NCBI GenBank assembly: GCA_035531395.1
Contig: DATKTA010000032.1
Location: 146,033 to 210,032 of the forward strand
From: Bacteroidales bacterium
Lineage (GTDB): Bacteria; Bacteroidota; Bacteroidia; Bacteroidales; VadinHA17
Reading direction: 5' to 3'
DNA: 64,000 nucleotides
The notes beneath the pieces are model-generated. The model made no database searches. It was not told the DNA's origin and saw nothing but the letters and a program-made list of their open reading frames with translations. This document shows, one piece after another, positions 1 through 64,000 of this stretch. How positions within the stretch are numbered: the stretch's first letter is position 1; every line of letters begins with the position of its first letter. The position numbers were made by a program, and so were the translations under genes.

Positions 1-1776
1 ACCGAACTGCAGGTAATACCAGAAAGTATTTCTTTCCTTTTTACTTATGTTCTGCTCAATAAGCGACTTATTGCCATTGTATCTGCTTATTAACTTAATA
101 TATGCTTCAAACCTTTTTACCGTTTCAGGATCAGGGTATAATCCTCCGAGATCAGGTACAGCTTTTGAGTAGTACCTGTATGCTATAATTGCTTCATCAA
201 CGTGCCTAGGAAGAGATGTGTAACCTTTTGATTTCATGTTTTTTACCTCATCTGATACTGCAATCAGATCTTTTTCAAGAAGCAATCGTGCCAATTTATA
301 CTCAAACACCTTTTTGTTACCGGGATTTGATTTAATAAACACATCAATGTTTCTGTTTTCGTTTGTAAGTATGAAGAAGTCTTCTTCAGGCATTAACCTT
401 ATTTTCGATCCCATCTCCGGATCAGACCTTACCAATTCAGGATTAAATAGAAATCTTTCATATTTATCAGCCCAATTTCTGTATCTTAAAGTTTTTTTAA
501 GAACATTCAGGTACCGTTCAGCCGCCCTGAAATTATTATTTATCAATTCGGTTCTGACCAGCATCTTTATGTTCTCAGGGGTGTACCCATTACGGACCAT
601 CAGTTCAAATGCAAGGTGATGAGCCTCATTAATAAGACCGATATTGTAGTAATAATACATAGTACGTGAAGCCTGTTCTTTATTCCCCTCCAGCGATAAA
701 GACATTGGCCCTGAGCTCTGCCGGCCAAAGAACATCCTGTTACATAACTGGTCTTTCTTAGATAATGCAAGGTTGTAATAATACTGTTCAACAATATTAG
801 AAGAGGGAGATTTCTCAAAATGTGAGATAAGCCTATCTGCCTGCCGTTCAATGAAGAATTTCTCTGTTTTCATAATTCCTTCAAGAACAGGATTATTTTG
901 AATTGCCAGCAACAATATGGCGGTTGGGAATAATATAAGGATTGTTCCGATTGACATTAGATTCTCAAATCTTTTGAAATTAATAAGGTCTGATAATCTT
1001 ATCATTAAAGGAATGAGGACTATAATGAAGCAAGCAACAACCAGAAGTAAAGAATAACTGCTTAAATCATTTATAAAAATCGGGTAAAACAGCAGGATTT
1101 CAATTGGTTGCAGAAAAACCAGCCTGTAGAACAATAAGAAAGTAATGCCTCCCAAAATTAATTGTATCATTGGAAACAGATATCTTTCTTTTTCATCCCT
1201 AAATAGTACATGATATAAGAGATACATTACCAGGTATAGAATTGCAAATGTTCCGGTCAAATAGTAGAATAAAGGGAAAAGCAGGATATGAATAATCCTG
1301 AAAGCTTTTGTTTTAACTGAGATTGATATTCGAAACCAGAGAGCAGCAGAAATGTATCCAAGGGTTTGAAAGATATAATAATCATATTCTGCCTGACAGA
1401 TAAGTAAAACCAGAGGTAATAAAAGTGACAGGAATAATTCTGTATTTATTTCCTTTGATACCAGTTTTAGGATAGATCGGATAGTAAGAAAAAGAAAAGT
1501 AAACAAAGTGGAAAAAACCAGAGAACCAAATGTAATACTGAAATATCCCTGTGTAAGAAAGTTTCCGGAAAGTACCAGAGGTTCCCCAGGTCGTGATAAA
1601 AACTTTAAGATATAATCGTACGAATATATGAATAATGACTTGTTTTCCTGGTAAAAAAAGATGCCATTTCCGAACCAGTTGAAATAGGTAAAAGTTATTA
1701 CAAAAAGCAGGAATAGTGAGATTAAAGTACCATGCCTTGAGATGAATTCTGAAGCTTCCCTGAACCGTTTTTTCAT
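1..1776 (-). CDS. Polytopic membrane protein with C-terminal TPR-like soluble domain (DUF6057-like); C-terminus cut by window edge
   Basis: My own minus-strand translation starts at ATG 1776 (MKKRFREASEFISRHGTLISLFLLFVITF...) and stays open for 592 codons to base 1. It has about 9 hydrophobic helices, then a helical repeat region (YYYNIGLINEAHHLAFELMVRNGY, RAAERYLNVLKKTLRYRNWA). It is absent from the ORF track because it has no stop inside the window. Confidence 0.75.
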   Translation of the reverse strand, partial: MKKRFREASEFISRHGTLISLFLLFVITFTYFNWFGNGIFFYQENKSLFIYSYDYILKFLSRPGEPLVLSGNFLTQGYFSITFGSLVFSTLFTFLFLTIRSILKLVSKEINTELFLSLLLPLVLLICQAEYDYYIFQTLGYISAALWFRISISVKTKAFRIIHILLFPLFYYLTGTFAILYLVMYLLYHVLFRDEKERYLFPMIQLILGGITFLLFYRLVFLQPIEILLFYPIFINDLSSYSLLLVVACFIIVLIPLMIRLSDLINFKRFENLMSIGTILILFPTAILLLAIQNNPVLEGIMKTEKFFIERQADRLISHFEKSPSSNIVEQYYYNLALSKKDQLCNRMFFGRQSSGPMSLSLEGNKEQASRTMYYYYNIGLINEAHHLAFELMVRNGYTPENIKMLVRTELINNNFRAAERYLNVLKKTLRYRNWADKYERFLFNPELVRSDPEMGSKIRLMPEEDFFILTNENRNIDVFIKSNPGNKKVFEYKLARLLLEKDLIAVSDEVKNMKSKGYTSLPRHVDEAIIAYRYYSKAVPDLGGLYPDPETVKRFEAYIKLISRYNGNKSLIEQNISKKERNTFWYYLQFG

Positions 1777-1827
1777 CGAATATCTAGCCTCTTTCCTTAT
1801 CATACCTTTATTCTCTGTCAATCTTTC

Positions 1828-3309
1828 TTAATTGCCAATCCATTTTGCTTTTATAGCTTCCTTTTTTGCAGCTTTCATGAAGCTTCTCGAATTAACATCA
1901 GGTTTGCCAGTTATCAGTTCAGGCCTGTTGAAGGTCTTAGCCAGCCTTCTGTAAAGGGCAGGATCTTTCTGCGGTAAAACGAATGGCTTGCCTACAGCGT
2001 CAGGTGATTCAAAATAAGCAAAATATGGTCTGGCTGTAAGTCCGTCAAGCCTTTTGCTGCTGAATACTATCCATTTGCCATCCGATGACCATGAGTGATA
2101 ACTGTCTGCTTCTTCACTGTTTACAGTCATCTTTTCTGTTTTCATTGTCTGAAGGTCAATCAGATACAGGTCGGCTTCCCTGTGCCAGATTGAAAAGGTC
2201 CCATAGTCATGAAGGGTGAATACAAGATATTTCCCATCGGGAGATATGGTTGGGAAGGATGCGGATTTGTTTTTCTCAAGTGCATTAAAAACCAATTCTG
2301 CAGGTTCGAACTCACGTGTTAAAGGAATAAACCGCCTTCTTAGCAGGTCATACTTTACACTTTTAAAATCGTAGCCTTCTTTTACCTGCAAGGTTCTGCA
2401 GTAATATAGAAATTCTCCGTCCGGTGACCAGCATGGAAATGTCTCCATGTATGTCACCGTATCTTTGTCATTACAGTCAAACATCCCGTTTTTTTCAACA
2501 TCATAAAATACCAGTGACGAATACATATCAGTCACCTCTATATTTTTCCCGGTTTTCATGTGAAAAGACTGAACAGTTTTATTGGAGGAGAATGCAACAT
2601 ATTTTCCCAATGGATGCCATGCAGGATATACTGCATTTGCTTTCATGTTTTCAGTTCTGAGTGAGGTTCTTGTCAGATTTTTGCCATCGTAGAAGTAAGT
2701 ACCTCCTTTTGATCCTCGTACATGCACAAGGAATCTGTCGGGCCGGTTCTGGTTAAACATATGACAATTCACGCAGTTCCCGTCAAGCAATTGGTTCTCG
2801 ATTAATGATTCCTCCTCAAAACTTTCGGTAGATCTTAGAATAATCTGCATTTCCACCCATGATTCATATCCAGGGTAGAGAAGACGGTAACATAACCATG
2901 GATCAAGTGATGAAGGGGCCACATACATTCGAATAGGCAAATATCTTTGAAGTTTCCCTTCTTTATTTTCAGATATTATTTCAATACTTATGGTATCGCC
3001 TTTACTTTTTCCGAGGATCTCTTTCCATGCTTTGACTGGAAATTTTACATTGCCATCTGAAGACTCTAGCATCTCTTTTGTCCCATCCGGTGCCGAAACA
3101 ATGATAATATATCTACTACCAGGTTCAAGAATTGAGAAATTCATTGGAGCTATATTGCAGGGTATTGTTACACCTGAATAATCAGGTTCAATAACCGGCA
3201 TTTTTCCTGAAGATGCCACATCAGGAAGGTCTTTCTGCCTGCAGCCTCCGCCAACCGGGTACAGACAGAGAAATAATAAAAAATAGGCACCAAATTTCAC
3301 TTTATTCAT
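1828..3309 (-). CDS. TolB/PD40-like beta-propeller lipoprotein with a single CxxCH motif
   Basis: 493-aa ORF. N-terminal signal with a lipobox-like LYPVGGGC. CVNCH at 2761-2775. PD40-type repeats WSPDGEFLYY, ISPDGKYLVF and WSSDGKWIVFSS. Confidence 0.8.
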   Translation of the reverse strand: MNKVKFGAYFLLFLCLYPVGGGCRQKDLPDVASSGKMPVIEPDYSGVTIPCNIAPMNFSILEPGSRYIIIVSAPDGTKEMLESSDGNVKFPVKAWKEILGKSKGDTISIEIISENKEGKLQRYLPIRMYVAPSSLDPWLCYRLLYPGYESWVEMQIILRSTESFEEESLIENQLLDGNCVNCHMFNQNRPDRFLVHVRGSKGGTYFYDGKNLTRTSLRTENMKANAVYPAWHPLGKYVAFSSNKTVQSFHMKTGKNIEVTDMYSSLVFYDVEKNGMFDCNDKDTVTYMETFPCWSPDGEFLYYCRTLQVKEGYDFKSVKYDLLRRRFIPLTREFEPAELVFNALEKNKSASFPTISPDGKYLVFTLHDYGTFSIWHREADLYLIDLQTMKTEKMTVNSEEADSYHSWSSDGKWIVFSSKRLDGLTARPYFAYFESPDAVGKPFVLPQKDPALYRRLAKTFNRPELITGKPDVNSRSFMKAAKKEAIKAKWIGN

Positions 3310-3405
3310 ACCTGTTTATATGCATTGAAGAAAATCAGTAACATATTAATACTTAAATATGTAATTTAGTCAATAGTTAGTTACATTCATAACAGGGAAT
3401 CTGTT

Positions 3406-5808
3406 TTATTCCTTTATAAAAACAGGAGTCACTATATCTTCCAGTGCATTCTCATCACCTTTGGCAGGTCCATACCAGACACCTCCTCCAAATGTTATTA
3501 TGAAAATCTTTTCAGGATCTCTGGGATCAGGATCTACCCTTTTGCCCCATTTAAAATTATATCCTCTTATCCGGTTCCATGTTTTGCCATCGTCCTTTGA
3601 ATGGTATGCAGATCCGTTGAATCCGCATGCATAATAAGTGTTATTCCTGTTATCAAATGTAATGTCATGTATATGCTGATCCTTTTCAAGAGTTTGTATC
3701 CATGTCTTGCTATTATCTTCTGACAGGAATATGCCTCCGCCTGTATCCGGAGAGAATTGTCCGGGAGTGCTTTTTCCCCATGCTGACAGCAGAATCCTTT
3801 CAGAATTATCAGCATCAATCACAATACACATTGGACCGTTTGTCCCTTCCGGAAGAGTCATCTTAGTCCATGATTCTGCATTGTCAGACGATCTGTAAAT
3901 TGCACCATCGAGATTATTCCCAATACTTCCGTCATCACTTCGTCTGCAAACAACAAGAAAGAGCTCTCCGTTCCTGAAATTCCTTTCAATTCTCCAGGCA
4001 AATGGTTCCTTACCTTCAATACCTTTATTCTTCTGTATCCATGATTTGCCTCCATCGGTGGATTTATAAACTCCTTTTCCAAATGCACAGGCATATAATG
4101 TACGGGCCTCTTTATTGCTCGCAGGATCAATAAGTATGTGTGTTATGGCCGATTCTCCAATGTCGCTGCTTACAGGATTCCATGTTTTCCCTGCATCTTC
4201 TGTTGAAACTATACCACCTTCATAACCTGATACACTGTTCCTTCTCCACATTTTGGGCCGGGGAAGATCATGAACATTACTCATCACAGCCCAACCTTTC
4301 CCTTTTATATCAGGGTCAAAAGTAAGCCAGTAGGTGCTGTTTATCCATTTACGGGGTATTCCATTGTTAATAGTAGCGCTCATCCAGCTTTCTCCTCCAT
4401 CATTGCTCTCCATCAGTCCGATATCGGTATTAGCAATAAAGAGATGGTTTATGTCAAATGGGTCAAAAACAACTGAGTAGCCTGTGGTTACCTCTAGTCC
4501 CCTTGATATCCAGCCAGCTCCATCTTTCCTGTTGGTATAGAGCTGTTCCCAGGTTTTACCTCCGTCGGAAGTTTTAATCGTCCTTCCAAAATCTGTTGTA
4601 TAACATATTTCAGGATTCTGTGGTGCGACTGCAATTGAAAAAGGATTTTCTCCCCAGGTAGGTCCGAACCTTTCATCAATCCATCCTTTCTTATAATTTG
4701 GAGAATAGAGGTTGCCGCCCTTTGCCAATCTGTCTTTCCAGGGGAGGCTCCATGTTTTGCCAAAATCCTCACTTTTGGCAACTCCGATACAAATTGTATC
4801 ATTTGTTACAATTAATCCTGCATAAGAAACATAGACTACTCCCGGATGATCAGCACTGGTGGCAACCGCTCTCCATTCAGGTAAATCTGCATTATCATGT
4901 CTGAGCTTAAGAATACCATCCTGCCTGTTCTCCCACGTTTTTCCTCCGTCTTCCGAATAATAAATGCCTGATGAATCACCCTCCGGATTAAAGTACGATC
5001 TTCCTGAAATTGCATAAATGATAAACTTATTCAGTCCTTTATCAAATCCCCCTGAAAACTCGTTTATTGTATTAACACCTTCAGGCCCGGGAATTGTGTT
5101 CCATTTTCCGTTTTCTCTTGCAGTTATAGAGTTCTTTCCAGCAAAGTATATAGCGCGGTCTTTTTTTGGAGATGAGGGTGAAATAAAAATGTTTTTAACT
5201 CCGGCCTCAAGATCTTTTTCTTTTATCCAGTGATCTCCCTGGTTATTGGAGGTATAGTAACCAACCCTGTTATCGACTGATATCACAGCATGTAAATTTT
5301 TTGAATTATCCGGATCCACAGCCAGCGCCAGGATACTTTTGTGGATGCTGTCGCTGGTAATTATCCTTTCTTGCGCATGATCGCCTTTTGCAACAATCCC
5401 GTTTATTTCATCAGGCACAGGATAGACGATGTTCCAAGTCTTCCCGCGGTCAGTACTTTTAAACAGGGCAATGGAATTGGCATATACCACATTGGGATCA
5501 ACAGGGTCAAAAACAAAGTACCTGACTGGTCCGCGCAGATTAAACATTCTCCACGACTCTCCTCCATTATATGTCACAAATGATCCGGTCATGTCGCATG
5601 CTACATATACATAATCAGGATCATGAGGACTTATTGACGGCCAGAACATTGCCCCACCTCCACCATAACCAGCAAATCCCCAGGAATCATTTCTTCCATT
5701 TGGATTTTTATCAGTGCCGGAGGAATTTTCCGGCGAGTTGCATCCGTTTATCAGAAGGATTGTAAGAATTAAAAGCATAATTTTTCTACAGACAGATTGT
5801 CGTACCAT
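3406..5808 (-). CDS. BNR/Asp-box repeat protein (double beta-propeller, GH74/sortilin-Vps10-like), lipoprotein
   Basis: At least ten SxDxGxTW Asp-boxes (STDRGKTW, SEDGGKTW, SEDFGKTW, TSDGGKTW, SNDGGESW, TEDAGKTW, STDGGKSW, SSDNAESW, SEDNSKTW, SKDDGKTW). Lipobox LLINGC. Start chosen at the internal Met (MVRQSVC...); the ORF extends to 5838. Confidence 0.85.
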   Translation of the reverse strand: MVRQSVCRKIMLLILTILLINGCNSPENSSGTDKNPNGRNDSWGFAGYGGGGAMFWPSISPHDPDYVYVACDMTGSFVTYNGGESWRMFNLRGPVRYFVFDPVDPNVVYANSIALFKSTDRGKTWNIVYPVPDEINGIVAKGDHAQERIITSDSIHKSILALAVDPDNSKNLHAVISVDNRVGYYTSNNQGDHWIKEKDLEAGVKNIFISPSSPKKDRAIYFAGKNSITARENGKWNTIPGPEGVNTINEFSGGFDKGLNKFIIYAISGRSYFNPEGDSSGIYYSEDGGKTWENRQDGILKLRHDNADLPEWRAVATSADHPGVVYVSYAGLIVTNDTICIGVAKSEDFGKTWSLPWKDRLAKGGNLYSPNYKKGWIDERFGPTWGENPFSIAVAPQNPEICYTTDFGRTIKTSDGGKTWEQLYTNRKDGAGWISRGLEVTTGYSVVFDPFDINHLFIANTDIGLMESNDGGESWMSATINNGIPRKWINSTYWLTFDPDIKGKGWAVMSNVHDLPRPKMWRRNSVSGYEGGIVSTEDAGKTWNPVSSDIGESAITHILIDPASNKEARTLYACAFGKGVYKSTDGGKSWIQKNKGIEGKEPFAWRIERNFRNGELFLVVCRRSDDGSIGNNLDGAIYRSSDNAESWTKMTLPEGTNGPMCIVIDADNSERILLSAWGKSTPGQFSPDTGGGIFLSEDNSKTWIQTLEKDQHIHDITFDNRNNTYYACGFNGSAYHSKDDGKTWNRIRGYNFKWGKRVDPDPRDPEKIFIITFGGGVWYGPAKGDENALEDIVTPVFIKE

Positions 5809-6050
5809 TCTTAATGATTTTTTATGTATTGCCCCCATCGGTCGGGAGGGGAAATACGTCTGAATAATTGAAATAATAGTTATACTTTTTCTGCAAGGTA
5901 ACAGTATCTGACATTACTGAACCGTGATTATTTACATATATTCTCTTTTTGTACTAAATTCAACTGGCATACAATAAATCATTATTTATGAATTATTTCT
6001 GAAAATATATGAAATTTTTTCCATAAAAGACTATTGTTGATCACGCCGGA

Positions 6051-7361
6051 ATGACTAATATTAATGATAAAATAAATGGCATTATGGAAAAGAAGAATGA
6101 AGCAGTTATGAATGCTGCAGGGATAGTTGACCTAGGATTTCCCATGTGGCCTGTTTTTGCTGAAGAGACATTCAAAGATATTCTGGAACCACTGAAAAGC
6201 GGGAAAGTAAATTACTGGACCGGCAAGAAAGGGATGGAATTTGAAGAAAAATGGGCTAAATGGAATGGTGCAAAATATGCAATCTCGTGCACCAATGGTA
6301 CAGCTGCCCTTCATATAGCCGTTTCAAGTCTTGGGATTGGTCCTGGTGATGAGGTGATAGTTCCTTCATATTCATTTATCGCCTCCTCATTTGCTATAGT
6401 TCAGGCCGGAGCAATTCCTGTTTTTTGTGATACAACGGAAGACCATACCATTGATCCTGATCAGATTGAACCACTTATTACAAAGCGTACAAAAGCCATA
6501 ATTGTTGTTCATCTTTATGGGGTCGTTGCCGATATGGGGCCAATACTTAAAATTGCCAGGAAGCATAAACTGAAAGTTATTGAGGATTGTGCCCAGTGCT
6601 TTGGAGGGGAATATAACGGGATTAAAGCAGGAGCAATAGGTGATGCAGGTTGCTTCAGTTTCTGCCAGAGCAAGCATTTTACTACTGGAGGCGAAGGAGG
6701 AATGGTTGTTACAAACAATGAAGATCTTGCCTGGGAGTGCCGTTCTTTTCGCGATCATGGATATGATGTAAAGGAGAGGCTAAACATGTTGGCTCTTGAG
6801 GAGAAGCTACCCTATATCCACAACAGGGTTGGTTTCAACTTCAGGATGACCGAGATACAATCTGTTATTGGACTGAACGAACTTAAGAGGCTCGACACCT
6901 GGAATCTTAAGAGACGTTTTAAATATGCTTCAATGTATGACAGGGCTTTTAAGAACCTGAAGGGAGTGAAGAAACTACCCGTAAATACTGCTGAAAGGAA
7001 AAATGCATACTGGTGGTACCCGATAGTGCTTGATACAGAGATGATTGACATTGACGCAGCCGGGATGATCAAAGAACTCCATGATCAAAATATTCCCTGC
7101 TATGGTATCCAGTGGCCTGAAGCCTATCTTGAGAAAGCTTACAGGGGACACAATGGCTTTGGTGCAAACAAATTCCCTTTCAGATCTGAAGAATATACAG
7201 ATAAGAAAAGTGTTAATTACGATAAGGTATTATGTAAAACTGCCAGTTCCTTAAGGAAAAGGACTATCTCCCTTTTCCTTCATCCTTCGTGGGAGGAAAA
7301 GCATATTCAGAGGTGTATTGATGTATTTTCCGTTACCTGTGAAAAGCATCTTAAGAAGTAG
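6051..7361 (+). CDS. DegT/DnrJ/EryC1/StrS-family PLP-dependent sugar aminotransferase
   Basis: Family-typical blocks: CTNGTAALHIAVSSLGIGPGDEVIVPSYSF, AIPVFCDT, TKAIIVVHLYG, VIEDCAQCFGGEY, and FSFCQSKHFTTGGEGGMVVTN (PLP lysine). No signal peptide. The start could also be an internal Met at 6084 or 6108. Confidence 0.9.
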   Translation: MTNINDKINGIMEKKNEAVMNAAGIVDLGFPMWPVFAEETFKDILEPLKSGKVNYWTGKKGMEFEEKWAKWNGAKYAISCTNGTAALHIAVSSLGIGPGDEVIVPSYSFIASSFAIVQAGAIPVFCDTTEDHTIDPDQIEPLITKRTKAIIVVHLYGVVADMGPILKIARKHKLKVIEDCAQCFGGEYNGIKAGAIGDAGCFSFCQSKHFTTGGEGGMVVTNNEDLAWECRSFRDHGYDVKERLNMLALEEKLPYIHNRVGFNFRMTEIQSVIGLNELKRLDTWNLKRRFKYASMYDRAFKNLKGVKKLPVNTAERKNAYWWYPIVLDTEMIDIDAAGMIKELHDQNIPCYGIQWPEAYLEKAYRGHNGFGANKFPFRSEEYTDKKSVNYDKVLCKTASSLRKRTISLFLHPSWEEKHIQRCIDVFSVTCEKHLKK

Positions 7362-7568
7362 TCATATAAGAAGAAAATGAAGCAAAGCCGCGATGAACTG
7401 AAATGGGATTTTGCTTTTCTGTTTCTGGAAACCTGAAACAAGTCATACTGATAAAATGATTAATCAGAGAAGGAGTATATCGTCTACAATGGTAAAAAAT
7501 ACTGATTCTTTTTCCTCTATAAAAGTTAATAAACTTTACAGTCTGCATTAAAAAATGTAAACTTGTAT

Positions 7569-8951
7569 ATGATTAAGATTGACCCTAAACTTAGGGCTGC
7601 AGACCTTTCAGCTAAACTGAAAAGATTCTGGCAGTTGTCCGGAGAAAAAATATATCTGATTGACAGACAATACGATGAGTCTAAGGGATCACCGGTATTT
7701 ACCGTTAAAGGTAAATATTCAACCCGTGGCTGGACCGAATGGACTCAGGGTTTCCAATATGGTGCTGCCATTCTTCAGTTTGATGCAACAGGGGAAAAGG
7801 AATACCTTGAATCTGGCAGGAACAAAACCCTTCATAAAATGGCTCCTCATGTAAGCCATACCGGAGTCCATGATCATGGGTTCAACAATGTCAGTACTTA
7901 TGGAAATCTTCTGCGGCTGATGGTCGAAGGAAAGATCCCTTTAAATGAATGGGAAAAGAATTTCTATGAGCTTGCACTGAAAATTTCAGGAGCTGTACAG
8001 GCTTCACGCTGGACAACAATAAAGGATGGCGGATTCATTCACTCATTCAATGGGGCACATTCCTTATTTGTTGATACAATAAGGTCTTGCAGGGCACTAA
8101 CTTTAAGTCATATGCTTGGGCATGTTCTCCAGGGTGAAGGTGATGTCAAAATAAATCTTTTTGAACGGGCTATGCTCCATATGAAGGCAACTGCGAAATA
8201 TTCTGTATTCTATGGGGAGGACCGCGACAGATATGATATATGGGGCAGAACTGCCCATGAGAGTATCTTTAATGTCGCGGATGGTAATTTCAGATGTCCC
8301 GGTACGCAACAGGGATATTCCGGTTTTACCACCTGGACCCGTGGACTTGCCTGGGCAATGTGCGGTTTTGCAGAACAGCTTGAATGGTTAGAAACAATTG
8401 ACAGCAAGGAGCTTGATGCTCTTGGTGGAAAAGATGATCTTAAGGCAGTATTCCTGCGTGCGGCAAAAGCTACCTGCGATTTCTATATAGCCAATACACC
8501 TGTTGACGGAGTGCCGTACTGGGATACCGGCGCACCTGGTCTTCATCGTATGGGTGATTACCTTGATAAACCATCTGATCCTTTTAATCAGTATGAGCCT
8601 GTTGATAGCTCTGCAGCTGCTATTGCGTCACAGGGTCTTCTGAGGCTTGGCAGATACCTTGAGAACAATGTTGACCAGGCGGATGGTATGCCTTACTGGC
8701 AGGCAGGACTTAAAGTTATTGGCACTTTGTTATCAGAACCTTACATAAGCACTGATCCGGATCACCAGGGACTACTCCTTCATACTGTCTATCATCACCC
8801 GAACGGGTGGGATCATATACCTGAAGGGAGCAAAATACCTTATGGTGAATCATGTATGTGGGGTGATTATCATATCCGGGAAGCTTGTCTTTATCTTGAC
8901 AGGATCATAAACAACGGGAAATATTATACTTATTTCAATTGTGCAAAATGA
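7569..8951 (+). CDS. GH88-like (unsaturated glucuronyl hydrolase superfamily, six-hairpin), cytoplasmic
   Basis: GVHDHGFNN (the HDxGF catalytic-Asp block) and WTRGLAWAMCGF (the WxRGQAW-type block). No signal peptide. The track ORF starts at TTG 7563; I prefer ATG 7569. Confidence 0.7.
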   Translation: MIKIDPKLRAADLSAKLKRFWQLSGEKIYLIDRQYDESKGSPVFTVKGKYSTRGWTEWTQGFQYGAAILQFDATGEKEYLESGRNKTLHKMAPHVSHTGVHDHGFNNVSTYGNLLRLMVEGKIPLNEWEKNFYELALKISGAVQASRWTTIKDGGFIHSFNGAHSLFVDTIRSCRALTLSHMLGHVLQGEGDVKINLFERAMLHMKATAKYSVFYGEDRDRYDIWGRTAHESIFNVADGNFRCPGTQQGYSGFTTWTRGLAWAMCGFAEQLEWLETIDSKELDALGGKDDLKAVFLRAAKATCDFYIANTPVDGVPYWDTGAPGLHRMGDYLDKPSDPFNQYEPVDSSAAAIASQGLLRLGRYLENNVDQADGMPYWQAGLKVIGTLLSEPYISTDPDHQGLLLHTVYHHPNGWDHIPEGSKIPYGESCMWGDYHIREACLYLDRIINNGKYYTYFNCAK

Positions 8952-9781
8952 GCTCTGATCGTGTTAAAGACCTGTCGCGTCTTTGTATTCATACTATCAC
9001 AACAAAACCGTGGAACATTGAAGAGGCTGCAAAAAACTTTGCTGCTTCAGGTGTGAAAGGAATAACAGTATGGCGGGATGCACTTATTGGCAGGGATATC
9101 ACGCAAACAGGAGAGATGCTCAGAAGCCATGGACTGTCAATAGTCTCACTTTGCAGGGGCGGATTTTTCCCTTCATCAGATAAGGAAAGGAGGAGTGTTG
9201 CACTTGATGATAACCGGCGGGCCATTGAGGAGGCATATAAGCTCGGTACTGAAAAGATAGTACTGGTATGCGGTGCTGACCCTTCTCAATCGCTGGAAGA
9301 TTCAAGGAAACAGATATTTGATGGAATACTGGCTGTTTTACCGGAGGCACAATCTGCAGGCATAAAGCTGGCAATAGAGCCTTTACATCCGATGTATGCC
9401 GATACCCGTTCGGCAATCAATACAATCGCACAGGCTAATGACCTGGCTGAAGCGATTAACAGTAAGTGGGTTGGAGTGGCAGTTGATGTTTACCATCTAT
9501 GGTGGGATCCGGATCTTGAAAAGGAGATTGCAAGATGTGGAAGGAATGAGCACCTGCTGGCATTTCATATCTGCGACTGGAAGTCGCCAACTGTTGATAT
9601 GCTGAATGACAGAGGATTGATGGGAGAGGGATGCATTCCGATCAGGAAAATCAGGTCGTGGGTTGAGGCTGCAGGATTCAATGGATTTATTGAAGTGGAA
9701 ATCTTCTCAAACATCTTCTGGCATCAGGATCAGGGTGAATTTTTAAAGAAAATAGTTGAAGCTTATCAAAAACATGCTTAA
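8948..9781 (+). CDS. Sugar phosphate isomerase/epimerase-type TIM barrel (xylose isomerase-like, AP_endonuc_2), cytoplasmic
   Basis: LAIEPLHP and VDVYHLWWDPD metal-site-like blocks. ATG 8948 overlaps the upstream stop as ATGA (8948-8951), which suggests translational coupling. Confidence 0.8.
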   Translation: MSSDRVKDLSRLCIHTITTKPWNIEEAAKNFAASGVKGITVWRDALIGRDITQTGEMLRSHGLSIVSLCRGGFFPSSDKERRSVALDDNRRAIEEAYKLGTEKIVLVCGADPSQSLEDSRKQIFDGILAVLPEAQSAGIKLAIEPLHPMYADTRSAINTIAQANDLAEAINSKWVGVAVDVYHLWWDPDLEKEIARCGRNEHLLAFHICDWKSPTVDMLNDRGLMGEGCIPIRKIRSWVEAAGFNGFIEVEIFSNIFWHQDQGEFLKKIVEAYQKHA

Positions 9782-9790
9782 ATATTTAAA

Positions 9791-9905
9791 CACAGAGTTC
9801 ACAGAGGGAACACACAAAGGGCACAAAGAAAACAACTCTGAGTCCTCCGTGAAGCTCCTAATAATCTGTCATTTGGCAGAGCCTCAGGACTCTGTGATCT
9901 CTGTG
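9791..9905. repeat. REP/MITE-like palindromic element (CACAGAG type) between two operon genes
   Basis: The terminal inverted repeat cacagagttcacagag (9791-9806) matches ctctgtgatctctgtg (9890-9905) with one central mismatch. An inner stem pairs gagtcct (9840-9846) with aggactc (9886-9892). Confidence 0.7.
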
Positions 9906-9925
9906 GTAACAAAACATACAACACG

Positions 9926-11080
9926 ATGACAAAATACACTGTAGGAATAATAATGAACGGTGTTACAGGCAGGATGGGAACCAACCAGCACCTGCTCCGT
10001 TCAATAGTTGAAATAATAAAGGAGGGAGGAGTTAAGCTCAACCCGGGTGAAACAATAATGCCCGATCCGGTTCTTGTTGGCCGTGATGAGAATAAGCTTA
10101 AAAAGCTTTGCTCCATAACAGGTATAACTAAGATGACCACCGATCTTGATTCTGTACTTAATGATCCCTCATATTCAGTCTATTTTGATGCGCAGACAAC
10201 CGGCAGGAGAGCAGATGCTGTCAGAAAAGCAGTCAGGGCAGGTAAGCACATCTATTGTGAGAAGCCAGTTGCTGTGAGTACTGAGGTTGCCATGGAGCTG
10301 TATACTCTATGTAAAAAAGCAGGAGCTAAGAACGGTGTTGTGCAGGATAAGTTATGGCTTCCTGGGATCATCAAATTAAAAAGGCTGATCCAGCAGGGAT
10401 TCTTTGGCAGGATCCTTTCTGTAAGAGGTGAATTCGGCTACTGGGTTTTTGAGGGTGATACAATAGCTGCCCAGAGGCCTTCATGGAACTATCGTAAGGA
10501 AGATGACGGAGGTATCATAGTTGACATGTTGTGCCACTGGCGCTACGTGCTCGATAATGTATTTGGAAAAGTTAAGGCTGTTTCATGTCTGGGTGCCACA
10601 CATATCGAAAAAAGGGTTGATGAGAATGGTAAGGGATATAAATGTACTGCCGACGATTCTGCTTATGCTACGTTTGAACTGGAGAATGGTATTATAGCAC
10701 ATTTCAATTCATCATGGGCAGTCAGGGTACGTCGAGATGACCTCCTTACACTGCAGGTAGATGGCACAAAAGGATCAGCAGTTGCAGGTCTTCGTGAATG
10801 CTATATTCAGCATTATGGCAATACTCCAAAACCTGTATGGAATCCGGATATCCCGCAACCAATCAATTTCTTTGAAGGGTGGTCGAAAGTACCCGAGCAG
10901 GAGGTTTATGAAAATGCCTTCAAGGTCCAGTGGGAGCTATTCCTTAAGCATGTGGTTAAAGATGAGCCCTTTCCGTGGGATCTGCGCGAGGGTGCAAAAG
11001 GTGTTCAGCTTGCTGAAAAGGGTCTGGATAGCTGGGCAGGAAGATGCTGGGTTGATATACCTGAACTTAAAAACTTTTAA
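9926..11080 (+). CDS. Gfo/Idh/MocA-family NAD(P)-dependent oxidoreductase, cytoplasmic
   Basis: N-terminal Rossmann block VGIIMNGVTGRMG and the EKP motif (YCEKPVA). Length of 384 aa fits the family. No signal peptide. Confidence 0.9.
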   Translation: MTKYTVGIIMNGVTGRMGTNQHLLRSIVEIIKEGGVKLNPGETIMPDPVLVGRDENKLKKLCSITGITKMTTDLDSVLNDPSYSVYFDAQTTGRRADAVRKAVRAGKHIYCEKPVAVSTEVAMELYTLCKKAGAKNGVVQDKLWLPGIIKLKRLIQQGFFGRILSVRGEFGYWVFEGDTIAAQRPSWNYRKEDDGGIIVDMLCHWRYVLDNVFGKVKAVSCLGATHIEKRVDENGKGYKCTADDSAYATFELENGIIAHFNSSWAVRVRRDDLLTLQVDGTKGSAVAGLRECYIQHYGNTPKPVWNPDIPQPINFFEGWSKVPEQEVYENAFKVQWELFLKHVVKDEPFPWDLREGAKGVQLAEKGLDSWAGRCWVDIPELKNF

Positions 11081-11090
11081 AACAGATATT

Positions 11091-12101
11091 ATGAAAACTA
11101 CACGCAGGAATTTCATTTCAAAATCAGTTCTGACAGCAACTGGTATAACAGCCGGCTTCAAATCGGGCCTCTTAAACGGAGCTGCTCTCAATTATTATGA
11201 TACATCTGTTGTTCTTCCGGCAGCAGCTGATTCTGAGGCTTTTAAAATCAGTGTATTCTCAAAACATTTTCATTGGCTTGATTACAATAAGATGGCAGAA
11301 GCACTTGTTGAGATTGGCTTTGATGGTGCCGATCTGACAGTCAGACCCGGAGGACATGTTCTGCCTGAAAATGTTGTGCAGGATCTTCCTAAAGCTGCTG
11401 AAGCCCTGGCAAAAAAAAGCAAAAAGATATATATGATCACAACTGCTATACGCGATGCAGATGATCCTGTAACTGATAAGATACTTAAAACTTGCTCCGA
11501 GCTTGGAATTAGGCACTACCGTATGGACTGGGGTCATTACGATAATACAAAGTCTGTTGAAGAGAATATGGCAATCATGCAGACAAAGCTTGAAAAACTT
11601 GCCAGAATGAATGAAAAATATTCTGTCTCCGGTGAATACCAGAATCATTCAGGAGTGGCAAGAGAAGGGATCTATTTCGGAGGTGCAATATGGGATACCG
11701 CTATGGTTCTCAAAGCTGTGAATTCAAAATGGGTTGGTGCTCAATATGATGTTTTTCATGCTTCTATAGAAGGTGCGAACACCTGGCCGGTAGGACTTAA
11801 GTTAATCAGTCCATATATACGGTCAATTGATATAAAGGATTTTGACTGGGTGAAGGAAGAAGGAAAGACAAAGTCAGAGTCAGTTCCTCTTGGAACAGGC
11901 CGTGTCGATTTCAAAAGGTATTTCGCTATGCTCAGGGAAATGAAGATCAGTGTTCCTGTATCCATCCACTATGAATATCCGCTTGGAGGAGCGGAGAACG
12001 GAGCAACTCAGCTGACAATAAAAAAAGAAGATTTATTCTCAGCGATGAAAAGAGATCTTGCTATACTGAAGGGTTATCTGAAAGAAGCGGGACTGGTATA
12101 G
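11091..12101 (+). CDS. Tat-exported xylose-isomerase-like TIM-barrel protein
   Basis: Twin-arginine leader MKTTRRNFISKSVLTATGITAGF. AP_endonuc_2-like body (GFDGADLTVRPGGHV, YQNHSG, YDVFHA). The track ORF from 10761 is an out-of-frame-overlap artefact; ATG 11091 lies 10 nt after the upstream stop. Confidence 0.85.
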   Translation: MKTTRRNFISKSVLTATGITAGFKSGLLNGAALNYYDTSVVLPAAADSEAFKISVFSKHFHWLDYNKMAEALVEIGFDGADLTVRPGGHVLPENVVQDLPKAAEALAKKSKKIYMITTAIRDADDPVTDKILKTCSELGIRHYRMDWGHYDNTKSVEENMAIMQTKLEKLARMNEKYSVSGEYQNHSGVAREGIYFGGAIWDTAMVLKAVNSKWVGAQYDVFHASIEGANTWPVGLKLISPYIRSIDIKDFDWVKEEGKTKSESVPLGTGRVDFKRYFAMLREMKISVPVSIHYEYPLGGAENGATQLTIKKEDLFSAMKRDLAILKGYLKEAGLV

Positions 12102-12112
12102 GGTGTATATAG

Positions 12113-12143
12113 GGGAGATCCCTCGCTTTGCTCGGGATGACAC
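12113..12143. repeat. Short inverted copy of the GTCATyCCGAG...CGAGGrATCTyCC REP family
   Basis: The reverse complement gtgtcatcccgagcaaagcgagggatctc shares both ends with the 71-nt units at 12229-12405. Confidence 0.6.
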
Positions 12144-12158
12144 TTCATTATATAAAAA

Positions 12159-12215
12159 ATATGTGAAAGGAGGAGGCAATTTGCCACTGGCAAATTGCCT
12201 CCTCCTTTCACATAT
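12159..12215. terminator. Perfect 28-bp-arm palindrome; likely bidirectional terminator between convergent genes
   Basis: atatgtgaaaggaggaggcaatttgcca (12159-12186), then c, then tggcaaattgcctcctcctttcacatat (12188-12215). It is flanked by an A-run upstream and sits between a + gene ending at 12101 and a - gene ending at 12450. Confidence 0.7.
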
Positions 12216-12228
12216 CACCTTCATTTGA

Positions 12229-12405
12229 CTGTCATTCCGAGTTCCGCTTCAGCGGGACGAGGAATCTTCCCGGTGTTTCACTCGTTTATCTTTTATAACC
12301 TGTTATCCCGCATTTCCATTTAGCGGGACGAGGAATCTTCCCGGTGTTTCACTCGTTTATCTTGAATAACCTGTCATCCCTAATTTCCGTTCAGCGGGAT
12401 GGATG
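12229..12405. repeat. 71-nt tandem repeat, about 2.5 copies (REP family, variable head and constant tail)
   Basis: The identical core agcgggacgaggaatcttcccggtgtttcactcgtttatctt occurs at 12251-12292 and 12322-12363. A third partial copy starts at 12393. The period is exactly 71 nt. Confidence 0.9.
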
Positions 12406-12449
12406 GATTTGAAATGAGCAAGAGGTCAAAAGAAATATTTTTCACATAA

Positions 12450-13931
12450 TCAGTTATTTTGCTGTATCATTATGTCGCCAATATAATACCAGCCATCATC
12501 ATTAGCACCTGAAATAGCCAGTTTCACTCTTGGTTCAAAAGAAACCGGTGATACTATTGCTATCTCAATTTTGTAGTTTCCTGCCTGCATATCATGAGGG
12601 ACGTACAGGATTTCATCATGTACAATATCACCTGGAAACCAGTCAGGCAGATATGCACTGGTGACAAGTATCTTTGTCTCCTTTTCATTCTTTAAACGGA
12701 CAGCAAATTTATAATCCTTGTAGATTGGAGCAACTCCCTTGTTTTCCCACCAGCTGGTAATTGGCAGCTGTCCCTGAAGTTTAACAGAAGAAGGATATGT
12801 AAATCTGCGCAAAACAAACCGGTAACCCATTTTGTTAAGCCATTCATTTACCAGTGGAGAATATATTTCAGGGACTGCAGAACTTTTGGCATTAAAAGAC
12901 GATATATGCCATTTAAGGGCCTGCTCAAAAATGTATTTCACGGTATCTTTATTATATTTCTCTTTCTCCAGCCATCTCAGAAAGGTACCACAGATTTCCA
13001 TTGTGACTGGTGCTTTTTTCCATGCCTCATTCATTCCACTTTTCACTATATCGCGTGGATAAATATCAGTCATATGATTCCAGTCAGGCCAGAATCCCAT
13101 ATCACCCAGGCAGTCGAGGCGCCAGCCAAGGTGGCGCATCTGAGGGCCGGTTCCGTTATTCCGCCCATCAGGCCAGAATGCTGCAATATTTGTATTTTTT
13201 ACCAGTACTCCTGCATCAGGAGCGTCGCCGTTGAGTGGCTGAAATGTTAAGAATGTCTTGTTAAAATTGTCCAGGTAGACATTTATTAAAGCAACCCGGG
13301 TCTGTTCGGTCAGCAGATGAGTCCCTTCACCTTCTCCCCAGTATCCGACAAGTGAAACATCAACCGATTCAAGATCGGGATGCCCGTCGTACCTTTCTCC
13401 CAATGCTCTAATCATACCACCGTAATACTTTAAGTAATTTGGATCTTCGTGATCAACTCTCCATTTTGCAATTTTAGATGGCACTTCTCTTCCGACAATT
13501 TTCCTGTACCATCCGGGTACATCTACTTCAGAGTTATAAGGAGGAATCCGAAGCATCAGAGTTTGTCCACGTTCAGCTGCAGTCTTCAAGGCTTTGTCGA
13601 TCATTGCCCAGTTATATTGTCCTTGTTCCGGTTCAACGAAATTCCAGTAAACTCTGAAGTAGGCAATGCTTGTCTGTGGATGGTCTTTGTTGATGAGGCT
13701 TCCATTAAAATCCTGGTATACAATAGGATATCCTTCTGTCCAACCCATTCCATCATTCAGCTTATCTCCGTTAAACCGCTGAAAGGTCATGAATCCGATT
13801 CCCGGATTATTAAGAACATCATGAATTTCTACAGGTTTCACAATCTTTAAGATAGCTGCCTCCTGGCCAGAACTTAGAGTCAGTCCGGGGAAAAAACAAA
13901 TTGAATAAAATAAAAATACCTTCTTTAACAT
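12450..13931 (-). CDS. Secreted glycoside-hydrolase-like TIM-barrel protein (DUF4874/DUF4832-like, clan GH-A-like)
   Basis: Signal peptide MLKKVFLFYSICFFPGLTLSSG. NPGIGF and YFRVYWNFVEPEQGQYNW blocks are typical of this GH-like group. Start taken at the internal Met (the ORF extends to 13967). Confidence 0.5.
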   Translation of the reverse strand: MLKKVFLFYSICFFPGLTLSSGQEAAILKIVKPVEIHDVLNNPGIGFMTFQRFNGDKLNDGMGWTEGYPIVYQDFNGSLINKDHPQTSIAYFRVYWNFVEPEQGQYNWAMIDKALKTAAERGQTLMLRIPPYNSEVDVPGWYRKIVGREVPSKIAKWRVDHEDPNYLKYYGGMIRALGERYDGHPDLESVDVSLVGYWGEGEGTHLLTEQTRVALINVYLDNFNKTFLTFQPLNGDAPDAGVLVKNTNIAAFWPDGRNNGTGPQMRHLGWRLDCLGDMGFWPDWNHMTDIYPRDIVKSGMNEAWKKAPVTMEICGTFLRWLEKEKYNKDTVKYIFEQALKWHISSFNAKSSAVPEIYSPLVNEWLNKMGYRFVLRRFTYPSSVKLQGQLPITSWWENKGVAPIYKDYKFAVRLKNEKETKILVTSAYLPDWFPGDIVHDEILYVPHDMQAGNYKIEIAIVSPVSFEPRVKLAISGANDDGWYYIGDIMIQQNN

Positions 13932-14032
13932 ATTGATAATATTAAGTTTGGTTGATCTGTTTATCATTTTAGCATCTGTAATCTCACTCTCTGAAAGCTT
14001 TAAAATATGTTATAAAACATAATTTGTAGCTA

Positions 14033-15331
14033 TTACTTCAGCCACTTGTCGAACCAGTCGAATGCCTCTTTCTGCATTTTTGCATCGAACTTGTGTTTGC
14101 CGGGATAGAAGGAACATTTGTATTTATCTGATGCTCCGGCCTTCTGATATACTTCCTGCAGTACTTTATCTGCAGCATTCATCTCAGGAACGGTATACAG
14201 GTCATCGTCTGTATCATTCAGAACAAGTGTTGGCAGTGGAACCCTTAAGCCAAGAATCTCAGGGAAATCGAGTTCATTTGGAAGTATCGGAACATAGGTC
14301 ATCCAGGTATGGGTAAATGATTTATTCAGTACAAAGTCCTTCCAGGTTGTCATAAATCCTACACAAACAGCACACTTGATCCTGCTGTCGAGTCCGCCTG
14401 TAAAGACCGTCCTCATGCCACCACCTGAAAGTCCGCCGCACCCTATCTTATCTTTTATTACATCCTTTCTTGAGCTGAGGATATCAAGCGCAATCCTGTC
14501 TTCTGCCATAAATACTCCTGGCCATGTAGTTCCTGCACTGAAAAGAGATTTTGCCATAATATGCTCATGGTTGCCAGCCCACTGGTTGTATGCTGCTATG
14601 TTTTTTGGATCCTCCGGATTTTCATCTGTATGTCCTTCACGAAATCTTTCCGGAATATCCTCCATCCATACCCTTCGGCTTGCAAATGGGAATGCGTCGG
14701 ATACAAGCACGACATATCCTCTTCTGGCTATCTCATTTGCCCAGGCTTTTCCACTATAATAATTCATCTGATGATCTTTCATTAACGGATGCTGGCCTTC
14801 GCCAGTGCGTGTTATCTTCCTGGTGCCGAAGTACTTGTTACCTCCATGATCATGAAAAGCCAGGATTCCCGGCAGAGGAGCTTTTGCATCTGCAGGTTTT
14901 AAAAGGATAGCTTCTGTAGGACGTCCATAAGGCAGTTTCCATGTAAGTTCTTCAATATGCAAACCTTCCCATATATATTGTTTTTTTACAACTACCTCCG
15001 GGGCTGAACCAATATCAGGAATAGCAAGTCTGTCTCTTATTTTTGCTTCCGCTGCCTGGTGCCATTTCTTAATATCATTCCACTCTTTCCTCCTGAAAGA
15101 GAGTGAAGGCATCTTATTATTTGCAAGTGTTGTTGCCCAGGGTCCGTATTGCCCTATCAGGCTGAGGCTTTCTTGTTGTGTCATGTTATTCAGGTTGTTA
15201 AAAGATATTTTTCCAGGTAAGTCAGTTATGCTTTCATTTGTTGATGACAGACCATCTGTGAATCTGCTGCCGGCTATTGTTAATCCTGCCATACCGGCAT
15301 ATTTAATAAATTTTCTTCTGCTGTTTTTCAT
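14033..15331 (-). CDS. Tat-exported alpha/beta-hydrolase (esterase, acetylxylan-esterase/dienelactone-hydrolase-like)
   Basis: Twin-arginine leader MKNSRRKFIKYAGMAGLTIAGS. Nucleophile elbow GGLSGGG (GxSxG). FHDHGG block. Confidence 0.75.
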   Translation of the reverse strand: MKNSRRKFIKYAGMAGLTIAGSRFTDGLSSTNESITDLPGKISFNNLNNMTQQESLSLIGQYGPWATTLANNKMPSLSFRRKEWNDIKKWHQAAEAKIRDRLAIPDIGSAPEVVVKKQYIWEGLHIEELTWKLPYGRPTEAILLKPADAKAPLPGILAFHDHGGNKYFGTRKITRTGEGQHPLMKDHQMNYYSGKAWANEIARRGYVVLVSDAFPFASRRVWMEDIPERFREGHTDENPEDPKNIAAYNQWAGNHEHIMAKSLFSAGTTWPGVFMAEDRIALDILSSRKDVIKDKIGCGGLSGGGMRTVFTGGLDSRIKCAVCVGFMTTWKDFVLNKSFTHTWMTYVPILPNELDFPEILGLRVPLPTLVLNDTDDDLYTVPEMNAADKVLQEVYQKAGASDKYKCSFYPGKHKFDAKMQKEAFDWFDKWLK

Positions 15332-15439
15332 GTCGTTCTGCTTTTAAATTATTAATGCAGCTTGAAGGTACAATAAAATTGGAATTATTATTTATTTTCA
15401 ATATTCATATCTTTATATTAGACCTTTAACAAAATAAGA

Positions 15440-17716
15440 ATGAAATATTTAAGACTTTCGTTACTGCTGATTTTGATAAGCCTCCTGTGGATGTGTACCG
15501 AATCTTTTCATAAACAATCTTTTACAAAGAGTGATTTTGTTAATCCTCCAATCAGTTTCTGGCCTCGTCCCTTATTTTTCTGGAATAACACCAATGTTGA
15601 GGAGGATGTTCTTCTGGAACAGATGCAGGCACTTAAAGATCAATGTGGCTATGGAGGATTTGGTGTTGTTCCCTTCGGAAAGAATTTCAAACCTGAATAT
15701 CTTTCCGAGGAATATCTGAAGTTATATGGAAAAATGCTTGAGAAGGCAAAGGATTTGGGAATGACAATTAGTCTTTATGACGAATTCGGATTTCCCAGCG
15801 GATCGGTAGGTGCCTTTGCAGAAGGCGACGGGAAACCGCGTTTTCAGCAAAAATATCCTGAGATGACAATACAAAGACTCGATAAAGCGGAAGAAGAGAT
15901 AACAGGTCCTGTGGTTTACAGGAAAGAAGCGCCTGCTGGAAAACTTATGGGTGCCGTTGCAATGGAAGTAAACAACAAGGAACGGATTGATATTACTGAT
16001 AATATTACCGATGGACTTCTTAAATGGGACGTCCCGCCTGGTAAATGGAAAATCATGTTCTTCAATTGTGTGATCGATGGTAACCCGCTAGCAGATTATC
16101 TCAATCCGGAAGCTGTCAGCTATTTTACCAAGATGGTACATGATGTTTACTATGCACGTTTCAAAGATTATTTCGGATCAGTTATTTATGGGACCTTTTT
16201 TGATGAGCCTTCTATGTTCCGTGCAGACTTTCGTATGTGGACTGAAAGATTTAATGAAAAATTCGAGGATAAATATCGGTTTAGTCCTATAATCCTGTAT
16301 CCTGCTATGTGGTATGACATTGGTCCTGAAACAGAATCAGCCAGGAATTATTTATTTGGCTTCAGGGGTGAACTGTTTTCCCTCGGTTTCCCCAGGGTAG
16401 TCAGTGACTGGTCCATGGCTCATGGAATATCTGCGACCGGCCATGTAGCACCAGAAGAGGCTTTTGTTCCTGCTAATTCATCCGGCGACCTGATGAAGAC
16501 TTTTAAGTACCTTGAAATTCCAGGCATCGATAAGATAGGGGGACACCGTCCTGCAGAAAGATTCTATAAATTGATCAGTTCCTCAGCGTATAACTGGGAT
16601 AAGAAACTGGTGATGTCTGAAACCTTCGGAGCCATGCCAAATTATGATGAGCCTGGAGATCTCTCATGGAATGATATATGGTCAATTGCCAATGACCAGT
16701 ACTCCAAAGGTATAAATATGCTTATCCCTCACGCTGTTTGGTATGATAATACCCGGGTAACATATAAGCCGGAGCTTTCATACCGTAATCCGCTTTATGC
16801 AGATAGCCTGAAGGCTTTCACAACTTATCTTTCAAGACTCAATGTTATTTTGCAGGCTGGAGGAAGGCATGTGGCAGATATTGCGGTACTTTATCCGATT
16901 CATTCACTTCTTGGAGACCACTATTTCTACACTGAAACTGGTCCTGCCAATGTTGACGGTTGGGTGGATCCCAAAAACAAGTTCTTTAATGATGCAGTCT
17001 CAAAAATTGATTACATAAATATTGGAGAATGGCTTATCAATGGTAATGGCCTCGATTTCACATATATCCATCCTGAAACTCTGGATGAGAAATGCATTGT
17101 TTCCGGAAGTAGTCTGATTATGGATAACAATTCAAACAAAGAGAGTTATAAGGTCCTTATTCTTCCTTCATGTTCATTGATCTCATCTGGTAATCTCAGG
17201 AAAGTTACCGATTATTTTAATTCAGGAGGGATGGTTCTGTTTACAGCCCGGTTGCCGCATAAAGCATGTGAAAGAGGAAATGATAAGGAAATAGAAACTC
17301 TGATGAGATCAATCTTCCCACAGCTTGAAGACGATGCCTGGGATTTAATCGTAAACGAAAATGGAGGTAAAGCTTGTTTCATCCCTGATCCGGATGCTGT
17401 AAGCCTGTTGGAAATTCTGTATGGCTCAGAAATAGAATTTGATGTCAGTTACCCGTTGAATTCAGGTATTCAATATATCCATAAAGTAACCGGTAACAGG
17501 AATGTCTATTTTATTGCCAATATCGGGAAAGGGAATATTCAGTCAGAAGTAAAACTCAGAGGTAAAATGACTCTTGAAGAGTGGGATCCACATACTGGAG
17601 GGATAAGAGAAACTGAGACTGTGTACGAAAGAAACGAAACTTCAGGATCAGTTTTCACTCTTGTATCACTGAACCTGAAGCCTTTTCATTCAACATTTCT
17701 TGTAGAGAAAGAGTAG
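15440..17716 (+). CDS. Putative glycoside hydrolase (GH106-like / glycosylhydrolase-like jelly-roll family), lipoprotein
   Basis: 758 aa. Signal ending in Cys (LLWMC). N-terminal FVNPPISFWPRPLFFWNN and YDEFGFPSG blocks, as I recall for this family. The family assignment is tentative. Confidence 0.5.
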   Translation: MKYLRLSLLLILISLLWMCTESFHKQSFTKSDFVNPPISFWPRPLFFWNNTNVEEDVLLEQMQALKDQCGYGGFGVVPFGKNFKPEYLSEEYLKLYGKMLEKAKDLGMTISLYDEFGFPSGSVGAFAEGDGKPRFQQKYPEMTIQRLDKAEEEITGPVVYRKEAPAGKLMGAVAMEVNNKERIDITDNITDGLLKWDVPPGKWKIMFFNCVIDGNPLADYLNPEAVSYFTKMVHDVYYARFKDYFGSVIYGTFFDEPSMFRADFRMWTERFNEKFEDKYRFSPIILYPAMWYDIGPETESARNYLFGFRGELFSLGFPRVVSDWSMAHGISATGHVAPEEAFVPANSSGDLMKTFKYLEIPGIDKIGGHRPAERFYKLISSSAYNWDKKLVMSETFGAMPNYDEPGDLSWNDIWSIANDQYSKGINMLIPHAVWYDNTRVTYKPELSYRNPLYADSLKAFTTYLSRLNVILQAGGRHVADIAVLYPIHSLLGDHYFYTETGPANVDGWVDPKNKFFNDAVSKIDYINIGEWLINGNGLDFTYIHPETLDEKCIVSGSSLIMDNNSNKESYKVLILPSCSLISSGNLRKVTDYFNSGGMVLFTARLPHKACERGNDKEIETLMRSIFPQLEDDAWDLIVNENGGKACFIPDPDAVSLLEILYGSEIEFDVSYPLNSGIQYIHKVTGNRNVYFIANIGKGNIQSEVKLRGKMTLEEWDPHTGGIRETETVYERNETSGSVFTLVSLNLKPFHSTFLVEKE

Positions 17717-17726
17717 CAGATATTAG

Positions 17727-18800
17727 TTATTTTACTAATTTTCTGATAGTTGGCTCAAGGGCTTCTGCAATTCGCATCATGCCGATATCATTTGGATGGA
17801 CTCCATCGACAGTGCCCTCATAGTCATAACCAATCAGATCATCTCCCTTCCGGTAATAGAGGTTTTTAATCCCGGCATTCTTAAGCGATTCATAAGCTCT
17901 TTTCAGTTCAAGATTCTTTTTTGCATTTTCTGCATCTGAAGGCTTTGTGAAGCCGTTATTATAAGGATAAGCCTCTACCAGTAAAACAGGAACCTCCGGC
18001 CTCTCCCTGTGAAGCTTCATAACAAGTTCAACTGCCCTGTCATAAATAAGTTCCTTTCTGGTATTAGGGTTACAATCTATTACAAATAATGCTGCATCAG
18101 TTTCACATAGAGCATCCCCGACAGAGAGGTCAAAAGTACCATTTCCGCTAAAGCCCATGTTTATAAAAGGACGATCCATAGACCTTGCAAGGATATTAGT
18201 GAATAATAGTCCCGGCCTTGAAGCACAGCCACCCTGGGCGATGCTGCTGCCATAATAAACAACAGGTTTTTTAGAGATGAGGTGCTTATCCTGGGGAACT
18301 GTTATTGAGGAATTGCTGCTAATACCTATCGAAACTGTATCAGCCCCGTCATAAAGTGGCAGGTTTAGCAAATATTCCCTGTAAACTTCTCCTGCACCTC
18401 TTACCATCATAAATTCATTACTCTTACCTTTTACCCTTCCGGTATTTATGTACTTCCATTTTCCATCCACTAATGAATAGAGATCAACACCTTTGATCCC
18501 GGTGAATGGCATATGATCCATAACAGCATCATTTTTAACACTCCAGCGTATAGAAATAAAAGGAGAGTTTGAACGGAACCTTATCGAAATGCCGGAAGAG
18601 TGCTGTCCCAGGCTCCAGACCTCATCCCTTAATGTATTTTCATACCTGGCAGGGAACCGGGCATAGTTCTTTTCTGAATGAAATCTTCCTATTATGGTAA
18701 ATTGCTGTCCATCATAAAATTTAATAGTGTCATTTGTCTGGGCCTCTGTTGAGACAATACCTGTCACCATTAGCAGGACGATACTGAATAATACTTTCAT
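17727..18800 (-). CDS. SGNH/GDSL hydrolase with N-terminal GxDLY domain (carbohydrate acetyl-esterase-like)
   Basis: GIKGVDLY (GxDLY domain), YYGSSIAQGGCASRPG (block I Ser) and DGVHPND (the DxxH catalytic pair). Signal peptide present. Confidence 0.85.
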   Translation of the reverse strand: MKVLFSIVLLMVTGIVSTEAQTNDTIKFYDGQQFTIIGRFHSEKNYARFPARYENTLRDEVWSLGQHSSGISIRFRSNSPFISIRWSVKNDAVMDHMPFTGIKGVDLYSLVDGKWKYINTGRVKGKSNEFMMVRGAGEVYREYLLNLPLYDGADTVSIGISSNSSITVPQDKHLISKKPVVYYGSSIAQGGCASRPGLLFTNILARSMDRPFINMGFSGNGTFDLSVGDALCETDAALFVIDCNPNTRKELIYDRAVELVMKLHRERPEVPVLLVEAYPYNNGFTKPSDAENAKKNLELKRAYESLKNAGIKNLYYRKGDDLIGYDYEGTVDGVHPNDIGMMRIAEALEPTIRKLVK

Positions 18801-18812
18801 AATCTGTTTATT

Positions 18813-20378
18813 TTAAGCTTCTTCAACAACTTTCCAGCCTGCTGTATCGGCTAAGGCAAACACCTGTTCCTTAAGATCGCCATAAAATGTCACCCTGTGC
18901 CACCCCCATGCCGACCATTGTCCGAAAAGCTTTTCAATATCACCGACCGGTTCAGCGCATATCTTAGTCCTGCATGCCCTGTCGTCAGGATCATTTCCAA
19001 CAGCTTTTGCCTGGTGAAATAGTATCTCTTTTTTCGATGCATCAACTTCCAGGGATGTAGTCATATAATCAACCGGGAGTATTGATCTTACCGATGCTCC
19101 CTGCCTGTCTTCCGAGTGAGTCATTATTGTGAAAGGATTAACAGGGCCATCGGGTCCAAAAGCTTTATTGGAAGCAACACAATGGGCATAAATAATCTGA
19201 CGTTTCGAAGTGTCAATAACAGGATCGGAAATATATCCGGGACGACCTGTCATGTTGGTGAATGTTACCATTGTTGCGGTTGATCTCACATCAGCTTCGC
19301 ATGCTCCTATCAGTCCTTCATTAAGCAGCTCATGAAATCCCAGGCAGGGATAAGCCTGTATGTGACCTCCGTAAAAACCACCAAGGCAATTTACTGTTAT
19401 GGCATTGGCATTGTGGTTTTTAAGTACTGATTTCATGCCAAGATACATTGCGGCTGATGTCTGAAGTGTACCCGGAGAAACATCTGTTATCGAGGAAGAG
19501 TTTTTCTGCCATTTCTCTACAATTCTTTGAGCTTCATAGGGATTAGCAGTTTCCCAGGCTTTATTTAACTCGGCAAAAGTTATATACTCAACCGGTATGC
19601 CCAGGATAGGATCAGCGGTACCTGTTTTCTGATCGCGTGCGACAAGTATCCTTGATTCCTTGTTATTTTTCAGGCACTGTTCTGCACTTGCTGCTTTAAG
19701 GTTATCAGCCTTGCAGGTCATATTCCCTGGAAGAGGTGTGGCTTTCAACCTTGCATTTTTTGTTGCTGCTGCAAATTCGACAGCAGTACCTCCCTTGCTG
19801 ATAATATCAAAACATCTGACTGCTCCCAGAAGATCGTGAGTGCGGGATGAGGCAACAAATCCGACATTTGGAGTTTTATCTCTGAGGAATGTTGAAGTAT
19901 ATACCAGGAAGCCTCCGCTTCCCCCGAACTGGAAATCTACATAAAGAACCGGTTTCCCTGTTTTTGCAGCTGTCTGAACTACCTGATTCCAGCAGTTCAT
20001 CTGAAAAACAATATACCCGTCGATATTTTCCTTTGCATCATCTGCAATAATTTTTTCTGCATCTTCCTGTCCGGTAGCCAGTGATGAGAAGAAATCATAT
20101 TCAGGGAATTGATTTGTAAGGGTTGTATTTGTCAATTCCATAAAAGGGGCAAAATCAAATCCAACATTCGGCCAGTCAGGTTTTGTCTGCTGAAGAGCAT
20201 GAAGCGAATATATATTTCTGATCTTAAGCCTTTTATTGGCTCCTGGAGCTGGAGCCGCAGAGAGGAATGAAACAGGTTTTAGTGCGAAGCATGCTCCGCA
20301 GGCAGCACATGCAGAAATAAAGCCACGCCTTGATGTAAAGGCTGTTTTTTTGGGTGAAGAAATGATCTCATGTTTCAT
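18813..20378 (-). CDS. L-fucose/L-arabinose-isomerase-like protein with a twin-arginine leader
   Basis: Leader TSRRGFISACAACGACFAL...AAPAPG. The C-terminal half has VNCLGG, YPCLGFHELLNEGLIGACEADV and HRVTFYGD blocks, which resemble the FucI/AraA family. Confidence 0.6.
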   Translation of the reverse strand: MKHEIISSPKKTAFTSRRGFISACAACGACFALKPVSFLSAAPAPGANKRLKIRNIYSLHALQQTKPDWPNVGFDFAPFMELTNTTLTNQFPEYDFFSSLATGQEDAEKIIADDAKENIDGYIVFQMNCWNQVVQTAAKTGKPVLYVDFQFGGSGGFLVYTSTFLRDKTPNVGFVASSRTHDLLGAVRCFDIISKGGTAVEFAAATKNARLKATPLPGNMTCKADNLKAASAEQCLKNNKESRILVARDQKTGTADPILGIPVEYITFAELNKAWETANPYEAQRIVEKWQKNSSSITDVSPGTLQTSAAMYLGMKSVLKNHNANAITVNCLGGFYGGHIQAYPCLGFHELLNEGLIGACEADVRSTATMVTFTNMTGRPGYISDPVIDTSKRQIIYAHCVASNKAFGPDGPVNPFTIMTHSEDRQGASVRSILPVDYMTTSLEVDASKKEILFHQAKAVGNDPDDRACRTKICAEPVGDIEKLFGQWSAWGWHRVTFYGDLKEQVFALADTAGWKVVEEA

Positions 20379-20447
20379 AGTTATGCAGGTTGATATGATT
20401 ATCAGTCACTAATTTAAGTAATCCTGATGACATAAGGATACAAAGAA

Positions 20448-22334
20448 TCATTCCAGGACATGAATTATTACTCCTGAAGCATTGTTTTTATCGTGATATA
20501 TCCTCTGGGTTGCTTTCTGAAAGTCATTTTCACCGGCATGGTATATATCTAAGAATTTCTGAGGATTCAGGTCAACGAGCGGGAACCAGGAGCTCTGAAC
20601 CTGTATCATAATGCGGTGTCCCTTCCTGAAGCAGTGTGAAACATCAGGGAGAGGATACTTTACTTTTGTTAGAACGCCGGGGTCAAATGGCTCAGGTTTC
20701 TCATAGCTGTTCCTGAATTTTCCCCTCATCACCTCCGCTCTCACAAGCATCTGGTATCCTCCGAGAACGCACGATTCCTTACCGGAAACCGGGCCATCAT
20801 AGTTATCAGGAAAAACATCGATCAGCTTGACTATCCAGTCGGCATCAGTGCCTGTTGTAGAAACCATCAGGTCTGCAATTATCGGTCCTGCAAGAACTAT
20901 GTCATTTTCAAGGATATCTGTCTGATAGACCATCACATCAGGTCTTCTTGATGCAAACCTCTGGTCGTTGCGCATGTACTCACGTGTTCTTACAAGATGA
21001 ATTCCATCATCATATGGTACCGGCTTTGAAGGGTCACTGATATACTCATCATAACTCTCCTGCTCCTTCGGGACGCTAAAAGAGAGGAGTCCATCCTTTT
21101 GCAGGTACAGGGTTTTTTCCCTGCTTTTTGCCGGAGGCCATGTTTCATACTTCCGCCAGGTGTCCGATCCTGTTTCAAATATCATTGCCTCAGAAGGGAT
21201 GGTGGCAGGTTTATTGTTGAGGTATTTCTCGAAAAAAGGGAATTCTATATTTTCCTGGTACCATGTTGCCGTGTTTTTCTCAGGGTTGATGTCGCAGAAT
21301 ATCTCATGGGCATTACCATACCATCCACCTGTTCCTCCTGACCAACCTCCATGATACCATGGTCCCATGGTAAGATAGTTGTCATTTCCCCTGTTCTGTT
21401 TTTCCAGGGCTTCGTAGGTGTGCAGTGCACCCCAGCAATCCTCGGCATCAAAAAATCCTCCTACAACAAGTGTGGCAGGTTTGATATCATTAAGATGTGT
21501 CCGGATATTTCTGGCTTTCCAGAATTCGTCATAGGTATCATGTTTCATAAGTTCATTCCAGAATTTCATTGTATCTCCAAAATACTTCAGCTGAACATTT
21601 TTAAGAGGGCCCAGTTCGAGAAAGAATTTATAATTATCCTGTGTATAGTATTTGAATGGTTTGGGCCCTTTGTCAGGTGTAATTGGTTTTGGCCTCGGAG
21701 CGCCAAAAGAGGAATAAAACTGGAATGCATCCATTAGCATAAAGGCGCCATTATGATGGAAATCATCACCAATGAACCAATCAGTTACCGGAGCCTGCGG
21801 TGATACTGCCTTAACTGCGGGATGTGCCCCGGGAAGTGATGCTGAGGCATAAAATCCAGGATAGGAGATGCCATATAATCCGACATTCCCATTGTGGGAA
21901 TCAAGGTTGTTTAAAAGCCATTCAACAGTATCGTAGGTGTCGCTGCTTTCATCAATATCCTTTTTCCCTTTCTTATCAGGATTATGGGGCCGGATGTCAA
22001 CAAACTCTCCTTCGCTCATCCATCGGCCCCTTACATCCTGGTATACTATTATATATCCCTCTTTAACAAAAAGCATCGAGGGCACCAGGGCACGTGGATA
22101 CCTGTCTTCGCCATAAGGTGAGAGTGAGTAAGGAGTGCGGGTGATAATAATAGGATGTTTTTTCGATTTATCAATTGGTTCATAGATAGTTGTGAAAAGT
22201 TTAACACCATCACGCATCGGAATGTAGTGTTCCGATTTAATATAGTTCTTCTTTATAAATGAGGCCTTGTCTTCCTTCTGACCATAGGTGCAGAGGCTGG
22301 TGATAAGGAATATAAACAGGATTGTTTTTTTCAT
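20448..22334 (-). CDS. CocE/NonD-family serine hydrolase (S15 X-Pro dipeptidyl-peptidase / alpha-amino-acid ester hydrolase-like), secreted
   Basis: YIPMRDGVKLFTTIYEP, TRTPY, nucleophile block GISYPGFY, and a long C-terminal beta-sandwich region. Signal peptide present. Confidence 0.85.
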   Translation of the reverse strand: MKKTILFIFLITSLCTYGQKEDKASFIKKNYIKSEHYIPMRDGVKLFTTIYEPIDKSKKHPIIITRTPYSLSPYGEDRYPRALVPSMLFVKEGYIIVYQDVRGRWMSEGEFVDIRPHNPDKKGKKDIDESSDTYDTVEWLLNNLDSHNGNVGLYGISYPGFYASASLPGAHPAVKAVSPQAPVTDWFIGDDFHHNGAFMLMDAFQFYSSFGAPRPKPITPDKGPKPFKYYTQDNYKFFLELGPLKNVQLKYFGDTMKFWNELMKHDTYDEFWKARNIRTHLNDIKPATLVVGGFFDAEDCWGALHTYEALEKQNRGNDNYLTMGPWYHGGWSGGTGGWYGNAHEIFCDINPEKNTATWYQENIEFPFFEKYLNNKPATIPSEAMIFETGSDTWRKYETWPPAKSREKTLYLQKDGLLSFSVPKEQESYDEYISDPSKPVPYDDGIHLVRTREYMRNDQRFASRRPDVMVYQTDILENDIVLAGPIIADLMVSTTGTDADWIVKLIDVFPDNYDGPVSGKESCVLGGYQMLVRAEVMRGKFRNSYEKPEPFDPGVLTKVKYPLPDVSHCFRKGHRIMIQVQSSWFPLVDLNPQKFLDIYHAGENDFQKATQRIYHDKNNASGVIIHVLE

Positions 22335-22343
22335 ATCTGGGTT

Positions 22344-23624
22344 TTATTTTTTTTCATAAACAATCTCTTTCGACCCGGTTATTTTATTTCCTTCAGCAGT
22401 AATATTTGAACTGTTTTTACCAACAATAATTGCTGTTTTCTGATTCCCTTTCCCGGTGGAGCGGATTATGTTATTTTTGATTGTAATAGTATTTGTAACT
22501 CCTCCAATGTAGAAGCCTGCCGACTCTTTAGCAATTCCGTTATTCTCAATTGTATTGTCAGTGAAAATATTTCGATGTCCGGCATTCTGCTCATTCTCAT
22601 TTCTGAAGAGGACCCCATGATTTGCATTCTCATAAACATGATTATTTTCAAATATATTGTCAGTATCCTTATGCCCTATTGAAATGCCGTTGTCACGGTT
22701 TGAAAAGATAGTGTTGTTCCTGAAAACACCGTTCTGAACTCTCCAGCACAGGAATAATCCGTCACCTTTGTTGTGATGACTGATACAGTTCTCAACAGTC
22801 GATCTGTCTGATCCTGTCCCGGGATGAAAACCAAGACCGTCACCATTCGATGCTTCGCACCCTTTTAGTGAAATACCTTCAGTAACCTGCCAGCTGAATG
22901 AGTCGCCGTTGAATTCATTTACCTGAACATTCTCAACAAGGCAGTTCTTTGATTTATGAATATAAATACCTCCTCCGCGGCATCCGTTTATATAATCATT
23001 GGTTGCCTTATTGCCTTCTACAACCAGGTTAGTGATTATGACATTTTCTGCGCCAACTGCCTCAACAATTGAACATCCGTTTGAAACAACCCCATTCTGA
23101 GCAGCTATATAGTCATTTACTGTTCCGTTATCGAAATAGATAACATTCTCCCTGATATCTGTAATAATTGCTGTAGTAACTTCCCATCCATTTTTATTTG
23201 CATCATCAAAAAGTTCAATGCCCATACCTATCTTAAATCCACTGGCATCCTTAACTACAGCTTTCATCATTCCCCAGTCAGCGTCAATTATATAGCTGGT
23301 CCTGAAGCCGTTACATTTTCTGAGAATTGTTGATTTACCTGATCCTTTTAATATTATGTTATCCCAGAGTCTTACAGGTCCGGTTATATCATATGTTCCC
23401 GGATTAAGTTTTACGGTTCCTCCGCCTCGATACTTAACGGCATCGACTGCTATCTGAATGGCTACTGAGCTAAAACCAGGAATGTCGGCATCAGATCCTC
23501 CCACAGTAATAACTTTTTCAGCATACCTGGCATCCACAAGTCCTATTCCTTGTGTGAATGCTGTTCTGCATGAAAATAGTATCACAATAATTGATACACC
23601 TGACAACAATAATTTTCTTTTCAT
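22344..23624 (-). CDS. Right-handed parallel beta-helix repeat protein (pectate-lyase fold), secreted
   Basis: Repeated N-x-I/V-x-x-N...GI rungs (NNTIFSNRDNGISIGH, NNHVYENANHGVLF, DNTIENNGIA, NNIIRSTG). Signal peptide present. Confidence 0.8.
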   Translation of the reverse strand: MKRKLLLSGVSIIVILFSCRTAFTQGIGLVDARYAEKVITVGGSDADIPGFSSVAIQIAVDAVKYRGGGTVKLNPGTYDITGPVRLWDNIILKGSGKSTILRKCNGFRTSYIIDADWGMMKAVVKDASGFKIGMGIELFDDANKNGWEVTTAIITDIRENVIYFDNGTVNDYIAAQNGVVSNGCSIVEAVGAENVIITNLVVEGNKATNDYINGCRGGGIYIHKSKNCLVENVQVNEFNGDSFSWQVTEGISLKGCEASNGDGLGFHPGTGSDRSTVENCISHHNKGDGLFLCWRVQNGVFRNNTIFSNRDNGISIGHKDTDNIFENNHVYENANHGVLFRNENEQNAGHRNIFTDNTIENNGIAKESAGFYIGGVTNTITIKNNIIRSTGKGNQKTAIIVGKNSSNITAEGNKITGSKEIVYEKK

Positions 23625-23638
23625 AGTGATTTCTGTTT

Positions 23639-25567
23639 TTATTTTTTGTTGTATTTTTCAATCATATTCCCCATCATAATTCTCTTTTCATCCCACGCTT
23701 TAGCATTATAGCTCCATACATCAAGGTTGCCAATAGAATTTGGGCCGAAAGGGTTTTTGATTATGCTGTTTACCAGTGAATCAACCCTTTCAGTACTCCC
23801 GTCTGTTGCTGCCAGGAGCTTCATATACTCATATTCCTGTACTCCGTCACGCATGGCCTTCAGCCTTATTGAAGGACATGGTCCTGAGACATTGGGAATT
23901 ACTCCGGGTGCATAGATGAGCAAAGCACTTCCATTGATCTTTTTATAGGTGAATTCGGCTTCCTCTTCAGGTCTTGCTTTGGAGGCATCCTTCCATGATT
24001 CAGGATCGTACCATCCGTTCACCCAACCTGCACCGGCACCCCAGCTAAGCCAGGAAAAGGTGCGATACTTCCAGCAGCTCCAGCTTATTGCCCTGTCATT
24101 AACCAGTGGAAGATCAAGGATAGTGGAGCTGCCAACCCAGCTGTTGATCCTGCTCTCATATAGCATCGGACCATACAGCCAGACTTTTATGCCCATATCC
24201 TGGTACTTTTTTATTGTAGGGTAGTCATATTCAATAGTGTGGGATGCCCAGGATGAGATAGAATTTTTAACTATCTGAAGAGCTTCCTCAGTATAACCGC
24301 CATCAATTCTGAACAGAGCTTTGGGATAATATTCCCTGAACAAATCACCATAATAAACCATTCTGTTCCATGCTTCTGGAAAATAAGATTCATCAAGACC
24401 GTTCAGGTAAACAGTAATATCTGTTTTTGAAGGATCGATCACTTTACTGAAATGATTTCTGACCTGTTTTATACAATCAACATAAACTGCTCTGTTTTCA
24501 GGGTTTCTTTCCACATCGGGTGTACCTGTATCAGGCCATCCTTTGGTTCCGTGTTTTCCGTAAACGTCAAAAGGAAGCACGAATGTCTCAAGCGGTTCAC
24601 CATATCCTGGGCCATACGGGTAGCCATATTCACTGGTAAAAGCTTTGCCGGTGAAGTATTTTTCAAGACGTTTATCATGCGACTTCCAGTTTATCTCAGC
24701 TTTTCCGTTTTTCAGCATTATCATTTCAGGTTCATAAGTTGGATCAAGCATTACAATCCTGTTTCTCCTCAATAACTGGTAAATCTCCAGTTCTTGCTTT
24801 TCTGTCATGTTCTTTACAAATCCTTCATGTTGAAGAGCAGCTTTGAACCTGTTCTCATTTGGTAAGGCAAAATCCCAAATCTGTAAATTAAGCGGGATCT
24901 CTTTTGTTAATCCGTTTATATTTACAGAAATAGATGATGTGTAATTTCCGGGGGGAGCTTTCTCCTTATTAAAAGGTACATACTGATCGATCCATACTAT
25001 CATTGATTTCTGGTTGTCTATCCTGTTGTTAAAATCAGGCAGCCACAGCGGATATGTCCACCGCCTCCTGACGGCTGCAGAATCGTCCTGTATATAATTA
25101 AAAGGTATGAGTGCATCAGGATACCAACCGATGCCCAGTGAAGCAACAGAATAACCTGTACTTGGCGTTTTTACCTCAACCGCCCATTCAAGGAACAGTT
25201 CCGGTTTGATCTTTAGTTTCATATTATTTCCGGTGAATTCAGGTAAATAAATTCTGATATTATCAAGTGTTTTTCCGGATAGGTTGGTGATTACAACCTG
25301 AAATGAGATGTATTCACCCCTTGCAGCATGAAGGTTGACGTTTTTTCCGTCATAAATATGATTTTCCTTCAGCATATCTTTATGTTGTTCAGCATCATCC
25401 TTATGAATAATAAACCGGGTATCGATAATTTTACTGGTGGTTGGATCGAGCCTTACAGAGGATGGAAGAACCGATAAATTCCAGCTTTCTTTATTATTAG
25501 TATTATCAACGGGATTACATCCGTTTAAAAAAACGGGCAACAGAAACACCAGGTAAAGTCTTTTCAT
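23639..25567 (-). CDS. DUF4091 / GH123-like glycoside-hydrolase domain lipoprotein
   Basis: Lipobox FLNGC. IWDFALP block. Adjacent Asp-Glu pair in YLNGLDESYFPEAW, as in substrate-assisted hexosaminidases. Start at the internal Met (cat at 25565-25567). Confidence 0.6.
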   Translation of the reverse strand: MKRLYLVFLLPVFLNGCNPVDNTNNKESWNLSVLPSSVRLDPTTSKIIDTRFIIHKDDAEQHKDMLKENHIYDGKNVNLHAARGEYISFQVVITNLSGKTLDNIRIYLPEFTGNNMKLKIKPELFLEWAVEVKTPSTGYSVASLGIGWYPDALIPFNYIQDDSAAVRRRWTYPLWLPDFNNRIDNQKSMIVWIDQYVPFNKEKAPPGNYTSSISVNINGLTKEIPLNLQIWDFALPNENRFKAALQHEGFVKNMTEKQELEIYQLLRRNRIVMLDPTYEPEMIMLKNGKAEINWKSHDKRLEKYFTGKAFTSEYGYPYGPGYGEPLETFVLPFDVYGKHGTKGWPDTGTPDVERNPENRAVYVDCIKQVRNHFSKVIDPSKTDITVYLNGLDESYFPEAWNRMVYYGDLFREYYPKALFRIDGGYTEEALQIVKNSISSWASHTIEYDYPTIKKYQDMGIKVWLYGPMLYESRINSWVGSSTILDLPLVNDRAISWSCWKYRTFSWLSWGAGAGWVNGWYDPESWKDASKARPEEEAEFTYKKINGSALLIYAPGVIPNVSGPCPSIRLKAMRDGVQEYEYMKLLAATDGSTERVDSLVNSIIKNPFGPNSIGNLDVWSYNAKAWDEKRIMMGNMIEKYNKK

Positions 25568-25723
25568 GTTTCCAGGCTTTGATAATGAGTTTTTGGATAG
25601 CATATATACTTTAGCTTAAAAATAAGAATTAATATTGATACTTTCACCCTGAACTGAGATGTCCGAGCTGCTTAAATTGTATATTTATAGAGAATAAAGA
25701 ATTTTAATTCCTCATAAGTTCGT

Positions 25724-26776
25724 ATGAATTCAAAAGAGAGAGTTCTTGCTGCTGTAAACCATAAAGTACCTGATCGTGTTCCAATTACTTTTGATGCTGC
25801 TCCGGAAGTTTATGATGCTCTTTATAAGCTCTATGGGATATCTTCCAGGGAAGACCTTTTCAATTTACTTCATTGCGATACCTGGATGATTCTTCCGGGC
25901 AACTTCGTTTATACAAAGGAGGAGGAGAATAAAACGGAGAAGACAACTGTATGGGGACACAGGACAGTTGTAAAGGCCTATCCGGGAGGAACGTATGATG
26001 AAGTTAGTTACCACCCGCTTGCCGGAAAGGATGATATCACAGATCTGAAAAATTATAGCTGGCTTTCACCGGATATTTTCGATTTCTCTCATTTCAGGAG
26101 TGAGGCTGAATTACATTCATACAGGGCAATAATTGGTGTCTATACCTGGGGCCCGTATTTTATATCACTGTTTTTAAGGGGGCTTGAAAATCTAATGCTC
26201 GATTTTGCAATAAGAAAAGCTTATGTAGGGTACATGATAAATACTCTAACTGAAATCTCATTTGCAGCTCTTTCAAGGATGCTGGAATCACATGGTGAAG
26301 GGATTGATATTGTGTATATGGCTGATGATTATTGTTCACAGGACGGACCTATGTTCAGCCCGGAAGACTTCAGGGAAATGATTTTTCCTTATCTGAGAAA
26401 GATGGTTGATATAACTCATAAGCATAATAAAAAATTTCTCCTTCATGTTTGCGGCGCTGTACGTCCTTTGTTGCCAATGATAATAGATGCAGGAGTAGAC
26501 ATGCTTGAACCTCTTCAGATAAGGGCTGAAGGCATGGAACCTTCGGGATTAAAAAGGGATTTTGGAAAGGATATCTGCTTCTACGGTGGTGTTGATCTTC
26601 AACAAATCCTCTGCAGCGGAACACCCCGGCAGGTGTCTGATGAGGTTAAGAGACTTATTGATATTCTGAATGTTAATGGCGGTTACATTCTTGGTCCGGG
26701 GCATACTTATATTCAGATAGATACTCCTCTGGAAAACATAATTTCCATGTATGAAACAGCCTTCACTCACACCTGA
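25724..26776 (+). CDS. Uroporphyrinogen-decarboxylase-fold protein of the MtaA/CmuA-like branch
   Basis: N-terminus ERVLAAVNHKVPDRVPITFDA. HxC motif LLHVCG (His 26444-26446, Cys 26450-26452). No signal peptide. Confidence 0.75.
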   Translation: MNSKERVLAAVNHKVPDRVPITFDAAPEVYDALYKLYGISSREDLFNLLHCDTWMILPGNFVYTKEEENKTEKTTVWGHRTVVKAYPGGTYDEVSYHPLAGKDDITDLKNYSWLSPDIFDFSHFRSEAELHSYRAIIGVYTWGPYFISLFLRGLENLMLDFAIRKAYVGYMINTLTEISFAALSRMLESHGEGIDIVYMADDYCSQDGPMFSPEDFREMIFPYLRKMVDITHKHNKKFLLHVCGAVRPLLPMIIDAGVDMLEPLQIRAEGMEPSGLKRDFGKDICFYGGVDLQQILCSGTPRQVSDEVKRLIDILNVNGGYILGPGHTYIQIDTPLENIISMYETAFTHT

Positions 26777-26842
26777 AAAGGATAATATTTTACTTTTTAT
26801 TTTTACTATATTGTATCCTTTAAAAACCTTCAAGAATCAATA

Positions 26843-28132
26843 ATGACTTCAGGAAATAATCCCACAAACAGACCTGCCCAGGCAAAGTGGATGACTGTTG
26901 GAACAATAGGCCTCTTCTTCTTTATTTTTGGATTTGTAACATGGCTCAACGGTATTCTGATTCCATATCTGAAGATTAGTTGCGAACTGAACCATTTTGA
27001 ATCATACCTGGTGGCATTCTCATTCTATGTTGCTTATGTGATTATGGCAATTCCTGCCTCGTGGATTTTAAAACGTACAGGATTAAAATCGGGTATGATG
27101 TATGGCTTGTTCGTGATGGCTGCTGGAGCACTTTTATTTCTTCCGGCTGCAATGACAAGGACCTATGGCATGTTTCTGACCGGTCTCTTTGTGATGGGAA
27201 CAGGTCTGGCAATCCTGCAGACAGCAGCAAACCCTTATATTACACTTCTTGGTCCGATAGAGAGTGCCGCCCAGAGGATAAGTATTATGGGAATTTGCCA
27301 TAAATCGGCCGGGATAGTTGCCACATTCATATTTGGTGTTATGGCCCTCAGCGATGGCGATGCACTTCTTGCCAGACTTAAAAACATGGATGAGGTACAG
27401 AAAGCTACAACTCTTGATGAGCTGGCCTCCCGGGTTATCATACCCTACCTGGCTATGGCAGCAATACTTGTTCTGGTAGGATTATTTGTTAAGTATTCAG
27501 GTCTCCCGGAGATTGACCCCAATGATGAGAACAGTGAGGATGATGACAGTAACCATGCTTCAAGAACATCCATCTTCCAATATCCCTATCTTATATTCGG
27601 TGTTATTGCTATCTTCTGTGATGTTGGACTTGAAATTGTTGCAGGTGATACTATAATAAGTTATGGTATCAGCCAGGGTATTCCCGTTGCAATTGCTAAA
27701 CACTTTACTTCATTGACAATGGTGGCTATGATAATAGGTTATACCACCGGGGTTATTGTAATTCCTCGATATATTTCACAAAGCACTGCCCTGAGGATAT
27801 GTGCTATTGCAGGGATAATCCTGACTATCCTTGCATTATCAGTTCCAAAAGCAGCGTCAGTTGTGTTTATTGCTATGCTTGGAATGGCTAACTCCCTGAT
27901 ATGGCCTTCAGTATGGCCGCTTGCAATAGAGGGTCTTGGAAGGTTCACAAGGATCGGATCATCATTGCTAATAATGGGGAACCTTGGAGGTGCACTCGTC
28001 CCACTGCTGTACGGCAGACTGGCTGACATTATTAATCCACAAATGGCATATATTGTTGTAATTCCCTGTTATTTTTTCATATTATATTATGCAATATCAG
28101 GGCATAAAGTCGGAAAGAGGGTAAAAATTTAA
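26843..28132 (+). CDS. MFS sugar transporter (FucP/GluP family)
   Basis: About 12 TM helices. The FucP-type block GFVTWLNGILIPYLK sits near TM1. Confidence 0.85.
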   Translation: MTSGNNPTNRPAQAKWMTVGTIGLFFFIFGFVTWLNGILIPYLKISCELNHFESYLVAFSFYVAYVIMAIPASWILKRTGLKSGMMYGLFVMAAGALLFLPAAMTRTYGMFLTGLFVMGTGLAILQTAANPYITLLGPIESAAQRISIMGICHKSAGIVATFIFGVMALSDGDALLARLKNMDEVQKATTLDELASRVIIPYLAMAAILVLVGLFVKYSGLPEIDPNDENSEDDDSNHASRTSIFQYPYLIFGVIAIFCDVGLEIVAGDTIISYGISQGIPVAIAKHFTSLTMVAMIIGYTTGVIVIPRYISQSTALRICAIAGIILTILALSVPKAASVVFIAMLGMANSLIWPSVWPLAIEGLGRFTRIGSSLLIMGNLGGALVPLLYGRLADIINPQMAYIVVIPCYFFILYYAISGHKVGKRVKI

Positions 28133-28155
28133 TCATAGTATTAAAAATAGAAATT

Positions 28156-29463
28156 ATGGATAATTTTTCAAGAAGGCAGTTTATCAAGACAGGTACAATG
28201 GCTACCATTGGACTTGGGATACTATCCGATCCTGCTCATGCAACAGGTACTCCGGCTGAGACGGTAAGGATTGGTGTGATTGGGACAGGAAACCGTGGAA
28301 CATCACATGTAAGCAATCTTCTCACAATTGAGGGTGTGGAAGTTGCAGCTGTTTGCGATCTTGATGCAACCAGGGCTTCCAATGCGGCAAATAACTGTGT
28401 TAAAGCAGGCAGAAAGAAACCGGTTATTTATGTGAAGGATAAATTTACTTACAGGCAAATGCTGGAAAAAGAAAAGCTTGATGCTGTGATAATTGCCACA
28501 TACTGGGATTCGCATGCTCCGATAGCTCTGGAGGCGATGAATAACGGAACCTATCCCGGCATAGAGGTCCCTGCTTCTCTGACTGTTGAGAATACCTGGA
28601 AACTTATTGAGACTTCAGAAAAAACGGGAATCCCATGTATGATGCTCGAAAACTGGAGCTTCAGGCAGGATAACCTTGCTGCTTTGAACATGAAACGCCT
28701 TGGGATGTTTGGCGATATTGTACATTGCCATTGTGCCCACTCTCACGATTGTATCGATCACTGGTTCTTCGACAGCAAAACAGGTGATCGCCGGTGGTCG
28801 GCAGAATACCTCCTGAAGTATAACAGGGACCAATATCCTACTCATGCAGTTGGGCCAATCATCAGCTGGATGGATATCAACAGGGGAGATGTCTTTACTG
28901 AGATCTATTCAACAGCTTCAGCATCAAAGGGAATCAATGCCTATTTCAAAAGAAAGTTCGGAGAAGATCATCCCAATGCAAAGATTGAATGGAAGCAGGG
29001 AGATATTGTGACATCACTGCTTAAAACAAAAAAAGGAAATACTCTTGTAATTAATTATGATATGCAGCTGCCACGACCATATTCAAACAGGTGGATGCTT
29101 CAGGGTACAAAAGGAGTATATTATGAGGAGAAGAACGCTATCTCTCTTGTAACTAGTCCGCAATATCATGAATGGGAACCATGGAAACCATATGAAGAGA
29201 AATACAATCATAAATGGTGGAATGCCGATCTCTCCTCCCAGTCTCATGGAGGTACTGACTATGTAATGCTTTCCCAATTCATTGGTGCAGTAAAAGCAAA
29301 AGGACCAACCCCCATTGATGTTTATGATTCAGCTGTTATGACTGCTATAGTGGAGCTTTCAGGGATTTCAATAGAGAAAAATGCTCCTGTACCATTCCCT
29401 GATTTCACAAAAGGAAAGTGGGAAACAAACAAGCCCTATTTTGCAATGGATAAAAGCCTGTAA
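28156..29463 (+). CDS. Tat-exported Gfo/Idh/MocA oxidoreductase, GH109-like (NAD-dependent glycosidase family)
   Basis: Leader MDNFSRRQFIKTGTMATIGLGIL...AHA. VRIGVIGTGNRG Rossmann block. CMMLENWSF and YPTHAVGPIISWMDINRGD blocks, as I recall for GH109. Confidence 0.7.
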   Translation: MDNFSRRQFIKTGTMATIGLGILSDPAHATGTPAETVRIGVIGTGNRGTSHVSNLLTIEGVEVAAVCDLDATRASNAANNCVKAGRKKPVIYVKDKFTYRQMLEKEKLDAVIIATYWDSHAPIALEAMNNGTYPGIEVPASLTVENTWKLIETSEKTGIPCMMLENWSFRQDNLAALNMKRLGMFGDIVHCHCAHSHDCIDHWFFDSKTGDRRWSAEYLLKYNRDQYPTHAVGPIISWMDINRGDVFTEIYSTASASKGINAYFKRKFGEDHPNAKIEWKQGDIVTSLLKTKKGNTLVINYDMQLPRPYSNRWMLQGTKGVYYEEKNAISLVTSPQYHEWEPWKPYEEKYNHKWWNADLSSQSHGGTDYVMLSQFIGAVKAKGPTPIDVYDSAVMTAIVELSGISIEKNAPVPFPDFTKGKWETNKPYFAMDKSL

Positions 29464-29475
29464 CAGGATATAAGA

Positions 29476-29530
29476 AGCCTCACCCCAAACCCCTCTCCCA
29501 GGGGAGAGGGGAATCAGAGGGGGTGAGGCT
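29476..29530. repeat. Nested-hairpin REP element (CTCACCCC...CCCCTCTCC/GGAGAGGGG type); possible terminator
   Basis: The outer stem pairs agcctcacccc (29476-29486) with ggggtgaggct (29520-29530). The inner stem pairs cccctctcc (29490-29498) with ggagagggg (29503-29511). Confidence 0.75.
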
Positions 29531-29609
29531 AAGAACATGGGGGTATCATAGGGGGCGAGACAAGATATCTGAACTAAGGAAAGAATTGACTATATCAAAA
29601 ATAGACTTT

Positions 29610-30689
29610 ATGATAACAATCGAAGCAAGTGTTTCAAAAGGTTGGCTCCACAAGAATGGAGGTTTTAACTTTGATAATCGTTATTATATGGATCCTGTTT
29701 ACCGCTGGGAACAGGATACCAGGATACATGAGTTTGTAAAGGAAAAATTCCCCGGTTATGCTATCTATAATATGGAAGCAAACCTCCTGCAGGCAAAATA
29801 TGTAAGGGATAATCACGTTCTGGTCGGGGCAATTCAACCAAATATGATCCTGGCGACCATTCTCGGTGCTGAGTTCTCTTTTTTCGAGGATAAGGATGCT
29901 GACGTTGCCGGAAAACCTCTTGAATTCATATCTGTAAAGGAGGACCTGCCCGAAATTAATTCAATTCTGGATCACCCGCTTGTAAAAGACCTTGAGAAAC
30001 AGATCCGGGAAATCACTGATACGCGGCCCGATCTTAAAGTAATACCGCCTTTTTTCTGGGATGAGTCGGGCAGGGCAACAATACATGGAATAATAACCAC
30101 CTCACTGAAACTTACAGGTGATAATATCATGATCACCATGATGGGTAATCCCGGGCTTGCGCATGCAATACATCAGTGGATTGTCGACGCATATATAGTT
30201 TTGATTAACCATTTTTCATCTCTTGCAAATCTTCCGGTCACTTCAGTGCATGTTGGAGAATGTGCAGGCACAATGGTTTCATCCGACTTGTATGATGAAT
30301 TCATTGTTCCATATATCAGTCAGCTCGGAAATAAACTCGGATTCGTTCGTCTTCATACCTGTGGCATGTCAGACCATATTATGAATTCAATAGTGAAAAT
30401 CAGGAATCTTGGTGTAATAGATACAGGTTCAGGTACTTCAATCAAGAAGATCAGAGAACTTATGGGCAGGGATTTCACAATACATGTTGCCCCACCAATG
30501 GAGTTTATGATGCAGGGCGCAAGTCAGTCGAAGATACTTGACTGGTTAAATGTAACTATTGGAGAGAATCAGGGAGGTCCTCTTCAGATAGCTTATCATA
30601 TGGAGCCTGATTATGAGGTGGAAAACTGTCTGGCGATGCATGATGAACTTGAGAGGAGTGGACTGATTTCAAACAGGCGCTTATATTGA
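29610..30689 (+). CDS. Divergent UroD/MtaA-fold-like protein (second copy in locus)
   Basis: RLHTCGMSDH (HxCG) and a preceding VGECAGTMVSSDLYDEFIVPY block parallel the 25724 protein. The track ORF starts at GTG 29523 inside the REP hairpin; I prefer ATG 29610. The fold call is tentative. Confidence 0.5.
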   Translation: MITIEASVSKGWLHKNGGFNFDNRYYMDPVYRWEQDTRIHEFVKEKFPGYAIYNMEANLLQAKYVRDNHVLVGAIQPNMILATILGAEFSFFEDKDADVAGKPLEFISVKEDLPEINSILDHPLVKDLEKQIREITDTRPDLKVIPPFFWDESGRATIHGIITTSLKLTGDNIMITMMGNPGLAHAIHQWIVDAYIVLINHFSSLANLPVTSVHVGECAGTMVSSDLYDEFIVPYISQLGNKLGFVRLHTCGMSDHIMNSIVKIRNLGVIDTGSGTSIKKIRELMGRDFTIHVAPPMEFMMQGASQSKILDWLNVTIGENQGGPLQIAYHMEPDYEVENCLAMHDELERSGLISNRRLY

Positions 30690-30797
30690 CATATCGCTGT
30701 TGACGGTAGTTAGCTCAGCAAAAGCTCTGGCAAACTTATTGAACACTGATTATGTGTTAAATTAGATTAAAATATTAAATGTTGTACTCTCTGCTTG

Positions 30798-31328
30798 TCA
30801 CAGATCACCATTTGAATTCTTCCTGGTTACTTTTATTATACTGTTTGAAATTAAAGAATTGGGAATTATTGACTTGACCGAATTTTCATTTTCAATAATT
30901 GTATCATGCCATGTGATTTCAACGACTTTCCCAATATTTCCCTGGATCTCAATCTGGTCACCTATTTTGAATGGTTTGTTAATTATTATAAATACTCCAT
31001 TAATCAGATTACTCAATACCTGTTGGGAGGCAAATCCGATTATCAGAGTTGTTGCACCTGCACCGGCAAAAAGAAAATGGGCAAAATTCTTAGTAATCGG
31101 AAGTGTCAGAAGTCCCCAGCCTATTCCTACCAGGTAGATAGTTAACAAAATAATATTTTTTAAGAAAATAAAACTTGTCACATCTGAACCTAATACTTTG
31201 TTTTTATTTATTAAGTTCCTGAAAATGTATTTGTTAACTATAGTTGCAACAATGAATGTTAAAAGTACTATTACACCAAAAATAATTAGTGATTCCGTAT
31301 CATTAAGCAAGAGGGAGAGTCTTTTCAT
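30798..31328 (-). CDS. Small MscS-family mechanosensitive channel protein
   Basis: Three TM helices followed by IINKPFKIGDQIEIQGNIGKVVEITWHDTII (the MscS beta-domain signature). At 176 aa it is short for the family. Confidence 0.7.
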   Translation of the reverse strand: MKRLSLLLNDTESLIIFGVIVLLTFIVATIVNKYIFRNLINKNKVLGSDVTSFIFLKNIILLTIYLVGIGWGLLTLPITKNFAHFLFAGAGATTLIIGFASQQVLSNLINGVFIIINKPFKIGDQIEIQGNIGKVVEITWHDTIIENENSVKSIIPNSLISNSIIKVTRKNSNGDL

Positions 31329-31879
31329 AGGGATTGTGGTTTATACTTTTTTGACAGACTTTTAATAACAACAATTACGATTCCAATTAGAATCAAAGTT
31401 CCTATTATATATTTTTCTATGTGCTCTATATGGCCAAGTTCAGATTTTATAACAGCTCCGAATAGATATCCGGTAGTACAATACACAGAGGCCCATATGG
31501 TTGTACTCAGTGCGCTATATATGAAGAAAGTTTTTGTTTTTGTTTTGCCTGCTCCAATAACTAAGGGTGTTATGGATCGGAATCCGTATAAAAACCTGTA
31601 AGTCAAGAAAATTAGTACCGGGTATTTTTCTAATTTTCTTTCAATAATCTCTGCCTTTTTTTTGATTTTAGGGTTTTTGTTTATCCATACATAGCCTCTT
31701 TTCCTTCCGAGAAAAAAGTAAAAAGAATCGGCAGTATAAGTCCCCACCACTCCAAGGATGACAACCAGCCATAAAATAAGATATCCATGATGGGCAGCAA
31801 TAACAGCAGATATAAGTACCATTTCGCCTTCAAGAAATAGGCCGAAAAAAATACCAATATAAACGAGGATAATATGCAT
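31325..31879 (-). CDS. DedA-family membrane protein
   Basis: FFGLFLEGEMVLISA and YFFLGRKRG blocks. The stop overlaps the MscS start as ATGA on the minus strand (31325-31328). Start taken at Met 31879, 8 nt after the corA stop. Confidence 0.7.
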   Translation of the reverse strand: MHIILVYIGIFFGLFLEGEMVLISAVIAAHHGYLILWLVVILGVVGTYTADSFYFFLGRKRGYVWINKNPKIKKKAEIIERKLEKYPVLIFLTYRFLYGFRSITPLVIGAGKTKTKTFFIYSALSTTIWASVYCTTGYLFGAVIKSELGHIEHIEKYIIGTLILIGIVIVVIKSLSKKYKPQSL

Positions 31880-31887
31880 ACGGGGTT

Positions 31888-32952
31888 TTAAAACCATTTT
31901 TTCTTTCGGAAATAACGCAGCATTCCTAACGCCAAAATTACTATAACACCCCACATAATAAAGTAACTGTATTTATAATGAAGTTCGGGTACTACATCAA
32001 AGTTAGTTCCATAAATTCCTGCAATGAAAGTAAGAGGGATGAAGATGACCGAGAAAACTGTGAGGAACTTCATAATATCGTTAAGCTTGGTACTCATAGT
32101 AGTATGATAGATGTTTAACTGGTCAGATAAAATTTCACGGTAATTATCAGTCGATTCTGTTGCGTGAGTTATATTATCCAGGAGTTCTTTGAAATGCACA
32201 TATGTACTTTCGTAAATAAACTCTGATTCCATTTTTGATAATGCCAGTATCATCTCTTTGGCAGGGTTAATATTTTTCCTCAGATAATTCAGTTCTTGTT
32301 TATATGAATTAATCTGGTCGATGATGCTTTGGTCAGGGTCAGGATGCAGCTTTTCTTCCAGATCCTCAATTTTATTTCCAAATTCACTTATGATATAGAT
32401 ATAATTATCAACAACAATATCGAGTAATGTGAAGGCTAAATAATCAGTTTCGGAATTTCTGATTCTTTTTTTCTGTGCTCTGATCCGTTCTCTGATTGGT
32501 TCAAAAACATCTCCTCTCTTTTCCTGGAAGGTGATTAATACTTTCTCAGTTAAAATTAAGCTCAGGTTTTCAACTAATATTGAACCTGTAGGTTCTTCCT
32601 GCTGAAGCATTTTTATGGAAATTAAAATGCAATTAGGGAACTCCTGGACTTTAGGCCTGGAATGTGTGTCCATTACGCCAGCGAGGATAAGGTTATCAAA
32701 CTTGAATCCCCTCGTTATCTCTTCCATAATTGCCTTGTTATGCAGCCCGTCAATATTAAACCATGTTACGGATTCTGTACGTTGATATTTCAGGACCTCC
32801 TCAACTGTATCGACTGCACTTTCTTCGAGATTGTCTGCGTCAAAGTCAATCACGCGTAACAGTACCTTATCAATCTTTTTCTGGCCTCTGAAATATAATT
32901 CATCAGGCGATAAACCAATTTCTTTTTTTTGTTTAAATATAAATCTTCCCAT
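31888..32952 (-). CDS. corA: CorA-family divalent-cation transporter (variant GTN pore motif)
   Basis: Typical CorA length and architecture with two C-terminal TM helices. The signature FIAGIYGTNF replaces YGMNF (G-T-N at 32002-32010). Confidence 0.85.
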   Translation of the reverse strand: MGRFIFKQKKEIGLSPDELYFRGQKKIDKVLLRVIDFDADNLEESAVDTVEEVLKYQRTESVTWFNIDGLHNKAIMEEITRGFKFDNLILAGVMDTHSRPKVQEFPNCILISIKMLQQEEPTGSILVENLSLILTEKVLITFQEKRGDVFEPIRERIRAQKKRIRNSETDYLAFTLLDIVVDNYIYIISEFGNKIEDLEEKLHPDPDQSIIDQINSYKQELNYLRKNINPAKEMILALSKMESEFIYESTYVHFKELLDNITHATESTDNYREILSDQLNIYHTTMSTKLNDIMKFLTVFSVIFIPLTFIAGIYGTNFDVVPELHYKYSYFIMWGVIVILALGMLRYFRKKKWF

Positions 32953-33240
32953 GCTTTCTATTTTCTATAAACTTCATATTAAATCCAAGAATAATTATGT
33001 TGTCTCTATTTTTTAATGAACCTGGCAGCCTGTTATTATTTCAGGTTATCATTATCACTGTTACTTATGTTAAGTTATAATTGGTAATTCCAATCCACTG
33101 AGCTCATATATTTGGAGATCGAATGCAATGAGCAATTATTGTCACTTCAACATTGAATCCCCAGTTCTGAAATCCGTCGGATTCGTATGCAAGTAAAGTT
33201 AACCATATAAATAAATATATTATTTTTAGAATTTAATATT

Positions 33241-34053
33241 ATGGCAATGAAACACCATTTCATGATTATCCTGGTTGGCGCTGTTATCACAATGATTTCT
33301 TGCGACCGACCTGTGAAGGTTCTCTATCAGGAGCTCACCCCTGATGAATTCTTAACAAGACAGATAGAATGCCCTGTAGCATATCTTCCACTTGGAACAC
33401 TCGAATGGCATGGCGAACACCTTCCTCTTGGTTCAGATGGTCTTCAGTCAGCGGGATTCTTTAAGATCCTTGCGGAAGAAGCCGGAGGTATTGTTATGCC
33501 TATGCTTTTCATTGGTCCCGACGGTTATGATACAATAATCAATGGTAAGGAGTACTATGGCATGGACTGTGCCAGTCTGTTCAGCGAACAGGGGAATTAT
33601 GAAATACAGCAACTTACAGGAAGTGCATACTGGGTTCCTGATTCCACTTTCGATATAATGGTTAATGGCATTATGAAACAACTGAGCCGGGCAGGATTCA
33701 AAGTGGTTATTGCTCATGGACATGGCCCCTCTACAAACTATATCGGAGCCAACGCTGAGCTCTTTAAGGAAAGATACGGACTTATTGTTATGAATTGCTG
33801 GGGTAATGATGAGGAAGACCTATGCCTGATGTGCGATCATGCCGGTGCCAACGAAACATCCATAATGATGTATTTACACCCTGAACTGGTACATATGGAA
33901 AAGCTGCCGGCTGATACTGCAGTCTTGCCAAAAGGAATGCTTGGAAAAGACCCGCGGATTTTCGCCAGCAAGGAACACGGGAAAGCCATTATTGATTTTG
34001 AAGTCAATAAAATGAAGGCTTTAATCTCCAGGACTATATCGAACAAGGATTAA
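33241..34053 (+). CDS. Creatininase-family amidohydrolase with lipoprotein-type signal
   Basis: YLPLGTLEWHGEHLPLGSDG and VIAHGHGPS blocks. N-terminus MAMKHHFMIILVGAVITMISCD. Confidence 0.8.
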   Translation: MAMKHHFMIILVGAVITMISCDRPVKVLYQELTPDEFLTRQIECPVAYLPLGTLEWHGEHLPLGSDGLQSAGFFKILAEEAGGIVMPMLFIGPDGYDTIINGKEYYGMDCASLFSEQGNYEIQQLTGSAYWVPDSTFDIMVNGIMKQLSRAGFKVVIAHGHGPSTNYIGANAELFKERYGLIVMNCWGNDEEDLCLMCDHAGANETSIMMYLHPELVHMEKLPADTAVLPKGMLGKDPRIFASKEHGKAIIDFEVNKMKALISRTISNKD

Positions 34054-34098
34054 TTAAGCTTATATTTACATAAGATCCACATCGTATCAGACCGAATA

Positions 34099-35121
34099 TT
34101 GTATCGAGTTATGAAAAGATCTCTGGCCTGTTTCCTGTTTATAATAATCTCGCTGAATGCCTATAACCAGGTTATTGGCGGAACCGTGCTCAATAATAAA
34201 GATAAAAAACCTATCGAAGGTGCATCTGTTTTTTTCAATGGAACATTCATTGGTGCCTACACTGACCAGGAGGGACATTTTAAATTAGATGTCTCAAAGA
34301 ATAAAAATATGCCTCTCACAGTAAGTGCTATGGGATTTTATTCAGTTTCACTTACTCAGTTTTCATCCGGAAAGCCAATATTTGTTTACATGGTGCCACG
34401 AGTTTTTGAATTGAGCGAAGTGGTGATCAGTGATAAAGATCTTTCCAAAATCAGAAAAAGAAATTTAAGAATCTTCAAAGATGAATTCCTGGGAACAACT
34501 TTTAATGCTGTACAATCTAAAATTATCAATGAGGAGGATATCAAATTTGTTTATAATCTGAAAAGCGATACCGTCATGGCATATTCTTCAAATCCAATTA
34601 TAGTGGAAAATAATGCCCTTGGTTATAAAATCACCTATTTTCTTGATGAATTTGAGTATGATAAAAGGAGAAGGTTAACATTCTTTGCAGGGAACATCCT
34701 TTTTAATGAAGATTTAACTCTGTCTGACGAACAAAAACGAAATTTTGAGAAGAAGAGAGAGCTTGCTTACAATGGATCAAGAATGCATTTTTTCAGGGCT
34801 TTATGGGCTGATGATCTTGATTCATCGGGGTTTATGGTTCGAAATAATTCAGGAAAATTACTCAGTTACAGTGATCTGGTAACTGAGGAGGACTCGTCAC
34901 TGAAATATTTTCATTATGACAGCGATCTTATTATCTATTATAAATCGGCAGAATCTTCAGGAGAGATCAGTTTTATCGAGGATGAGGTTTACTTTGACCA
35001 GAATGGGTATTTCAATCCAAGGGGAATTCAGTGGAGTGGTCTGATATCAGATTTCAGGATTGCAGACTGGTTGCCTTATGAATACGCTTTAGATAAAAAA
35101 ACAAGAGGCTCTGTTCATTAA
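34099..35121 (+). CDS. CarboxypepD_reg-like domain protein, secreted, function unknown
   Basis: Signal peptide, then VIGGTVLNNKDKKPIEGASVFFNGTFIGAYTDQEGHFKLDV. At 340 aa it is too short to be a TonB-dependent receptor. Confidence 0.6.
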   Translation: MYRVMKRSLACFLFIIISLNAYNQVIGGTVLNNKDKKPIEGASVFFNGTFIGAYTDQEGHFKLDVSKNKNMPLTVSAMGFYSVSLTQFSSGKPIFVYMVPRVFELSEVVISDKDLSKIRKRNLRIFKDEFLGTTFNAVQSKIINEEDIKFVYNLKSDTVMAYSSNPIIVENNALGYKITYFLDEFEYDKRRRLTFFAGNILFNEDLTLSDEQKRNFEKKRELAYNGSRMHFFRALWADDLDSSGFMVRNNSGKLLSYSDLVTEEDSSLKYFHYDSDLIIYYKSAESSGEISFIEDEVYFDQNGYFNPRGIQWSGLISDFRIADWLPYEYALDKKTRGSVH

Positions 35122-35185
35122 ATATATATTGCCGGAGATTGTTCAGCCAGGCAATCTTGTATGAGGATGGTAATTAATTACTGAG

Positions 35186-38100
35186 ATGAATAAACGTTCA
35201 TTATTCCCGATTTGCATTTCCCTTGCTTTGTCTGGTCCTGTTATTGCTCAGAAGTCAATAATAAGGGAGGTTCAGCGACCAATAGAAACTTACCCTTACT
35301 CTGATCCTGATCCTATACCAAAAACAGGAAGAGTTTATCCCTATTTCAGGTATGATGGTTTTACAACCAGATCAGTCACTCAGAACTGGAATATGGTTGA
35401 GCTTGAAAATGAATATATCAGGCTGGCAGTCATGCCGGATATGGGAGGTAAGGTTTGGGAGGCATATGAAAAATCGGAGAACTACCCCTTTGTTTTTACA
35501 ACAAAAGCAGTGAAATTCAGGGATATAGCTCTTCGGGGCCCATGGACCACAGGTGGACTGGAATTTAACTTTGGTGATATTGGTCATGGTACAACAGTAT
35601 CAACACCGGTCGATTATTTCACCAGGACAAATGATGATGGAAGTGTGAGTTGTTTTATCGGGGCCACCGATTGGTCTTCACGTACCACATGGAGGGTGGA
35701 GGTTAACCTTCAGCCCGATAAAGCATATTTTTCTACCCGTGCATGGTGGTATAACAACACCCCGGTCGAACAAGAGTACTATCATTGGGTCAATGTTGGC
35801 TTCAAGGCTGAAGGCGATCTGCAATTTATATTCCCGGGTACACACCATATCGGACATGGAGGAAAAGCAAATCCTTGGCCGGTTGATTCTGAAGGAAGAG
35901 ATATATCCTTCTACCGTAACAATAATTTCGGAAGTTATAAATCATATCATATAATAGGCAAACCCTCAAATTTCTATGGTGGGTACTGGCATTCAGACAA
36001 CATGGGATTTGGAAGATATACTCCCTATTATGAAAAACTGGGTAAAAAAATCTGGATACTGGGCCTGTCGCAGGAGGGAGAAAGATGGGAAAATCTGCTG
36101 GGTGACAATGACGGGCTCAATGTAGAACTTCAGTCAGGAAGACTGTTCAGCCAGGCATCACAGGGAAGCGAACTCACTCCATTCAAGCATGTCGGATTTG
36201 CTCCTTACTCTGCTGATACATGGACAGACAAATGGTTCCCGGTGAAGCATACAAGGGGTATGACTCATGCGTCGCCAAAAGGTGCCATGAATCTTAGAAC
36301 TGAAGGGGAATGGCTTAAGATAGACTGGATGGCCCTTGAAAACCTTAATGATACTCTCTTAATTACCGGCAATGGCAAAGATGTTATAAGTAAAAAGCTG
36401 GTGATGAGGCCTATGCAGATTTTCCGTGATAGCATAATATGGCATGGAGATACGCAAAAACTTGTTGTGAAGATAGGGAGTGATGTGCTGAATGAGGAAG
36501 TCGGTGAAGCCCTGAACCGTCCTGTGGAATTAACTGGCAGCTTCGACTGGGAGTCAGAATATGGGCTTATGTTAAAGGGCATTGATCTCGGCCAACAGAA
36601 GAACTACAGGGAATCTGAAACATATCTTTTAAAGGCTGTAACAAAAAACCCGAATCTTATTCCTGCTCTTACCCGCTTGTCACAGATCCGTTATCAGCAG
36701 GGGTTGTATGATGAAGCAAGAGAATTTGCAGGCAAAGCGCTTGCAGTAAATACTTATGATCCGGAAGCCAATTACTTCTGGGGTCTTTCAAGTGAAAAGA
36801 CCGGAAAGATTTATGATGCCCTGGACGGTTTTTCAGTTGCTGCCCTGTCTCCTTCATTTAAACGGGCTGCAAACCTGAGGCTTGCCTGGATGGCTATAGA
36901 AAGAAAAGACTGGTCCGAAGCCGGGAGGCTGGCCGATAAGTGCCTCGAAAATTATCCTCCTGATGAATTTGGCTATAATCTTAAAGCGCTTATCAGTCGC
37001 AAACAGGGAGATATAGCCTCGGCGCTTGAAATAACAGCCAATCAGCTTGAAAGAGACCCTCTCAATCATATATCACGATTTGAAAAATATATGTGCACCG
37101 GTCTTGAGAAGGACAAAAAGGAGTTTGCAGGATATATCCATCAGGAGTTGCCTCACGAAACTTTTATTGAGATGGCACTTCAGTACCATGAATGGAACCT
37201 TGATGAGGAAGCTTCAAAGCTCCTTGAGATGGCACCAGTCAATCCGATTGTGCAGTTGATACAGTCTTACCTTTTTGACTTGAGTGGGATGAGTGAGTTA
37301 TCCCTGCAGAAACTGGATTTGGCATCAAAGGCCTCTCCTGAACTTGTTTTCCCTTTCAGACCCGAAATGGCAGGAATGTTTACGTGGGCCGGCCAAAGGA
37401 ATCCTGACTGGAAATGGAGATATTATGAGGCTCTTATCTACTGGCAATGTAACAGGAATGATGAGGCCATGAAGCTTTTCACCGCTTGTGGTGAAGAACC
37501 TGATTTTGTTCCTTTCTACCTGGCAAAGGCTGAGTTATTCAGAGAGCAGAAGGATGTTGCCGTTAAATCTCTTGAGAAAGCATACCGGCTCGATCCGCAA
37601 TTTTGGCGGACAGCTATGCGGCTGTCGAGGTTTTATTCATTGAATGATCAGCATGAAAAAGCTCTTGAAGTGGCTGAAAAGAATTACAGGTCGCATCCCG
37701 GCAGCTTCATTACAGGATTGCAGTATGCACAGATGCTTAAGCTGAACAGGAAGTACACTGAGGCATTAACTATCCTTTCAGGGCTTGAAATGCTGCCGGC
37801 AGAGGGTGATGTAAATGCTCATACTCTATTCAGGGAGACAAACATTCTGCTTGCGATCGACCAGATGAAAGAAGGGAAATATTCAAAAGCGATTTACTCA
37901 CTCAATAAGGCTGAAACCTGGCCTGAGAACCTTTTTTCAGGCGAACCATATTTTGCTGACAACAGGGTAACACGTTTCATGTCAGCTTATTGCTACAGCA
38001 GGATGAAGAAGACAAAAGAGGCAGGAAAGGTTCTCGACTATATTAAAGCATACAGTAATCCTGATGGAAGGTCTTACCCTTCCGGTGACCTGATAACAGA

Positions 38101-38212
38101 TCTTCTGAAATCAGGATCATCTGATTACAGCTCTGTAACCGAGTCAGTATTAAATGACATTAAAAGAGATCGCGATGGGGAGGTGCTGGAGGCGTTCAGA
38201 TCAATACTATGA
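35186..38212 (+). CDS. DUF5107-like (mutarotase-like N-domain) plus TPR-repeat protein, secreted
   Basis: 1008 aa with a signal peptide. N-terminal YPYSDPDPIP...YPYFRYDGF...LENEYIRLAVMPDMGGKVWE. The C-terminal half has TPR-like helical repeats. Confidence 0.6.
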   Translation: MNKRSLFPICISLALSGPVIAQKSIIREVQRPIETYPYSDPDPIPKTGRVYPYFRYDGFTTRSVTQNWNMVELENEYIRLAVMPDMGGKVWEAYEKSENYPFVFTTKAVKFRDIALRGPWTTGGLEFNFGDIGHGTTVSTPVDYFTRTNDDGSVSCFIGATDWSSRTTWRVEVNLQPDKAYFSTRAWWYNNTPVEQEYYHWVNVGFKAEGDLQFIFPGTHHIGHGGKANPWPVDSEGRDISFYRNNNFGSYKSYHIIGKPSNFYGGYWHSDNMGFGRYTPYYEKLGKKIWILGLSQEGERWENLLGDNDGLNVELQSGRLFSQASQGSELTPFKHVGFAPYSADTWTDKWFPVKHTRGMTHASPKGAMNLRTEGEWLKIDWMALENLNDTLLITGNGKDVISKKLVMRPMQIFRDSIIWHGDTQKLVVKIGSDVLNEEVGEALNRPVELTGSFDWESEYGLMLKGIDLGQQKNYRESETYLLKAVTKNPNLIPALTRLSQIRYQQGLYDEAREFAGKALAVNTYDPEANYFWGLSSEKTGKIYDALDGFSVAALSPSFKRAANLRLAWMAIERKDWSEAGRLADKCLENYPPDEFGYNLKALISRKQGDIASALEITANQLERDPLNHISRFEKYMCTGLEKDKKEFAGYIHQELPHETFIEMALQYHEWNLDEEASKLLEMAPVNPIVQLIQSYLFDLSGMSELSLQKLDLASKASPELVFPFRPEMAGMFTWAGQRNPDWKWRYYEALIYWQCNRNDEAMKLFTACGEEPDFVPFYLAKAELFREQKDVAVKSLEKAYRLDPQFWRTAMRLSRFYSLNDQHEKALEVAEKNYRSHPGSFITGLQYAQMLKLNRKYTEALTILSGLEMLPAEGDVNAHTLFRETNILLAIDQMKEGKYSKAIYSLNKAETWPENLFSGEPYFADNRVTRFMSAYCYSRMKKTKEAGKVLDYIKAYSNPDGRSYPSGDLITDLLKSGSSDYSSVTESVLNDIKRDRDGEVLEAFRSIL

Positions 38213-39358
38213 TCAGGATACTCCAAAACGATCGAGCCTGTAAAACTTAATAGCATTATCCCAGTAGATCTTTTTCAGGGCTTTCTCATCAATCCCGATA
38301 CCGTCAATCTTCCACTTTCCCTGGATGGGAGTAGGGTGATCGAACTGTCTGTCGGTTGTCTGAAAGTATCTCCAGTGGATCTTATAAAATTCACGGTGTT
38401 CATCAAGTGTGAAATTTTTACATGGACCGGCCCCCTGAACATCGCATTCTGACCAGTAGGCAAGATCTGTTCCGAACATGATGCGATCCTGATATCTGGT
38501 AAAGAAATCATGACCCTCGGAAGATGTATGTCTGCCCAGTTCCCCGATACGGGCCGCAGTATCAATCCACAGGTTTGGCATTTCATCCAGCCATTTGCTT
38601 ACTTCCTTTATATTTTCAGAATAACCGGCAACATGTACAGCAACAAACTGTATCCCCTTAAATTTTCTGTATACATTATTAACTTGTTCGAACAGTGCCT
38701 CCAGAGGTGGATATTTACTACGGTCGGCAAACGACCATTCAGGATGAAGCTCAAGCTCTTCCCATCTCTCATTGGATGGTTCCCATGGTTTAAAAAATGC
38801 TACCGGGTCGCCTGTGTGAAAAGCAACAGGTATTCCAAGCTTTCCAGCTCTTTCCCAGATGGGAAATAAGCGTGGATCATCAATCGCTATCAGCTTCCCC
38901 TCCTGATCTCTTGCAGTCAGGCCAAGCTGCTTCAGGTTTTTCAGCGCAATTGCCCCGGCATTAACAGCTTTCTCAAGCATGTCAGGAGCCTTGCTGAAGA
39001 ATTCAGGATCACTCTCTGCAAGGTCCCAGTCGTAAGTGTAGTGCAAGCCTATCCTGTTTCTGTGCTGACTGAAGGCTTCGGCGAGTTCATAAAACGCCTT
39101 GTCACCAGTATACAGATCTTCTCCTTTCCCAGACAAGGAGGCAATTACCACACCATACCTTATCAGATTATCATCCATTACCTGCAAAGCTTTTTTTACC
39201 TTTCCGGGAGTGATATGTATGTGCGCATCTATTACACGTCCACCTACGGGTTTATCGGAGACCTGAGATCCTGAACCACTGCAACCCGGCATTCCTGCAA
39301 TCGAAATTGCTGCTGCACCAAGTCCCGCTTTTTCTATGAATTCTCTTCTTTTTATCAT
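38213..39358 (-). CDS. Tat-exported metal-dependent amidohydrolase (Amidohydro_2-like)
   Basis: Leader MIKRREFIEKAGLGAAAISIAG. HxH metal site VIDAHIHI. C-terminal MFGTDLAYW. Confidence 0.75.
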   Translation of the reverse strand: MIKRREFIEKAGLGAAAISIAGMPGCSGSGSQVSDKPVGGRVIDAHIHITPGKVKKALQVMDDNLIRYGVVIASLSGKGEDLYTGDKAFYELAEAFSQHRNRIGLHYTYDWDLAESDPEFFSKAPDMLEKAVNAGAIALKNLKQLGLTARDQEGKLIAIDDPRLFPIWERAGKLGIPVAFHTGDPVAFFKPWEPSNERWEELELHPEWSFADRSKYPPLEALFEQVNNVYRKFKGIQFVAVHVAGYSENIKEVSKWLDEMPNLWIDTAARIGELGRHTSSEGHDFFTRYQDRIMFGTDLAYWSECDVQGAGPCKNFTLDEHREFYKIHWRYFQTTDRQFDHPTPIQGKWKIDGIGIDEKALKKIYWDNAIKFYRLDRFGVS

Positions 39359-39363
39359 GGTAA

Positions 39364-39482
39364 TTAATTGTTAATGTATTAATGGTTAATGCTTAATGTT
39401 GAATGATAAATGTCAATAGCTTAAGTGATTCATATCAATCATTCGATAATTAAGCATTGATCAATTAACCATTAAGCATTAT
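39364..39482. repeat. Inverted arrays of TTAATGN heptads (REP-like)
   Basis: Units ttaattg / ttaatgt / ttaatgg / ttaatgc / ttaatgt / tgaatga / taaatgt span 39364-39413. Reverse-complement heptads lie at about 39451-39482. There is a perfect 12-nt inverted match: taatgcttaatg (39387-39398) with cattaagcatta (39470-39481). Confidence 0.8.
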
Positions 39483-39496
39483 CCAACTAGTCATTA

Positions 39497-40879
39497 TTAA
39501 TTGTCTGAATTTCTGAAATTATCTATCTCCCCATATGCTTCCGATCTTCTGTCCTTCCTCCATACTCCATCCCAAACACCAAGTCCGGCATTGCCGATCC
39601 AGTACCAGGGAGGATTGAAATTAAGGTCGATTGTTGCAGTGAGGAGTGTCCCCTGCTTTCCGCTTTCATTGAGAATCTCTCCCTCCGGATTTACAATCAG
39701 GCTGTTTCCGTCATATTTGCTGGTCACAAAATAGATACCGTTGTCAATTGCACGACTGCGGGTAGTGACTTTCCATGCATCAGTTGTTCCATGCAAATCA
39801 CCCCAGATCGGACAGAAGAGGATCTCTGCTCCATTTATAGCCAGTATTCTTGAGATTTCCGGGAAGGCAATGTCCCAGCAAATAAGTATTCCTATTTTCC
39901 CGAAATCAGTTGTAAATACAGGAAAGGCAGTTCCGGGAACAGCCCCGAGTTCTGTCTCTGAGTCAGGTAGCTGTACTTTCTCATATACTCCCTGTATCTT
40001 ACCCTTCCGGTCATATAGTACTGCCACATTTTTCAAAGTATCACCGCTCCAGCTGTATAATCCTGATACTATATACATACCATATTCCCTGGCCTTTTTT
40101 GACATCATTACCGAGGCCGTGCCACCAAGAGTATTTGCTTCCACCTTTGTCATTCCAAGACCGGTATCGCATGTGGCCCATCCTTCAGGAAGACAAACAA
40201 TGTCACAACCTGCTTTGCCGGCTTTATCGATCATTTCACTCATAAGCACAACGTTTTTCTCCACTGTTGGACCTGGAGGACGGAAATACATTGTACCGAC
40301 TACTATATTTCGTGGTGGCACATCTTCACATGGTTCCATTGAGATATCATCCCACCAGATAATGCCAGTTCCCCAGCGGAATACCAGCGAAATTTCAGCT
40401 GTGACAGCTCCTTCAACTGCTTTAACCTTGTCTGAAGCCATTAACCATCCGTCCCTGTCATCAGTTATATGGTAGATGTAGTTATAACCAACCTGCTCTT
40501 CTCCCTTAAACCATTTGATCCTTATAAGTACGCTTTTATCTATTGAAGCAATATTTTGTGCCCTGAATCTTGCATTGAAAAGATATGTCTGGCCGCCTTT
40601 TATCTGAACTGCCTGTACAACTTTGCCATGGACATTCGGATTTGTACTTGCCATTCTGAGGCTCTGTATGCCACCAAATTTAACTTTGCTGTCAACTGAA
40701 ATCGCAGGCATCATTGTCTCAATAGGTCCTGTTATGGTCCAGCCTTCAGGTGTTCCTGGCGAGGCCTCAAATCCCGGGTTCATTATAAGGTTTGTCTCTG
40801 ATGCCATGACCAGCGGTATTGATATAAGCATCAGAACCGGGTAACAAAATGTTTTTACTTTTATTTTCATTACTTTCAT
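39497..40879 (-). CDS. Secreted carbon-nitrogen hydrolase (nitrilase superfamily) with N-terminal CBM4_9-like jelly-roll domain
   Basis: Signal peptide. NLIMNPGFEASPGTPEGWTI (CBM-like). Glu-Lys-Cys triad context: CLPEGW, YEKVQL, ILICWDIAFPE. Confidence 0.8.
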   Translation of the reverse strand: MKVMKIKVKTFCYPVLMLISIPLVMASETNLIMNPGFEASPGTPEGWTITGPIETMMPAISVDSKVKFGGIQSLRMASTNPNVHGKVVQAVQIKGGQTYLFNARFRAQNIASIDKSVLIRIKWFKGEEQVGYNYIYHITDDRDGWLMASDKVKAVEGAVTAEISLVFRWGTGIIWWDDISMEPCEDVPPRNIVVGTMYFRPPGPTVEKNVVLMSEMIDKAGKAGCDIVCLPEGWATCDTGLGMTKVEANTLGGTASVMMSKKAREYGMYIVSGLYSWSGDTLKNVAVLYDRKGKIQGVYEKVQLPDSETELGAVPGTAFPVFTTDFGKIGILICWDIAFPEISRILAINGAEILFCPIWGDLHGTTDAWKVTTRSRAIDNGIYFVTSKYDGNSLIVNPEGEILNESGKQGTLLTATIDLNFNPPWYWIGNAGLGVWDGVWRKDRRSEAYGEIDNFRNSDN

Positions 40880-40906
40880 ACTTAAACTTTTATCTTTTCT
40901 GTCGCC

Positions 40907-41833
40907 TTATGCCGATACCCATTCATACGTACATCCCTGTTTGAAATGAATGGTCTCAATATCGGGATATTTTTCTTTAATTATCTGGTTCAGCGACCTC
41001 ATTCCCATTTCCTCACTGGTCCCATGATTAATTACAATCAATGGATGACCGGTGTCTTCCGCATATACAGTCTGGATATGGGTTCGGATAATATCATCAA
41101 TTGCAATAAATACATCAGGTTTGAGATCGGCATAGTCCATAGGATCGCATATCCAGCCTGTTCCAATACCTACACTTGAAACCTCTCTTGCAGGATCGCC
41201 GTAAAAGGCTACGCCAGGCTGACCCAGTTCCTTTAGTCTGCCGGCTAAGCTCCTGGCAAACGAAGAGGCAGGCTGCTTCTGAAACTTATAGACGTTGTAA
41301 TATATTCGTGAGGCAATTATGTCGCTGTTACTGAAGCCCAAGAACTGGCCGAATGCAAAAGGAATACCTTTATCCTGAAGTGCATCAAGTGTATCATGGT
41401 TCCTGATTATCACCAGACCATTATCGTTGATCCATTTCTTTTTCTTTTCAATCTGTGAAATATACTCCTCTCTGGTGTAATCAGGCGATCTCTGGAGAAA
41501 TCCGGGAACTTCATCAAGATCCCTGTGGGTGTAAAAAGTGGGTTCATGAGTGATAAGTACATTCACACCTGCTTCAACTGCCTTCCTGCAAGTATACTGG
41601 TTCGACATCCAGCAGGTACCGATCTTTTTAATAACAGTATCAGGATTTCCTATAATGAAACGGTCAACAGTGTCAGGCTTAAGCTTGACATGAGAGGTTA
41701 GGAATTGCTGAAGTTGAGCAGCTGTTAATCCGGACTCAGCAGCAACTGAATGAGATATGGCTCCTGTAATTCCTGAGGAAGAGAGAAATGTTCCTGACAG
41801 GGCAGCTAGTTTAATGAAATCCTTGCGAATCAT
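40907..41833 (-). CDS. NIF3/YbgI-like dinuclear-metal protein with an export (Tat-like RK) leader
   Basis: MIRKDFIKLAALSGTFLSSSGITGA leader. VLITHEPTFY and VINHGTSEEMG blocks resemble the NIF3 (DUF34) metal-binding segments. Confidence 0.55.
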   Translation of the reverse strand: MIRKDFIKLAALSGTFLSSSGITGAISHSVAAESGLTAAQLQQFLTSHVKLKPDTVDRFIIGNPDTVIKKIGTCWMSNQYTCRKAVEAGVNVLITHEPTFYTHRDLDEVPGFLQRSPDYTREEYISQIEKKKKWINDNGLVIIRNHDTLDALQDKGIPFAFGQFLGFSNSDIIASRIYYNVYKFQKQPASSFARSLAGRLKELGQPGVAFYGDPAREVSSVGIGTGWICDPMDYADLKPDVFIAIDDIIRTHIQTVYAEDTGHPLIVINHGTSEEMGMRSLNQIIKEKYPDIETIHFKQGCTYEWVSA

Positions 41834-41941
41834 TTTTTTATGTTTTGTTACTTTTTATCCGGTAAATTTATAAATTTAATGATGAAACAGTTGTTTTGTT
41901 ATGATAACAATATGTAACCATATAAATTAACTTATGCCAAA

Positions 41942-43375
41942 ATGAAAAGAAGAAAATTTTTTCAGGTATCATCAGCAGGTGTTGCAGGCCTTGCTTTAGG
42001 CTCATCGTGCAAATCAACGGGTGATAAAAAAGTTGTTGATCAGGTAGCTCAGAGCCCTTCTGAAGTGCCTGACTACAGGAAAACTGTTAAAACGGAGTTT
42101 ACTTCAGTAAAGCCCAAACCAGCCAGTGATAAGGTGATACTGGCACTTATTGGAGCCGGAGGCTGGGGTACAAACCTGATACTCGAAGCAGCAAACGCAG
42201 GGGAGAACATCCTTATTAAATATGTTTGCGATGTGGATGATACCAGGGGGGGGCGTGCCATAGCAGAACTCGAAAAGATACAGGGATTCAAGCCCATTGC
42301 GATAAGAGATATGAGGAAAGTTTATGACGATAAAGAGGTTGATGGAGTGTTTGTTGAGACACCAGAGCACTGGCATGCACTTGCCACTATATGGGGATGC
42401 CAGGCAGGTAAGGATGTCTATGTGGAAAAGACTGTTTCTCATTCAATATTTGAAGGACAACAGATGATTAAAGCGGCCATGAAGTACGAGCGGATTGTAC
42501 AGTGCGGGATGCAAAACCGGAGTGCGGATTATGCTATTACTGCAAGGGATTATATAAAGAGTGGTGAACTCGGAGATATTGTTTCGGTTCATGTCCGTGA
42601 ATTGCTCGACGGACCTGTCCCTCTTAATGAAAAGGAAAACACTGCTCCTCCTGATACCATAGACTGGAACATGTGGCTGGGCCCTGCACCTGAAGTACCA
42701 TATAATGTCTCCAGGAACAAATCATGGGGGTATTACTGGGATTATTCGGGTGGTTATGTAACATCAGGTGGATCAATTCACCAGCTTGATATGGCAAGAA
42801 TGGTACTTGGTTTTCCCGATCTCCCGAAGTCAGCCTATTGTTCCGGTGGCAGATATGCTTTCAATGACAATCGGGATGTGCCTGATTATCAAATGACAAC
42901 TTTTGATTACGGAAATTGGGTCATGACACTTGAAACTGGTGAATGTACACCCTATATGCAAAAATCAGGTCTCGATGTTCGTTTCGGAACCATATATCCC
43001 AAATGGATGGAGAATGCAACACGGGTAGATATTCTTGGAACAAAAAGAATAATGTACCTGGGACGCATGGGAGGGGGCTGGCAGGTATTTGACAAAGATG
43101 AAAAGCTGGTTGCCCAGGATAAAGGGATCTTCCCGCTTAAGGCTCATATACTGAACTATATCGATTGCATCAGGACCAGGAAGCAACCAAATGGCAGCAT
43201 CGTGGAAGGACATAAAAGCGCAGTGCATATTCATCTGGCAAATCTCTCCTACAGGGCAGGAAACAGGCAGCTCTTGTTCTCTCCTGAATATGAAGCCATC
43301 ATGAATGACAAAAAAGCAGCTGAGCTGGACCATCTTGATTACAGGTCAGGATTTGAGATTTCAAAGGAGGTATAG
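41942..43375 (+). CDS. Tat-exported Gfo/Idh/MocA-family oxidoreductase
   Basis: Leader MKRRKFFQVSSAGVAGLALGSSC. Rossmann block LALIGAGGWG. EKP-variant YVEKTVSH. Confidence 0.85.
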   Translation: MKRRKFFQVSSAGVAGLALGSSCKSTGDKKVVDQVAQSPSEVPDYRKTVKTEFTSVKPKPASDKVILALIGAGGWGTNLILEAANAGENILIKYVCDVDDTRGGRAIAELEKIQGFKPIAIRDMRKVYDDKEVDGVFVETPEHWHALATIWGCQAGKDVYVEKTVSHSIFEGQQMIKAAMKYERIVQCGMQNRSADYAITARDYIKSGELGDIVSVHVRELLDGPVPLNEKENTAPPDTIDWNMWLGPAPEVPYNVSRNKSWGYYWDYSGGYVTSGGSIHQLDMARMVLGFPDLPKSAYCSGGRYAFNDNRDVPDYQMTTFDYGNWVMTLETGECTPYMQKSGLDVRFGTIYPKWMENATRVDILGTKRIMYLGRMGGGWQVFDKDEKLVAQDKGIFPLKAHILNYIDCIRTRKQPNGSIVEGHKSAVHIHLANLSYRAGNRQLLFSPEYEAIMNDKKAAELDHLDYRSGFEISKEV

Positions 43376-43507
43376 TATAATAAAAACTCAGACCGGATAA
43401 TAGATGACTTTCGGTAATCAATATTACAACAAAGATTTAAGTTTGAGACGATACTAGACCAAGTAAAAGTATCTTAATTTTGTTTTATTAACCCATCCCC
43501 TTCCCTT

Positions 43508-43533
43508 CCCTTCCTTTATTCTTAAAGGAAGGG
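43508..43533. other. 10-bp stem hairpin in a long convergent spacer
   Basis: cccttccttt (43508-43517), loop attctt, then aaaggaaggg (43524-43533). Confidence 0.6.
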
Positions 43534-43631
43534 GCATATCCGTCAACCTACGGAATCTGAAAAAGGTTTTTCAGGGATGATAAATAAAGGCAAACGGATT
43601 TTAATATCGAATTTCAGTTCATTTATAATAA

Positions 43632-43658
43632 TTTCCCCTCCTTCAAAAGGAGGGGAAA
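43632..43658. terminator. 12-bp stem hairpin (TTTCCCCTCCTT/AAGGAGGGGAAA); candidate terminator or REP
   Basis: tttcccctcctt (43632-43643), loop caa, then aaggaggggaaa (43647-43658). The flanks are T-rich on both strands. Confidence 0.55.
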
Positions 43659-43801
43659 CTTCTTCTTATCTCTGTTTTTACAAAACTCTTCTTAGGTTAA
43701 CGGCTATGGGGGAAGGGGGGGAGAAATAATATGTATGAGATAATTCAACTTGTTATCACTTCTTAATAATAATTGCAGATACTCAATTAATATATCATTA
43801 G

Positions 43802-46800
43802 TCAATTCATGCTGTTTTCTTTAAAATAAGTAATATATGATTTCAGGTTTTCAAAATATCCTTCAAGATTAAGAAGTTGTTCGTCATAGATTAAGAAGCT
43901 CATATCGGGTCTTCGGAATGCAAAATGCCTGGCTCTGTCCTGCTGCCAGAAGAACTCTTTATTTTCTGTCGATAATCCTTTAGGCAAACGGGTCTGCTCG
44001 TATACAGATACCAGGTCATTAAAAACAGTTGATCTCCTGGTCAGAATGTTCTCGACAATATTTTGTGCCTCGATAAGGCTGTTAAGAGATACATTAGAAT
44101 CGAGAAAACGATTTATATGCGCCTTTTTTATTATTTTTTCCAGGTTGGAGAGATCAATATAGACCTGGCATGTGTGTTTCACAAGTTCTGCTGATGTACG
44201 GAAAATCTCAAAATCATAGTTGTGCCTGATGTCTGTATTTTTATTCTCAGAAATAATTTGCAGAGCCCTGTCCATCTTTCCCAGGATCTGCTCGGACTGT
44301 ATTACTTTTTCCTTGTACCGTGTATTCCAGTATGGATCATATTCCAGAGCATCACCTCTTGGCAGGTCAGGCAGGTGTGTTTGTCCTATCTCACCGTAAT
44401 GCCAGACATTCCTTTCCATGGTTCCTGCAAAATAGTAAGCTCCTTCGTTAAGAATTTTAAAGAGTTCATCCATATCTGCAGCAGAGCTTCCATAACAGTT
44501 TGCAAAAAAAGATTCCATAAATTCATTTCGGCCAGGATTACTTCCATTCCAGGAACAGGCGGCAGCATTGACAAAATGCATCATCCACATCTGGTTATGC
44601 AGGTCATCATCATCCCATGAAGTGCAGATCATCCCATTGAATACTCCTGTTCTTGCTGCTGATGATAGAAAATTATATGATTTTTCAAGGCTTCCGGGTC
44701 TTATGTTTCCCCTTTCTCCTTTTTCAAAAATATATGGTACCATCAGCGGAACGACACCTGGATTCGGATCATATGCAAATACCTTATAGCCCTGGGAGTT
44801 AGCTTTTTTGATATATGTCAGGTCAGGTGTTTCATAATTATAGCTTTCAGCAAGAACCAGTTCTGGTGCCGGTTTAATTCCAATTGCAGGCGATCTGCTT
44901 GCTTCCCATCCCATTGGGGTTTCCCAGGCCATAGTCTTTCTGCCTTTGGGACTTAGATATTCGGCAGCCTTATTAATAAAAGTAAGGTAGAGACCACTTC
45001 TGCCAATTTCAGCTGCTTTTGCTTTACATTGGTCACAGACACCTAGTTCGTAAGTCTCATCAGATCCAATATGCAGATATTCAGATCCTGGTGTAGCCTC
45101 AATTGCATCCTTCCACAGATCGAACAAGAGTGTATAGCTTCCCTCTTTAAGAGGACAGAATTCCCAGTTCGAGGATTCAATTTCCCTCAGATTTTTAAAT
45201 TGGGGCCATTTCAGTATAAAGCTTACGTGACCAAGCCCCTGGACAAGTGGAACGATCTGGATATGATACTGCCTGGCAAAACGGGTAAATTCCTGCATCT
45301 CTGCCATTGTAAAAGCTCCCGGAGCACCTATCTCAAGATGGCTCGGGTAGGCAAATTTGTCTTCCCATTCCCATACAAGCATATTTACCTTATATCTGGC
45401 AAGATCCTTAATGAATGATTTTACATATGAAGCCTTATCCTGGTGATGTTTTGTATCATAATGTATTGCACGGTTTTCAATATCCGGCCAGTCTTTTATC
45501 GAGATGCCCGGTACCTTGTAACCCTTTGCATTTTGTTTTATGAGCTGCAGGAGAGTCTGAGTCCCATAAAACAAACCTTCTTCATCCTTCCCAAGAATAA
45601 TCACTTCCTTTTCTCCGGAAGTTAGCTGGTATCCCTGGGCATGTAAAGTTTTTCCTGTACGGTCACGCCTGAGGATAATTGAAGGATATTCTCCACTGGA
45701 ATTTATCCGGGCATTTATGCCAAATTCATTCTTAAGATCTTTTATAAGCTCCTCAGCTGCAAACCGGTCAGATGCAGAATGGTTCTTATCCAATGTAATT
45801 TTCACCTCATTACTGAAGTTGAAATCTTCACCTTTTAATGTTACTTCCTTTGGAAAGGGTATAACATTAAGTCCAAGTGCTTTCAGAACATTTTTTGTCA
45901 GTACAGTGTCGGGGCCCGGTCCGTAATCAACAGCCTTTACCGCCTCTATCTGACTTTCCCTGTTACCTGTTGTCAGATGAATCTCTTTATATTTTTCAAG
46001 GAGAGGAGGATTCTGATCCGTTAGCATCCCATATGTATCAGGACGGCGAGATTTATTATGGATTGCCGTCAGATTATTTGTGCCATTAATTGTCTCCCAC
46101 CACTTGCTGTCAGCAATTCTCTCTTTGGAAAAATCAATCTCAGCCATAATAACTGTATTCTTCTTTCCGGGGGCCTCAGCTGCCACATTGCCGTTAAAAT
46201 CAATTATGCCGTTACCTTCGGAACCAAGTACAACCGGTGCAACATAGACTGAATTATCTTTGGCCCTGGTAACAATCATATTTGCTGTACTGAGACTCTC
46301 CCCGGGTATATTATCTCTTGCCATCGTAGGATTGAAAATAATATCAGCTCCTTTAAGAGCATAGATTGTTGATATCTCAGGATAAGATAACTCCCAGCAG
46401 GTAGCAATTGCAATTGTACCGAAATCAGTCTTGTATACTTCATATTCATCTCCTGTTGAGACCAGCCAGGTTTCCATAACCGGAAGTACTGTTTTGCGAT
46501 GTTTCCCGATTATATTACCCTGACGGTCGAAGATAACGGCTGTATTGAAGACCTTGCCCTCTGAAGCTTCATACATTGGCGCAATTATGTACATATTTGA
46601 TTTTCTGGCAATTTCAGCCACTCTGTCTGTTAAGGGTCCCGGTACCGGTTCTGCAAGTGAGCTAAATAGGATTTCTCCTGTCTCAGGATCTTTTGTATCT
46701 ATGTATAAACCATAGGACCCAATATGTTGAATATCTTCCGGTCCGCATACCAGGTCAGCTCCCATCTTACCGGCTTCCTCAAAAAGAGCAAGCAAATTGT

Positions 46801-46987
46801 CCAGATGGGTTTTCATCTGTGGACGTACCTTTGAATAATCATAAGAATTCATGAAAGGATCCTGATTCGGATGTCCTTCAGCCTGTATTATCGCAATATT
46901 TGCTTTTCTGGTCTGCTGGCTATTTACATTGAAAAATGTAAGCAGGATCAGGATGCCAAAAACGGATATATTTTTCATAGAACTCAT
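43802..46987 (-). CDS. Secreted fusion protein: N-terminal carbon-nitrogen hydrolase domain plus GH20-like (beta-hexosaminidase-fold) domain plus C-terminal helical region
   Basis: 1061 aa with a signal peptide. Nitrilase-superfamily triad context: CGPED (E84), GKHRK (K165), IATCWELSYPE (C197, 46397-46399). The GH20b-like segment runs from about residue 370. IKDWPDIENRAIHYDTKHH and HIGSDETYELG are present (Asp-Glu pair at 45056-45061). Confidence 0.75.
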   Translation of the reverse strand: MSSMKNISVFGILILLTFFNVNSQQTRKANIAIIQAEGHPNQDPFMNSYDYSKVRPQMKTHLDNLLALFEEAGKMGADLVCGPEDIQHIGSYGLYIDTKDPETGEILFSSLAEPVPGPLTDRVAEIARKSNMYIIAPMYEASEGKVFNTAVIFDRQGNIIGKHRKTVLPVMETWLVSTGDEYEVYKTDFGTIAIATCWELSYPEISTIYALKGADIIFNPTMARDNIPGESLSTANMIVTRAKDNSVYVAPVVLGSEGNGIIDFNGNVAAEAPGKKNTVIMAEIDFSKERIADSKWWETINGTNNLTAIHNKSRRPDTYGMLTDQNPPLLEKYKEIHLTTGNRESQIEAVKAVDYGPGPDTVLTKNVLKALGLNVIPFPKEVTLKGEDFNFSNEVKITLDKNHSASDRFAAEELIKDLKNEFGINARINSSGEYPSIILRRDRTGKTLHAQGYQLTSGEKEVIILGKDEEGLFYGTQTLLQLIKQNAKGYKVPGISIKDWPDIENRAIHYDTKHHQDKASYVKSFIKDLARYKVNMLVWEWEDKFAYPSHLEIGAPGAFTMAEMQEFTRFARQYHIQIVPLVQGLGHVSFILKWPQFKNLREIESSNWEFCPLKEGSYTLLFDLWKDAIEATPGSEYLHIGSDETYELGVCDQCKAKAAEIGRSGLYLTFINKAAEYLSPKGRKTMAWETPMGWEASRSPAIGIKPAPELVLAESYNYETPDLTYIKKANSQGYKVFAYDPNPGVVPLMVPYIFEKGERGNIRPGSLEKSYNFLSSAARTGVFNGMICTSWDDDDLHNQMWMMHFVNAAACSWNGSNPGRNEFMESFFANCYGSSAADMDELFKILNEGAYYFAGTMERNVWHYGEIGQTHLPDLPRGDALEYDPYWNTRYKEKVIQSEQILGKMDRALQIISENKNTDIRHNYDFEIFRTSAELVKHTCQVYIDLSNLEKIIKKAHINRFLDSNVSLNSLIEAQNIVENILTRRSTVFNDLVSVYEQTRLPKGLSTENKEFFWQQDRARHFAFRRPDMSFLIYDEQLLNLEGYFENLKSYITYFKENSMN

Positions 46988-47059
46988 CTGGCTTTCTTTA
47001 AATTTGTATTTACTTGCAATAGTGTCTGAATTCAGTTTCGTTTTGTGATAAATAATTTA

Positions 47060-47078
47060 AAATGCGATATTCGCATTT
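47060..47078. promoter_or_regulatory. Palindromic operator-like site AAATGCGA-TAT-TCGCATTT in a divergent promoter region
   Basis: 8-bp arms with a 3-nt spacer, 93 nt upstream of ATG 47171. A partial repeat gcattt follows immediately. Confidence 0.35.
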
Positions 47079-47170
47079 GCATTTTTAAAGATAATAAATC
47101 AGCTGACAGAATAATTGGTTCTGTTGCATAATAGGGGTTTTAAGTTTCAATCCCTGATTCTTTTGACGGT

Positions 47171-48268
47171 ATGATATTATTGAACAGTGATATTGGTAAT
47201 TATGTCATCAGCAATGGCAGGCGGTTTTCCTATTTCGGAGGGAACAACTATCTGGGACTTGCCAGCCATCCTGAGGTAAAGGAGGCATCAATAAGGGCTA
47301 TAGAAAAGTATGGTGTAAATTTTTCAGCTTCGCGCCGTACTTCAGGAACTGCCGATATACATCTTGAGCTGGAAAAGAGACTATCCGGATTCAAAGGCAG
47401 TGAGAATACTGTTGTTTTTTCATCAGGGTACCAGGGTAATGGAATTCTGCTTGAAGTCTTAAAAGAAAAATATAGCACTTTATTTATTGAACAGTATGCT
47501 CATGCAAGTATCAGATCTGCTGTTCATTCAGAAAAGAAGGAAGCCATATTTTACAATCACTGCGATGCTGAGCATCTTGAAAGCTTATTGTTTCAGCATA
47601 AAAATATTTCAGCGCTGATAATTACTGACGGGATCTTCCCGCTTACAGGCGAGATTGCACCACTCGATAAGATCTATAATCTGGCAAAAAAGTATAATGC
47701 TGTACTGGTAGTAGATGATGCCCACGCCACAGGCGTAATTGGTAAATCAGGGAAAGGTACCCCGGAGTACTTCAATCTGCCGGAGGATGATAATCTTTTT
47801 CAGTCGGAAACTATGAGTAAGGCTCTTGGGAGCTATGGAGGATTTATTTCAGGGACCAGGTCTTTTACGGAAAACATCCGGGAAAGATCCGCTACATACC
47901 AGGCATCCACCTCACTGCCTCCTTCAGTTGTCGCAGCAGGAATAGCTGCACTCAGGATAATTGATGAAAACAGGGATCTGCAAGCGGGATTGTTAAAAAA
48001 AGCAGATAACATGAGGGCTATGATCAGAAATCAGGGATTCAAAACCACCGATAGCATAACTCCAATCATCCCGCTTATGTTTTCCGATGAACTTACAGCA
48101 AGAAGACTCTCCTCTTATCTTGAGGAAAATGGGTTTATTGTTCCCTATATGAATTACCCTTCTGAGAAGCAACAGTATTTGATCAGAATTGCTGTTTCAG
48201 TACTTCATACTGAAGAGCAGATATCTGAGCTGTCAGGTGTTCTGGATAAGTGGAAAAGCAGAACCTAG
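47171..48268 (+). CDS. Alpha-oxoamine synthase family PLP enzyme (BioF/Kbl/Spt-like)
   Basis: FGGNNYLGLASHPEV, VVDDAHATGVIGKSGKG and SETMSKALGSYGG (PLP lysine). No other bio genes are adjacent. Confidence 0.8.
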   Translation: MILLNSDIGNYVISNGRRFSYFGGNNYLGLASHPEVKEASIRAIEKYGVNFSASRRTSGTADIHLELEKRLSGFKGSENTVVFSSGYQGNGILLEVLKEKYSTLFIEQYAHASIRSAVHSEKKEAIFYNHCDAEHLESLLFQHKNISALIITDGIFPLTGEIAPLDKIYNLAKKYNAVLVVDDAHATGVIGKSGKGTPEYFNLPEDDNLFQSETMSKALGSYGGFISGTRSFTENIRERSATYQASTSLPPSVVAAGIAALRIIDENRDLQAGLLKKADNMRAMIRNQGFKTTDSITPIIPLMFSDELTARRLSSYLEENGFIVPYMNYPSEKQQYLIRIAVSVLHTEEQISELSGVLDKWKSRT

Positions 48269-49113
48269 CTGGGTTCTACATGAATAGTGACGTTCAGATT
48301 TTTATAAACCTTTTTCAGTTCATCTTCAACCTTGTCACAATACCTGTGCGCATCTCCAACTGAAACAGCTTCAGGAATTTGTATGTGAAGGTCAATAAAC
48401 AAGTAATTGCCTGCAACTCTTGTTCTTAACTCGTGATAATTTACACCAAGATCTTTCAGCTTTATCTCCAGTTCATTTATTTCATCATCCTTCCAGGCTG
48501 TATCAAGCAAGGGAGAGAACGCTTTTTTAAGAAGCTGGAATGACTCAAATATTATGAAAATTGCTACCAATATTGCAACAACAGGATCGAACCATTCAAT
48601 GCCAGTCACTATTATCAGTCCAAGCCCTGCAGCTACACCGAGTGATGTATAAACATCAGTTTTAAGGTGAAGCGCATCTGCTTCAAGGGCAACCGATCCT
48701 GTTTCCCTGGCAACTTTGTATAACCTCATTGATACATAAGTATTTACTAACGCTGAGATTAACATCACAATAGAGCCCAATCCGACGGATTCCAGCTCCA
48801 CAGCACCTCCTTTGATCTTTTTAACAGCCTCCCATATTATCCATATTGCAGCAATGAATATCAGCATAGCTTCGATAACGCCTGATATGTTCTCAACTTT
48901 GCCATGTCCGTAAGGATGCCTTGAATCAGGCGGATTATCCGAAACTTTAACTGAAAAAAAGGCAATAAGCGCAGCTATCAGATCCATTGAGGAGTGTATT
49001 GCCTCAGATATAATACTGACTGATCCGCTGATTATCCCGGTTGCAGTCTTAAGTATGATAAGTGCAGTGTTCGAGATAATCGAGAGACGTGCTACGCTTA
49101 CTTTTGCGTTCAT
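48265..49113 (-). CDS. Cation diffusion facilitator (CDF) family metal efflux transporter
   Basis: Six TM helices. HSSMDLIAALIAFFS and HLKTDVYTSLGV motifs. C-terminal cytoplasmic domain. The stop overlaps the convergent BioF-like stop within CTAG (48265-48268). Confidence 0.85.
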   Translation of the reverse strand: MNAKVSVARLSIISNTALIILKTATGIISGSVSIISEAIHSSMDLIAALIAFFSVKVSDNPPDSRHPYGHGKVENISGVIEAMLIFIAAIWIIWEAVKKIKGGAVELESVGLGSIVMLISALVNTYVSMRLYKVARETGSVALEADALHLKTDVYTSLGVAAGLGLIIVTGIEWFDPVVAILVAIFIIFESFQLLKKAFSPLLDTAWKDDEINELEIKLKDLGVNYHELRTRVAGNYLFIDLHIQIPEAVSVGDAHRYCDKVEDELKKVYKNLNVTIHVEPS

Positions 49114-49134
49114 CAGTGAAAATCCGGAATATTA

Positions 49135-50109
49135 TTATACTGATAATATCTTTGATAGTTCTACAAGACTGTGGTCAACATCTTTATGTAACTTAACAGC
49201 CTTACGGAAAGGGACGAGAGTAATCTCATCATTTACAAGTCCGACCATTACACTTTTCTGATCATCTAAAAGAGCCTGTACTGCAGCATATCCAAGCCTG
49301 CTTGCATTTACCCTGTCAATGGCTGAAGGAGATCCTCCTCTCTGAAGATGGCCAAGAACAGATACTCTTATATCATATTCCTTAAAATCATCTTTAACCG
49401 ATTCGGCGATTGAAAAAGCTCCTCCTCCTTCATCACCTTCTGCAACAATAATTATAGCACTTGATTTTTTGCGACCACCTTCAATTATAGCCTTGAGATT
49501 TTTTGCCTCATCTTTGATTTCAGGAATAATAATAGCTTCAGCGCCGCTTGCGATACCGCTGTATAGTGCAATAAAACCTGCTTCAGCGCCCATAACCTCC
49601 ACGAAGAACATCCTGTTGTGTGCACTGGCAGTGTCCCTTATCTTGTCAACTGCTTCAATTACCGTATTAAGAGCAGTGTCATACCCTATAGTATAATCAG
49701 TTCCGAATATATCGTTATCGATAGTGCCTGGCATCCCTACAAAAGGAATATCAAATTCCTCGTTAAACAGTCTGGCTCCTGTGAAGGATCCGTCACCGCC
49801 AATCACCACTACTCCGTTAATGCCAACTGATTTAAGATTTGCATAAGCCTTAGTCCTGCCTTCCGGTGTTCTGAATTCCTCGCACCTGGCTGTTTTTAGT
49901 ATCGTACCACCTCTCTGAAGGATATCACTTACACTGGGAGCATCGAGAGGTATGAATTTGGCATCTATCATACCCTGATAACCATTCATAATGCCCATTA
50001 CCTCAAGTCCTTCATAAATAGCTGTTCTGACAACTGCACGTATTGCGGCATTCATTCCCGGGGAATCGCCACCTGAAGTGAGGACTCCGATTTTCTTAAT
50101 TTTTCCCAT
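49135..50109 (-). CDS. pfkA: ATP-dependent 6-phosphofructokinase
   Basis: IGVLTSGGDSPGMNAAIRAVVR, VVIGGDGSFTGA, PGTIDNDI, and GHLQRGG near the C-terminus. Confidence 0.95.
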   Translation of the reverse strand: MGKIKKIGVLTSGGDSPGMNAAIRAVVRTAIYEGLEVMGIMNGYQGMIDAKFIPLDAPSVSDILQRGGTILKTARCEEFRTPEGRTKAYANLKSVGINGVVVIGGDGSFTGARLFNEEFDIPFVGMPGTIDNDIFGTDYTIGYDTALNTVIEAVDKIRDTASAHNRMFFVEVMGAEAGFIALYSGIASGAEAIIIPEIKDEAKNLKAIIEGGRKKSSAIIIVAEGDEGGGAFSIAESVKDDFKEYDIRVSVLGHLQRGGSPSAIDRVNASRLGYAAVQALLDDQKSVMVGLVNDEITLVPFRKAVKLHKDVDHSLVELSKILSV

Positions 50110-50186
50110 TTAAATCTGTATTTATTGCGAATCCGCGAAGATAGCAATTATTTTATTTATATCAAAGTAGTATAAATAATTGTCAA

Positions 50187-51062
50187 TCAGATTTTTGCGA
50201 TAGTGTTACTGATGTTTTTGATGAGCCATTTAGGAGTAGAGGTGGCTCCGCATACTCCGACTGATTTTTTGCCTTCAAACCATTTTAAATCCAGGTCAGT
50301 TTCATCAGTCACAAAATAGGTCTCTCTATTCACCGATTTACAGACCTGGAAAAGCATCTTTCCGTTTGAACTTTCATTGCCACTCACAAAGATTATAACA
50401 TCATGATTACTCGCAAATTCCTTAAGGTGAGGTTCCCTGTTTGAAACCTGTCCGCATATTGTCCGGCTTGCTTTAAACATTTTATCGGGATTTGTAAAGC
50501 CATTTTGCTGATACTTCTCCCTTATTGCTTCAATAAGCTTGTTATAATCTGTCACACTCATGGTGGTCTGAGAAAAGAGATGAACAGGTGAGGTAAAATC
50601 AATTTTTGACAGATCAGCAGGCCCTGAAACAAGAATCCCTTTATTAGCAATCTGTCCTAAAAGTCCTATGACTTCTGCATGACCCGGCTTACCGAATATT
50701 ACCAGCTGGATGCTGTTATCACCCGATTTATTCCATGTATCCTTTATTCGGGTCTGTAGTTTTTTTACAATGGGACAGGTAGCTTCAATTATGGTGATAT
50801 TGTTTTTTATTGCTGCAAGATAAGTCTCGGGAGGCTCACCATGTGCCCTAATAAGAATTTTGCAATCCCTGAGTTTCAGAAATTCATCATGATTTATTGA
50901 AACCAGGCCAAGTCTTTTAAGACGGTTGACTTCCATATCATTGTGGACAATAGATCCGAGAGAATAGACCATTTCGCCTTCTAGAAGAGCCCTTTCCGCT
51001 ATTTCAACGGCATTCTGAACTCCAAAGCAGAATCCGGATTTCCTGTCTATTTCAACCTGCAT
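50187..51062 (-). CDS. ispH: 4-hydroxy-3-methylbut-2-enyl diphosphate reductase
   Basis: GFCFGVQNAVEIAE N-terminus, ATCPIVKK, and VGVCGATSTP near the C-terminus (the three Cys ligand contexts). Confidence 0.95.
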   Translation of the reverse strand: MQVEIDRKSGFCFGVQNAVEIAERALLEGEMVYSLGSIVHNDMEVNRLKRLGLVSINHDEFLKLRDCKILIRAHGEPPETYLAAIKNNITIIEATCPIVKKLQTRIKDTWNKSGDNSIQLVIFGKPGHAEVIGLLGQIANKGILVSGPADLSKIDFTSPVHLFSQTTMSVTDYNKLIEAIREKYQQNGFTNPDKMFKASRTICGQVSNREPHLKEFASNHDVIIFVSGNESSNGKMLFQVCKSVNRETYFVTDETDLDLKWFEGKKSVGVCGATSTPKWLIKNISNTIAKI

Positions 51063-51747
51063 TTATCTTCTTTTCAATAATCTCACTTACCCATTTCATC
51101 TGTGTTTCAACAGTCATCCTGCTGTTGTCAAGCACAATGGCATCTTCTGCCCGTCTGAGAGGACTGATATCCCTGTTCTCATCAGCAATATCACGGGCAA
51201 TTATTCCACTTCTGATCTCCTCAAGATCAACATCCATCCCTTTTTCTTTCAATTCATCATATCTTCTTTTTGCCCTGATATCAGCAGATGCAGTCATGAA
51301 AATTTTTATATCGGCATCAGGAAAGACAACCGTACCTATATCCCTTCCATCCATAACAATTCCCTTGAATGCTCCTATCTGCCTCTGCAGTTCAACCAGG
51401 CGGGAACGGACTTCCGGTATCTGGCTTATCCTGCTTACATGAGCTGTTACTTCAAGACTCCTGATCTCAGCTTCAACATTCTCTGAATTCATAAAGGTTT
51501 CATATGAATTAATATCAGGATTAAATACTAAGTCAATATTTATATCCCGTAACTCTTCTATAATTTCCCGTGTATTCACTCCCCGATCGCTTATAAAATT
51601 TCTCCTGATACAATAAAGGGTTACGGCACGGTACATGGCTCCGCTGTCGATAAAAATATAATTAAGATCCTTCGCTATCATCTTTGCAAAGGTACTTTTA
51701 CCGCAGGAAGAATATCCGTCGATGGCTATGATCAGTCTCTTTTTCAT
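51052..51747 (-). CDS. cmk: (d)CMP kinase
   Basis: IIAIDGYSSCGKSTFAKMIA (P-loop) and DSGAMYRAVT. Start taken at MKKRL (cat at 51745-51747). The 3' end overlaps the ispH start by 11 nt. Confidence 0.95.
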   Translation of the reverse strand: MKKRLIIAIDGYSSCGKSTFAKMIAKDLNYIFIDSGAMYRAVTLYCIRRNFISDRGVNTREIIEELRDINIDLVFNPDINSYETFMNSENVEAEIRSLEVTAHVSRISQIPEVRSRLVELQRQIGAFKGIVMDGRDIGTVVFPDADIKIFMTASADIRAKRRYDELKEKGMDVDLEEIRSGIIARDIADENRDISPLRRAEDAIVLDNSRMTVETQMKWVSEIIEKKINAG

Positions 51748-51793
51748 AAATGCAAAGGTTGCAAATAAACCCCAATCGGACAAGAAATGTTCA

Positions 51794-52825
51794 CTAACTG
51801 CCTCTTTTGTAGATCATGTCGGGCCTGAATATGAGTGAAATATGATTGCTGGTGCCTGCAAGATGATAGGTGGCACGGCCAAATTCAACATCAATGATTG
51901 ATGTTTTTAAACCAAAGCCCCATGAAAGTCCCACAGTGGAAACCTTTGACTCGACCTTCAGTTCGCTTCTTCGCTGGTAGTTGTATCCGCCGCTGATAAA
52001 GAAGTTCTTGTGAGGTATCAGCTCTATTCCAAAAATCATATGCCTCAGAAGATTCTCACCGAAATCAGAATTTTTCCGCGTGGTCTCAGCGGTTGTAGCA
52101 GGAGTTATATACTGATGAGTCAGGTCGAATTTCTCCAGATGTCGGAGGGTAAGTGAAAAGCGAAATGGAGCATGTGCAAGCCGCTGTGATACACCAGCCT
52201 GTATTTCGAATGGAAGTGGCAGTTTATCCTCACCGGCATATGAAGTGAGCTGCAATCCTATATTCCGTAATGTTATCCCTGCCGAAAAAAGATTATTCCT
52301 GCTGTGATAGGATGCTCCAAGATCGAGTGCCATGCCAATGGAGGTATATTTCTCAAGATGTGACAGTATCGGTTTAAGGTTAGCCCCAATATTGAAAAGC
52401 GTATCAATGGCTCGCGAGTATATAATTGAAAAAGCATACTCTGATGCAGTAAAGCTGCCTGTAATGTTACCTGATTCATCTGCTTCAGTGAAAGAACCAT
52501 AGTTAAGATATGTAATTCCGGTGCCGAAGTTTCCGATTCCTCCGAATGACCTTGAATACATCGCCATCCCGTAATTTATTCCGGCAAAATAATTCACGTA
52601 GTTCAGCATAATGCTTTTATCCATTGAGGAATTGAGAAGGCCCGGATTATGCCAGGCAAGATTGAGATCATTGTTGTAAACGGAGACATTTGTGCCGCCG
52701 ACCGAAGACACATATGCAGAATGAGTGAGATTCAGAAATTCATATACATTATCCCCTCCGGTCTGTGAAAAACCTGACGTGAAGAGAGTGCTGAATATCA
52801 GTATATTGAATATCTTTTTTAGCAT
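51794..52825 (-). CDS. porQ: Type IX secretion system outer-membrane beta-barrel protein PorQ
   Basis: Signal peptide. GGDNVYEFLNLTHSAYVSSVGG...NPGLLN N-terminal signature. About 340 aa of beta-strand-rich sequence. Position directly upstream of cmk-ispH matches what I recall for P. gingivalis. Confidence 0.7.
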   Translation of the reverse strand: MLKKIFNILIFSTLFTSGFSQTGGDNVYEFLNLTHSAYVSSVGGTNVSVYNNDLNLAWHNPGLLNSSMDKSIMLNYVNYFAGINYGMAMYSRSFGGIGNFGTGITYLNYGSFTEADESGNITGSFTASEYAFSIIYSRAIDTLFNIGANLKPILSHLEKYTSIGMALDLGASYHSRNNLFSAGITLRNIGLQLTSYAGEDKLPLPFEIQAGVSQRLAHAPFRFSLTLRHLEKFDLTHQYITPATTAETTRKNSDFGENLLRHMIFGIELIPHKNFFISGGYNYQRRSELKVESKVSTVGLSWGFGLKTSIIDVEFGRATYHLAGTSNHISLIFRPDMIYKRGS

Positions 52826-52970
52826 AGATCCTAATCAGGTTCAAAGATAGTATGATTTATAATAACGGAAGGGTATGGTTTATTATTTTAATTCTGATAA
52901 GCACTTAGAAGATTTCTCTTCCAGCGCATGTGGTTAGTATTCAGGATCCGGTAATTAATATATTACTACC

Positions 52971-52991
52971 TGTCGCCTGTCGCCGTTCGCC
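52971..52991. repeat. 7-nt tandem repeat TGTCGCC x3
   Basis: tgtcgcc (52971-52977), tgtcgcc (52978-52984), gttcgcc (52985-52991), immediately 3' of the EamA gene. Confidence 0.7.
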
Positions 52992-52997
52992 GTTTAT

Positions 52998-53921
52998 TTA
53001 TGCTGTCTTACCTGTAAGAGTGAGAGCCTCATCAGGCGGTTCAATCCTTCCCCTTAACTGCGACATATAAAGACCTGAAATAACCACCACCATTCCAATA
53101 AGGTTAAAGGCGGTCAGCTTTTCCCTGAGAATGAGAAATGAGAAAAATGCAGTAAATATCGGAATGCTGTTGGTAAAAACATTGGCCTTCATAAGCCCAA
53201 GATTTCTGACAGAAAATGCAAAGAGTATAAAAGCTGCACATGATGCAAATACGGCAAGAAGTATAACAGGGATGAACATCCTGAAATTGAAATTTATTTC
53301 GAGAAACGGATTGAGTTCCATTGTAAGAAAAATGGGGAGAAAAAGAACAGCTCCAATAATATTCTGGACATTTACAATATAAATAGGACTGTAATGATTT
53401 ACCAGCCTGCTGAGAGTGAGGTTATATCCTACTGCCGAAAAGACAGCAACAAAGATAAGGGCGATTCCCTTCATACTGTACGAAAGAGTTCCTTCCCTGT
53501 TGAGTACAAATATCACAACCCCAATGAAAGAAATAACAATTCCTGAGTAATTCAGAACAGTTAGTTTTTCCCTGAATAGCAACCTGGCTCCAATAGCTGC
53601 AAATACAGGGATAGTTGAAATCAGAACTGAACAAACTGTTGCTGACACATATGTCAGTCCATAACTCTCCCCAAGAAAATAAAAGAATGGTTCAAAAAGC
53701 GCAAGAAGAAAAAAGAGCTTATAATCACCTTTTCTGATTTTAACAAAACGTTTTTTAAATGCCAGGTAGGTTGTCAGGAGAACAACAGCAAAAATCAGTC
53801 TTAAGAATACTATTGTAACCGGGCGGAGATCTTCATTGGCCATCTTGAACCAGATGAAAGAAAATGCCCAGAATATCATTGCCAGGATAACTGCTCCGTA
53901 TATTCTTATTTTGTTTTTCAA
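52998..53921 (-). CDS. DMT-superfamily (EamA-like) transporter
   Basis: Ten hydrophobic helices in a two-fold EamA arrangement. The ORF begins with TTG (caa at 53919-53921); the alternative Met is at 53879. Confidence 0.8.
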   Translation of the reverse strand: MKNKIRIYGAVILAMIFWAFSFIWFKMANEDLRPVTIVFLRLIFAVVLLTTYLAFKKRFVKIRKGDYKLFFLLALFEPFFYFLGESYGLTYVSATVCSVLISTIPVFAAIGARLLFREKLTVLNYSGIVISFIGVVIFVLNREGTLSYSMKGIALIFVAVFSAVGYNLTLSRLVNHYSPIYIVNVQNIIGAVLFLPIFLTMELNPFLEINFNFRMFIPVILLAVFASCAAFILFAFSVRNLGLMKANVFTNSIPIFTAFFSFLILREKLTAFNLIGMVVVISGLYMSQLRGRIEPPDEALTLTGKTA

Positions 53922-53978
53922 GGTTAAAGGGTCTTATTATTTGTTAAGGCGCTGCCAAGGTATTTAAAAAAAAATGAA

Positions 53979-53999
53979 GAATTAAGAATTAAGAATAAT
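53979..53999. repeat. 7-nt tandem repeat GAATTAA x3
   Basis: gaattaa, gaattaa, gaataat at 53979-53999, within the 411-nt divergent spacer. Confidence 0.6.
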
Positions 54000-54245
54000 T
54001 GAACAATCGAAGTCAAAATTCAGAAGTTCTGATTTCAAATTTTGTGTTTTTCAGTTATTCTTACTTCATTAGCTATGATGATGGCAAGATGTAAAACCCG
54101 AATTACTGATTTCTTCGAACAGATGAATATTCTTAAATCAGCATATATGCCTAACACATTGGAGAGTAAGTATATACAGTGTCTGGAAGTTTCGAATAGG
54201 TACAGAATAGACAGGAACTTGATTTGGTTGTGAATCATAAATTAT

Positions 54246-54253
54246 TATATTTG
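54246..54253 (+). promoter_or_regulatory. Bacteroidota -7 promoter box (TAnnTTTG) upstream of etfB
   Basis: tatatttg at 54246-54253, 80 nt upstream of ATG 54333. Confidence 0.4.
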
Positions 54254-54332
54254 CCGCCATTATGTTTTGGTTCCTCAGAAACACAAAGGTTAAACTGCTA
54301 ACAGTAAATTAAATAACGAATATAAAATCTAA

Positions 54333-55082
54333 ATGAAAATTCTGGTTTGCATAAGTAATGTTCCCGATACGACGACAAAAATTAAATTTGCTGAGGGAAA
54401 TACTTCAATTGACACCACGGGTATTCAATGGGTAATCAATCCATGGGACGAGCTTTCACTTACACGTGCCCTTGAGCTAAAGGATGATGCCTCAAGCGGG
54501 ATTAAGTCCGTTACCGTTGTTCATGTTGGTCCGGCTACTTCAGAACCGACAATCCGGAAGGCGCTTGCAATTGGGGCTGACGATGCCGTGAGGGTAAATT
54601 CTGAATCTCTCGATGCCTATTATACTGCTGCCCAGATTGCCGAGGTGGTTAAGAAGGAGCAGTTCGATATAATATTCTGCGGTATTGAATCAAGCGACTT
54701 TAATGGTTCAACAGTGGGAGGGATGGTTGCTGAATTTCTAAACATACCTTCAGTTTCTGCAGTATCTGGTATTGTAGTGGAAAACGGAAGGCCGGTGCTT
54801 ACTCGTGAGATTGACGGAGGAAAAGAGACAGTCACTGTTACTGCTCCTTTTGTAGCGATTGTTCAGAAAGGAATTGCCAAAGAGCCACGGATTGCCGCAA
54901 TGCGTGGGATAATGATGGCAAGGACAAAGCCTGTCAAGCTATTTGAGCCTGTTGCCATTGAGCCTCTTACTCAGGTTCAGGAGTTTGAGAAGCCTACCCC
55001 AAGGGCAGCCTGCAAATTTATCGATGCTGAGAATCCCCGCCAGCTTATCGAACTTTTACAGAACGAGGCAAAAGTTATTTGA
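54333..55082 (+). CDS. etfB: Electron transfer flavoprotein beta subunit
   Basis: MKILVCISNVPDTTTKIKF, INPWDELSLTRALELK and FDIIFCG blocks. Confidence 0.95.
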   Translation: MKILVCISNVPDTTTKIKFAEGNTSIDTTGIQWVINPWDELSLTRALELKDDASSGIKSVTVVHVGPATSEPTIRKALAIGADDAVRVNSESLDAYYTAAQIAEVVKKEQFDIIFCGIESSDFNGSTVGGMVAEFLNIPSVSAVSGIVVENGRPVLTREIDGGKETVTVTAPFVAIVQKGIAKEPRIAAMRGIMMARTKPVKLFEPVAIEPLTQVQEFEKPTPRAACKFIDAENPRQLIELLQNEAKVI

Positions 55083-55112
55083 TTTTGGTCGGAAACAATA
55101 AAAAGCAATAAT

Positions 55113-56081
55113 ATGTCAGTATTAGTATATACAGAGAATTGGGACGGAAAATTTAAAAAGCTGTCTTTTGAACTTGTATCATATGCAGCAGGTGTTGCAA
55201 AAATGACCGGTAATTCAGTCACTGCAGTATCAGTCGGCAAGGTTGATGAATCAGAGCTTAAAAAGCTAGGTGATTATGGGGCATCAAAGGTAATAAGTGT
55301 TAGCAGCGATAATCTAACTGTCCTAGATAGCCAGGCCTATACAAGCGTAATTGCCGATGTTGCCTCAAAAGAGAGATCAAAAGTAATTGTGATCGCCAAT
55401 AACAATACAGGTAAGGCAATTGCACCGAGGCTTTCAGTGCGGCTCAGGGCAGGAGTGGGCTCAGGCGTGAGCAAGCTCCCTGTAAATCTCAATCCGTTTA
55501 CAGTTTACAAAAGAACTTATTCGGGAAATGCTTTTGCACATCTCGTCATTAAATCAGACGTCAAAATACTTACTCTGGCGCAGAACTCGTTTGATCTCGT
55601 TACTTCTCAGAATGCAGCAGTGATTGAAAATGTTTCAGTATCAATTGACGGATCACTTGTAAAAACTGTGGTAACCAATGTCGAAAAGCAGACCGGGAAA
55701 ATGCTTCTGACCGATGCAGATATAGTTGTTTCAGGAGGAAGGGGAATGAAGTCACCCGATAACTGGGGCCCGCTGGTTGAACTTGCTGATCTGCTGGGAG
55801 GAGCAACTGCTTGTTCAAGACCTGTTTCGGATGAGGGTTGGAGACCTCATGGTGAACATACCGGACAGACAGGGAAGATAATTGCTCCGAATCTTTATGT
55901 GGCAGTTGGTATTTCCGGAGCTACACAGCATCTGGCAGGGATCAGCTCTTCAAAATATATTGTTGCCATCAACTCCGATAAGGATGCACCTATTTTCGAA
56001 GTGGCTCAATATGGAATAGTTGGCGATGCAATGAGAATATTACCGAAGCTTGTTGAGGCAGTAAAGGATATTAAGAGATAG
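55113..56081 (+). CDS. etfA: Electron transfer flavoprotein alpha subunit
   Basis: The C-terminal FAD-binding region has [43 protein letters not shown] and [13 protein letters not shown]. Confidence 0.95.
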
Positions 56082-56086
56082 TAATA

Positions 56087-56133
56087 GGCTCAACGGTTCA
56101 ACGGCTCAACGGTTCAACGGCTCAACGGTTCAG
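56087..56133. repeat. 16-nt tandem repeat GGCTCAACGGTTCAAC x3 (8-nt CAACGGYT x6)
   Basis: ggctcaacggttcaac at 56087-56102 and 56103-56118, then ggctcaacggttcag at 56119-56133, starting 6 nt after the etfA stop. Confidence 0.9.
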
Positions 56134-56154
56134 AGAAACTAAGAATAGGATTTT

Positions 56155-56185
56155 GGCTCCCCTCCCAGGAAGGGTTGGGGGTGAG
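56155..56185. repeat. Second, inverted and diverged copy of the CTCACCCC...GGGAGGGG REP family
   Basis: The reverse complement ctcacccccaacccttcctgggaggggag resembles cctcaccccaaacccctctcccaggggagagggga at 29478 onwards. Confidence 0.55.
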
Positions 56186-56204
56186 TTAAAATAATACTTA
56201 ATTT

Positions 56205-57524
56205 ATGATTAAACAGATTGTTTTCGCAATAACCTTACTGATTACCCTGGGGATTTTTGTCTATACGGTCAGAAGGCTCATTAGCTTTTTCAGATTCACA
56301 CGGCCGGCATTTCCTGTGAGGGATTTTGGTAAGAGGATCATCGTCACACTCGAAGTTGCCATGGGCCAGACCAAAATCTTCCGCAAACCTGTACTGGGCT
56401 TTGCTCATGCCCTTGTATTCTGGGGTTTCTGCGTGATACTTATAGGCAGTATTGAAATGGTAATAGATGGATTGACAGGAACTGAAAAAGTATTAAAAGT
56501 ACTTGGGCCGGTTTATGACTTCCTGATGGCAACCGGAGATATTTTTGCTCTTATTATCGCTGTTGCAATAATTATTTTTCTTATCCGCCGCATCTTCTTT
56601 CATATAAAGCGCTTTGAGGGGATAGAGATGAAGAAAAAGTCTCACCTGGATGCAAACATCTCACTCACCCTGATACTGCTTCTGATGGTTTCACTCCTGG
56701 CGATGAATATTGGATATGTTGGAAATATTTTAAGTGAAGGAGGTACTGCAGAGGGAGTCTATCCTGTTGCAGCTGTGTTCTTACCCCTGTTTGGAGGAAT
56801 GAGTGCGCATAGTCTGAATATCGTGTTTGAAGCATCGAGGTGGACCCATATTCTCCTGATCTTCTTCTTCGCAAACTATCTTCCTTACTCAAAGCATTTT
56901 CATGTATTTATGTCGGTACCGAATGTTTTCCTCTCAAGGCTCGAACCGCTTGGAAAACTTCCCAATATGGATAGTGTTACCAGGGAGGTAAAGCTCATGA
57001 TGGATCCATCAACTGCATTTGCAGCGGCTCCCGAAGGGGCTCCGATAGAAAGGTTTGGTGTAAAGGATGCAGAAGATGCTTCATGGAAAAACTATTTCGA
57101 TTCATTGTCCTGCACAGAATGTGGGCGCTGCACATCTGTCTGCCCTGCAAATATTACAGGCAAAAAATTGTCGCCCAGAAAGATAATGATGGATCTCCGT
57201 GCCAGGATGAAAGAGAAGGGCCCTCTTATGGTTAAAAACGGAAGGGACTTCAGTGATAACCGGTCACTTCTGAGAGATTTTATTTCGGAAGAGGAATTAT
57301 GGGCATGTACCACATGCAATGCATGTGCTAAGGAGTGCCCGATTAACATTAATCATCCTACATTTATAGTAGATATGCGCAGGTATCTTGTAATGGAGGA
57401 AGCTTCAGCTCCCGGTGAGCTGAAGGCAGTCTTCAATAATATCGAGAATAACGGTGCTCCCTGGCAGTATTCAGCTGAAGACAGACTGAACTGGGCTAAA
57501 GACCTGGAGATTAATGTGATATAA
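56205..57524 (+). CDS. Membrane-anchored Fe-S oxidoreductase, N-terminal part of an EtfD/HdrED-like unit (TM domain plus 2x[4Fe-4S] ferredoxin motifs)
   Basis: About 6 TM helices with conserved His (FAHALVFWG, YSKHFHVF), then CTECGRCTSVCP and CTTCNACAKECP. Confidence 0.8.
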   Translation: MIKQIVFAITLLITLGIFVYTVRRLISFFRFTRPAFPVRDFGKRIIVTLEVAMGQTKIFRKPVLGFAHALVFWGFCVILIGSIEMVIDGLTGTEKVLKVLGPVYDFLMATGDIFALIIAVAIIIFLIRRIFFHIKRFEGIEMKKKSHLDANISLTLILLLMVSLLAMNIGYVGNILSEGGTAEGVYPVAAVFLPLFGGMSAHSLNIVFEASRWTHILLIFFFANYLPYSKHFHVFMSVPNVFLSRLEPLGKLPNMDSVTREVKLMMDPSTAFAAAPEGAPIERFGVKDAEDASWKNYFDSLSCTECGRCTSVCPANITGKKLSPRKIMMDLRARMKEKGPLMVKNGRDFSDNRSLLRDFISEEELWACTTCNACAKECPININHPTFIVDMRRYLVMEEASAPGELKAVFNNIENNGAPWQYSAEDRLNWAKDLEINVI

Positions 57525-57556
57525 TCTCTATGTAACTCTAAAGGAATGAACTAATT

Positions 57557-58351
57557 ATGGAAACCCGCAAAATTGAAATACCTGTAATGGCTGACCTTTT
57601 TGCCAGGGGTGAAAAACCAGAATACCTTTTCTGGGTTGGCTGCGCAGGAGCTTTTGATGACAGGTATAAGAAGGTTGTTCGTGCTTTTGCAAAGATACTT
57701 GCCCATCTGAATGTGAGTTATGCTGTACTTGGAAAAGAGGAGACCTGTACAGGAGATCCTGCAAGAAGGGCCGGGAATGAGATGTTATACCAGATGCAGG
57801 CTATGCAGGTTATCGAAATCCTTAAAATGTACGAGGTCAGGAAGATAATTACAATATGTCCTCATTGCTTCAATATATTCAAAAATGAATATCCCGATCT
57901 GGGAGGAAATTATGAAGTTATAAATTATCTGCAGTTCATAAATAATAATATTAAAGAGGGCAGGTTAAATATTGATAAGGAGTCACTTAGAGATATCACT
58001 GTCACATATCACGATCCTTGCTATCTTGGAAGAGCCAATGATATTTATGATGAACCTCGCGCCATTCTTAAGAAGCTGACAGGAGCCCTTGTGGAGATGG
58101 AAAGGAGCAAAAGCTTTGCCCTTTGTTGCGGTGCCGGAGGTGCCCAGATGTTCAAGGAGGCAGAAAAAGGGGATAAGGAGATATTTATCGAGCGGACTGA
58201 GGAGGCACTGAAGACAGATGCAAAAGTAATTGCAACAGCATGTCCTTTCTGCATGACCATGCTGACCGACGGGCTGAAATACAAGAACAGGGAAGAAGAA
58301 ATAAAGAACTTTGATTTAGCTGAACTTATAGTCCAATCACTTGAATTATAG
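57557..58351 (+). CDS. Cysteine-rich CCG-domain protein (HdrD/GlpC C-terminal-like), partner of the preceding gene
   Basis: FWVGCAGAF, CPHCFN, DPCYLGR, LCCGAGG and ACPFCMTM. It lies 32 nt after the preceding gene. Confidence 0.8.
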   Translation: METRKIEIPVMADLFARGEKPEYLFWVGCAGAFDDRYKKVVRAFAKILAHLNVSYAVLGKEETCTGDPARRAGNEMLYQMQAMQVIEILKMYEVRKIITICPHCFNIFKNEYPDLGGNYEVINYLQFINNNIKEGRLNIDKESLRDITVTYHDPCYLGRANDIYDEPRAILKKLTGALVEMERSKSFALCCGAGGAQMFKEAEKGDKEIFIERTEEALKTDAKVIATACPFCMTMLTDGLKYKNREEEIKNFDLAELIVQSLEL

Positions 58352-58378
58352 ATTAATCCAAATAATTATCTGATTAAA

Positions 58379-60157
58379 ATGGAAAATGACAAACTTTTAA
58401 AAAGCGGTGAATTTCTTGTAAGTGAAATTGATTCAAGAAGTGTTTTCATTCCCGAGGAATTCAATGAGGAACAGAAGATGATAGCTCAGACCTGCAGCGA
58501 TTTTCTTGAAGCTGAAGTTTACCCTAACCTCGATCAGGTTGAGAAAGGCGACAGGGAACTCATGAAGTCTATGCTTAAAAAGTCAGGTGATCTTGGATTG
58601 ATGGGGATATCAATACCTGAGGAGTTTGGAGGATTCGGCCAGTCATTTGTTACACAGATGCTCGTAGCTGAAACGACAGGCGCCGGTTGTTCATTCTCAG
58701 TGGCATACATGGCTCATTGCGGTATCGGAACCCTTCCTATTATGTATTATGGTAATAAGGACCAGCGTGAGCGGTATGTAACAAAGCTTACTACAGGTGA
58801 ATACCTCGGAGCATATTGCCTTACTGAACCAGGTGCCGGAAGCGATGCTAACTCGGGCAAGACAAATGCAAAACTCAGCGAAGATGGTAAACACTATATC
58901 CTCAATGGACAGAAAATGTGGATCACAAATGCCGGATTTGCTGATACGCTTGTTGTGTTTGCTAAAATAGATGCTGACAGGGTGCTCAGTGCATTCATTG
59001 TTGAAACAAAATATCCTGGTGTTGTGATAGGTCCCGATGAGCATAAAATGGGAATCAAGGGATCATCAACTGCTCAGATCTACTTTAACGATGTAAAGGT
59101 TCCTGTTGAAAATCTGCTTGGTAAGAGGGGAGGGGGCTTCAGGATAGCTCTCAGCATTCTTCATATGGGTCGTCTCAAGCTTGGTGCTAATGTAATTGGT
59201 GCAGCAAAAAAAGCCATTACCGACTCAGTTAAATATGCAAATGAAAGAAAACAGTTCGGACTCCTTATATCTTCATTCGGTGCTCTCAAATATAAAATGG
59301 CTGAACAGGTAATACGTTTATTTGCTTCTGAAGCAGCGGTATACAGGGTAAGTAATGATGTGGATAGTCTGATGAAGAAGATGACAATCGACTGCGGCGA
59401 TTACGGAAGAGCTTCCATTGAATCGATAAGCCACTACGCAGTCGAAGCTGCCATTCTCAAGGTTGTTGGGTCAGAGATGCTTGATTTTGTTGCAGATGAG
59501 GCAGTACAGATACATGGTGGAATGGGATATTCTGCTGAAATGGCTGTTGAAAGGGGATATCGCGACTCAAGGATAAACAGGATATTTGAAGGTACTAATG
59601 AGATAAACCGTCTTCTTGTCGTTGATACAGCAATGAAACGCGCAATGAAGGGCGATTTTGACCTTTTCGGAGAGGCAGAAAAGCTATGGGCAAATCTTAA
59701 TGAAGTGACAGTACCACGAAAGGATGGAGAGAGCTATTTTGAAGAGAAATACAGGTATATCAAAAACTTTAAAAAAGCTATACTGATTTGTATCAATGGT
59801 GCCAGCAAGACATTCCAGAAGAATCTTGTTAATGAACAGGAGGTTCTTAATAACATAGCCGATATGATGATGGAAACATATGTTACTGAATCACTTGCTC
59901 TGAGGATAGAGAAAATGTCAGCCATGAAGAGCGATGTTTCACTTTACAAGGACATGCTTGATGTAAATATCTCAGAGACAGCTCATCTTATTCGTAAGTC
60001 AGCTCTCGACGCGATATGCACATTCTGCACAATAGAGTCATGCCCATCGCTTATGAAGGCAATAGATGATCTTACAAAAGTATCATGTGTCAATATAAAG
60101 GATGCCAGGAGAAGGATTGCAGATAAGCTTATTGCAGATAATTGTTATAATTTCTGA
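58379..60157 (+). CDS. Acyl-CoA dehydrogenase (long, about 590-aa form)
   Basis: YCLTEPGAGSDA, MWITNAGFAD, QIHGGMGY and IFEGTNEINR blocks. Confidence 0.9.
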   Translation: MENDKLLKSGEFLVSEIDSRSVFIPEEFNEEQKMIAQTCSDFLEAEVYPNLDQVEKGDRELMKSMLKKSGDLGLMGISIPEEFGGFGQSFVTQMLVAETTGAGCSFSVAYMAHCGIGTLPIMYYGNKDQRERYVTKLTTGEYLGAYCLTEPGAGSDANSGKTNAKLSEDGKHYILNGQKMWITNAGFADTLVVFAKIDADRVLSAFIVETKYPGVVIGPDEHKMGIKGSSTAQIYFNDVKVPVENLLGKRGGGFRIALSILHMGRLKLGANVIGAAKKAITDSVKYANERKQFGLLISSFGALKYKMAEQVIRLFASEAAVYRVSNDVDSLMKKMTIDCGDYGRASIESISHYAVEAAILKVVGSEMLDFVADEAVQIHGGMGYSAEMAVERGYRDSRINRIFEGTNEINRLLVVDTAMKRAMKGDFDLFGEAEKLWANLNEVTVPRKDGESYFEEKYRYIKNFKKAILICINGASKTFQKNLVNEQEVLNNIADMMMETYVTESLALRIEKMSAMKSDVSLYKDMLDVNISETAHLIRKSALDAICTFCTIESCPSLMKAIDDLTKVSCVNIKDARRRIADKLIADNCYNF

Positions 60158-60222
60158 TAGTAATCAATCCAGGGCCTGTAAATGAGGGGAAGGGTTGACA
60201 AAAATTTTACAATTCCATTTAT

Positions 60223-60230
60223 TATCTTTG
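60223..60230 (+). promoter_or_regulatory. Bacteroidota -7 promoter box (TAnnTTTG) upstream of the M48 protease gene
   Basis: tatctttg at 60223-60230, 34 nt upstream of ATG 60264. Confidence 0.4.
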
Positions 60231-60263
60231 TACCATCCATTCAAAGTACTTAAATCTGATTAT

Positions 60264-61073
60264 ATGAAAAGGCTACTTAAGGTTTTTCTTTCACTGTATT
60301 TAATTGTAATTCTGCTTGATGCATGCACAACAGTTCCTCTAACAGGCCGCAGGCAGCTTAGTCTGGTGCCTGAATCTGATATGATATCAATGTCATTCAA
60401 CAACTATTCAGAGTTTATGAAAACTAATCCTGTTTCAACCGATAAGGCTAATGTTGCATTTGTTCAGTCAGTAGGAAGGGATATCTCAGAAGCTGTGATC
60501 AAATATTTTGCCGACAATAATCTTTCATCAAGACTCAGCGGTTACCAGTGGGAATTTAACCTTGTAAAAAATGATTCTACTCCTAATGCATGGTGCATGC
60601 CAGGTGGCAAAGTTGTAGTTTACAGCGGTATTCTTCCTTATACCAGGGATAAGAATGGTCTGGCTGTTGTTGTTAGTCATGAGATTGCGCATGCAGTGGC
60701 TCGTCATGGAAATGAGCGCATGAGTCAGGAAATGCTGGCACAGTTTGGAGGAGTTGTTCTTAGTGAAGCGATCAAGGAAAAGCCTGAACAGACAAAAGCC
60801 ATCTTTGGATCAGCGTACGGATTGGGAGCACAGTATGGCATGATGCTTCCCTTTTCACGGGAGCATGAACTTGAAGCAGACAAACTTGGACTAATTTTCA
60901 TGGCAATGGCCGGGTATGATCCCCATACAGCGATCGAATTCTGGGAAAGGATGGGTGCCATGGGAGGGCAGAAGCCCCCTGAGTTCATGAGTACACATCC
61001 GTCAGATGCAACACGCATACAGAAGATAAAGGAAGCCTTGCCCGAGGTTATGACATATTCTAAAAAGCAGTAA
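60264..61073 (+). CDS. M48-family zinc metalloprotease lipoprotein
   Basis: Lipobox LLDAC. HEIAHAVARH (HExxH). Downstream EHELEADKLG. The track ORF from 60195 is an upstream extension. Confidence 0.85.
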   Translation: MKRLLKVFLSLYLIVILLDACTTVPLTGRRQLSLVPESDMISMSFNNYSEFMKTNPVSTDKANVAFVQSVGRDISEAVIKYFADNNLSSRLSGYQWEFNLVKNDSTPNAWCMPGGKVVVYSGILPYTRDKNGLAVVVSHEIAHAVARHGNERMSQEMLAQFGGVVLSEAIKEKPEQTKAIFGSAYGLGAQYGMMLPFSREHELEADKLGLIFMAMAGYDPHTAIEFWERMGAMGGQKPPEFMSTHPSDATRIQKIKEALPEVMTYSKKQ

Positions 61074-61218
61074 TTCTCTTCCATTCTCACCTATTTTTTG
61101 TGAATATATGTTAATATCAATCTAAGGGTTGATATTTGTCAATTTTACTAATGTTAAAGAGCATGGTATAATTTGGAATTTATACTGTTGTATGGTTTTG
61201 TTGTCGGGATAAAAAAAA

Positions 61219-61226
61219 TATCTTTG
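61219..61226 (+). promoter_or_regulatory. Bacteroidota -7 promoter box (TAnnTTTG) upstream of the cytochrome cluster
   Basis: tatctttg at 61219-61226, 37 nt upstream of ATG 61263. Confidence 0.4.
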
Positions 61227-61262
61227 TGAAAAAAATAACAATATATTTTAATCCTGAAACAG

Positions 61263-61655
61263 ATGACAAAAATATTGAGGAATCTATTATTATTTGTGAG
61301 CATTGTTGTAGGAGTAGTATATTTCTCCGCCTGTGAAAAATATACCTTCCGTGTTGAAACATTGCCTCCGGCAGATACAGGAGGGTCAGATACTACCAAT
61401 TATGTATCCTTCAGTACTGAAGTTCAACTGGTTTTTAATGCTAAATGCGTATCCTGCCATAAGGGAACCAGAAATCCTGACCTTCGTGAAGGGAATTCTT
61501 ATCAATCACTGACTGATGGCGGTTATGTAACTTCACCGGCTTCTGACAGCAAGTTGTATAAAAAGTTGATTTCAAGCAGCCATTCATCAATTACAACCCA
61601 GGCTAACAAGAATACTATCTATTTATGGATAAGCCAGGGTGCAAAGAACAATTAG
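61263..61655 (+). CDS. Small lipoprotein monohaem c-type cytochrome (PSCyt1-like domain)
   Basis: Lipobox YFSAC. CVSCH at 61446-61460, in the context VQLVFNAKCVSCHKG...LTDGGYV...SKLYKKL. Confidence 0.75.
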   Translation: MTKILRNLLLFVSIVVGVVYFSACEKYTFRVETLPPADTGGSDTTNYVSFSTEVQLVFNAKCVSCHKGTRNPDLREGNSYQSLTDGGYVTSPASDSKLYKKLISSSHSSITTQANKNTIYLWISQGAKNN

Positions 61656-61685
61656 AAATAATCAAACCTGATAATACCAAAGAAC

Positions 61686-62546
61686 ATGAAAAAGATCTTT
61701 ATCATCCTTACATTATCATTAATTCTGGCACCGGTCTTTGCACAGGAAGAAGCTGCTGGCCCAGAAGCTGTAACTAATACTTTTAATACTGCCACTCTTA
61801 TTGATAATCAAACAGTTGCATCACCATACAAAGGTGGACTTGAACTACAGATACACCATAGGTTCAGCCTGATAGAAAACGTGAAGAATCTTTACGGTAT
61901 TTACGGAGCTGCAAATACAAGGCTTGGTCTGAACTATGGAATTACCGACAGGATTATGATAGGAGCAGGAACTACAAAGGATTACAAGCTTCAGGACATC
62001 CAGTGGAAGTATGCCATACTTCAACAGACAACAGATAACAGCATGCCTGTTTCACTTTCCTATTACGGGAACATGGTAATTGATGCAAGAGCTGATGAAA
62101 ATTTCGGACCTGAAGCCAGTTACAAATTTATTCATAGGATATCTTATTTTACCCAGCTTATTATAGCGAGGAAATTCAGTGAGAAATTATCATTGCAGGT
62201 AGCTCCTTCAGCATTCTATTTCAACTCTGTACCAGAATATTCTGACACAACAGGGTATAAGAATTTTAATCTTGGAATTCATGCAGGAGGCCGCTATAAT
62301 ATTGTGGGCAATCATTGCCTGATGCTTGAGTATGACCAACTCCTGATTAAGCAGGATCTTTCAGACGATGATCATCCTAAGCCAAATGTCACTTTGGGTT
62401 GGGAGATAAATACTCCGACACATGCTTTCCAGCTGTTTGTGGCAAACTATTCAAGTATTATAAATCAGTATAATTTACTTTATAACCAGAATGACCTTAC
62501 AGATAAGAAATTTCTTGTAGGCTTTAATATTACCGTACGGTTCTAA
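61686..62546 (+). CDS. Small outer-membrane beta-barrel protein (DUF5777-like)
   Basis: Signal peptide ending PVFAQ. Alternating hydrophobic/polar strand pattern with aromatic girdles. C-terminal GFNITVRF (terminal Phe beta-signal). Confidence 0.65.
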   Translation: MKKIFIILTLSLILAPVFAQEEAAGPEAVTNTFNTATLIDNQTVASPYKGGLELQIHHRFSLIENVKNLYGIYGAANTRLGLNYGITDRIMIGAGTTKDYKLQDIQWKYAILQQTTDNSMPVSLSYYGNMVIDARADENFGPEASYKFIHRISYFTQLIIARKFSEKLSLQVAPSAFYFNSVPEYSDTTGYKNFNLGIHAGGRYNIVGNHCLMLEYDQLLIKQDLSDDDHPKPNVTLGWEINTPTHAFQLFVANYSSIINQYNLLYNQNDLTDKKFLVGFNITVRF

Positions 62547-62564
62547 CCGAATAATAGTCCGGGA

Positions 62565-63539
62565 ATGAAGTTATTTATTTTAAGGATATCGGTCCTGCTT
62601 TTTATCATTTCTCTAATTTCAGCAAAAGCCGCGGGGGGTTTTAAGTTACAGACTGTTACTGACAGTCAGGATACAGCTGTTTTTGTCTCTCCCTATGAGG
62701 AGGAAAATCAGCAGTGCTTCAAATGTCACGGTCAGTCGAAGTATAGCTATATGAACGAGTCTCTCGGACGTGAGGTTAAAGCAATGATGTTTGTGGAAAG
62801 GATTATAAAAAAGAAGGACTTTTATAGGTCAAATCACAAAAGCTTCAGCTGTACAGATTGTCATTCATCAGAATATGCTAATTTCCCGCATCCGGGTGAA
62901 CTAAGGATGGAAGCGAAGCTGAACTGCATCGATTGTCATGGAGGTGATGAGACTTATCATTTTGATGCCATTACTGAGGAGTACCAGCAGAGTATTCACT
63001 TCAAACTTGAGAATGAGGGATTTTCATGCTATGGATGTCATAATCCTCATACCTACAGGATTAGCACCAGGACAAGTCATAACCTTAAAGAGACGATAGC
63101 ATATGATAATGCAATCTGTCTTGGATGCCATTCTGACTTCAACCGGTTCGAGCTTCTGACAGACCGGGAAGAAATAAATATTATCAGCAAGCATGAATGG
63201 CTTCCCAACCAGTCTTTACATATGGCAAATGTAAGGTGCATTGAATGTCATACAAAGATAAATGAGAATCTGCCTGTTGCACATCTTATAAAGCCAAAGA
63301 CCGAAGCTGTGAAGCGATGTAATGAATGCCATTCACAGAACTCGATGCTGATGGCTTCACTCTATAAGTTTGAATCCAAAGAACAGCGTAAGGATGGATT
63401 CTTTAACGGAATAATTCTTAACCAGTCCTACGTGATAGGAGCCAATAGAAATGAATATCTTAATCTGCTGAGCCTTATCATATTCGGTGGAATTATTATA
63501 GTTGTCCTGGTTCATATATATTTCAGAATTAATAAATAA
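62565..63539 (+). CDS. Heptahaem c-type cytochrome with C-terminal membrane anchor
   Basis: Signal peptide. Seven CxxCH motifs at residues 51, 96, 121, 155, 185, 225 and 252 (CFKCH, CTDCH, CIDCH, CYGCH, CLGCH, CIECH, CNECH). C-terminal TM helix LNLLSLIIFGGIIIVVLVHIYF. Confidence 0.9.
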   Translation: MKLFILRISVLLFIISLISAKAAGGFKLQTVTDSQDTAVFVSPYEEENQQCFKCHGQSKYSYMNESLGREVKAMMFVERIIKKKDFYRSNHKSFSCTDCHSSEYANFPHPGELRMEAKLNCIDCHGGDETYHFDAITEEYQQSIHFKLENEGFSCYGCHNPHTYRISTRTSHNLKETIAYDNAICLGCHSDFNRFELLTDREEINIISKHEWLPNQSLHMANVRCIECHTKINENLPVAHLIKPKTEAVKRCNECHSQNSMLMASLYKFESKEQRKDGFFNGIILNQSYVIGANRNEYLNLLSLIIFGGIIIVVLVHIYFRINK

Positions 63540-63560
63540 TAATATTTCAAAAGACTCAAA

Positions 63561-64000
63561 ATGTATCTTTACCCAAAATGGATCAGACTATGGCATGTCC
63601 TGAATGCAATCCTGTTCATCATACTTATAATTACTGGATTAAGCATGCAATATACCGGCGAGAAGGATTATGTTCTTGTGGTAGGATTTGAAGATGCTGT
63701 AAGGTGGCATAATACTTCGGCTATTATTTTGACTGTGAATTATATAATTTTTGTAGCAGGTAACCTTATTACAAGAAATGGAAGATATTATAATTTGAAG
63801 AGGGAAAACTTCTTTGCTGATCTTTTCAAGCAGTTGAGATACTATTCATGGGGAATGTTCCATGGTGAGAAGCACCCTTTCCCTATTACAATGGAAAGAA
63901 AGTTTAACCCGTTGCAGAAGGTTTCTTATGTTCTTGCAATGTATGTGGCACTGCCTCTTGTGATTATTTCAGGAATTGGCTTGCTGTTGCCTGAGATAGT
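63561..64000 (+). CDS. Membrane b-type cytochrome (HydC/FdnI/PhsC-like), 3' end beyond the window
   Basis: My own translation from ATG 63561: MYLYPKWIRLWHVLNAILFIILIITGLSMQY...VRWHNTSAIILTVNYIIF...KVSYVLAMYVALPLVIISG. It has TM helices with conserved His and is open to the window end. It is absent from the ORF track because it has no stop. Confidence 0.75.
   Translation, partial: MYLYPKWIRLWHVLNAILFIILIITGLSMQYTGEKDYVLVVGFEDAVRWHNTSAIILTVNYIIFVAGNLITRNGRYYNLKRENFFADLFKQLRYYSWGMFHGEKHPFPITMERKFNPLQKVSYVLAMYVALPLVIISGIGLLLPEI

Follow-up and report, generated by a model that had tools for sequence, protein, structure and literature searches.

A Bacteroidota cassette with a divergent GH88-like enzyme, most likely for unsaturated uronic-acid sugars, beside a separate DegT aminotransferase

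Gene content and layout

Five co-directional genes on the plus strand (6051–12101) of a 64-kb stretch of Bacteroidales DNA, here called the window in its whole length, raise the question of whether they form one operon and what that operon would metabolize. The original prediction joined all five in a non-hydrolytic, keto-intermediate route for a glycoside. Open reading frames and Pfam searches bear out the five genes and the predicted folds, with GH88 alone scoring below threshold. A DegT/DnrJ/EryC1-family PLP aminotransferase (DegT, 6051–7361, Pfam 8.8e-96) is followed after a 207-nt plus-strand spacer (7362–7568) by a 460-aa GH88-like enzyme (GH88L, 7569–8951), a 277-aa xylose-isomerase-like TIM barrel (TIM1, 8948–9781, AP_endonuc_2 1.1e-40), a 384-aa Gfo/Idh/MocA oxidoreductase (Gfo, 9926–11080, GFO_IDH_MocA domains) and a second xylose-isomerase-like TIM barrel of 336 aa with a twin-arginine leader (Tat-TIM, 11091–12101, AP_endonuc_2 9.4e-24).

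As predicted, GH88L and TIM1 share an ATGA overlap (8948–8951), which recurs in relatives, and Gfo and Tat-TIM lie 10 nt apart; both pairs are tightly coupled. The 144-nt gap between TIM1 and Gfo, a spacer of about 10–100 nt in most relatives, holds an unstranded 115-nt palindromic REP/MITE-like element (9791–9905) that folds as RNA at -45.2 kcal/mol (z -5.26) and has no T-run. The region comprises two units and not one operon: a lone aminotransferase (unit A) and a four-gene copy of a cassette at 7569–12101 (unit B).

The aminotransferase is a separate unit

The true DegT start is probably ATG 6084, giving 425 aa, because homologs are 423–425 aa long and align from residue 10–12. DegT reached no NCBIfam equivalog cut-off, and its nearest solved structure is 7l7x (8.2e-73). 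It belongs to a family whose members in Bacteroidota and Clostridia are 70–90% identical. Partner genes of their own accompany them: a Gfo enzyme of about 347 aa, a ceramidase-like amidase and a PIG-L deacetylase. These cassettes recall NtdA/NtdC-type amino-sugar chemistry and would usually strip amino groups from N-acylated amino sugars. In contrast to them, the 64-kb window contains none of the usual partners (the ~347-aa Gfo, PIG-L, the ceramidase-like protein or a 316-aa protein).

The proposal that DegT is joined to the operon did not survive comparison across loci. DegT occurs in 0 of 82 first-fetched cassette loci, no cassette genes were found in the 87 DegT loci, and the DegT orthologs of two congeners are placed elsewhere. 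DegT lies 5′ of the cassette at two loci alone, the present one and that of the closest relative (L192), where a GH123 gene intervenes; this adjacency reflects shared ancestry and is not independent evidence. Directly 3′ of DegT the spacer folds into a weak stem-loop ending in a U-rich tail, and a plus-strand terminator scan of 7362–7568 reported nothing. A conserved upstream element (AATAAACTTTACAGTC ... GTAAACTTGTATATG) takes up the final ~60 nt of the spacer and aligns with L001/L190, where a divergent BNR gene lies upstream, and with L192, where GH123 does. Because this element is kept whatever gene precedes it, DegT or not, GH88L appears to have its own promoter region. DegT is thus a mere neighbor of the cassette.

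A widespread Bacteroidota cassette

Unit B is the local version of a widespread, uncharacterized orphan cassette of Bacteroidota. TIM1 adjoins GH88L in 61 of the 82 first-fetched loci. Among 67 informative loci, those with enough downstream DNA, GH88L, TIM1 and Gfo are all adjacent in this order in 51, an SDR then follows in 59 and a transporter in 36; an OYE-like flavoenzyme stands in place of TIM1 and Gfo in 11. The transporters are of carboxylate type (AAHS/sialate MFS, lactate/oxalate MFS and PanF-like SSS).

Only a few of the loci have lyase or uronate genes at their flanks. A Sec-exported PL11 lyase sits between TIM1 and Gfo in two (L033, L076). The flanks of the cassette in L002 carry UxuA and a mannitol-dehydrogenase-family (UxuB-like) gene, and an orthologous UxuB-like gene (c44) lies 5′ of it in L017 and L044, the latter also carrying a 391-aa, UxuA-size ORF 3′ of the SDR. 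Other recurrent neighbors are a Tat-Gfo that resembles the BT_2158 family below threshold, a fusion of PQQ-GSDH with cytochrome c, and Tat-TIM.

Tat-TIM itself carries the leader MKTTRRNFISKSVLTATGITAGF with the Tat motif TRRNFI, and the RR pair is kept in 8 of 9 orthologs, in line with the predicted twin-arginine export. Its sole PDB sequence match is 3tva (5.6e-6), and Foldseek with its model (pLDDT 82.9) returned generic epimerases, isomerases and hydratases at 13–18% identity, with no specific likeness to characterized eliminases or hydratases. It adjoins Gfo in L001/L190, L007, L027, L191 and L192 and is present somewhere in 8 of the 67 loci, whereas an SDR holds that position in 59. Tat-TIM is a lineage-specific accessory in the SDR slot, a swap confined to a narrow lineage. 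The suggestion that the chemistry is split across the membrane therefore agrees with the conserved leader but does not extend to the cassette at large.

GH88L resembles unsaturated glucuronyl hydrolases

The start of GH88L at ATG 7569 agrees with the MIxID start of its homologs. Pfam Glyco_hydro_88 scored 19.2 bits against a 26.6-bit cut-off, yet the best Foldseek matches of the AF2 model (pLDDT 82.8) are GH88 UGLs (TM 0.70–0.76), upholding the GH88-like assignment. The (alpha/alpha)6 fold is that of the Bacillus sp. GL1 UGL (1vd5/2fv0) and the Streptococcus agalactiae UGL (2zzr), and GH88L is cytoplasmic, like Bacillus UGL/YteR-type enzymes. It differs from UGLs in being only ~19–22% identical and in having ~80 extra residues, among them a poorly modeled insert (216–254).

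Profile alignment places nine UGL active-site residues in GH88L (W42, F46, D88, H193, Q211, W219, R221, W225 and Y338-H339, in UGL numbering, with D88 aligned via D115 of the S. agalactiae enzyme), and these positions are invariant in 31 family members. Roles for D88, D149, H193, F46 and W42 in GH88 have been described (PMC4528949). No equivalent of the second catalytic Asp, D149, could be aligned by sequence; D169 is only a candidate. More than 8000 homologs were found, and the family forms essentially one cluster at 50%. GH88L represents a GH88 subfamily that is compact and divergent; judged from sequence and model, it is a candidate unsaturated-uronyl hydrolase/hydratase.

TIM1 and Gfo are orthologs of a rhizobial pair

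TIM1, cytoplasmic and translationally coupled to GH88L by the ATGA overlap, matches 3qc0/3ju2/7vpf in the PDB at about 1e-77. Gfo, for which no signal peptide was found, matches 3oqb at 1.3e-153; the next matches, characterized enzymes, reach only about 1e-14. By sequence, the two are orthologs of the structure-solved, function-unknown Sinorhizobium meliloti pair SMc04130 (49% identity to TIM1) and SMc04133 (62% to Gfo) in the SMc04130–SMc04133 cluster (3ju2/3qc0, 4dnh; Bradyrhizobium homolog 3oqb). There, as here, both genes lie in one regulated catabolic cluster, although this orphan cluster has enolase-like and DHDPS-like genes where Bacteroidota have GH88-like and SDR genes. Proteins from rhizobia, Haloferax, pAO1 and Chimaeribacter share 55–62% identity with Gfo, and in other phyla there are acid-sugar-type clusters that contain Gfo/TIM1 orthologs but no glycosidase. 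Rhizobial and pAO1 orthologs accompany enolase-like, DHDPS-like, AldH and glycerate-kinase genes, a set typical of acid-sugar routes; the Haloferax Gfo is flanked by a pectate lyase and a GH28, and Chimaeribacter has a minimal TetR/Gfo/TIM1/MFS unit.

Proposed route and alternatives

The likeliest substrates of the cassette are unsaturated uronic-acid sugars that polysaccharide lyases leave behind. For the chemistry we tentatively favor, as a real but less than even prospect, a cytoplasmic route of GH88-type hydration followed by an isomerase and a dehydrogenase acting on the keto-deoxy-uronate; substrate and steps we infer from gene order, conservation, fold, aligned residues and neighbor types. 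A small carboxylated di- or oligosaccharide that ends in a 4,5-unsaturated hexuronate, released by secreted lyases such as a PL11 rhamnogalacturonan lyase, would be imported, and GH88L would hydrate its vinyl ether. TIM1, as a metal-dependent isomerase/epimerase-type enzyme, and the NAD(P)-dependent Gfo could then convert the keto-deoxy-uronate to 2-keto-3-deoxy-aldonate as a non-orthologous counterpart of KduI/KduD, with the SDR also acting at this stage in most relatives and Tat-TIM as a periplasmic add-on in this lineage. Known UGL systems are likewise followed by isomerase- and dehydrogenase-class genes (KduI/KduD or DhuI/DhuD), although these encode a cupin (KduI) or RpiB-type isomerase and an SDR where the cassette has a TIM barrel and Gfo. 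Counting against the uronide route, the genome carries canonical KduI and KduD, which would make the TIM1/Gfo steps redundant. Also against it are the sub-threshold GH88 score, the unaligned D149, the few lyase- or uronate-flanked loci and the window's own neighbors, which are not clearly pectic.

Likewise against it, Gfo and SDR make two dehydrogenases in most relatives, more than a scheme of one isomerase and one reductase requires, and the window has no SDR; nor does a simple KduI/KduD analogy predict the OYE-like replacement.

We consider it unlikely that, along the lines of the original prediction, Gfo first oxidizes an imported glycoside to a keto-glycoside, a TIM barrel beta-eliminates it, GH88L hydrates the enol ether or glycal and DegT transaminates a keto intermediate, with part of the chemistry placed in the periplasm by Tat-TIM. 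Gfo enzymes and xylose-isomerase-like barrels, one of them Tat-exported, are indeed shared with the 3-keto routes (BT2156-2160/AL1-5, LgdA/LgdB, DgpA/DgpBC and A. tumefaciens AtHYD), to which they are central (bioRxiv 10.1101/2024.03.25.586180). The recurrent periplasmic redox partners, the second upstream DegT in L192 and the general pairing of DegT family members with some Gfo enzyme point the same way. However, every NCBIfam match of Gfo was far under its cut-off (BT_2159 family, 24.9 bits against 650; LgdA, 67.7 against 650), its PDB match to DgpA was only 6.5e-8, and neither Gfo nor TIM1 reached a cut-off for the Iol, LgdA, DgpA or BT2158/9 families. The dehydrogenase is cytoplasmic, no DUF1080-type partner occurs among the five genes, and a GH88-type hydratase takes its place. 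GH88L keeps the full UGL substrate-binding set of a vinyl-ether hydratase, so no prior oxidation would be needed. The glycosidase-free Gfo/TIM1 pairs of other phyla, the absence of DegT from cassette loci and the unspecific Tat-TIM matches also argue against it.

An inositol, inosamine or rhizopine-type pathway, with an IolG-like dehydrogenase, an IolI/IolE-like barrel and an inosose aminotransferase, is highly improbable. Among named NCBIfam models, IolG is the best match for Gfo (5.1e-19); TIM1 shows weak similarity to IolO and IolI, and some DegT relatives are inosose aminotransferases; the model scores nevertheless fall far below cut-off (IolG, 68 against 355; IolO, 41 against 300) and largely refute it. 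Further iol genes were not found nearby, such a pathway leaves no role for a GH88-type enzyme carrying uronate-binding residues, and DegT is unlinked to the cassette. In agreement with the original prediction, the locus matched neither a known inositol nor a canonical uronate pathway.

Two further readings keep the uronide. GH88L could cleave it while TIM1 and Gfo (elsewhere the SDR) act on the released partner sugar, for example L-rhamnose or some other uncommon sugar, leaving the keto-deoxy-uronate to the genomic KduI/KduD. The presence of those two enzymes, the unsaturated GalA-Rha that ends PL11 products, a GH106 rhamnosidase 3.3 kb downstream in the window and the resemblance of the Chimaeribacter unit to a monosaccharide module suit this idea, which we nonetheless hold doubtful: the transporters are of carboxylate type and not sugar porters, rhizobial and pAO1 partners indicate acid sugars, and no rhamnose-pathway model matched above cut-off. 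Lower still we place an oxidative variant, in which Gfo would turn a uronate, or the keto-deoxy-uronate, into an aldarate-type compound (5-keto-4-deoxyglucarate, for instance) by oxidizing its aldehyde or lactol, with TIM1 as lactone/keto isomerase. Against this variant, DHDPS-like and AldH genes are missing from the Bacteroidota cassette, and neither the enolase-like nor the DHDPS-like protein has a characterized relative. The parallel lies in the Udh/Gli/Gci/KdgD route of A. tumefaciens, whose enzyme classes (Udh, KdgD, Gci, Gli) are mirrored by the rhizobial Gfo, DHDPS-like, enolase-like and TIM1 proteins, and in the pAO1 Gfo ortholog, whose neighbors are AldH, glycerate kinase and a DHDPS-like protein.

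A conserved GH88-like/TIM barrel/Gfo cassette in Bacteroidota

An ORF scan confirmed five co-directional genes on the forward strand between 6051 and 12101, encoding a DegT/DnrJ/EryC1-type aminotransferase (DegT, 6051-7361), a GH88-like protein (GH88L, 7569-8951), a xylose-isomerase-like barrel (TIM1, 8948-9781), a Gfo/Idh/MocA oxidoreductase (Gfo, 9926-11080) and a second such barrel (Tat-TIM, 11091-12101). Both the ATGA overlap (8948-8951) and the spacer of 10 nt ahead of Tat-TIM match what the original prediction described, and Pfam searches with the window proteins agreed with its folds: DegT_DnrJ_EryC1 (E 8.8e-96), xylose-isomerase-like TIM barrels for TIM1 (1.1e-40) and Tat-TIM (9.4e-24), Gfo/Idh/MocA, and a weak match of GH88L to PF07470 (Glyco_hydro_88) at 19.2 bits, below the gathering cut-off of 26.6. 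The claim of a single five-gene operon was not supported, as GH88L has its own conserved upstream element and a DegT homologue is found in none of the 82 cassette loci that we compared. The object of interest is an orphan cassette, GH88L-TIM1-Gfo, and not the link to DegT.

To define the cassette we used 80 loci encoding a GH88-like protein 64-80% identical to GH88L, found by scanning one genome per species across Cytophagales, Chitinophagales, Sphingobacteriales and Bacteroidales-type lineages, and two contigs obtained by identity lookup. Window proteins were mapped onto these loci, all neighbouring ORFs were clustered, and gene order was counted in the 67 loci for which 4.5 kb or more of downstream sequence was available. 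GH88L, TIM1 and Gfo stand in this order in 51 of the 67, often with the 4-nt overlap kept; a 256-aa SDR comes next in 59, and a transporter is present in 36. The transporters resemble aromatic-acid/sialate MFS, lactate/oxalate MFS and PanF-type SSS proteins, all carboxylate carriers, and an AraC or LacI regulator is often found upstream in these relatives. Eleven of the 67 loci, all Spirosomataceae-type (L011, L012, L014, L016, L018, L020, L026, L034, L040, L051 and L078), carry a 481-aa OYE-like flavoenzyme in place of TIM1 and Gfo, followed by the same SDR, a predicted Tat-exported Gfo with sub-threshold similarity to the BT_2158 family, and an MFS carrier.

Thousands of Bacteroidota genomes and metagenome contigs carry the cassette, and its proteins are 65-90% identical across orders. 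Culturable carriers include Dyadobacter spp., Spirosoma luteum, Emticicia and Mariniphaga anaerophila DSM 26910. The flanks of 72 cassette loci consist mostly of unrelated genes, and the window's own cassette has mixed glycan enzymes as neighbours. In a few cases lyase or uronate genes lie beside it: a gene for a predicted Sec-exported PL11 rhamnogalacturonan lyase sits between TIM1 and Gfo in two Marinilabiliales-type loci (L033 2530-4206; L076 12210-13661), L002 has UxuA and UxuB-like genes flanking the cassette, the UxuB-like cluster (c44) recurs upstream in L017 and L044, and L044 has a 391-aa ORF of UxuA size after the SDR. Literature searches returned no experimental description of the cassette or of the function of its proteins, and no functional paper on 7VPF, 3OQB, 3QC0, 3JU2, 4DNH, SMc04130-04133 or GH88/Gfo/isomerase combinations.

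Within the 207-nt gap between DegT and GH88L (7362-7568), alignment revealed a conserved element, AATAAACTTTAyAGTC, about 40 nt 5' of the GH88L start (window 7516-7568; L001 7940-8000; L192, the closest relative, 6940-7000). In the window, L001/L190 and L192 it is followed by a conserved leader, CTTGTATATG, before GH88L. The element is kept whether DegT, a divergent BNR gene or GH123 stands upstream, which argues for a promoter region belonging to the cassette itself, and we regard element and leader as a candidate promoter or regulator site. The 144-nt gap between TIM1 and Gfo (9782-9925) contains a 115-nt palindromic element (9791-9905; RNA fold -45 kcal/mol, z -5.3 against shuffles, no T-run); in most relatives this spacer is far shorter.

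GH88L retains the aligned active-site residues of unsaturated glucuronyl hydrolases

GH88L belongs to a large family, with over 8000 homologues after clustering at 90%, part of which is assigned to PF07470 in precomputed tables. The family collapses to essentially one full-length cluster at 50%, and is thus compact and under strong constraint. The AlphaFold model of GH88L (pLDDT 82.8) had GH88 unsaturated glucuronyl hydrolases (UGLs) as its best 11 Foldseek matches (E about 1e-9, TM(target) 0.66-0.76; the closest at TM 0.70-0.76 with 19-22% identity), with GH105, mannose isomerase and AGE folds ranking after them; its predicted (alpha/alpha)6 barrel is closest to GH88 structures.

Profile alignment of GH88L to 1vd5 and 2zzr placed the -1 subsite residues of Bacillus UGL as follows: W42, F46, H193 and Q211 at W58, F62, H230 and Q248, W219/R221/W225 at W256/R258/W262, and Y338-H339 at Y408-H409, all invariant over 31 family members. 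The first catalytic Asp, D88 in Bacillus, corresponds by way of D115 of the Streptococcus agalactiae UGL to D102 in an HDHGF motif, likewise invariant in the 31 sequences. In the vinyl-ether hydration catalysed by UGLs, D149, H193, D88 and F46 are functionally important and W42 is a stacking residue (PMC4528949). Neither phmmer nor hmmsearch nor hhalign aligned residues 105-230 of GH88L to a UGL, leaving the D149 equivalent unplaced; a phmmer search of the PDB with residues 95-230 returned nothing, and hhalign of the family against a canonical GH88/105 protein gave no D149 match. A candidate for this position is D169, which is invariant and lies where a helix begins. GH88L has no signal peptide. 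Our reading is that GH88L would still hydrate a 4,5-unsaturated uronate-type ring and that its aglycone side has been remodelled, in part by an insert at 216-254.

Gfo and TIM1 belong to an orphan pair with a wide distribution

In PDB searches Gfo matched an uncharacterised Bradyrhizobium structure, 3oqb, at 1.3e-153, compared to 1e-14 to 1e-7 for characterised enzymes (scyllo-inositol/L-glucose dehydrogenase, levoglucosan dehydrogenase, AFR and DgpA). TIM1 matched 3qc0/3ju2 (SMc04130) and 7vpf at about 1e-77, and IolI (1i60) at 7.2e-9. Neither protein approached an NCBIfam cut-off. They also fall outside KduI (cupin, PF04962) and KduD (SDR equivalog), TIM1 being an AP_endonuc_2 barrel; we propose no more than a functional analogy between TIM1/Gfo and KduI/KduD.

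The orphan pair SMc04130/SMc04133 (3ju2 and 3oqb family) spans Bacteroidota, rhizobia, actinobacteria and haloarchaea, with orthologues of Gfo and TIM1 44-62% identical outside Bacteroidota. Their contexts are TetR/Gfo-DHDPS-like (4dnh)-enolase-like-TIM1 in rhizobia, GMC oxidase-AldH-Gfo-DHDPS-like-glycerate kinase on pAO1, TetR/Gfo-TIM1-MFS in Chimaeribacter, and a Gfo orthologue between a pectate lyase and GH28 in Haloferax. The enolase-like and DHDPS-like partners are orphans too, the former matching nothing in the PDB or NCBIfam. These gene neighbourhoods resemble those of acid-sugar catabolism and include no glycosidase, so the pair probably acts on a monomer, likely a carboxylated intermediate, and not on an intact glycoside. 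In S. meliloti, cluster SMc04130-04133 (L096 7992-12575; compare L095, and L098 for pAO1) joins TIM1 and Gfo orthologues to the enolase-like and DHDPS-like genes; structures exist for SMc04130 (3ju2/3qc0) and SMc04132 (4dnh), and for SMc04133 only through the Bradyrhizobium homologue 3oqb.

Possible functions of the cassette

We tentatively favour, at somewhat below even confidence, a route for unsaturated uronides. A small unsaturated uronide would be imported, GH88L would hydrate its 4,5-unsaturated uronate-type ring, and TIM1, of the isomerase/epimerase class, together with Gfo would convert the product to a 2-keto-3-deoxy-aldonate. Several observations weigh against this route: the additional SDR that relatives carry, the replacement of TIM1 and Gfo by an OYE-like flavoenzyme in some loci, the unaligned second catalytic Asp (D149), and canonical KduI and KduD encoded elsewhere in the same genome, which also rules out the cassette as their replacement in a genome without them. 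The observations behind the original prediction were confirmed, and its interpretation, a non-hydrolytic keto-intermediate route in an operon that includes DegT, was partly supported. Its 3-keto oxidation-elimination route is unlikely: Gfo reaches levoglucosan dehydrogenase at 1.4e-14 and DgpA at 6.5e-8 in the PDB, and it scored 24.9 against a cut-off of 650 for the BT_2159 family and 67.7 against 650 for LgdA.

To a similarly small degree we credit processing by TIM1 and Gfo of the released aglycone, which might be rhamnose or another neutral sugar. An oxidative aldarate-type variant, which would yield 5-keto-4-deoxyglucarate, seems quite improbable. A direct-reduction variant of the fungal reductive type, with 2-keto-3-deoxy-L-galactonate as its product, was considered as well. 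An inositol-type pathway is scarcely credible; TIM1 has its distant IolI match, and the model scores (IolG 68.3 against 355, IolO 40.7 against 300) led us to reject it. Returning to the uronide route, it is possible, if doubtful, that GH88-like/TIM1/Gfo, with or without SDR and carboxylate transporter, represents a so far undescribed way of converting unsaturated uronides and 5-keto-4-deoxyuronate, the third besides KduI/KduD and DhuI/DhuD, with a new GH88 subfamily and a first function for the SMc04130/SMc04133 pair. If the uronide reading is true, the cassette would be an unrecognised branch in the breakdown of pectin, glycosaminoglycans or gums in soils, sediments and digesters, and three orphan crystal structures would gain a function.

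DegT is a neighbour of the cassette

The absence of DegT homologues from the cassette loci also speaks against the predicted membership of DegT in the pathway. Homologues measure 423-425 aa, which places the probable DegT start at ATG 6084; members of the family from Bacteroidota and Clostridia share 70-90% identity. Its partners in 87 DegT loci were a ~347-aa Gfo (55), a ceramidase-like protein (28), PIG-L (23) and a 316-aa protein (14); GH88L, TIM1, a 3oqb-type Gfo and Tat-TIM were found beside DegT in none of them. The usual ~347-aa Gfo partner is found nowhere in the 64-kb window, where the aminotransferase stands alone, without the cassette partners of its family. DegT orthologues occur in only 3 of 25 congeners, two of which show other contexts (AraC/DegT-TIM-TatGfo-CN hydrolase and ceramidase-like/DegT-PIG-L-DHDPS-AKR-permease). 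The exception is L192, with the order TatGfo-DegT-GH123-GH88L-TIM1-Gfo-TatTIM and with GH88L 89% and DegT 90% identical to the window, so the juxtaposition was inherited within a narrow lineage.

DegT matched the Pfam superfamily alone: it scored below the cut-offs of the nucleotide-sugar aminotransferase equivalogs PseC (236 against 423.5), LegC (216 against 420) and ArnB (193 against 631), and likewise below WecE, RfbH and DesI. Arrival of DegT as a mobile insertion was considered and rejected, as no flanking repeats were found. DegT is a neighbour of the cassette, not a member, and should not be annotated within its pathway. The DegT family has a cassette of its own (L106-L189), comprising a ceramidase-like amidase, DegT, a PIG-L deacetylase, a 316-aa protein outside any Pfam family, the ~347-aa Gfo, an AKR and a DHDPS-like protein. 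This second cassette is a candidate for the degradation of N-acylated amino sugars.

Tat-TIM and downstream genes

The twin-arginine leader predicted for one barrel was corroborated by a conserved RR motif and hydrophobic stretch, pointing to export. Tat-TIM starts MKTTRRNFISK (leader MKTTRRNFISKSVLTATGITAGF), the motif is RR in eight of nine orthologues and RK in the other, and the model shows the leader as unstructured or helical. Structure searches with Tat-TIM returned generic barrels alone (UlaE, tagatose/psicose epimerases, YcjR and AtHYD, 13-18% identity), so placement against DgpB/C, LgdB and BT2157 cannot discriminate. Tat-TIM directly follows Gfo only in the window's lineage (L001/L190, L007, L027, L191 and L192), where it is found in the SDR's place; the best SDR match in the window's genome is only 44% identical and located elsewhere. 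It is 62% identical to its L192 counterpart (10485-11498), versus 87-91% for DegT, GH88L, TIM1 and Gfo, suggesting that it is either the fastest-evolving gene of the set or was replaced.

On the 3' side of the cassette, a DUF4832/GH42-like gene and a gene for a 432-aa alpha/beta-hydrolase-like protein (window 12450-15331) are syntenic in L001, L007 and L190, the nearest relatives. DUF4838 genes occupy the region downstream of the cassette in L001 and L190.

Follow-up and report, generated by a model that had tools for sequence, protein, structure and literature searches.

This locus raises the question of why an amidase of the nitrilase superfamily should be joined in one polypeptide to a glycoside hydrolase of family 20 (GH20). 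The gene lies in a 64,000-nucleotide stretch of Bacteroidales DNA, the whole of which is called the window here, and a sequence-only reading of that DNA had proposed a secreted fusion of the two enzymes. The 1061-aa ORF is present on the minus strand as claimed, and it encodes a single exported protein with two intact catalytic modules, arranged from N- to C-terminus as a signal peptide, a CN_hydrolase domain, GH20b, the GH20 catalytic barrel and a helical tail of ~260 aa (Table 1). The earlier layout was right for the amidase, GH20b and GH20 but omitted the helical domain at ~800-1061.

Table 1. Features of the fusion gene and its neighbours, numbered along the window.
Feature	Position	Strand	Basis or remark
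Fusion ORF, 1061 aa	43802..46987	-	ORF call
Sec-type signal peptide, residues 1-24	46916..46987	-	probable true start Met4; lipobox Cys absent
CN_hydrolase amidase domain, residues ~27-290	46118..46909	-	Pfam E 5.9e-35
Catalytic E84	46736-46738	-	amidase domain
Catalytic K165	46493-46495	-	amidase domain
Catalytic E172	46472-46474	-	amidase domain
Catalytic C197	46397-46399	-	amidase domain
Conserved C-terminal extension of amidase, residues 291-358, ending ...AVKAVDYGP	45914..46117	-	alignment A2
Fusion linker, residues 359-372	45872..45913	-	split versus fused junction comparison
GH20b (GH20 domain 2), N-terminal alpha/beta domain, residues 373-500	45488..45871	-	Pfam E 3e-26, Foldseek
GH20 (beta/alpha)8 catalytic domain, residues ~501-800	44588..45487	-	Pfam E 3e-13
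HIGSDE motif, D643-E644	45056-45061	-	GH20 catalytic domain
C-terminal all-helical domain, residues ~801-1061	43805..44587	-	DSSP of model
Terminator-like hairpin, 12-bp stem	43632..43658		between convergent fusion gene and Gfo/Idh/MocA gene
BioF/Kbl-family PLP enzyme, alpha-oxoamine synthase-like, cytoplasmic	47171..48268	+	Pfam; divergent from fusion gene
TAT-signal Gfo/Idh/MocA oxidoreductase, 477 aa	41942..43375	+	Pfam; convergent with fusion gene
Second exported CN_hydrolase paralogue, 460 aa	39497..40879	-	29% identical; N-terminal beta-rich extra module
TAT-signal Amidohydro_2 protein	38213..39358	-	Pfam; downstream of second amidase

The Sec signal of the sequence-only reading is borne out by a signal-peptide-like N-terminus (MSSMKNISVFGILILLTFFNVNSQQ) and by hydrophobic N-termini in 11 of 11 fusions and in all 35 standalone amidases; a database copy of the protein (P0001, 1058 aa) starts at Met4. 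Because the N-terminus contains no Cys, the fusion protein is not a lipoprotein, and with a signal peptide, no lipobox and no T9SS tail it is most likely periplasmic. The earlier statement that nitrilase-superfamily enzymes are normally cytoplasmic thus holds for the Nit2-type relatives but not for this orthologous group, all of which carry signal peptides.

All three Pfam families scored above their cut-offs, and the motifs quoted for both active sites were found, with the codon coordinates of C197 and of D643-E644 correct. CN_hydrolase (PF00795) matched residues 58-287 over profile positions 14-249 of 256, at 121.3 bits (gathering cut-off 23.2). The four catalytic residues, E84, K165, E172 and C197, do not vary among 26 fusions (alignment A1) or 23 N-domain sequences (alignment A2); in an alignment with mouse Nit2 (2w1v), E84, K165 and C197 fall on its conserved Glu, Lys and Cys. 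Foldseek matched the amidase domain to D-carbamoylase, Nit2, N-carbamoylputrescine amidase (CPA) and formamidase with probability 1.0, using a model of mean pLDDT 63 in which residues 196-258 fall below 50; the AlphaFold model of the whole fusion protein is likewise modest (mean pLDDT 70).

By sequence comparison, the amidase fits none of the characterised nitrilase branches. The domain reached no NCBIfam equivalog cut-off, the best score being for aguB (67 bits versus 410), followed by archaeal nitrilase (54 versus 500), deaminated-glutathione amidase (48 versus 355) and lnt (30 versus 133). Its relatives form a tight group of their own, a single 50%-identity cluster at 604 bits with the next relative at 309 bits; the closest solved relatives are NIT4, beta-ureidopropionase, Nit2, CPA and D-carbamoylase. 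The C-terminal extension belongs to the standalone ~360-aa amidase gene in relatives and is conserved (65% mean pairwise identity), and models of it are low-confidence and partly helical. Among known carbohydrate de-N-acetylase families (CE4, CE9, CE11, CE14, CE18 and the OngB type) the domain matched none, its only match being CN_hydrolase.

The second half is predicted to be an exo-acting beta-N-acetylhexosaminidase with a helical tail. Glyco_hydro_20b (PF02838) matched residues 374-500 at 93 bits (cut-off 26) and Glyco_hydro_20 (PF00728) residues 506-736 at 50 bits (cut-off 22), with an additional, weaker match to DUF4838. D643, E644, R506, W688, W791 and D792 are invariant among the fusion orthologues of alignment A1, and D643 and E644 also in alignment A4. 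The GH20-like nature of this middle domain, which the sequence-only reading had proposed, was upheld by the top PDB sequence match, Trichuris suis HEX-2 (8qk1, E 2e-17), with which RxxHxD and HIGxDE align (HIGSDE against HIGADE), and by Foldseek matches of E ~1e-22 to FjGH20, BT0459, Vibrio harveyi GH20 and other GH20 enzymes. The tail, for which no Pfam match was found, contains long helices at 892-916, 923-959, 964-999 and 1041-1058 in the AlphaFold model (DSSP); it averages 64% pairwise identity and also occurs in standalone ~725-aa GH20 orthologues. Both catalytic domains are under purifying selection, with mean pairwise identities among fusions of 70% (amidase) and 74% (GH20 catalytic domain), against only 20% in the linker.

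The fusion is no frameshift or assembly join, which the sequence-only reading had named as a possible refutation: full-length orthologues of 54-80% identity occur in ~46 protein clusters from many independent assemblies and in 10 of the 50 GTDB species-level genomes in which the gene could be called. Most relatives carry the halves as two co-oriented genes of the same conserved glycan locus, often adjacent, amidase then GH20, each with its own signal peptide; nine of the 50 loci hold such an adjacent pair, and ten more have a GH20 gene elsewhere within 10 kb. The fused form lacks the inner signal peptide: where the split form has a stop codon, an intergenic spacer and the signal peptide of GH20, it has the linker. 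As judged from these junctions, the fusion arose in a conserved Bacteroidota glycan-utilisation locus when two neighbouring genes, each encoding an exported protein, were joined.

In the window, the BioF/Kbl-like enzyme matched AONS/KBL structures in the PDB (E 3e-66) and NCBIfam bioF at 304 bits, under the cut-off. The Gfo/Idh/MocA protein was closest in the PDB to the dehydrogenases 8tdf and 8tdh and to DgpA, and scored 120 bits, under the cut-off, against the BT_2158 glycoside 3-dehydrogenase family. The Amidohydro_2 protein had no PDB or NCBIfam match, and the gene for the second CN_hydrolase paralogue recurs in two related loci (L009 and L060). No SusD-like gene was identified among window ORFs of at least 150-200 aa (1828-51783 scanned). 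When ~10 kb on each side of the amidase gene was examined in 26 complete loci, its most constant neighbour was the BioF/Kbl-like enzyme (20), followed by Gfo/Idh/MocA orthologues (15), an EamA permease (14), an L-Ala-D/L-Glu-epimerase-like enolase (13), Amidohydro_2 (11, adjoining GH20 in Proteiniphilum also), SusC/SusD (10), KbaZ (9), AgaS (7) and KbaY (5). Other recurrent members are a DeoR regulator, SASA and AXE1 O-acetylesterases, and uronic-acid enzymes (GH88-like proteins, a PL8 lyase, CE15/glucuronoyl-esterase-like esterases and a weak PL14-like protein). Being fused to or neighbouring GH20 in a conserved Bacteroidota sugar-breakdown locus, the amidase is a candidate new carbohydrate-active amidase.

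The best explanation as a whole, put forward tentatively, is an exported two-enzyme fusion in which the amidase is a hexosamine de-N-acylase. By substrate-assisted catalysis, the GH20 half would trim imported oligosaccharides of a terminal HexNAc in beta linkage, probably GalNAc. Since such catalysis depends on the 2-acetamido group of the sugar being cleaved off, the amidase would act later or on another residue. C197 may attack the N-acetyl (N-acyl) carbonyl of a hexosamine released or newly exposed by GH20, and hydrolysis of the resulting acetyl-thioester by water would yield a free amino sugar and acetate. Acetyl-enzyme chemistry exists in the nitrilase superfamily, since a formamidase structure among the structural neighbours of the amidase is acetylated at its active site (5g3p); we know of no nitrilase-superfamily enzyme that deacylates a sugar. 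A free amino sugar would suit the galactosamine-type pathway of the locus (AgaS, KbaZ, KbaY and PfkB, with no recurrent AgaA/NagA) and, in some genomes, an adjacent CsxA-type exo-beta-glucosaminidase. Having agaS but no agaA is published as the mark of a GalN-type pathway, as opposed to a GalNAc-type one (PMC5583593).

Several observations point to HexNAc or a de-N-acetylated hexosamine. AgaS and KbaZ each occur in 17 of 83 GH20-anchored loci, one of which (L068) carries AgaS, PfkB, an aldolase and GH20 all on one strand, and no Amidohydro_1/NagA-like (AgaA/NagA) cluster recurs in three or more loci within ~10 kb on each side. A homologue of the CsxA exo-beta-D-glucosaminidase (2vzs, E 4e-145) lies directly upstream of the fusion in L001/L024; in L040 it is ~5 kb upstream of the split pair, separated from it by DUF4832-like and BioF/Kbl-like genes. 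GH123 (beta-GalNAc-ase) occurs in other amidase loci, and HEX-2, the best solved GH20 relative, prefers GalNAc substrates. Against this, the nearest solved relatives all free ammonia from small primary amides, carbamoyl compounds or nitriles and do not cleave secondary amides; the window has no AgaS, KbaZ or KbaY, which occur in only 5-9 of the 26 complete loci; and genes for AgaA/NagA could lie elsewhere in these genomes, beyond ~10 kb on each side. No GalN kinase was identified, the CsxA-like GH2 is confined to 2 species, a secreted PIG-L deacetylase replaces the amidase in only one of the 83 GH20 loci, and the most constant partners are left unexplained, namely the BioF/Kbl-like PLP enzyme, which is cytoplasmic, and the epimerase-like enolase. 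De-N-acylation of a hexosamine as the amidase step is possible but doubtful.

The main rival, unlikely in our estimate, would account for those partners by having the nitrilase-type domain hydrolyse an amide on a sugar carboxyl. That amide could be a uronamide such as GalNAcAN or GalAN, with ammonia as the product, or it could link a uronic acid to an amino acid, which would be freed. Cleavage would open a decorated acidic glycan to GH20, GH88-like and lyase enzymes, and the amino compound would be imported by EamA and processed by the BioF/Kbl-like enzyme and the enolase. The nearest characterised relatives of the amidase are indeed primary-amide and carbamoyl hydrolases (Nit2 omega-amidase, CPA, beta-ureidopropionase and D-carbamoylase), uronic-acid enzymes recur in the loci, the commonest partners are of amino-acid type together with a carboxylate/amino-acid/amine-type permease, and more distant amidase relatives occur as fusions with M14 or M28 peptidases or with a PL6-like domain. 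However, amidated carboxyls on the target glycan are a supposition, and the tight pairing with HexNAc-ases (GH20, GH123) and the CsxA-like GH2 is left unexplained. Moreover, enolase and BioF/Kbl-like genes accompany GH20 with no amidase gene in the fetched DNA (L066 and L113; enolase alone in L118 and L122); these two enzymes may be tied to the locus as a whole and not to the amidase reaction.

It is improbable that the fusion merely merged neighbouring genes with no direct catalytic coupling, the amidase acting on a periplasmic amide that has nothing to do with the substrate of GH20, for example as a co-regulated nitrogen-scavenging or detoxifying enzyme. Such a merger would fit the Gemmatimonadales, Glassbacteria and 'Pirellulales' MAGs, in which the orthologous amidase stands alone among unrelated genes, and the 19 of 50 amidase loci with no GH20 in the fetched DNA. 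It would also fit the ~17 loci in which a sialate-O-acetylesterase-like (SASA) gene takes the place of GH20 after the amidase. The sequence-only reading took physical fusion to imply coupling. Functional coupling of the halves gains from their being co-oriented genes of one locus, often adjacent, in most relatives; a mechanistic coupling of C-N cleavage to N-acylhexosamine removal is conjectural, as SASA follows the amidase equally often. On the other side, fusions are scattered across several NJ-tree branches, each having kept both of its active sites, every amidase copy is exported, and in Bacteroidota the gene almost always sits amid exported carbohydrate-active enzymes. A real two-enzyme fusion serving one glycan-catabolic pathway is very probable.

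Improbable too is a scheme in which the nitrilase-type enzyme deacetylates a small 2-acetamido-aldonic acid, made from released HexNAc by the periplasmic Gfo/Idh/MocA protein and the TAT-exported Amidohydro_2 as lactonase, whereupon EamA would import the amino-aldonate (an alpha-amino acid) for enolase-type and PLP enzymes. Both TAT-exported proteins recur as neighbours, the locus partners act on alpha-amino-acid-type substrates, N-carbamoyl-D-amino-acid hydrolases are among the structural neighbours of the amidase, and there is a precedent in OngB, a GlcNAc1A deacetylase evolved from D-aminoacylases (PMC12017989). Yet the closest relatives of the Gfo/Idh/MocA proteins are glycoside 3-dehydrogenases and DgpA instead of C1-oxidising enzymes, the lactonase role is putative, and the scheme strings together many inferred steps. 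Finally, a frameshift or assembly join, or a dead half, is virtually excluded by fusions of 1041-1096 aa in dozens of independent assemblies, by invariant catalytic residues in both halves and by an in-frame linker from which the inner signal peptide is cleanly deleted, the sole hint to the contrary being broken genes in some related loci (L060, L061 and L017), which look like local assembly errors.

Compared with known systems, the favoured exported de-N-acylase-GH20 fusion would combine familiar parts in a new arrangement. Our literature search found no characterised amidase-GH20 fusion of this kind, just as the sequence-only reading knew of none, and no paper tying the nitrilase superfamily to glycan loci. 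The amidase is predicted to share its fold with Nit2 (2w1v), N-carbamoylputrescine amidase (5h8i), N-carbamoyl-D-amino-acid hydrolase (6le2), beta-ureidopropionase (2vhh) and formamidase (5g3o), and Glu-Lys-(Glu)-Cys align residue for residue, the thioester mechanism presumably being shared. Whereas the Nit2-type amidases and carbamoylases are cytoplasmic, single-domain enzymes of small metabolites, the amidase here is exported, carries the extra conserved ~70-aa C-terminal extension and is found in glycan loci, either fused to carbohydrate-active enzymes or beside them. The GH20 half shares GH20b, the (beta/alpha)8 barrel, the H-x-G-x-D-E motif with its Asp-Glu pair and the conserved Arg with HexD-like HEX-2 (8QK1), FjGH20 (6yhh) and BT0459 (6q63), but differs in its identity of only ~17-20% in structural alignments, its modest Pfam score beside the DUF4838 match, its helical C-terminal domain and the fused amidase. 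GH84 O-GlcNAcases align over a longer part of the model (~700 columns, against ~500-540 for most GH20 matches) but loosely (rmsd ~11 A).

Extracytoplasmic nitrilase-superfamily enzymes are known in animals, where vanin/pantetheinase and biotinidase act on secondary amides and carry an extra C-terminal domain; these are eukaryotic, their substrates are pantetheine and biocytin, and they have no glycosidase partner. Pantetheinase structures are a weak match to the amidase domain (about E 1e-8), farther than Nit2, CPA and beta-ureidopropionase. The layout proposed for the fusion protein, a hexosamine de-N-acetylase joined to a glycoside hydrolase, is that of PgaB (PNAG) and PelA (Pel), bifunctional exported polypeptides of exopolysaccharide systems that act on HexNAc-rich polymer. 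Their deacetylase domains are metal-dependent and CE4-type, their hydrolases are of GH153 or GH166 type, and they serve polymer biosynthesis and export, not catabolism; to our knowledge, they have no sequence relationship to the fusion protein. OngB of the oxidative chitin pathway recruits an amino-acid-deacylase-type fold to deacetylate an amino-sugar derivative in catabolism, and all known carbohydrate de-N-acetylases are metal-dependent (PMC12017989). If the amidase is a sugar deacylase, it would stand outside all known carbohydrate de-N-acetylase families and its Cys nucleophile would be mechanistically new. The fusion, with its predicted amidase chemistry, is a good biochemical lead.

The fusion gene is an uninterrupted ORF whose 1061-aa product combines a signal peptide with CN_hydrolase, Glyco_hydro_20b and Glyco_hydro_20 domains, each recovered by its Pfam profile, which bears out the domain order proposed in a sequence-only reading of this DNA; the codons which that reading had named for the nitrilase Cys and the GH20 Asp-Glu pair were also correct (table). 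A weaker Pfam match, DUF4838, overlapped Glyco_hydro_20. E84, K165 and C197 lined up with residues conserved in mouse Nit2 (Glu, Lys and Cys, respectively), and the RxxHxD and HIGSDE motifs aligned with their counterparts in the GH20 enzyme 8qk1. By the sequence criteria available here, the protein is assigned to both the nitrilase superfamily and GH20. A Pfam search of the last 272 residues matched no family and no T9SS sorting domain; localization by T9SS or as a lipoprotein was rejected, the C-terminal sorting domain and the lipobox cysteine both being absent.

Features of the window and of two related loci (positions are those of the window unless a locus is named)
Feature	Location	Strand	Remark
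Fusion ORF	43802-46987	-	1061 aa
Signal peptide	fusion N-terminus	-	MSSMKNISVFGILILLTFFNVNSQQ; lacks lipobox cysteine
CN_hydrolase	residues 58-287	-	Pfam E 5.9e-35, 121 bits vs cut-off 23
Glyco_hydro_20b	residues 374-500	-	Pfam E 3e-26
Glyco_hydro_20	residues 506-736	-	Pfam E 3e-13, 50 bits vs cut-off 22
C197 codon	46397-46399	-	in fusion ORF
D643-E644 codons	45056-45061	-	in fusion ORF
GC-rich hairpin, 12-bp stem	43632-43658		TTTCCCCTCCTT...AAGGAGGGGAAA; in 426-bp gap between fusion gene and convergent downstream Gfo/Idh/MocA gene
Second palindrome, CT/GA-rich	around 43490-43540		near hairpin
BioF/Kbl-like PLP enzyme	47171-48268	+	divergent from fusion
TAT-signal Gfo/Idh/MocA	41942-43375		convergent with fusion
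TAT-signal NIF3-like	40907-41833	-	flanks second amidase
Second exported CN_hydrolase	39497-40879	-	460 aa; 29% identical to fusion's amidase
TAT-signal Amidohydro_2	38213-39358	-	flanks second amidase
DUF5107 plus TPR protein	35186-38212	+	1008 aa
Creatininase-family amidohydrolase	33241-34053	+
URO-D-like (methyltransferase-type) genes	25724-26776, 29523-30689	+	flank MFS transporter and GH109
S15 X-Pro dipeptidyl-peptidase-like protein	20448-22334	-
CsxA-like GH2	L001 7184-9886	+	beside N-acylglucosamine 2-epimerase-like gene
CsxA-like GH2	L040 2364-5057		about 5 kb upstream of split pair

Searching a large protein collection revealed the same three Pfam domains in full-length proteins of 1041-1096 aa, which fell into about 46 clusters, at 54-80% identity, from many independent assemblies. 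These dozens of independent full-length orthologues rule out a frameshift or an assembly join of two genes, one of the outcomes that would have undone the earlier reading. In an alignment of 26 fusions, the nitrilase Glu-Lys-Glu-Cys set (E84, K165, E172 and C197) was invariant, as were the GH20 pair D643-E644 and R506, W688, W791 and D792. Mean pairwise identity was high in the amidase domain (70%), its C-terminal extension (65%), the GH20 barrel (74%) and the helical tail (64%), intermediate in GH20b (47%) and only 20% in the linker, indicating that both catalytic halves are under purifying selection and that only the joint varies freely. The fusion is a real and conserved feature, and its product is predicted to be exported.

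Both halves also occur as separate proteins. A query of fusion residues 1-366 alone recovered hundreds of standalone amidases of ~360 aa (67-77% identity), and the GH20b, GH20 and tail part occurs as proteins of ~725 aa (up to 74% identity); in some cases the two lie on a common contig, adjacent and co-oriented, amidase then GH20 (e.g. loci L004 and L006). Split-form amidases end in ...AV(R/K)EVDYGPNxxxKK and split-form GH20s begin with their own signal peptide followed by ...LGLNVIPYP, while in the fusions a variable linker of 10-15 residues lies directly between ...VDYGP and ...LGLNVIPYP. Signal-like N-termini were present in 35/35 standalone amidases, 17/18 standalone GH20s and 11/11 fusions. 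Together, the junctions and signal peptide counts indicate that two separately exported neighbours merged and that the stop codon and the internal signal peptide were both lost in the process.

Scanning the amidase alignment against one genome per GTDB species yielded 56 loci, all from MAGs, mostly of Bacteroidales, Prolixibacteraceae, Draconibacterium, Mariniphaga, Maribellus and 'Rikenellaceae', with a minority from Balneolaceae, Glassbacteria, Gemmatimonadales or 'Pirellulales'. The amidase gene was callable in 50 loci: it was fused in 10, directly followed by GH20 in 9 and within 10 kb of a GH20 elsewhere in 10, while 19 had no GH20 in the fetched DNA and 2 were cut by a contig end. Fusions were scattered among split forms in a neighbour-joining tree of amidase domains, which was star-like, carried no support values and does not allow fusion events to be counted; the fusion possibly arose more than once.

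The amidase could not be placed in a known nitrilase branch, because all NCBIfam equivalog scores were far below their cut-offs and profile matches to solved structures were spread evenly over NIT4, beta-ureidopropionase, Nit2, PH0642 and CPA (E 1e-17 to 1e-21). Two AlphaFold models, built from shallow alignments of 23-26 sequences with about 70% identity, had mean pLDDT of 70 and 63 and catalytic loops below 50; the poor model with mean pLDDT 63 gave D-carbamoylase, Nit2, CPA, formamidase and the acetyl-enzyme structure 5g3p as structural neighbours. A library reduced to clusters at 50% identity contained one representative of the orthologous group, at 604 bits, and the next relative scored 309 bits. 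Relatives farther out often have several domains, with tandem amidases or fusions to M14/M28 peptidases, fn3 or a PL6-like domain, and many are 415-470 aa with an extra N-terminal module, the layout of the second amidase in the window. The amidase was assigned to no characterised nitrilase branch and to no known carbohydrate de-N-acetylase family.

To define the genomic setting, all ORFs of the loci were clustered and the cluster representatives annotated. The recurrent order begins with SusC, SusD, sometimes a BNR/Sortilin-like gene, a divergent enolase-type gene ('L-Ala-D/L-Glu epimerase-like') and a divergent BioF/Kbl-like PLP enzyme, a DeoR regulator, an EamA permease and the amidase. The amidase is followed either by GH20 or by a SASA-type O-acetylesterase, a TonB-dependent receptor set, AgaS, KbaZ, a KbaY-like aldolase, GH20 and a GH88-like gene, and both arrangements continue with convergent TAT-signal Gfo/Idh/MocA oxidoreductases and DLH/AXE1 esterases. 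Where the amidase had 8 kb or more of sequence on each side (26 loci), the families found were BioF/Kbl-like (20), GH20 (16), Gfo/Idh/MocA (15), EamA (14), enolase (13), DeoR (12), Amidohydro_2 (11), GH88-like and SusD (10 each), KbaZ and SASA (9 each) and AgaS (7). Other variants included a PL8 lyase, CE15-like esterases, GH42-like or DUF4832 proteins, a DUF4838 protein and a GH123 beta-N-acetylgalactosaminidase. In L007/L008 (10001-13298) and about 17 other loci, the gene 3' of the orthologous amidase encodes not GH20 but a ~735-aa SASA (sialate-O-acetylesterase-like) protein, followed by a FecR-TonB receptor, DUF4249, a 582-aa protein and AgaS/KbaZ; the amidase thus pairs alternately with a de-O-acetylase. 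URO-D-like genes lie directly 3' of the fusion gene in five loci (L002/L037/L044/L046/L057) and a RACo-type corrinoid reductive activator lies 3' of the fusion in L001 (13210-14706), a hint that methylated sugars are demethylated by a corrinoid-dependent step of the same pathway.

The window holds a reduced version of this order. Its BioF/Kbl-like enzyme fell below every NCBIfam equivalog cut-off and has an N-terminus about 30 residues shorter than solved AONS, KBL and SPT enzymes; no other family accompanies the amidase so constantly, and this constancy fits none of the proposed readings well. The second amidase carries an N-terminal beta-rich module of ~170 aa (NLIMNPGFE...GWT) resembling a carbohydrate-binding module, an assignment for which Pfam gave nothing better than E 0.08, and the trio that it forms with the NIF3-like and Amidohydro_2 genes recurs in L009 and L060. 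GH109, GH106, SGNH esterase, BNR/Sortilin and URO-D-like genes lie farther off.

The GH20 half is probably a GalNAc-directed exo-beta-HexNAc-ase. Its predicted model (mean pLDDT 70), helical from about residue 800, fell firmly among GH20 exo-hexosaminidases in Foldseek (E about 1e-22); GH84 structures aligned over about 700 columns, compared to ~500-540 for most GH20 matches, but at an rmsd of ~11 A. The best solved relative by sequence, Trichuris suis HEX-2 (8QK1), is a HexD-like enzyme that prefers beta-GalNAc substrates. In a second set of 83 loci anchored on GH20, this subfamily was linked to AgaS (17/83), KbaZ (17/83), KbaY and PfkB, with the order AgaS-PfkB-aldolase-GH20 on one strand in L068. 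These genes constitute the tagatose-bisphosphate route for galactosamine. Cultured Proteiniphilum saccharofermentans (L065, LT605205.1) also has the AgaS/KbaZ/aldolase/PfkB set, which lies together with Amidohydro_2 beside a GH20 orthologue of 61% identity, and no nitrilase-type amidase at that locus. A secreted PIG-L (CE14-like) deacetylase is encoded about 1.5 kb from these genes (L065 7560-8537, minus strand); promising there as a substitute for the absent amidase, PIG-L was found in only 1/83 GH20-anchored loci and was rejected as a regular one.

We tentatively propose, at less than even confidence, that the exported, metal-independent Cys-nucleophile amidases of this group (N-domain and ~360-aa orthologues) are a new carbohydrate-active class that cleaves N-acetyl or other amide groups off amino sugars or uronic acids in periplasmic glycan breakdown. 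De-N-acylation is the likeliest single reading of the amidase step, likewise at less than even confidence. Catalysis by GH20 enzymes depends on the 2-acetamido group of the sugar being removed, and therefore a deacetylase cannot act first on that residue; its substrate would be the HexNAc once released, or else the residue next to it. Acetyl-enzyme intermediates are ordinary for enzymes of the nitrilase superfamily, and the amidase partners were always HexNAc-ases (GH20, GH123) or de-O-acetylases. In L001/L024, the gene for a clear homologue of the GH2 exo-beta-D-glucosaminidase CsxA (E 4e-145 to 2vzs), an enzyme that acts on de-N-acetylated hexosamine ends, lies a short way upstream of the fusion. 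De-N-acetylation is further favoured by agaS without agaA in the loci, which denotes a GalN-type pathway (PMC5583593); no NagA/AgaA-like gene cluster recurred in them. On the other hand, the closest amidase relatives act on primary amides or carbamoyl groups and liberate ammonia, Aga genes occur in a minority of loci and are absent from the window, and the most faithful neighbours, a cytoplasmic BioF/Kbl-like enzyme and an epimerase-like enolase, would be better explained if the amidase released a product resembling an amino acid.

Hydrolysis of a carboxyl amide, either a uronamide or a uronoyl-amino-acid, is unlikely and yet a serious rival to de-N-acylation, because GH88-like, PL8 and CE15-like genes point to an acidic, carboxyl-decorated glycan. 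A lack of direct coupling between the two halves is improbable. The functional coupling anticipated in the sequence-only reading is strengthened by conserved linkage of the two genes in one locus, often as neighbours, with its chemistry still a proposal. Least probable is a C1-oxidation route acting on oxidised sugar acids, which is weakened by the closer likeness of the Gfo/Idh/MocA neighbour to a glycoside 3-dehydrogenase.

If activity on sugar amides were confirmed, it would be a new catalytic solution, probably a new enzyme family, in polysaccharide degradation, amounting to a new CAZy-type esterase/deacylase family, and would account for deacetylation in the GalN-type pathways (agaS without agaA) of these loci without an AgaA-type deacetylase; if the substrate is an unrelated small amide, the finding shrinks to an ordinary gene fusion. 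The fusion is no demonstrated surprise, but it is a solid lead that would be cheap to follow experimentally, with two separable domains, clear catalytic residues and an acyl-enzyme that mass spectrometry could trap. It also offers an annotation rule for proteins now inconsistently named 'family 20 glycosylhydrolase', 'predicted amidohydrolase' or 'N-carbamoylputrescine amidase'.

Metal-dependent hydrolases account for every carbohydrate de-N-acetylase known, and there is precedent for an amino-acid deacylase fold having been recruited to act on an amino-sugar acid (PMC12017989). In the literature covered, which left out most subscription journals, we found no link of the nitrilase superfamily or carbon-nitrogen hydrolases to PULs, SusC/D, GH20, sugar de-N-acetylation or periplasmic glycoside hydrolases. 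The novelty lies in where a known nitrilase fold occurs, both in the cell and in the genome, and in its fusion to a known glycosidase; an entire orthologous group of nitrilase-type amidases, all exported, is located in Bacteroidota glycan-utilisation loci. We know of no nitrilase superfamily member that acts on glycans; the functionally nearest analogues of the fusion would be PgaB and PelA, bifunctional periplasmic deacetylase-glycosidases with metal-dependent CE4-type domains and a role in biosynthesis.

Follow-up and report, generated by a model that had tools for sequence, protein, structure and literature searches.

The stretch of DNA analysed here (the window; 64,000 nucleotides from an uncultured Bacteroidales bacterium) ends with four genes on the plus strand, which encode a monohaem lipoprotein (LIPO), a DUF5777 protein, a heptahaem cytochrome c and a cytochrome b. 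A public contig, L001, is identical to the window over the shared part (0 mismatches in 3928 nt) and extends past position 64,000, where genes for an FeS protein, an NrfD-type protein and a 196-aa membrane protein follow in that order. These seven co-directional genes are separated by spacers of 11-59 nt and are followed by terminator-like hairpins. The spacers among the four in-window genes are 30, 18 and 21 nt, in agreement with the 18-30 nt of a preliminary description of the sequence, and all of the features that it had listed for these genes were found in place. The four genes are real: for each of them, numerous conserved homologues occur in other genomes, where the gene order is kept. 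The possible Bacteroidetes -7 promoter box of that description, TATCTTTG, was located by pattern search at positions 61219-61226 of the plus strand (1147-1154 of L001), 37 nt ahead of the first ATG, and the TTTG at 61197-61200 lies 18 nt upstream of it. The -7 motif was not enriched in the 13.5-kb locus (16 matches against 13.7 expected); occurring as it does at chance frequency, TATCTTTG is compatible with a Bacteroidetes promoter and is by itself no evidence for one. A ResB-CcsA cytochrome-maturation gene and a Crp/FNR regulator adjoin the operon outside the window, the Crp/FNR-type regulator being a conserved neighbor among the related loci, and the locus yielded no sigma-54 activator. The operon is without the class I monohaem cytochrome (c138) that is present in 15 related loci. 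The proposed link to an upstream ETF/acyl-CoA dehydrogenase operon is not conserved, being limited to this contig and one near-identical contig. In the explanation that we prefer, to which as a whole we would give about even chances, the four genes open a respiratory operon of seven genes, lying at its promoter-proximal end.

The first gene (61263-61655, plus strand) encodes LIPO, a 130-aa protein with a lipobox (...YFSAC) whose Cys24 is invariant, and with CVSCH at residues 62-66 (nt 61446-61460) as its sole haem motif, exactly as had been described. The haem context is PSCyt1-like (SFS..E..PIF...C..CH.G), and the profile matches were weak: 35 bits to the NCBIfam model LIC11213_lipo, which is below the cut-off, and a weak match to Cytochrome_CBB3. 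All 22 distinct LIPO orthologues keep the haem motif, as CxxCH or, in two of them, as CX4CH, and all 22 have a His or a Met at one downstream position, a candidate sixth ligand. This conservation argues for a working cytochrome. The N-terminus is conserved as C-x-Y-x-F-I-x-P, which suggests a docking strand. Neither LIPO nor a hexahaem lipoprotein encoded close by, which is discussed below, has K-(D/E)2, the signal that is canonical for surface export in Bacteroidetes.

The second gene (61686-62546, plus strand) encodes a protein of 286 aa with a signal peptide and the C-terminal sequence ITVRF, ending in Phe. Its barrel-like character had already been remarked upon, and it matched Pfam DUF5777 (PF19089) over the full profile (positions 1-247 of 247; E = 5e-69; 232.7 bits against a cut-off of 23.1). 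An AlphaFold2 model from a 150-sequence alignment (pLDDT 88.7, pTM 0.84) has 12 strands, and the protein is predicted to be an outer-membrane beta-barrel. Foldseek matches to the model were all outer-membrane barrels, the best of which have 12-14 strands with TM of about 0.4-0.54; NanC, FapF, the COG4313 channel, Tsx and OmpG were the best neighbors, and the KdgM-type VhGalP, EstA and AaaA were further ones. With its 12 strands and a highly conserved N-terminal segment (residues 28-43), the barrel may be self-plugged, as are its structural neighbors FapF and COG4313. A multihaem protein would not fit inside the predicted 12-stranded barrel, which agrees with a caution that had been attached to the size of this protein.

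The third gene (62565-63539, plus strand) encodes a CbcA-like heptahaem cytochrome c of 324 aa, for which the signal peptide, the seven CxxCH motifs (residues 51, 96, 121, 155, 185, 225 and 252) and the C-terminal anchor, a hydrophobic TM segment at 296-314, were all recovered. It matches multihaem Pfam families, and its best PDB match, of weak similarity, was 28pb_A (E = 1e-7). The fourth gene (63561-64000, plus strand) starts at 63561, not 63562, and runs past the window end, so that the N-terminal 146 of the 210 aa of a CbcB-like dihaem cytochrome b lie in the window. These 146 aa matched Pfam Ni_hydr_CYTB (5e-18) and the NCBIfam PhsC-type model NF011582 (131 bits), in keeping with the HydC/FdnI/PhsC-like cytochrome originally suggested; the full-length protein from L001 reached 168 bits against the PhsC profile, below the cut-off of 204, and its family is annotated as 'thiosulfate reductase cytochrome b-like'. 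The first two of its four invariant His are inside the window, and the other two are in L001. The family comprises only 514 clusters at 50% identity among 1.84 billion representatives. In 80 of 82 loci the gene immediately upstream of the b gene encodes a heptahaem (or 13-haem) cytochrome c with a C-terminal TM, and these 80 span Magnetococcales, Calditrichota, Ignavibacteria, Chlorobiota, Acidobacteriota and Bacteroidia. Fusions of c and b with exactly seven CxxCH make up about half of the top 150 relatives of the cytochrome b.

The CbcBA of Geobacter sulfurreducens (part of Cbc5, GSU0593-0594) is an inner-membrane bc-type quinol oxidoreductase that is used near -0.21 V and is needed to respire acceptors below about that potential; its CbcA carries seven haems, is anchored at the C-terminus and has a midpoint of -279 mV, and its CbcB is 'thiosulfate reductase-like'. 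The pair in the window likewise consists of a periplasmic cytochrome c that carries seven haems and is anchored by a TM helix at its C-terminus, and of an adjoining dihaem 'thiosulfate reductase-like' cytochrome b, in the order c then b. Close relatives of 28pb_A adjoin BccR-like sigma-54 regulators and Ni_hydr_CYTB genes on Desulfuromonadaceae-type contigs, and comparison of the window proteins with the 28pb_A relatives gave E = 5e-7 for the cytochrome c and E = 4e-15 for the cytochrome b fragment. From a review and from these BccR-like and cytochrome b neighbors we infer that 28pb_A, whose entry name does not state its identity, is G. sulfurreducens CbcA. Judged by sequence, the c-b pair of the window probably belongs with Geobacter CbcBA in the widespread CbcA/CbcB family, and the earlier view that the parts are unrelated to those of Geobacter is not supported for these two proteins. 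A CbcA/CbcB-type menaquinol:cytochrome c oxidoreductase at the inner membrane is strongly supported. The literature already notes cbcBA homologues in Bacteroidetes and reports them for Caldithrix and Marinilabiliales, and the taxa of the c-b loci agree with those named (Joshi et al. 2021). The surroundings differ: the regulator nearby is of the Crp/FNR type here and the sigma-54 BccR in Geobacter, and the downstream genes encode FeS and ActC-like NrfD proteins here and the dodecahaem CbcC there. Neither of the upstream partners, LIPO and DUF5777, turned up in the two contigs of Desulfuromonadaceae type that were inspected.

Beyond the window, the FeS gene product is a Tat-exported DsrO/PsrB-like 4x[4Fe-4S] protein, with profile matches to DsrO, TtrB, NrfC and PsrB and a resemblance to the B2 part of ActB of alternative complex III. 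The NrfD protein has 10 TM, falls in the PsrC/NrfD superfamily and is closest to ActC (6f0k_C, E = 3e-54), while the 196-aa protein is a bitopic membrane protein with no PDB match. There is strong support for these three as a second quinone-interacting module, which we regard as accessory since the FeS-NrfD genes occur in only 3 of the 82 loci. Periplasmic FeS and NrfD-type quinone-site subunits are shared with alternative complex III (ActABCDEF), DsrMKJOP, Hmc and Geobacter Cbc4 (CbcSTU), and the set of cytochrome c, cytochrome b, FeS and NrfD proteins parallels DsrJ/M/O/P and HmcA/E/B/C, although the cytochrome b here is of the FdnI/PhsC type and not of the NarI type of that comparison. The pentahaem ActA, the molybdopterin-like B1 domain of ActB, ActE and ActF are absent from the operon, as is any DsrK/HdrD-like subunit. 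We rejected an identity with alternative complex III, as of the ActA-ActF set only the ActC-like and FeS (B2-like) proteins are present and their scores are below the equivalog cut-offs. A PhsABC/PsrABC/Ttr-type reductase was also rejected, there being no molybdopterin gene in L001 and the scores being 168 against 204 for PhsC and 142 against 416 for TtrB. Just downstream of the operon, a convergent gene encodes the hexahaem lipoprotein, of 416 aa, in which a collagen-like, Gly-Pro-rich extended linker of 25-30 residues directly follows the lipid Cys. It matched no known enzyme family, and as it has no canonical K-(D/E)2 signal its surface exposure is unproven.

The LIPO and DUF5777 genes, which are the less known part of the cluster, co-occurred in 23 of 23 loci anchored on the cytochrome b, in each case side by side, in one fixed order and ahead of cbcAB, and the same cluster was present in 3 of 3 loci picked from the DUF5777 side; among the loci compared, the pair is restricted to those of the Bacteroidia type. 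A homologous hexahaem lipoprotein with a collagen-like linker is usually encoded beside the pair, and is the first gene of the cluster in relatives. Ignavibacteria, Kapabacteria and Chlorobi have what we call class II loci, where the hexahaem lipoprotein and cbcAB flank a protein of ~420 aa whose N-terminal part has a CxxCH and whose remainder is barrel-like. This protein, Cyc2-like in design, is placed exactly where LIPO (130 aa) and DUF5777 (about 290 aa) sit and is not homologous to them. In loci of Ignavibacteria, Kapabacteria and Chloroherpeton it is accompanied by two carriers of the kind typical of higher potentials, a Rieske protein and a class I cytochrome c. CbcAB is modular: an Otr-like octahaem protein, with no barrel, follows it in Magnetococcales, Calditrichota and Bryobacterales, and CbcAB does not therefore by itself imply extracellular electron transfer.

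The preliminary description had proposed a candidate trans-envelope electron-transfer module, and this idea survives because the four genes co-occur in relatives and because the extension past 64,000 in the identical contig brought no catalytic subunit of an ordinary terminal reductase. Its inner-membrane step is well supported, and its outer-membrane step is inferred from gene context only. We consider it about an even bet that the operon specifies a respiratory electron-export or electron-exchange chain with the LIPO/DUF5777 pair at the outer membrane; for electron transport to the cell exterior it is a good candidate, as yet unproven. Cytochrome b would take electrons from menaquinol and the seven c haems would pass them into the periplasm. 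LIPO, at the inner face of the outer membrane and docked on or capping the 12-stranded barrel, could then form with DUF5777 a relay between the periplasmic cytochromes and the collagen-tethered hexahaem lipoprotein, and the latter or the barrel lumen may be where electrons meet their last acceptor, extracellular or soluble, for which Fe(III), humics and an electrode are examples. Contact of LIPO and the hexahaem lipoprotein with the barrel is a candidate interaction suggested by gene context, and a single haem cannot bridge the outer membrane unaided.

The barrel being too narrow for a multihaem protein, any conduit would have to follow the small Cyc2-type porin-cytochromes, where a single haem sits at or inside the pore, and not the MtrAB design. 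Cyc2 is one chain of 365 aa or more in which a 16-strand porin is fused behind an N-terminal CxxCH, and its motif AxPxFAR[Q/K][T/Y] lies 5 residues upstream of the CxxCH (Keffer et al. 2021). The pair described here likewise brings a single c-type haem together with an outer-membrane barrel that is small, well below the size of the Mtr/Pcc conduits, but is made from two genes (a lipid-anchored cytochrome of 130 aa and a barrel of 286 aa), has 12 predicted strands instead of 16 and is coupled to a low-potential-type CbcAB quinol oxidase instead of an oxidase chain. The Cyc2 motif is not in LIPO, where the consensus is SFS.E..PIF...C..CH, and no sequence homology of the barrels was detectable (hhalign probability 2%). 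MtrCAB, PioAB and PccABC (OmbB-OmaB-OmcB) resemble the present cluster in bringing together in a single cluster an inner-membrane quinol oxidase, periplasmic cytochromes, an outer-membrane barrel and a lipoprotein multihaem cytochrome, yet their barrels of 20-26 strands enclose a protein with 8-10 haems, against 12 strands and one haem here, and none of their components is homologous to the cluster proteins.

Other readings of these data were weighed. It is possible, though unlikely, that DUF5777 is a substrate-specific channel of 12 strands admitting a small redox-active solute (chelated Fe(III), a quinone or humic analogue, or a sulfur or nitrogen oxyanion) that periplasm-facing lipoprotein cytochromes fed by CbcAB reduce, with no protein-borne electrons crossing the outer membrane. 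The closest folds are indeed specific solute channels (NanC, Tsx, COG4313, OmpG and VhGalP), twelve strands cannot house a cytochrome, both lipoproteins are without the canonical export signal, CbcAB serves the Otr-like periplasmic protein in other phyla, and for Cyc2 itself the presumed substrate is dissolved iron that enters the pore. However, the strict 1:1 adjacency of haem lipoprotein and barrel (26 of 26 loci) and the fact that a fused cytochrome-porin-like protein takes their place in class II loci suggest a complex instead of an independent porin. The long collagen-like tether is not easily reconciled with a purely periplasmic enzyme, and the hexahaem protein matched no known enzyme family. 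A pair that is not an electron carrier at all and serves in the assembly, anchoring or export of the tethered hexahaem lipoprotein, its Gly-Pro-rich linker threading the small barrel as RcsF does through OmpA/C/F, or that handles haem or iron, seems to us improbable. The 12-stranded polypeptide translocators and autotransporter barrels among the structural neighbors (FapF, EstA and AaaA), the extended linker after the lipid Cys and the putative docking strand of LIPO would fit such a role, against which stand the haem motif and candidate sixth ligand kept by every LIPO orthologue, including a CX4CH/Met switch, and the haem carried by the class II analogue.

The direction of flow was also considered. 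The outer-membrane module could oxidise Fe(II), whether extracellular or dissolved, or some other reduced donor (a cathode or a partner cell, for example) and pass electrons to the periplasmic cytochromes, with CbcAB or the ActC-like module reducing menaquinone or with the electrons going to another sink. The class II analogue resembles Cyc2, a design that is proven for Fe(II) oxidation, and is accompanied by the Rieske and class I c proteins, and porin-cytochrome systems are often bidirectional (PMC8258643). We nevertheless think this a poor prospect, as Geobacter CbcBA oxidises quinol at very low potential, the host metagenome-assembled genome (MAG) offers a fermentative and beta-oxidation gene context with no autotrophy or oxidase genes nearby, and PxFAR[Q/K][T/Y], which defines Cyc2, is in neither LIPO nor the class II protein. 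It is very unlikely, finally, that the products of the operon deliver electrons to an ordinary periplasmic terminal reductase (for thiosulfate, polysulfide, tetrathionate, nitrite or sulfite) whose catalytic subunit is encoded elsewhere, the b, FeS and NrfD proteins being a PhsC/PsrBC/NrfCD-type anchor. The best score of cytochrome b is against PhsC, and the family matches of the FeS and NrfD proteins point the same way, but all scores are under the curated cut-offs (168 against 204, 190 against 200 and 84 against 350) and the NrfD protein is nearest to ActC. Molybdopterin, NrfA and sirohaem subunits are absent from L001 within 9.5 kb downstream and 1 kb upstream, and the FeS-NrfD genes are missing from about 95% of related loci, where LIPO, DUF5777 and cbcAB persist.

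The electron-export reading has a counterpart in an anode-enriched 'Bacteroidetes_1' MAG, for which a seven-gene cluster with several c cytochromes, one b cytochrome and one predicted barrel was proposed as a new extracellular electron transfer (EET) cluster (Ouboter et al. 2021; PMC8258643). That cluster was given without a DUF5777 or CbcBA family assignment and without comparative analysis; compared by description, it is probably the same kind of locus as the one reported here.

Re-reading of the sequence placed the four ORFs of the cluster, together with their signal sequences, haem motifs and putative promoter box, at the positions given in the preliminary description. The first gene (61263-61655, + strand) encodes a 130 aa lipoprotein, LIPO, with a lipobox (…VYFSAC) and a single CVSCH at residues 62-66. 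It is followed by the gene for a 286 aa protein with a signal peptide and a C-terminal ITVRF (61686-62546, +), the gene for a 324 aa cytochrome c that carries seven CxxCH motifs and, towards its C-terminus, a hydrophobic segment (62565-63539, +), and a cytochrome b gene (from 63561, +) that continues past the end of the window and is therefore incomplete within it. The intergenic spacers are 30, 18 and 21 nt. A TATCTTTG box lies at 61219-61226, and motifs of this type are not enriched (16 matches versus 13.7 expected by chance). In Pfam searches the 286 aa protein matched DUF5777 over its whole length (5e-69) and the cytochrome b matched Ni_hydr_CYTB (5e-18), while the top NCBIfam match of the latter was the PhsC-type 'thiosulfate reductase cytochrome b', below threshold. 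The 324 aa protein matched generic multihaem families, and LIPO had weak matches to cytochrome c and to LIC11213-type lipoproteins and to nothing else. ActE of alternative complex III (ACIII) and known class I cytochromes were considered as identities for LIPO and rejected, as no PDB or Pfam match was significant.

According to Joshi et al., CbcA of Geobacter is a seven-haem cytochrome with a C-terminal anchor whose gene adjoins that of CbcB, a b cytochrome with two haems that annotations usually call 'thiosulfate reductase-like'; they also state that cbcB-cbcA fusions exist and that Caldithrix and some Bacteroidetes (Prolixibacter, Marinilabiliales, Labilibaculum) have homologous cbcBA clusters. 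Our searches agree with this account. The 146 aa of the cytochrome b that lie in the window, used as a query, found just 514 clusters among 1.84 billion representatives, and about half of the best 150 relatives were proteins of 500-890 aa with exactly seven CxxCH motifs N-terminal to the b domain. Four His of the b domain are invariant. Natural fusions of the seven-haem and CbcB-type parts include P0133, P0136, P0140, P0143 and approximately 70 other representatives; a few fusions have 10 haems, and in some the b domain comes first and is followed by 6 haems (e.g. P0150, 734 aa). A genome scan anchored on the cytochrome b (9-sequence alignment) had its best 80 loci in Magnetococcales, Calditrichota, Kapabacteria, Ignavibacteria, Chloroherpeton, Bryobacterales, Chromatiales, Marinilabiliales and Bacteroidales, with Geobacter absent from those 80. 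A heptahaem cytochrome with a C-terminal anchor (13-haem in one clade) was encoded immediately 5' of the b gene in 80 of 82 loci, the two exceptions being truncated contigs.

The best solved-structure match of the heptahaem protein was 28pb_A ('Cytochrome c', 278 aa; E=1e-7), and a new CbcA crystal structure is cited in a 2026 review. A search with the 28pb_A fragment gave four partial relatives, none from G. sulfurreducens. The closest of them in the databases lie on Desulfuromonadaceae-type contigs, next to genes for BccR-like sigma-54 response regulators and Ni_hydr_CYTB proteins, and they match the window proteins directly. Neither LIPO nor DUF5777 was found on two such contigs, which are short or frameshifted. 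Two G. sulfurreducens genes considered as possible LIPO/DUF5777 homologues, GSU0597 and GSU3489, are termed hypothetical in the literature. Given the family census and the direct matches to the 28pb_A relatives, we file the heptahaem cytochrome and the cytochrome b as probable members of the CbcA and CbcB families, the link to the Geobacter protein itself being indirect. The inner-membrane half of the cluster would be a new member of a known family, already reported in Bacteroidetes, and these two proteins would not be unrelated to the parts of Geobacter, contrary to the earlier proposal. Regulation differs, with BccR controlling CbcBA in Geobacter whereas a Crp/FNR-type regulator is present here.

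The operon could be followed beyond the window on a JGI contig (L001) whose overlap with the window, the final 3928 nt of the latter, has zero mismatches and which runs on for 9.5 kb. On this contig the full-length cytochrome b has 210 aa and is followed by three genes (L001 4181-7077) for an FeS protein, an NrfD-family protein and a 196 aa protein. The FeS protein has a Tat signal and 4x[4Fe-4S]; its top NCBIfam match is DsrO, at 190.5 bits against a cut-off of 200, and its top PDB match is PsrB (2vpw_B). The NrfD-family protein has 10 TM segments and its closest solved relatives are ActC subunits of ACIII (6f0k_C, 3e-54; 6btm_C, 7e-52). The 196 aa protein is bitopic, hydrophobic at its N- and C-terminal ends, and matched no family or PDB entry. 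The trio, which resembles a 'mini-ACIII/Cbc4-like' module added to a cbcAB operon, occurs in only three of the 82 loci and is a gain in the window operon. Terminator-like hairpins lie 3' of the 196 aa gene. Beyond them are a convergent gene for a 416 aa hexahaem lipoprotein (L001 7563-8813, - strand), with five CxxCH and one CX5CH and a Gly-Pro-rich collagen-like linker immediately following the lipid Cys, a Crp/FNR regulator (9017-9712) and, after it and adjoining the cluster, a fused ResB-CcsA of 1021 aa (9859-12924) for System II cytochrome c biogenesis. None of the downstream genes on L001 encodes a molybdopterin, NrfA-type or sirohaem catalytic subunit; the cluster is therefore not followed there by the ordinary terminal reductase that the preliminary description had named as its main alternative.

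A census of ORFs and HMM matches across the 82 loci, with a result that stayed stable on iteration, found LIPO and DUF5777 homologues in an identical set of 23 loci and nowhere else among the 82. All 23 are Bacteroidia-type clusters (Carboxylicivirga, Saccharicrinis, Lentimicrobium, Marinilabiliales and many Bacteroidales MAGs), and in every one the two genes are adjacent, in the same order, on the cbcAB strand and upstream of cbcA. Three more loci, picked via DUF5777 proteins with 33-45% identity to the window protein, have the same arrangement, so that LIPO, DUF5777 and cbcAB do occur together in related genomes. The conserved Bacteroidia order is [divergent Crp/FNR]-hexahaem lipoprotein-LIPO-DUF5777-(class I monohaem cytochrome)-CbcA-CbcB-variable tail, the class I cytochrome of approximately 138 aa being present in 15 loci. 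The window operon is a variant of this cluster in which the 138 aa cytochrome is missing and the hexahaem lipoprotein homologue (E=1e-18 to 3e-95 to those of other loci) and Crp lie just downstream. Upstream of the cluster (window 54333-61073) are genes for EtfB, EtfA, a membrane FeS protein and a CCG-domain protein (a split EtfD/HdrD-like pair), a 592 aa acyl-CoA dehydrogenase and an M48 peptidase lipoprotein. The ETF, EtfD-like and acyl-CoA dehydrogenase genes, described earlier as an operon that would reduce the quinone pool, are real; comparison of the loci led us to reject a conserved link between them and the cluster. A DUF5777 profile search returned 2830 proteins, of which the best 120 were all single-domain proteins of 273-316 aa and, where named, all from Bacteroidales or Bacteroidetes. 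The term DUF5777 was not mentioned in the literature searched.

Among 22 distinct LIPO orthologues the lipid Cys is invariant and begins the sequence C-[DEQ]-Y-[KE]-[FY]-[IV]-x-P. The haem context is likewise conserved (SFS.E..PIF…C..CH.G), and at one position approximately 40 residues past the haem motif most orthologues have His, while three have Met. Two orthologues lacking CxxCH carry CX4CH instead (CNMSGCH and CNTSGCH), with Met at the putative sixth-ligand position, so the haem site of LIPO is always kept. An AlphaFold2 model of the DUF5777 protein (150-sequence alignment; pLDDT 88.7, pTM 0.84) is a 12-stranded barrel, and conservation within the family peaks in an N-terminal segment, residues 28-43. 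Foldseek searches with the model found only generic small outer-membrane barrels (NanC, FapF, the COG4313 channel, Tsx and OmpG; TM ≤0.54), some of which are plugged by their own N-terminus. The predicted strand number and these small-barrel matches therefore argue, as did the preliminary description, that the barrel would fall far short of the size needed to enclose a multihaem protein.

A second architecture was found in Ignavibacteria, Kapabacteria, Chloroherpeton and some mis-labelled MAGs. In an Ignavibacteria MAG (L028 5016-10756) it consists, in order, of the hexahaem collagen-tethered lipoprotein also seen in the Bacteroidia clusters, a Cyc2-like protein of approximately 420 aa, a Tat Rieske lipoprotein, a class I monohaem cytochrome, a 13-haem CbcA-like cytochrome and CbcB, and the same layout is seen in L011, L021, L030, L032, L034, L038, L044, L045, L049, L050 and L054. 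The 420 aa protein combines a signal peptide and an N-terminal CxxCH with a barrel-like remainder and an aromatic last residue. In this it is built like Cyc2, an Fe(II) oxidase in which cytochrome and porin are fused; its ARPQYSILQ-5aa-CxxCH keeps the motif spacing of Cyc2 but lacks the defining FAR residues. It matched no Pfam or NCBIfam family, and this second architecture may be an undescribed iron or extracellular electron transfer (EET) module of these groups. Homology of the 420 aa protein to DUF5777 or LIPO was rejected, as hhalign gave a probability of 2% for the barrels and a 13-column match at the haem motif only. In both architectures the slot is thus filled by a unit of one haem plus a barrel, in one fused (approximately 420 aa) and in the other split (130 + 290 aa), the two forms being non-homologous. 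In a third architecture (Magnetococcales, Calditrichota, Bryobacterales and one Bacteroidetes MAG) there is no barrel, and cbcAB is followed by the gene for a TM-anchored octahaem protein of approximately 720 aa (L003 10653-12818, Magnetococcales; also L009, L051, L078 and other loci filed as class I) that is distant kin of the Otr tetrathionate reductase family (TIGR04315, 76 bits versus a cut-off of 375). This arrangement suggests a periplasmic enzyme as the recipient of electrons from CbcAB in these phyla. The pair is therefore a quinol dehydrogenase of a modular kind, and finding it by itself neither proves EET nor is a safe marker for it.

Since the fused and split units fill the same slot, LIPO and DUF5777 may jointly make up the outer-membrane step of the chain, and this non-orthologous replacement, although indirect, is the strongest evidence that they do. 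A Bacteroidetes MAG enriched on an anode provides independent support for a redox role at the outer membrane: its clustered genes for cytochromes, a b cytochrome and a predicted barrel have been put forward as a new EET cluster (PMC8258643). In the mechanism we propose, CbcB would oxidize menaquinol, as would the ActC-like/FeS module in this organism, and the seven haems of membrane-anchored CbcA would carry the electrons into the periplasm, steps for which family membership and the genetics and biochemistry of Geobacter argue. The conserved gene context suggests that electrons could then pass to the LIPO haem, placed on the DUF5777 barrel at the inner face of the outer membrane, and from there to a solute in the barrel lumen or to the tethered hexahaem lipoprotein and an external acceptor. 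A single haem is unable to span a membrane by itself. It is possible, though we hold the view tentatively and consider it somewhat doubtful, that LIPO and the 12-stranded DUF5777 form an unrecognized minimal two-component porin-cytochrome, functionally convergent with fused Cyc2, and that with the collagen-tethered surface hexahaem lipoprotein and the CbcAB quinol oxidase they provide a dedicated EET route in many Bacteroidia, namely Bacteroidales and Marinilabiliales living in sediments, digesters and bioelectrochemical reactors. The genes of the trans-envelope module first proposed are confirmed, and its interpretation is supported in part. The proposed outer-membrane half is a lineage-specific pairing not described before, which would make the module as a whole a new variation on the porin-cytochrome theme.

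Bacteroidia are among the most abundant anaerobes of sediments, digesters, guts and electrode biofilms, and we know of no outer-membrane electron conduit yet defined in them. This locus and its relatives join CbcBA, an inner-membrane module validated by genetics, to a conserved, lineage-specific and putatively outer-membrane pair that is widespread in the class and uncharacterized. Should the pair prove to be a conduit, the outer membrane would be crossed by a third architecture besides the Mtr/Pcc type and Cyc2, and the hexahaem lipoprotein, LIPO, DUF5777 and cbcAB would form a marker set from which respiration of metals, humics or electrodes could be predicted in metagenomes of Bacteroidia. 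The pair is directly testable because cultured carriers exist (e.g. Carboxylicivirga and Saccharicrinis).

Homologues of the hexahaem lipoprotein were present in 30 loci. At the lipid Cys they start with C-T-K-E-G-P or C-E-G-P, and collagen-like G-x-x repeats continue for 20-30 residues, forming a flexible tether unusual in a cytochrome. NrfA, Otr and MtrC were rejected as identities, there being faint domain matches and zero PDB matches, and the canonical Bacteroidetes surface-export signal K-(D/E)2 is absent from both this lipoprotein and LIPO. The LIPO HMM also matches the hexahaem lipoprotein of locus L085 (frame +1, approximately 5400-6500; E=1.8e-8), and the two lipoproteins may share an N-terminal or haem-context module. 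Variant forms of LIPO are encoded at L068 7138-7548, L069 7154-7546, L061 7351-7983 and L079 2-637; two of these are the CX4CH forms described above, one variant consists of two tandem LIPO domains (210 aa, 2 haems) and one has an additional N-terminal domain of approximately 90 aa.
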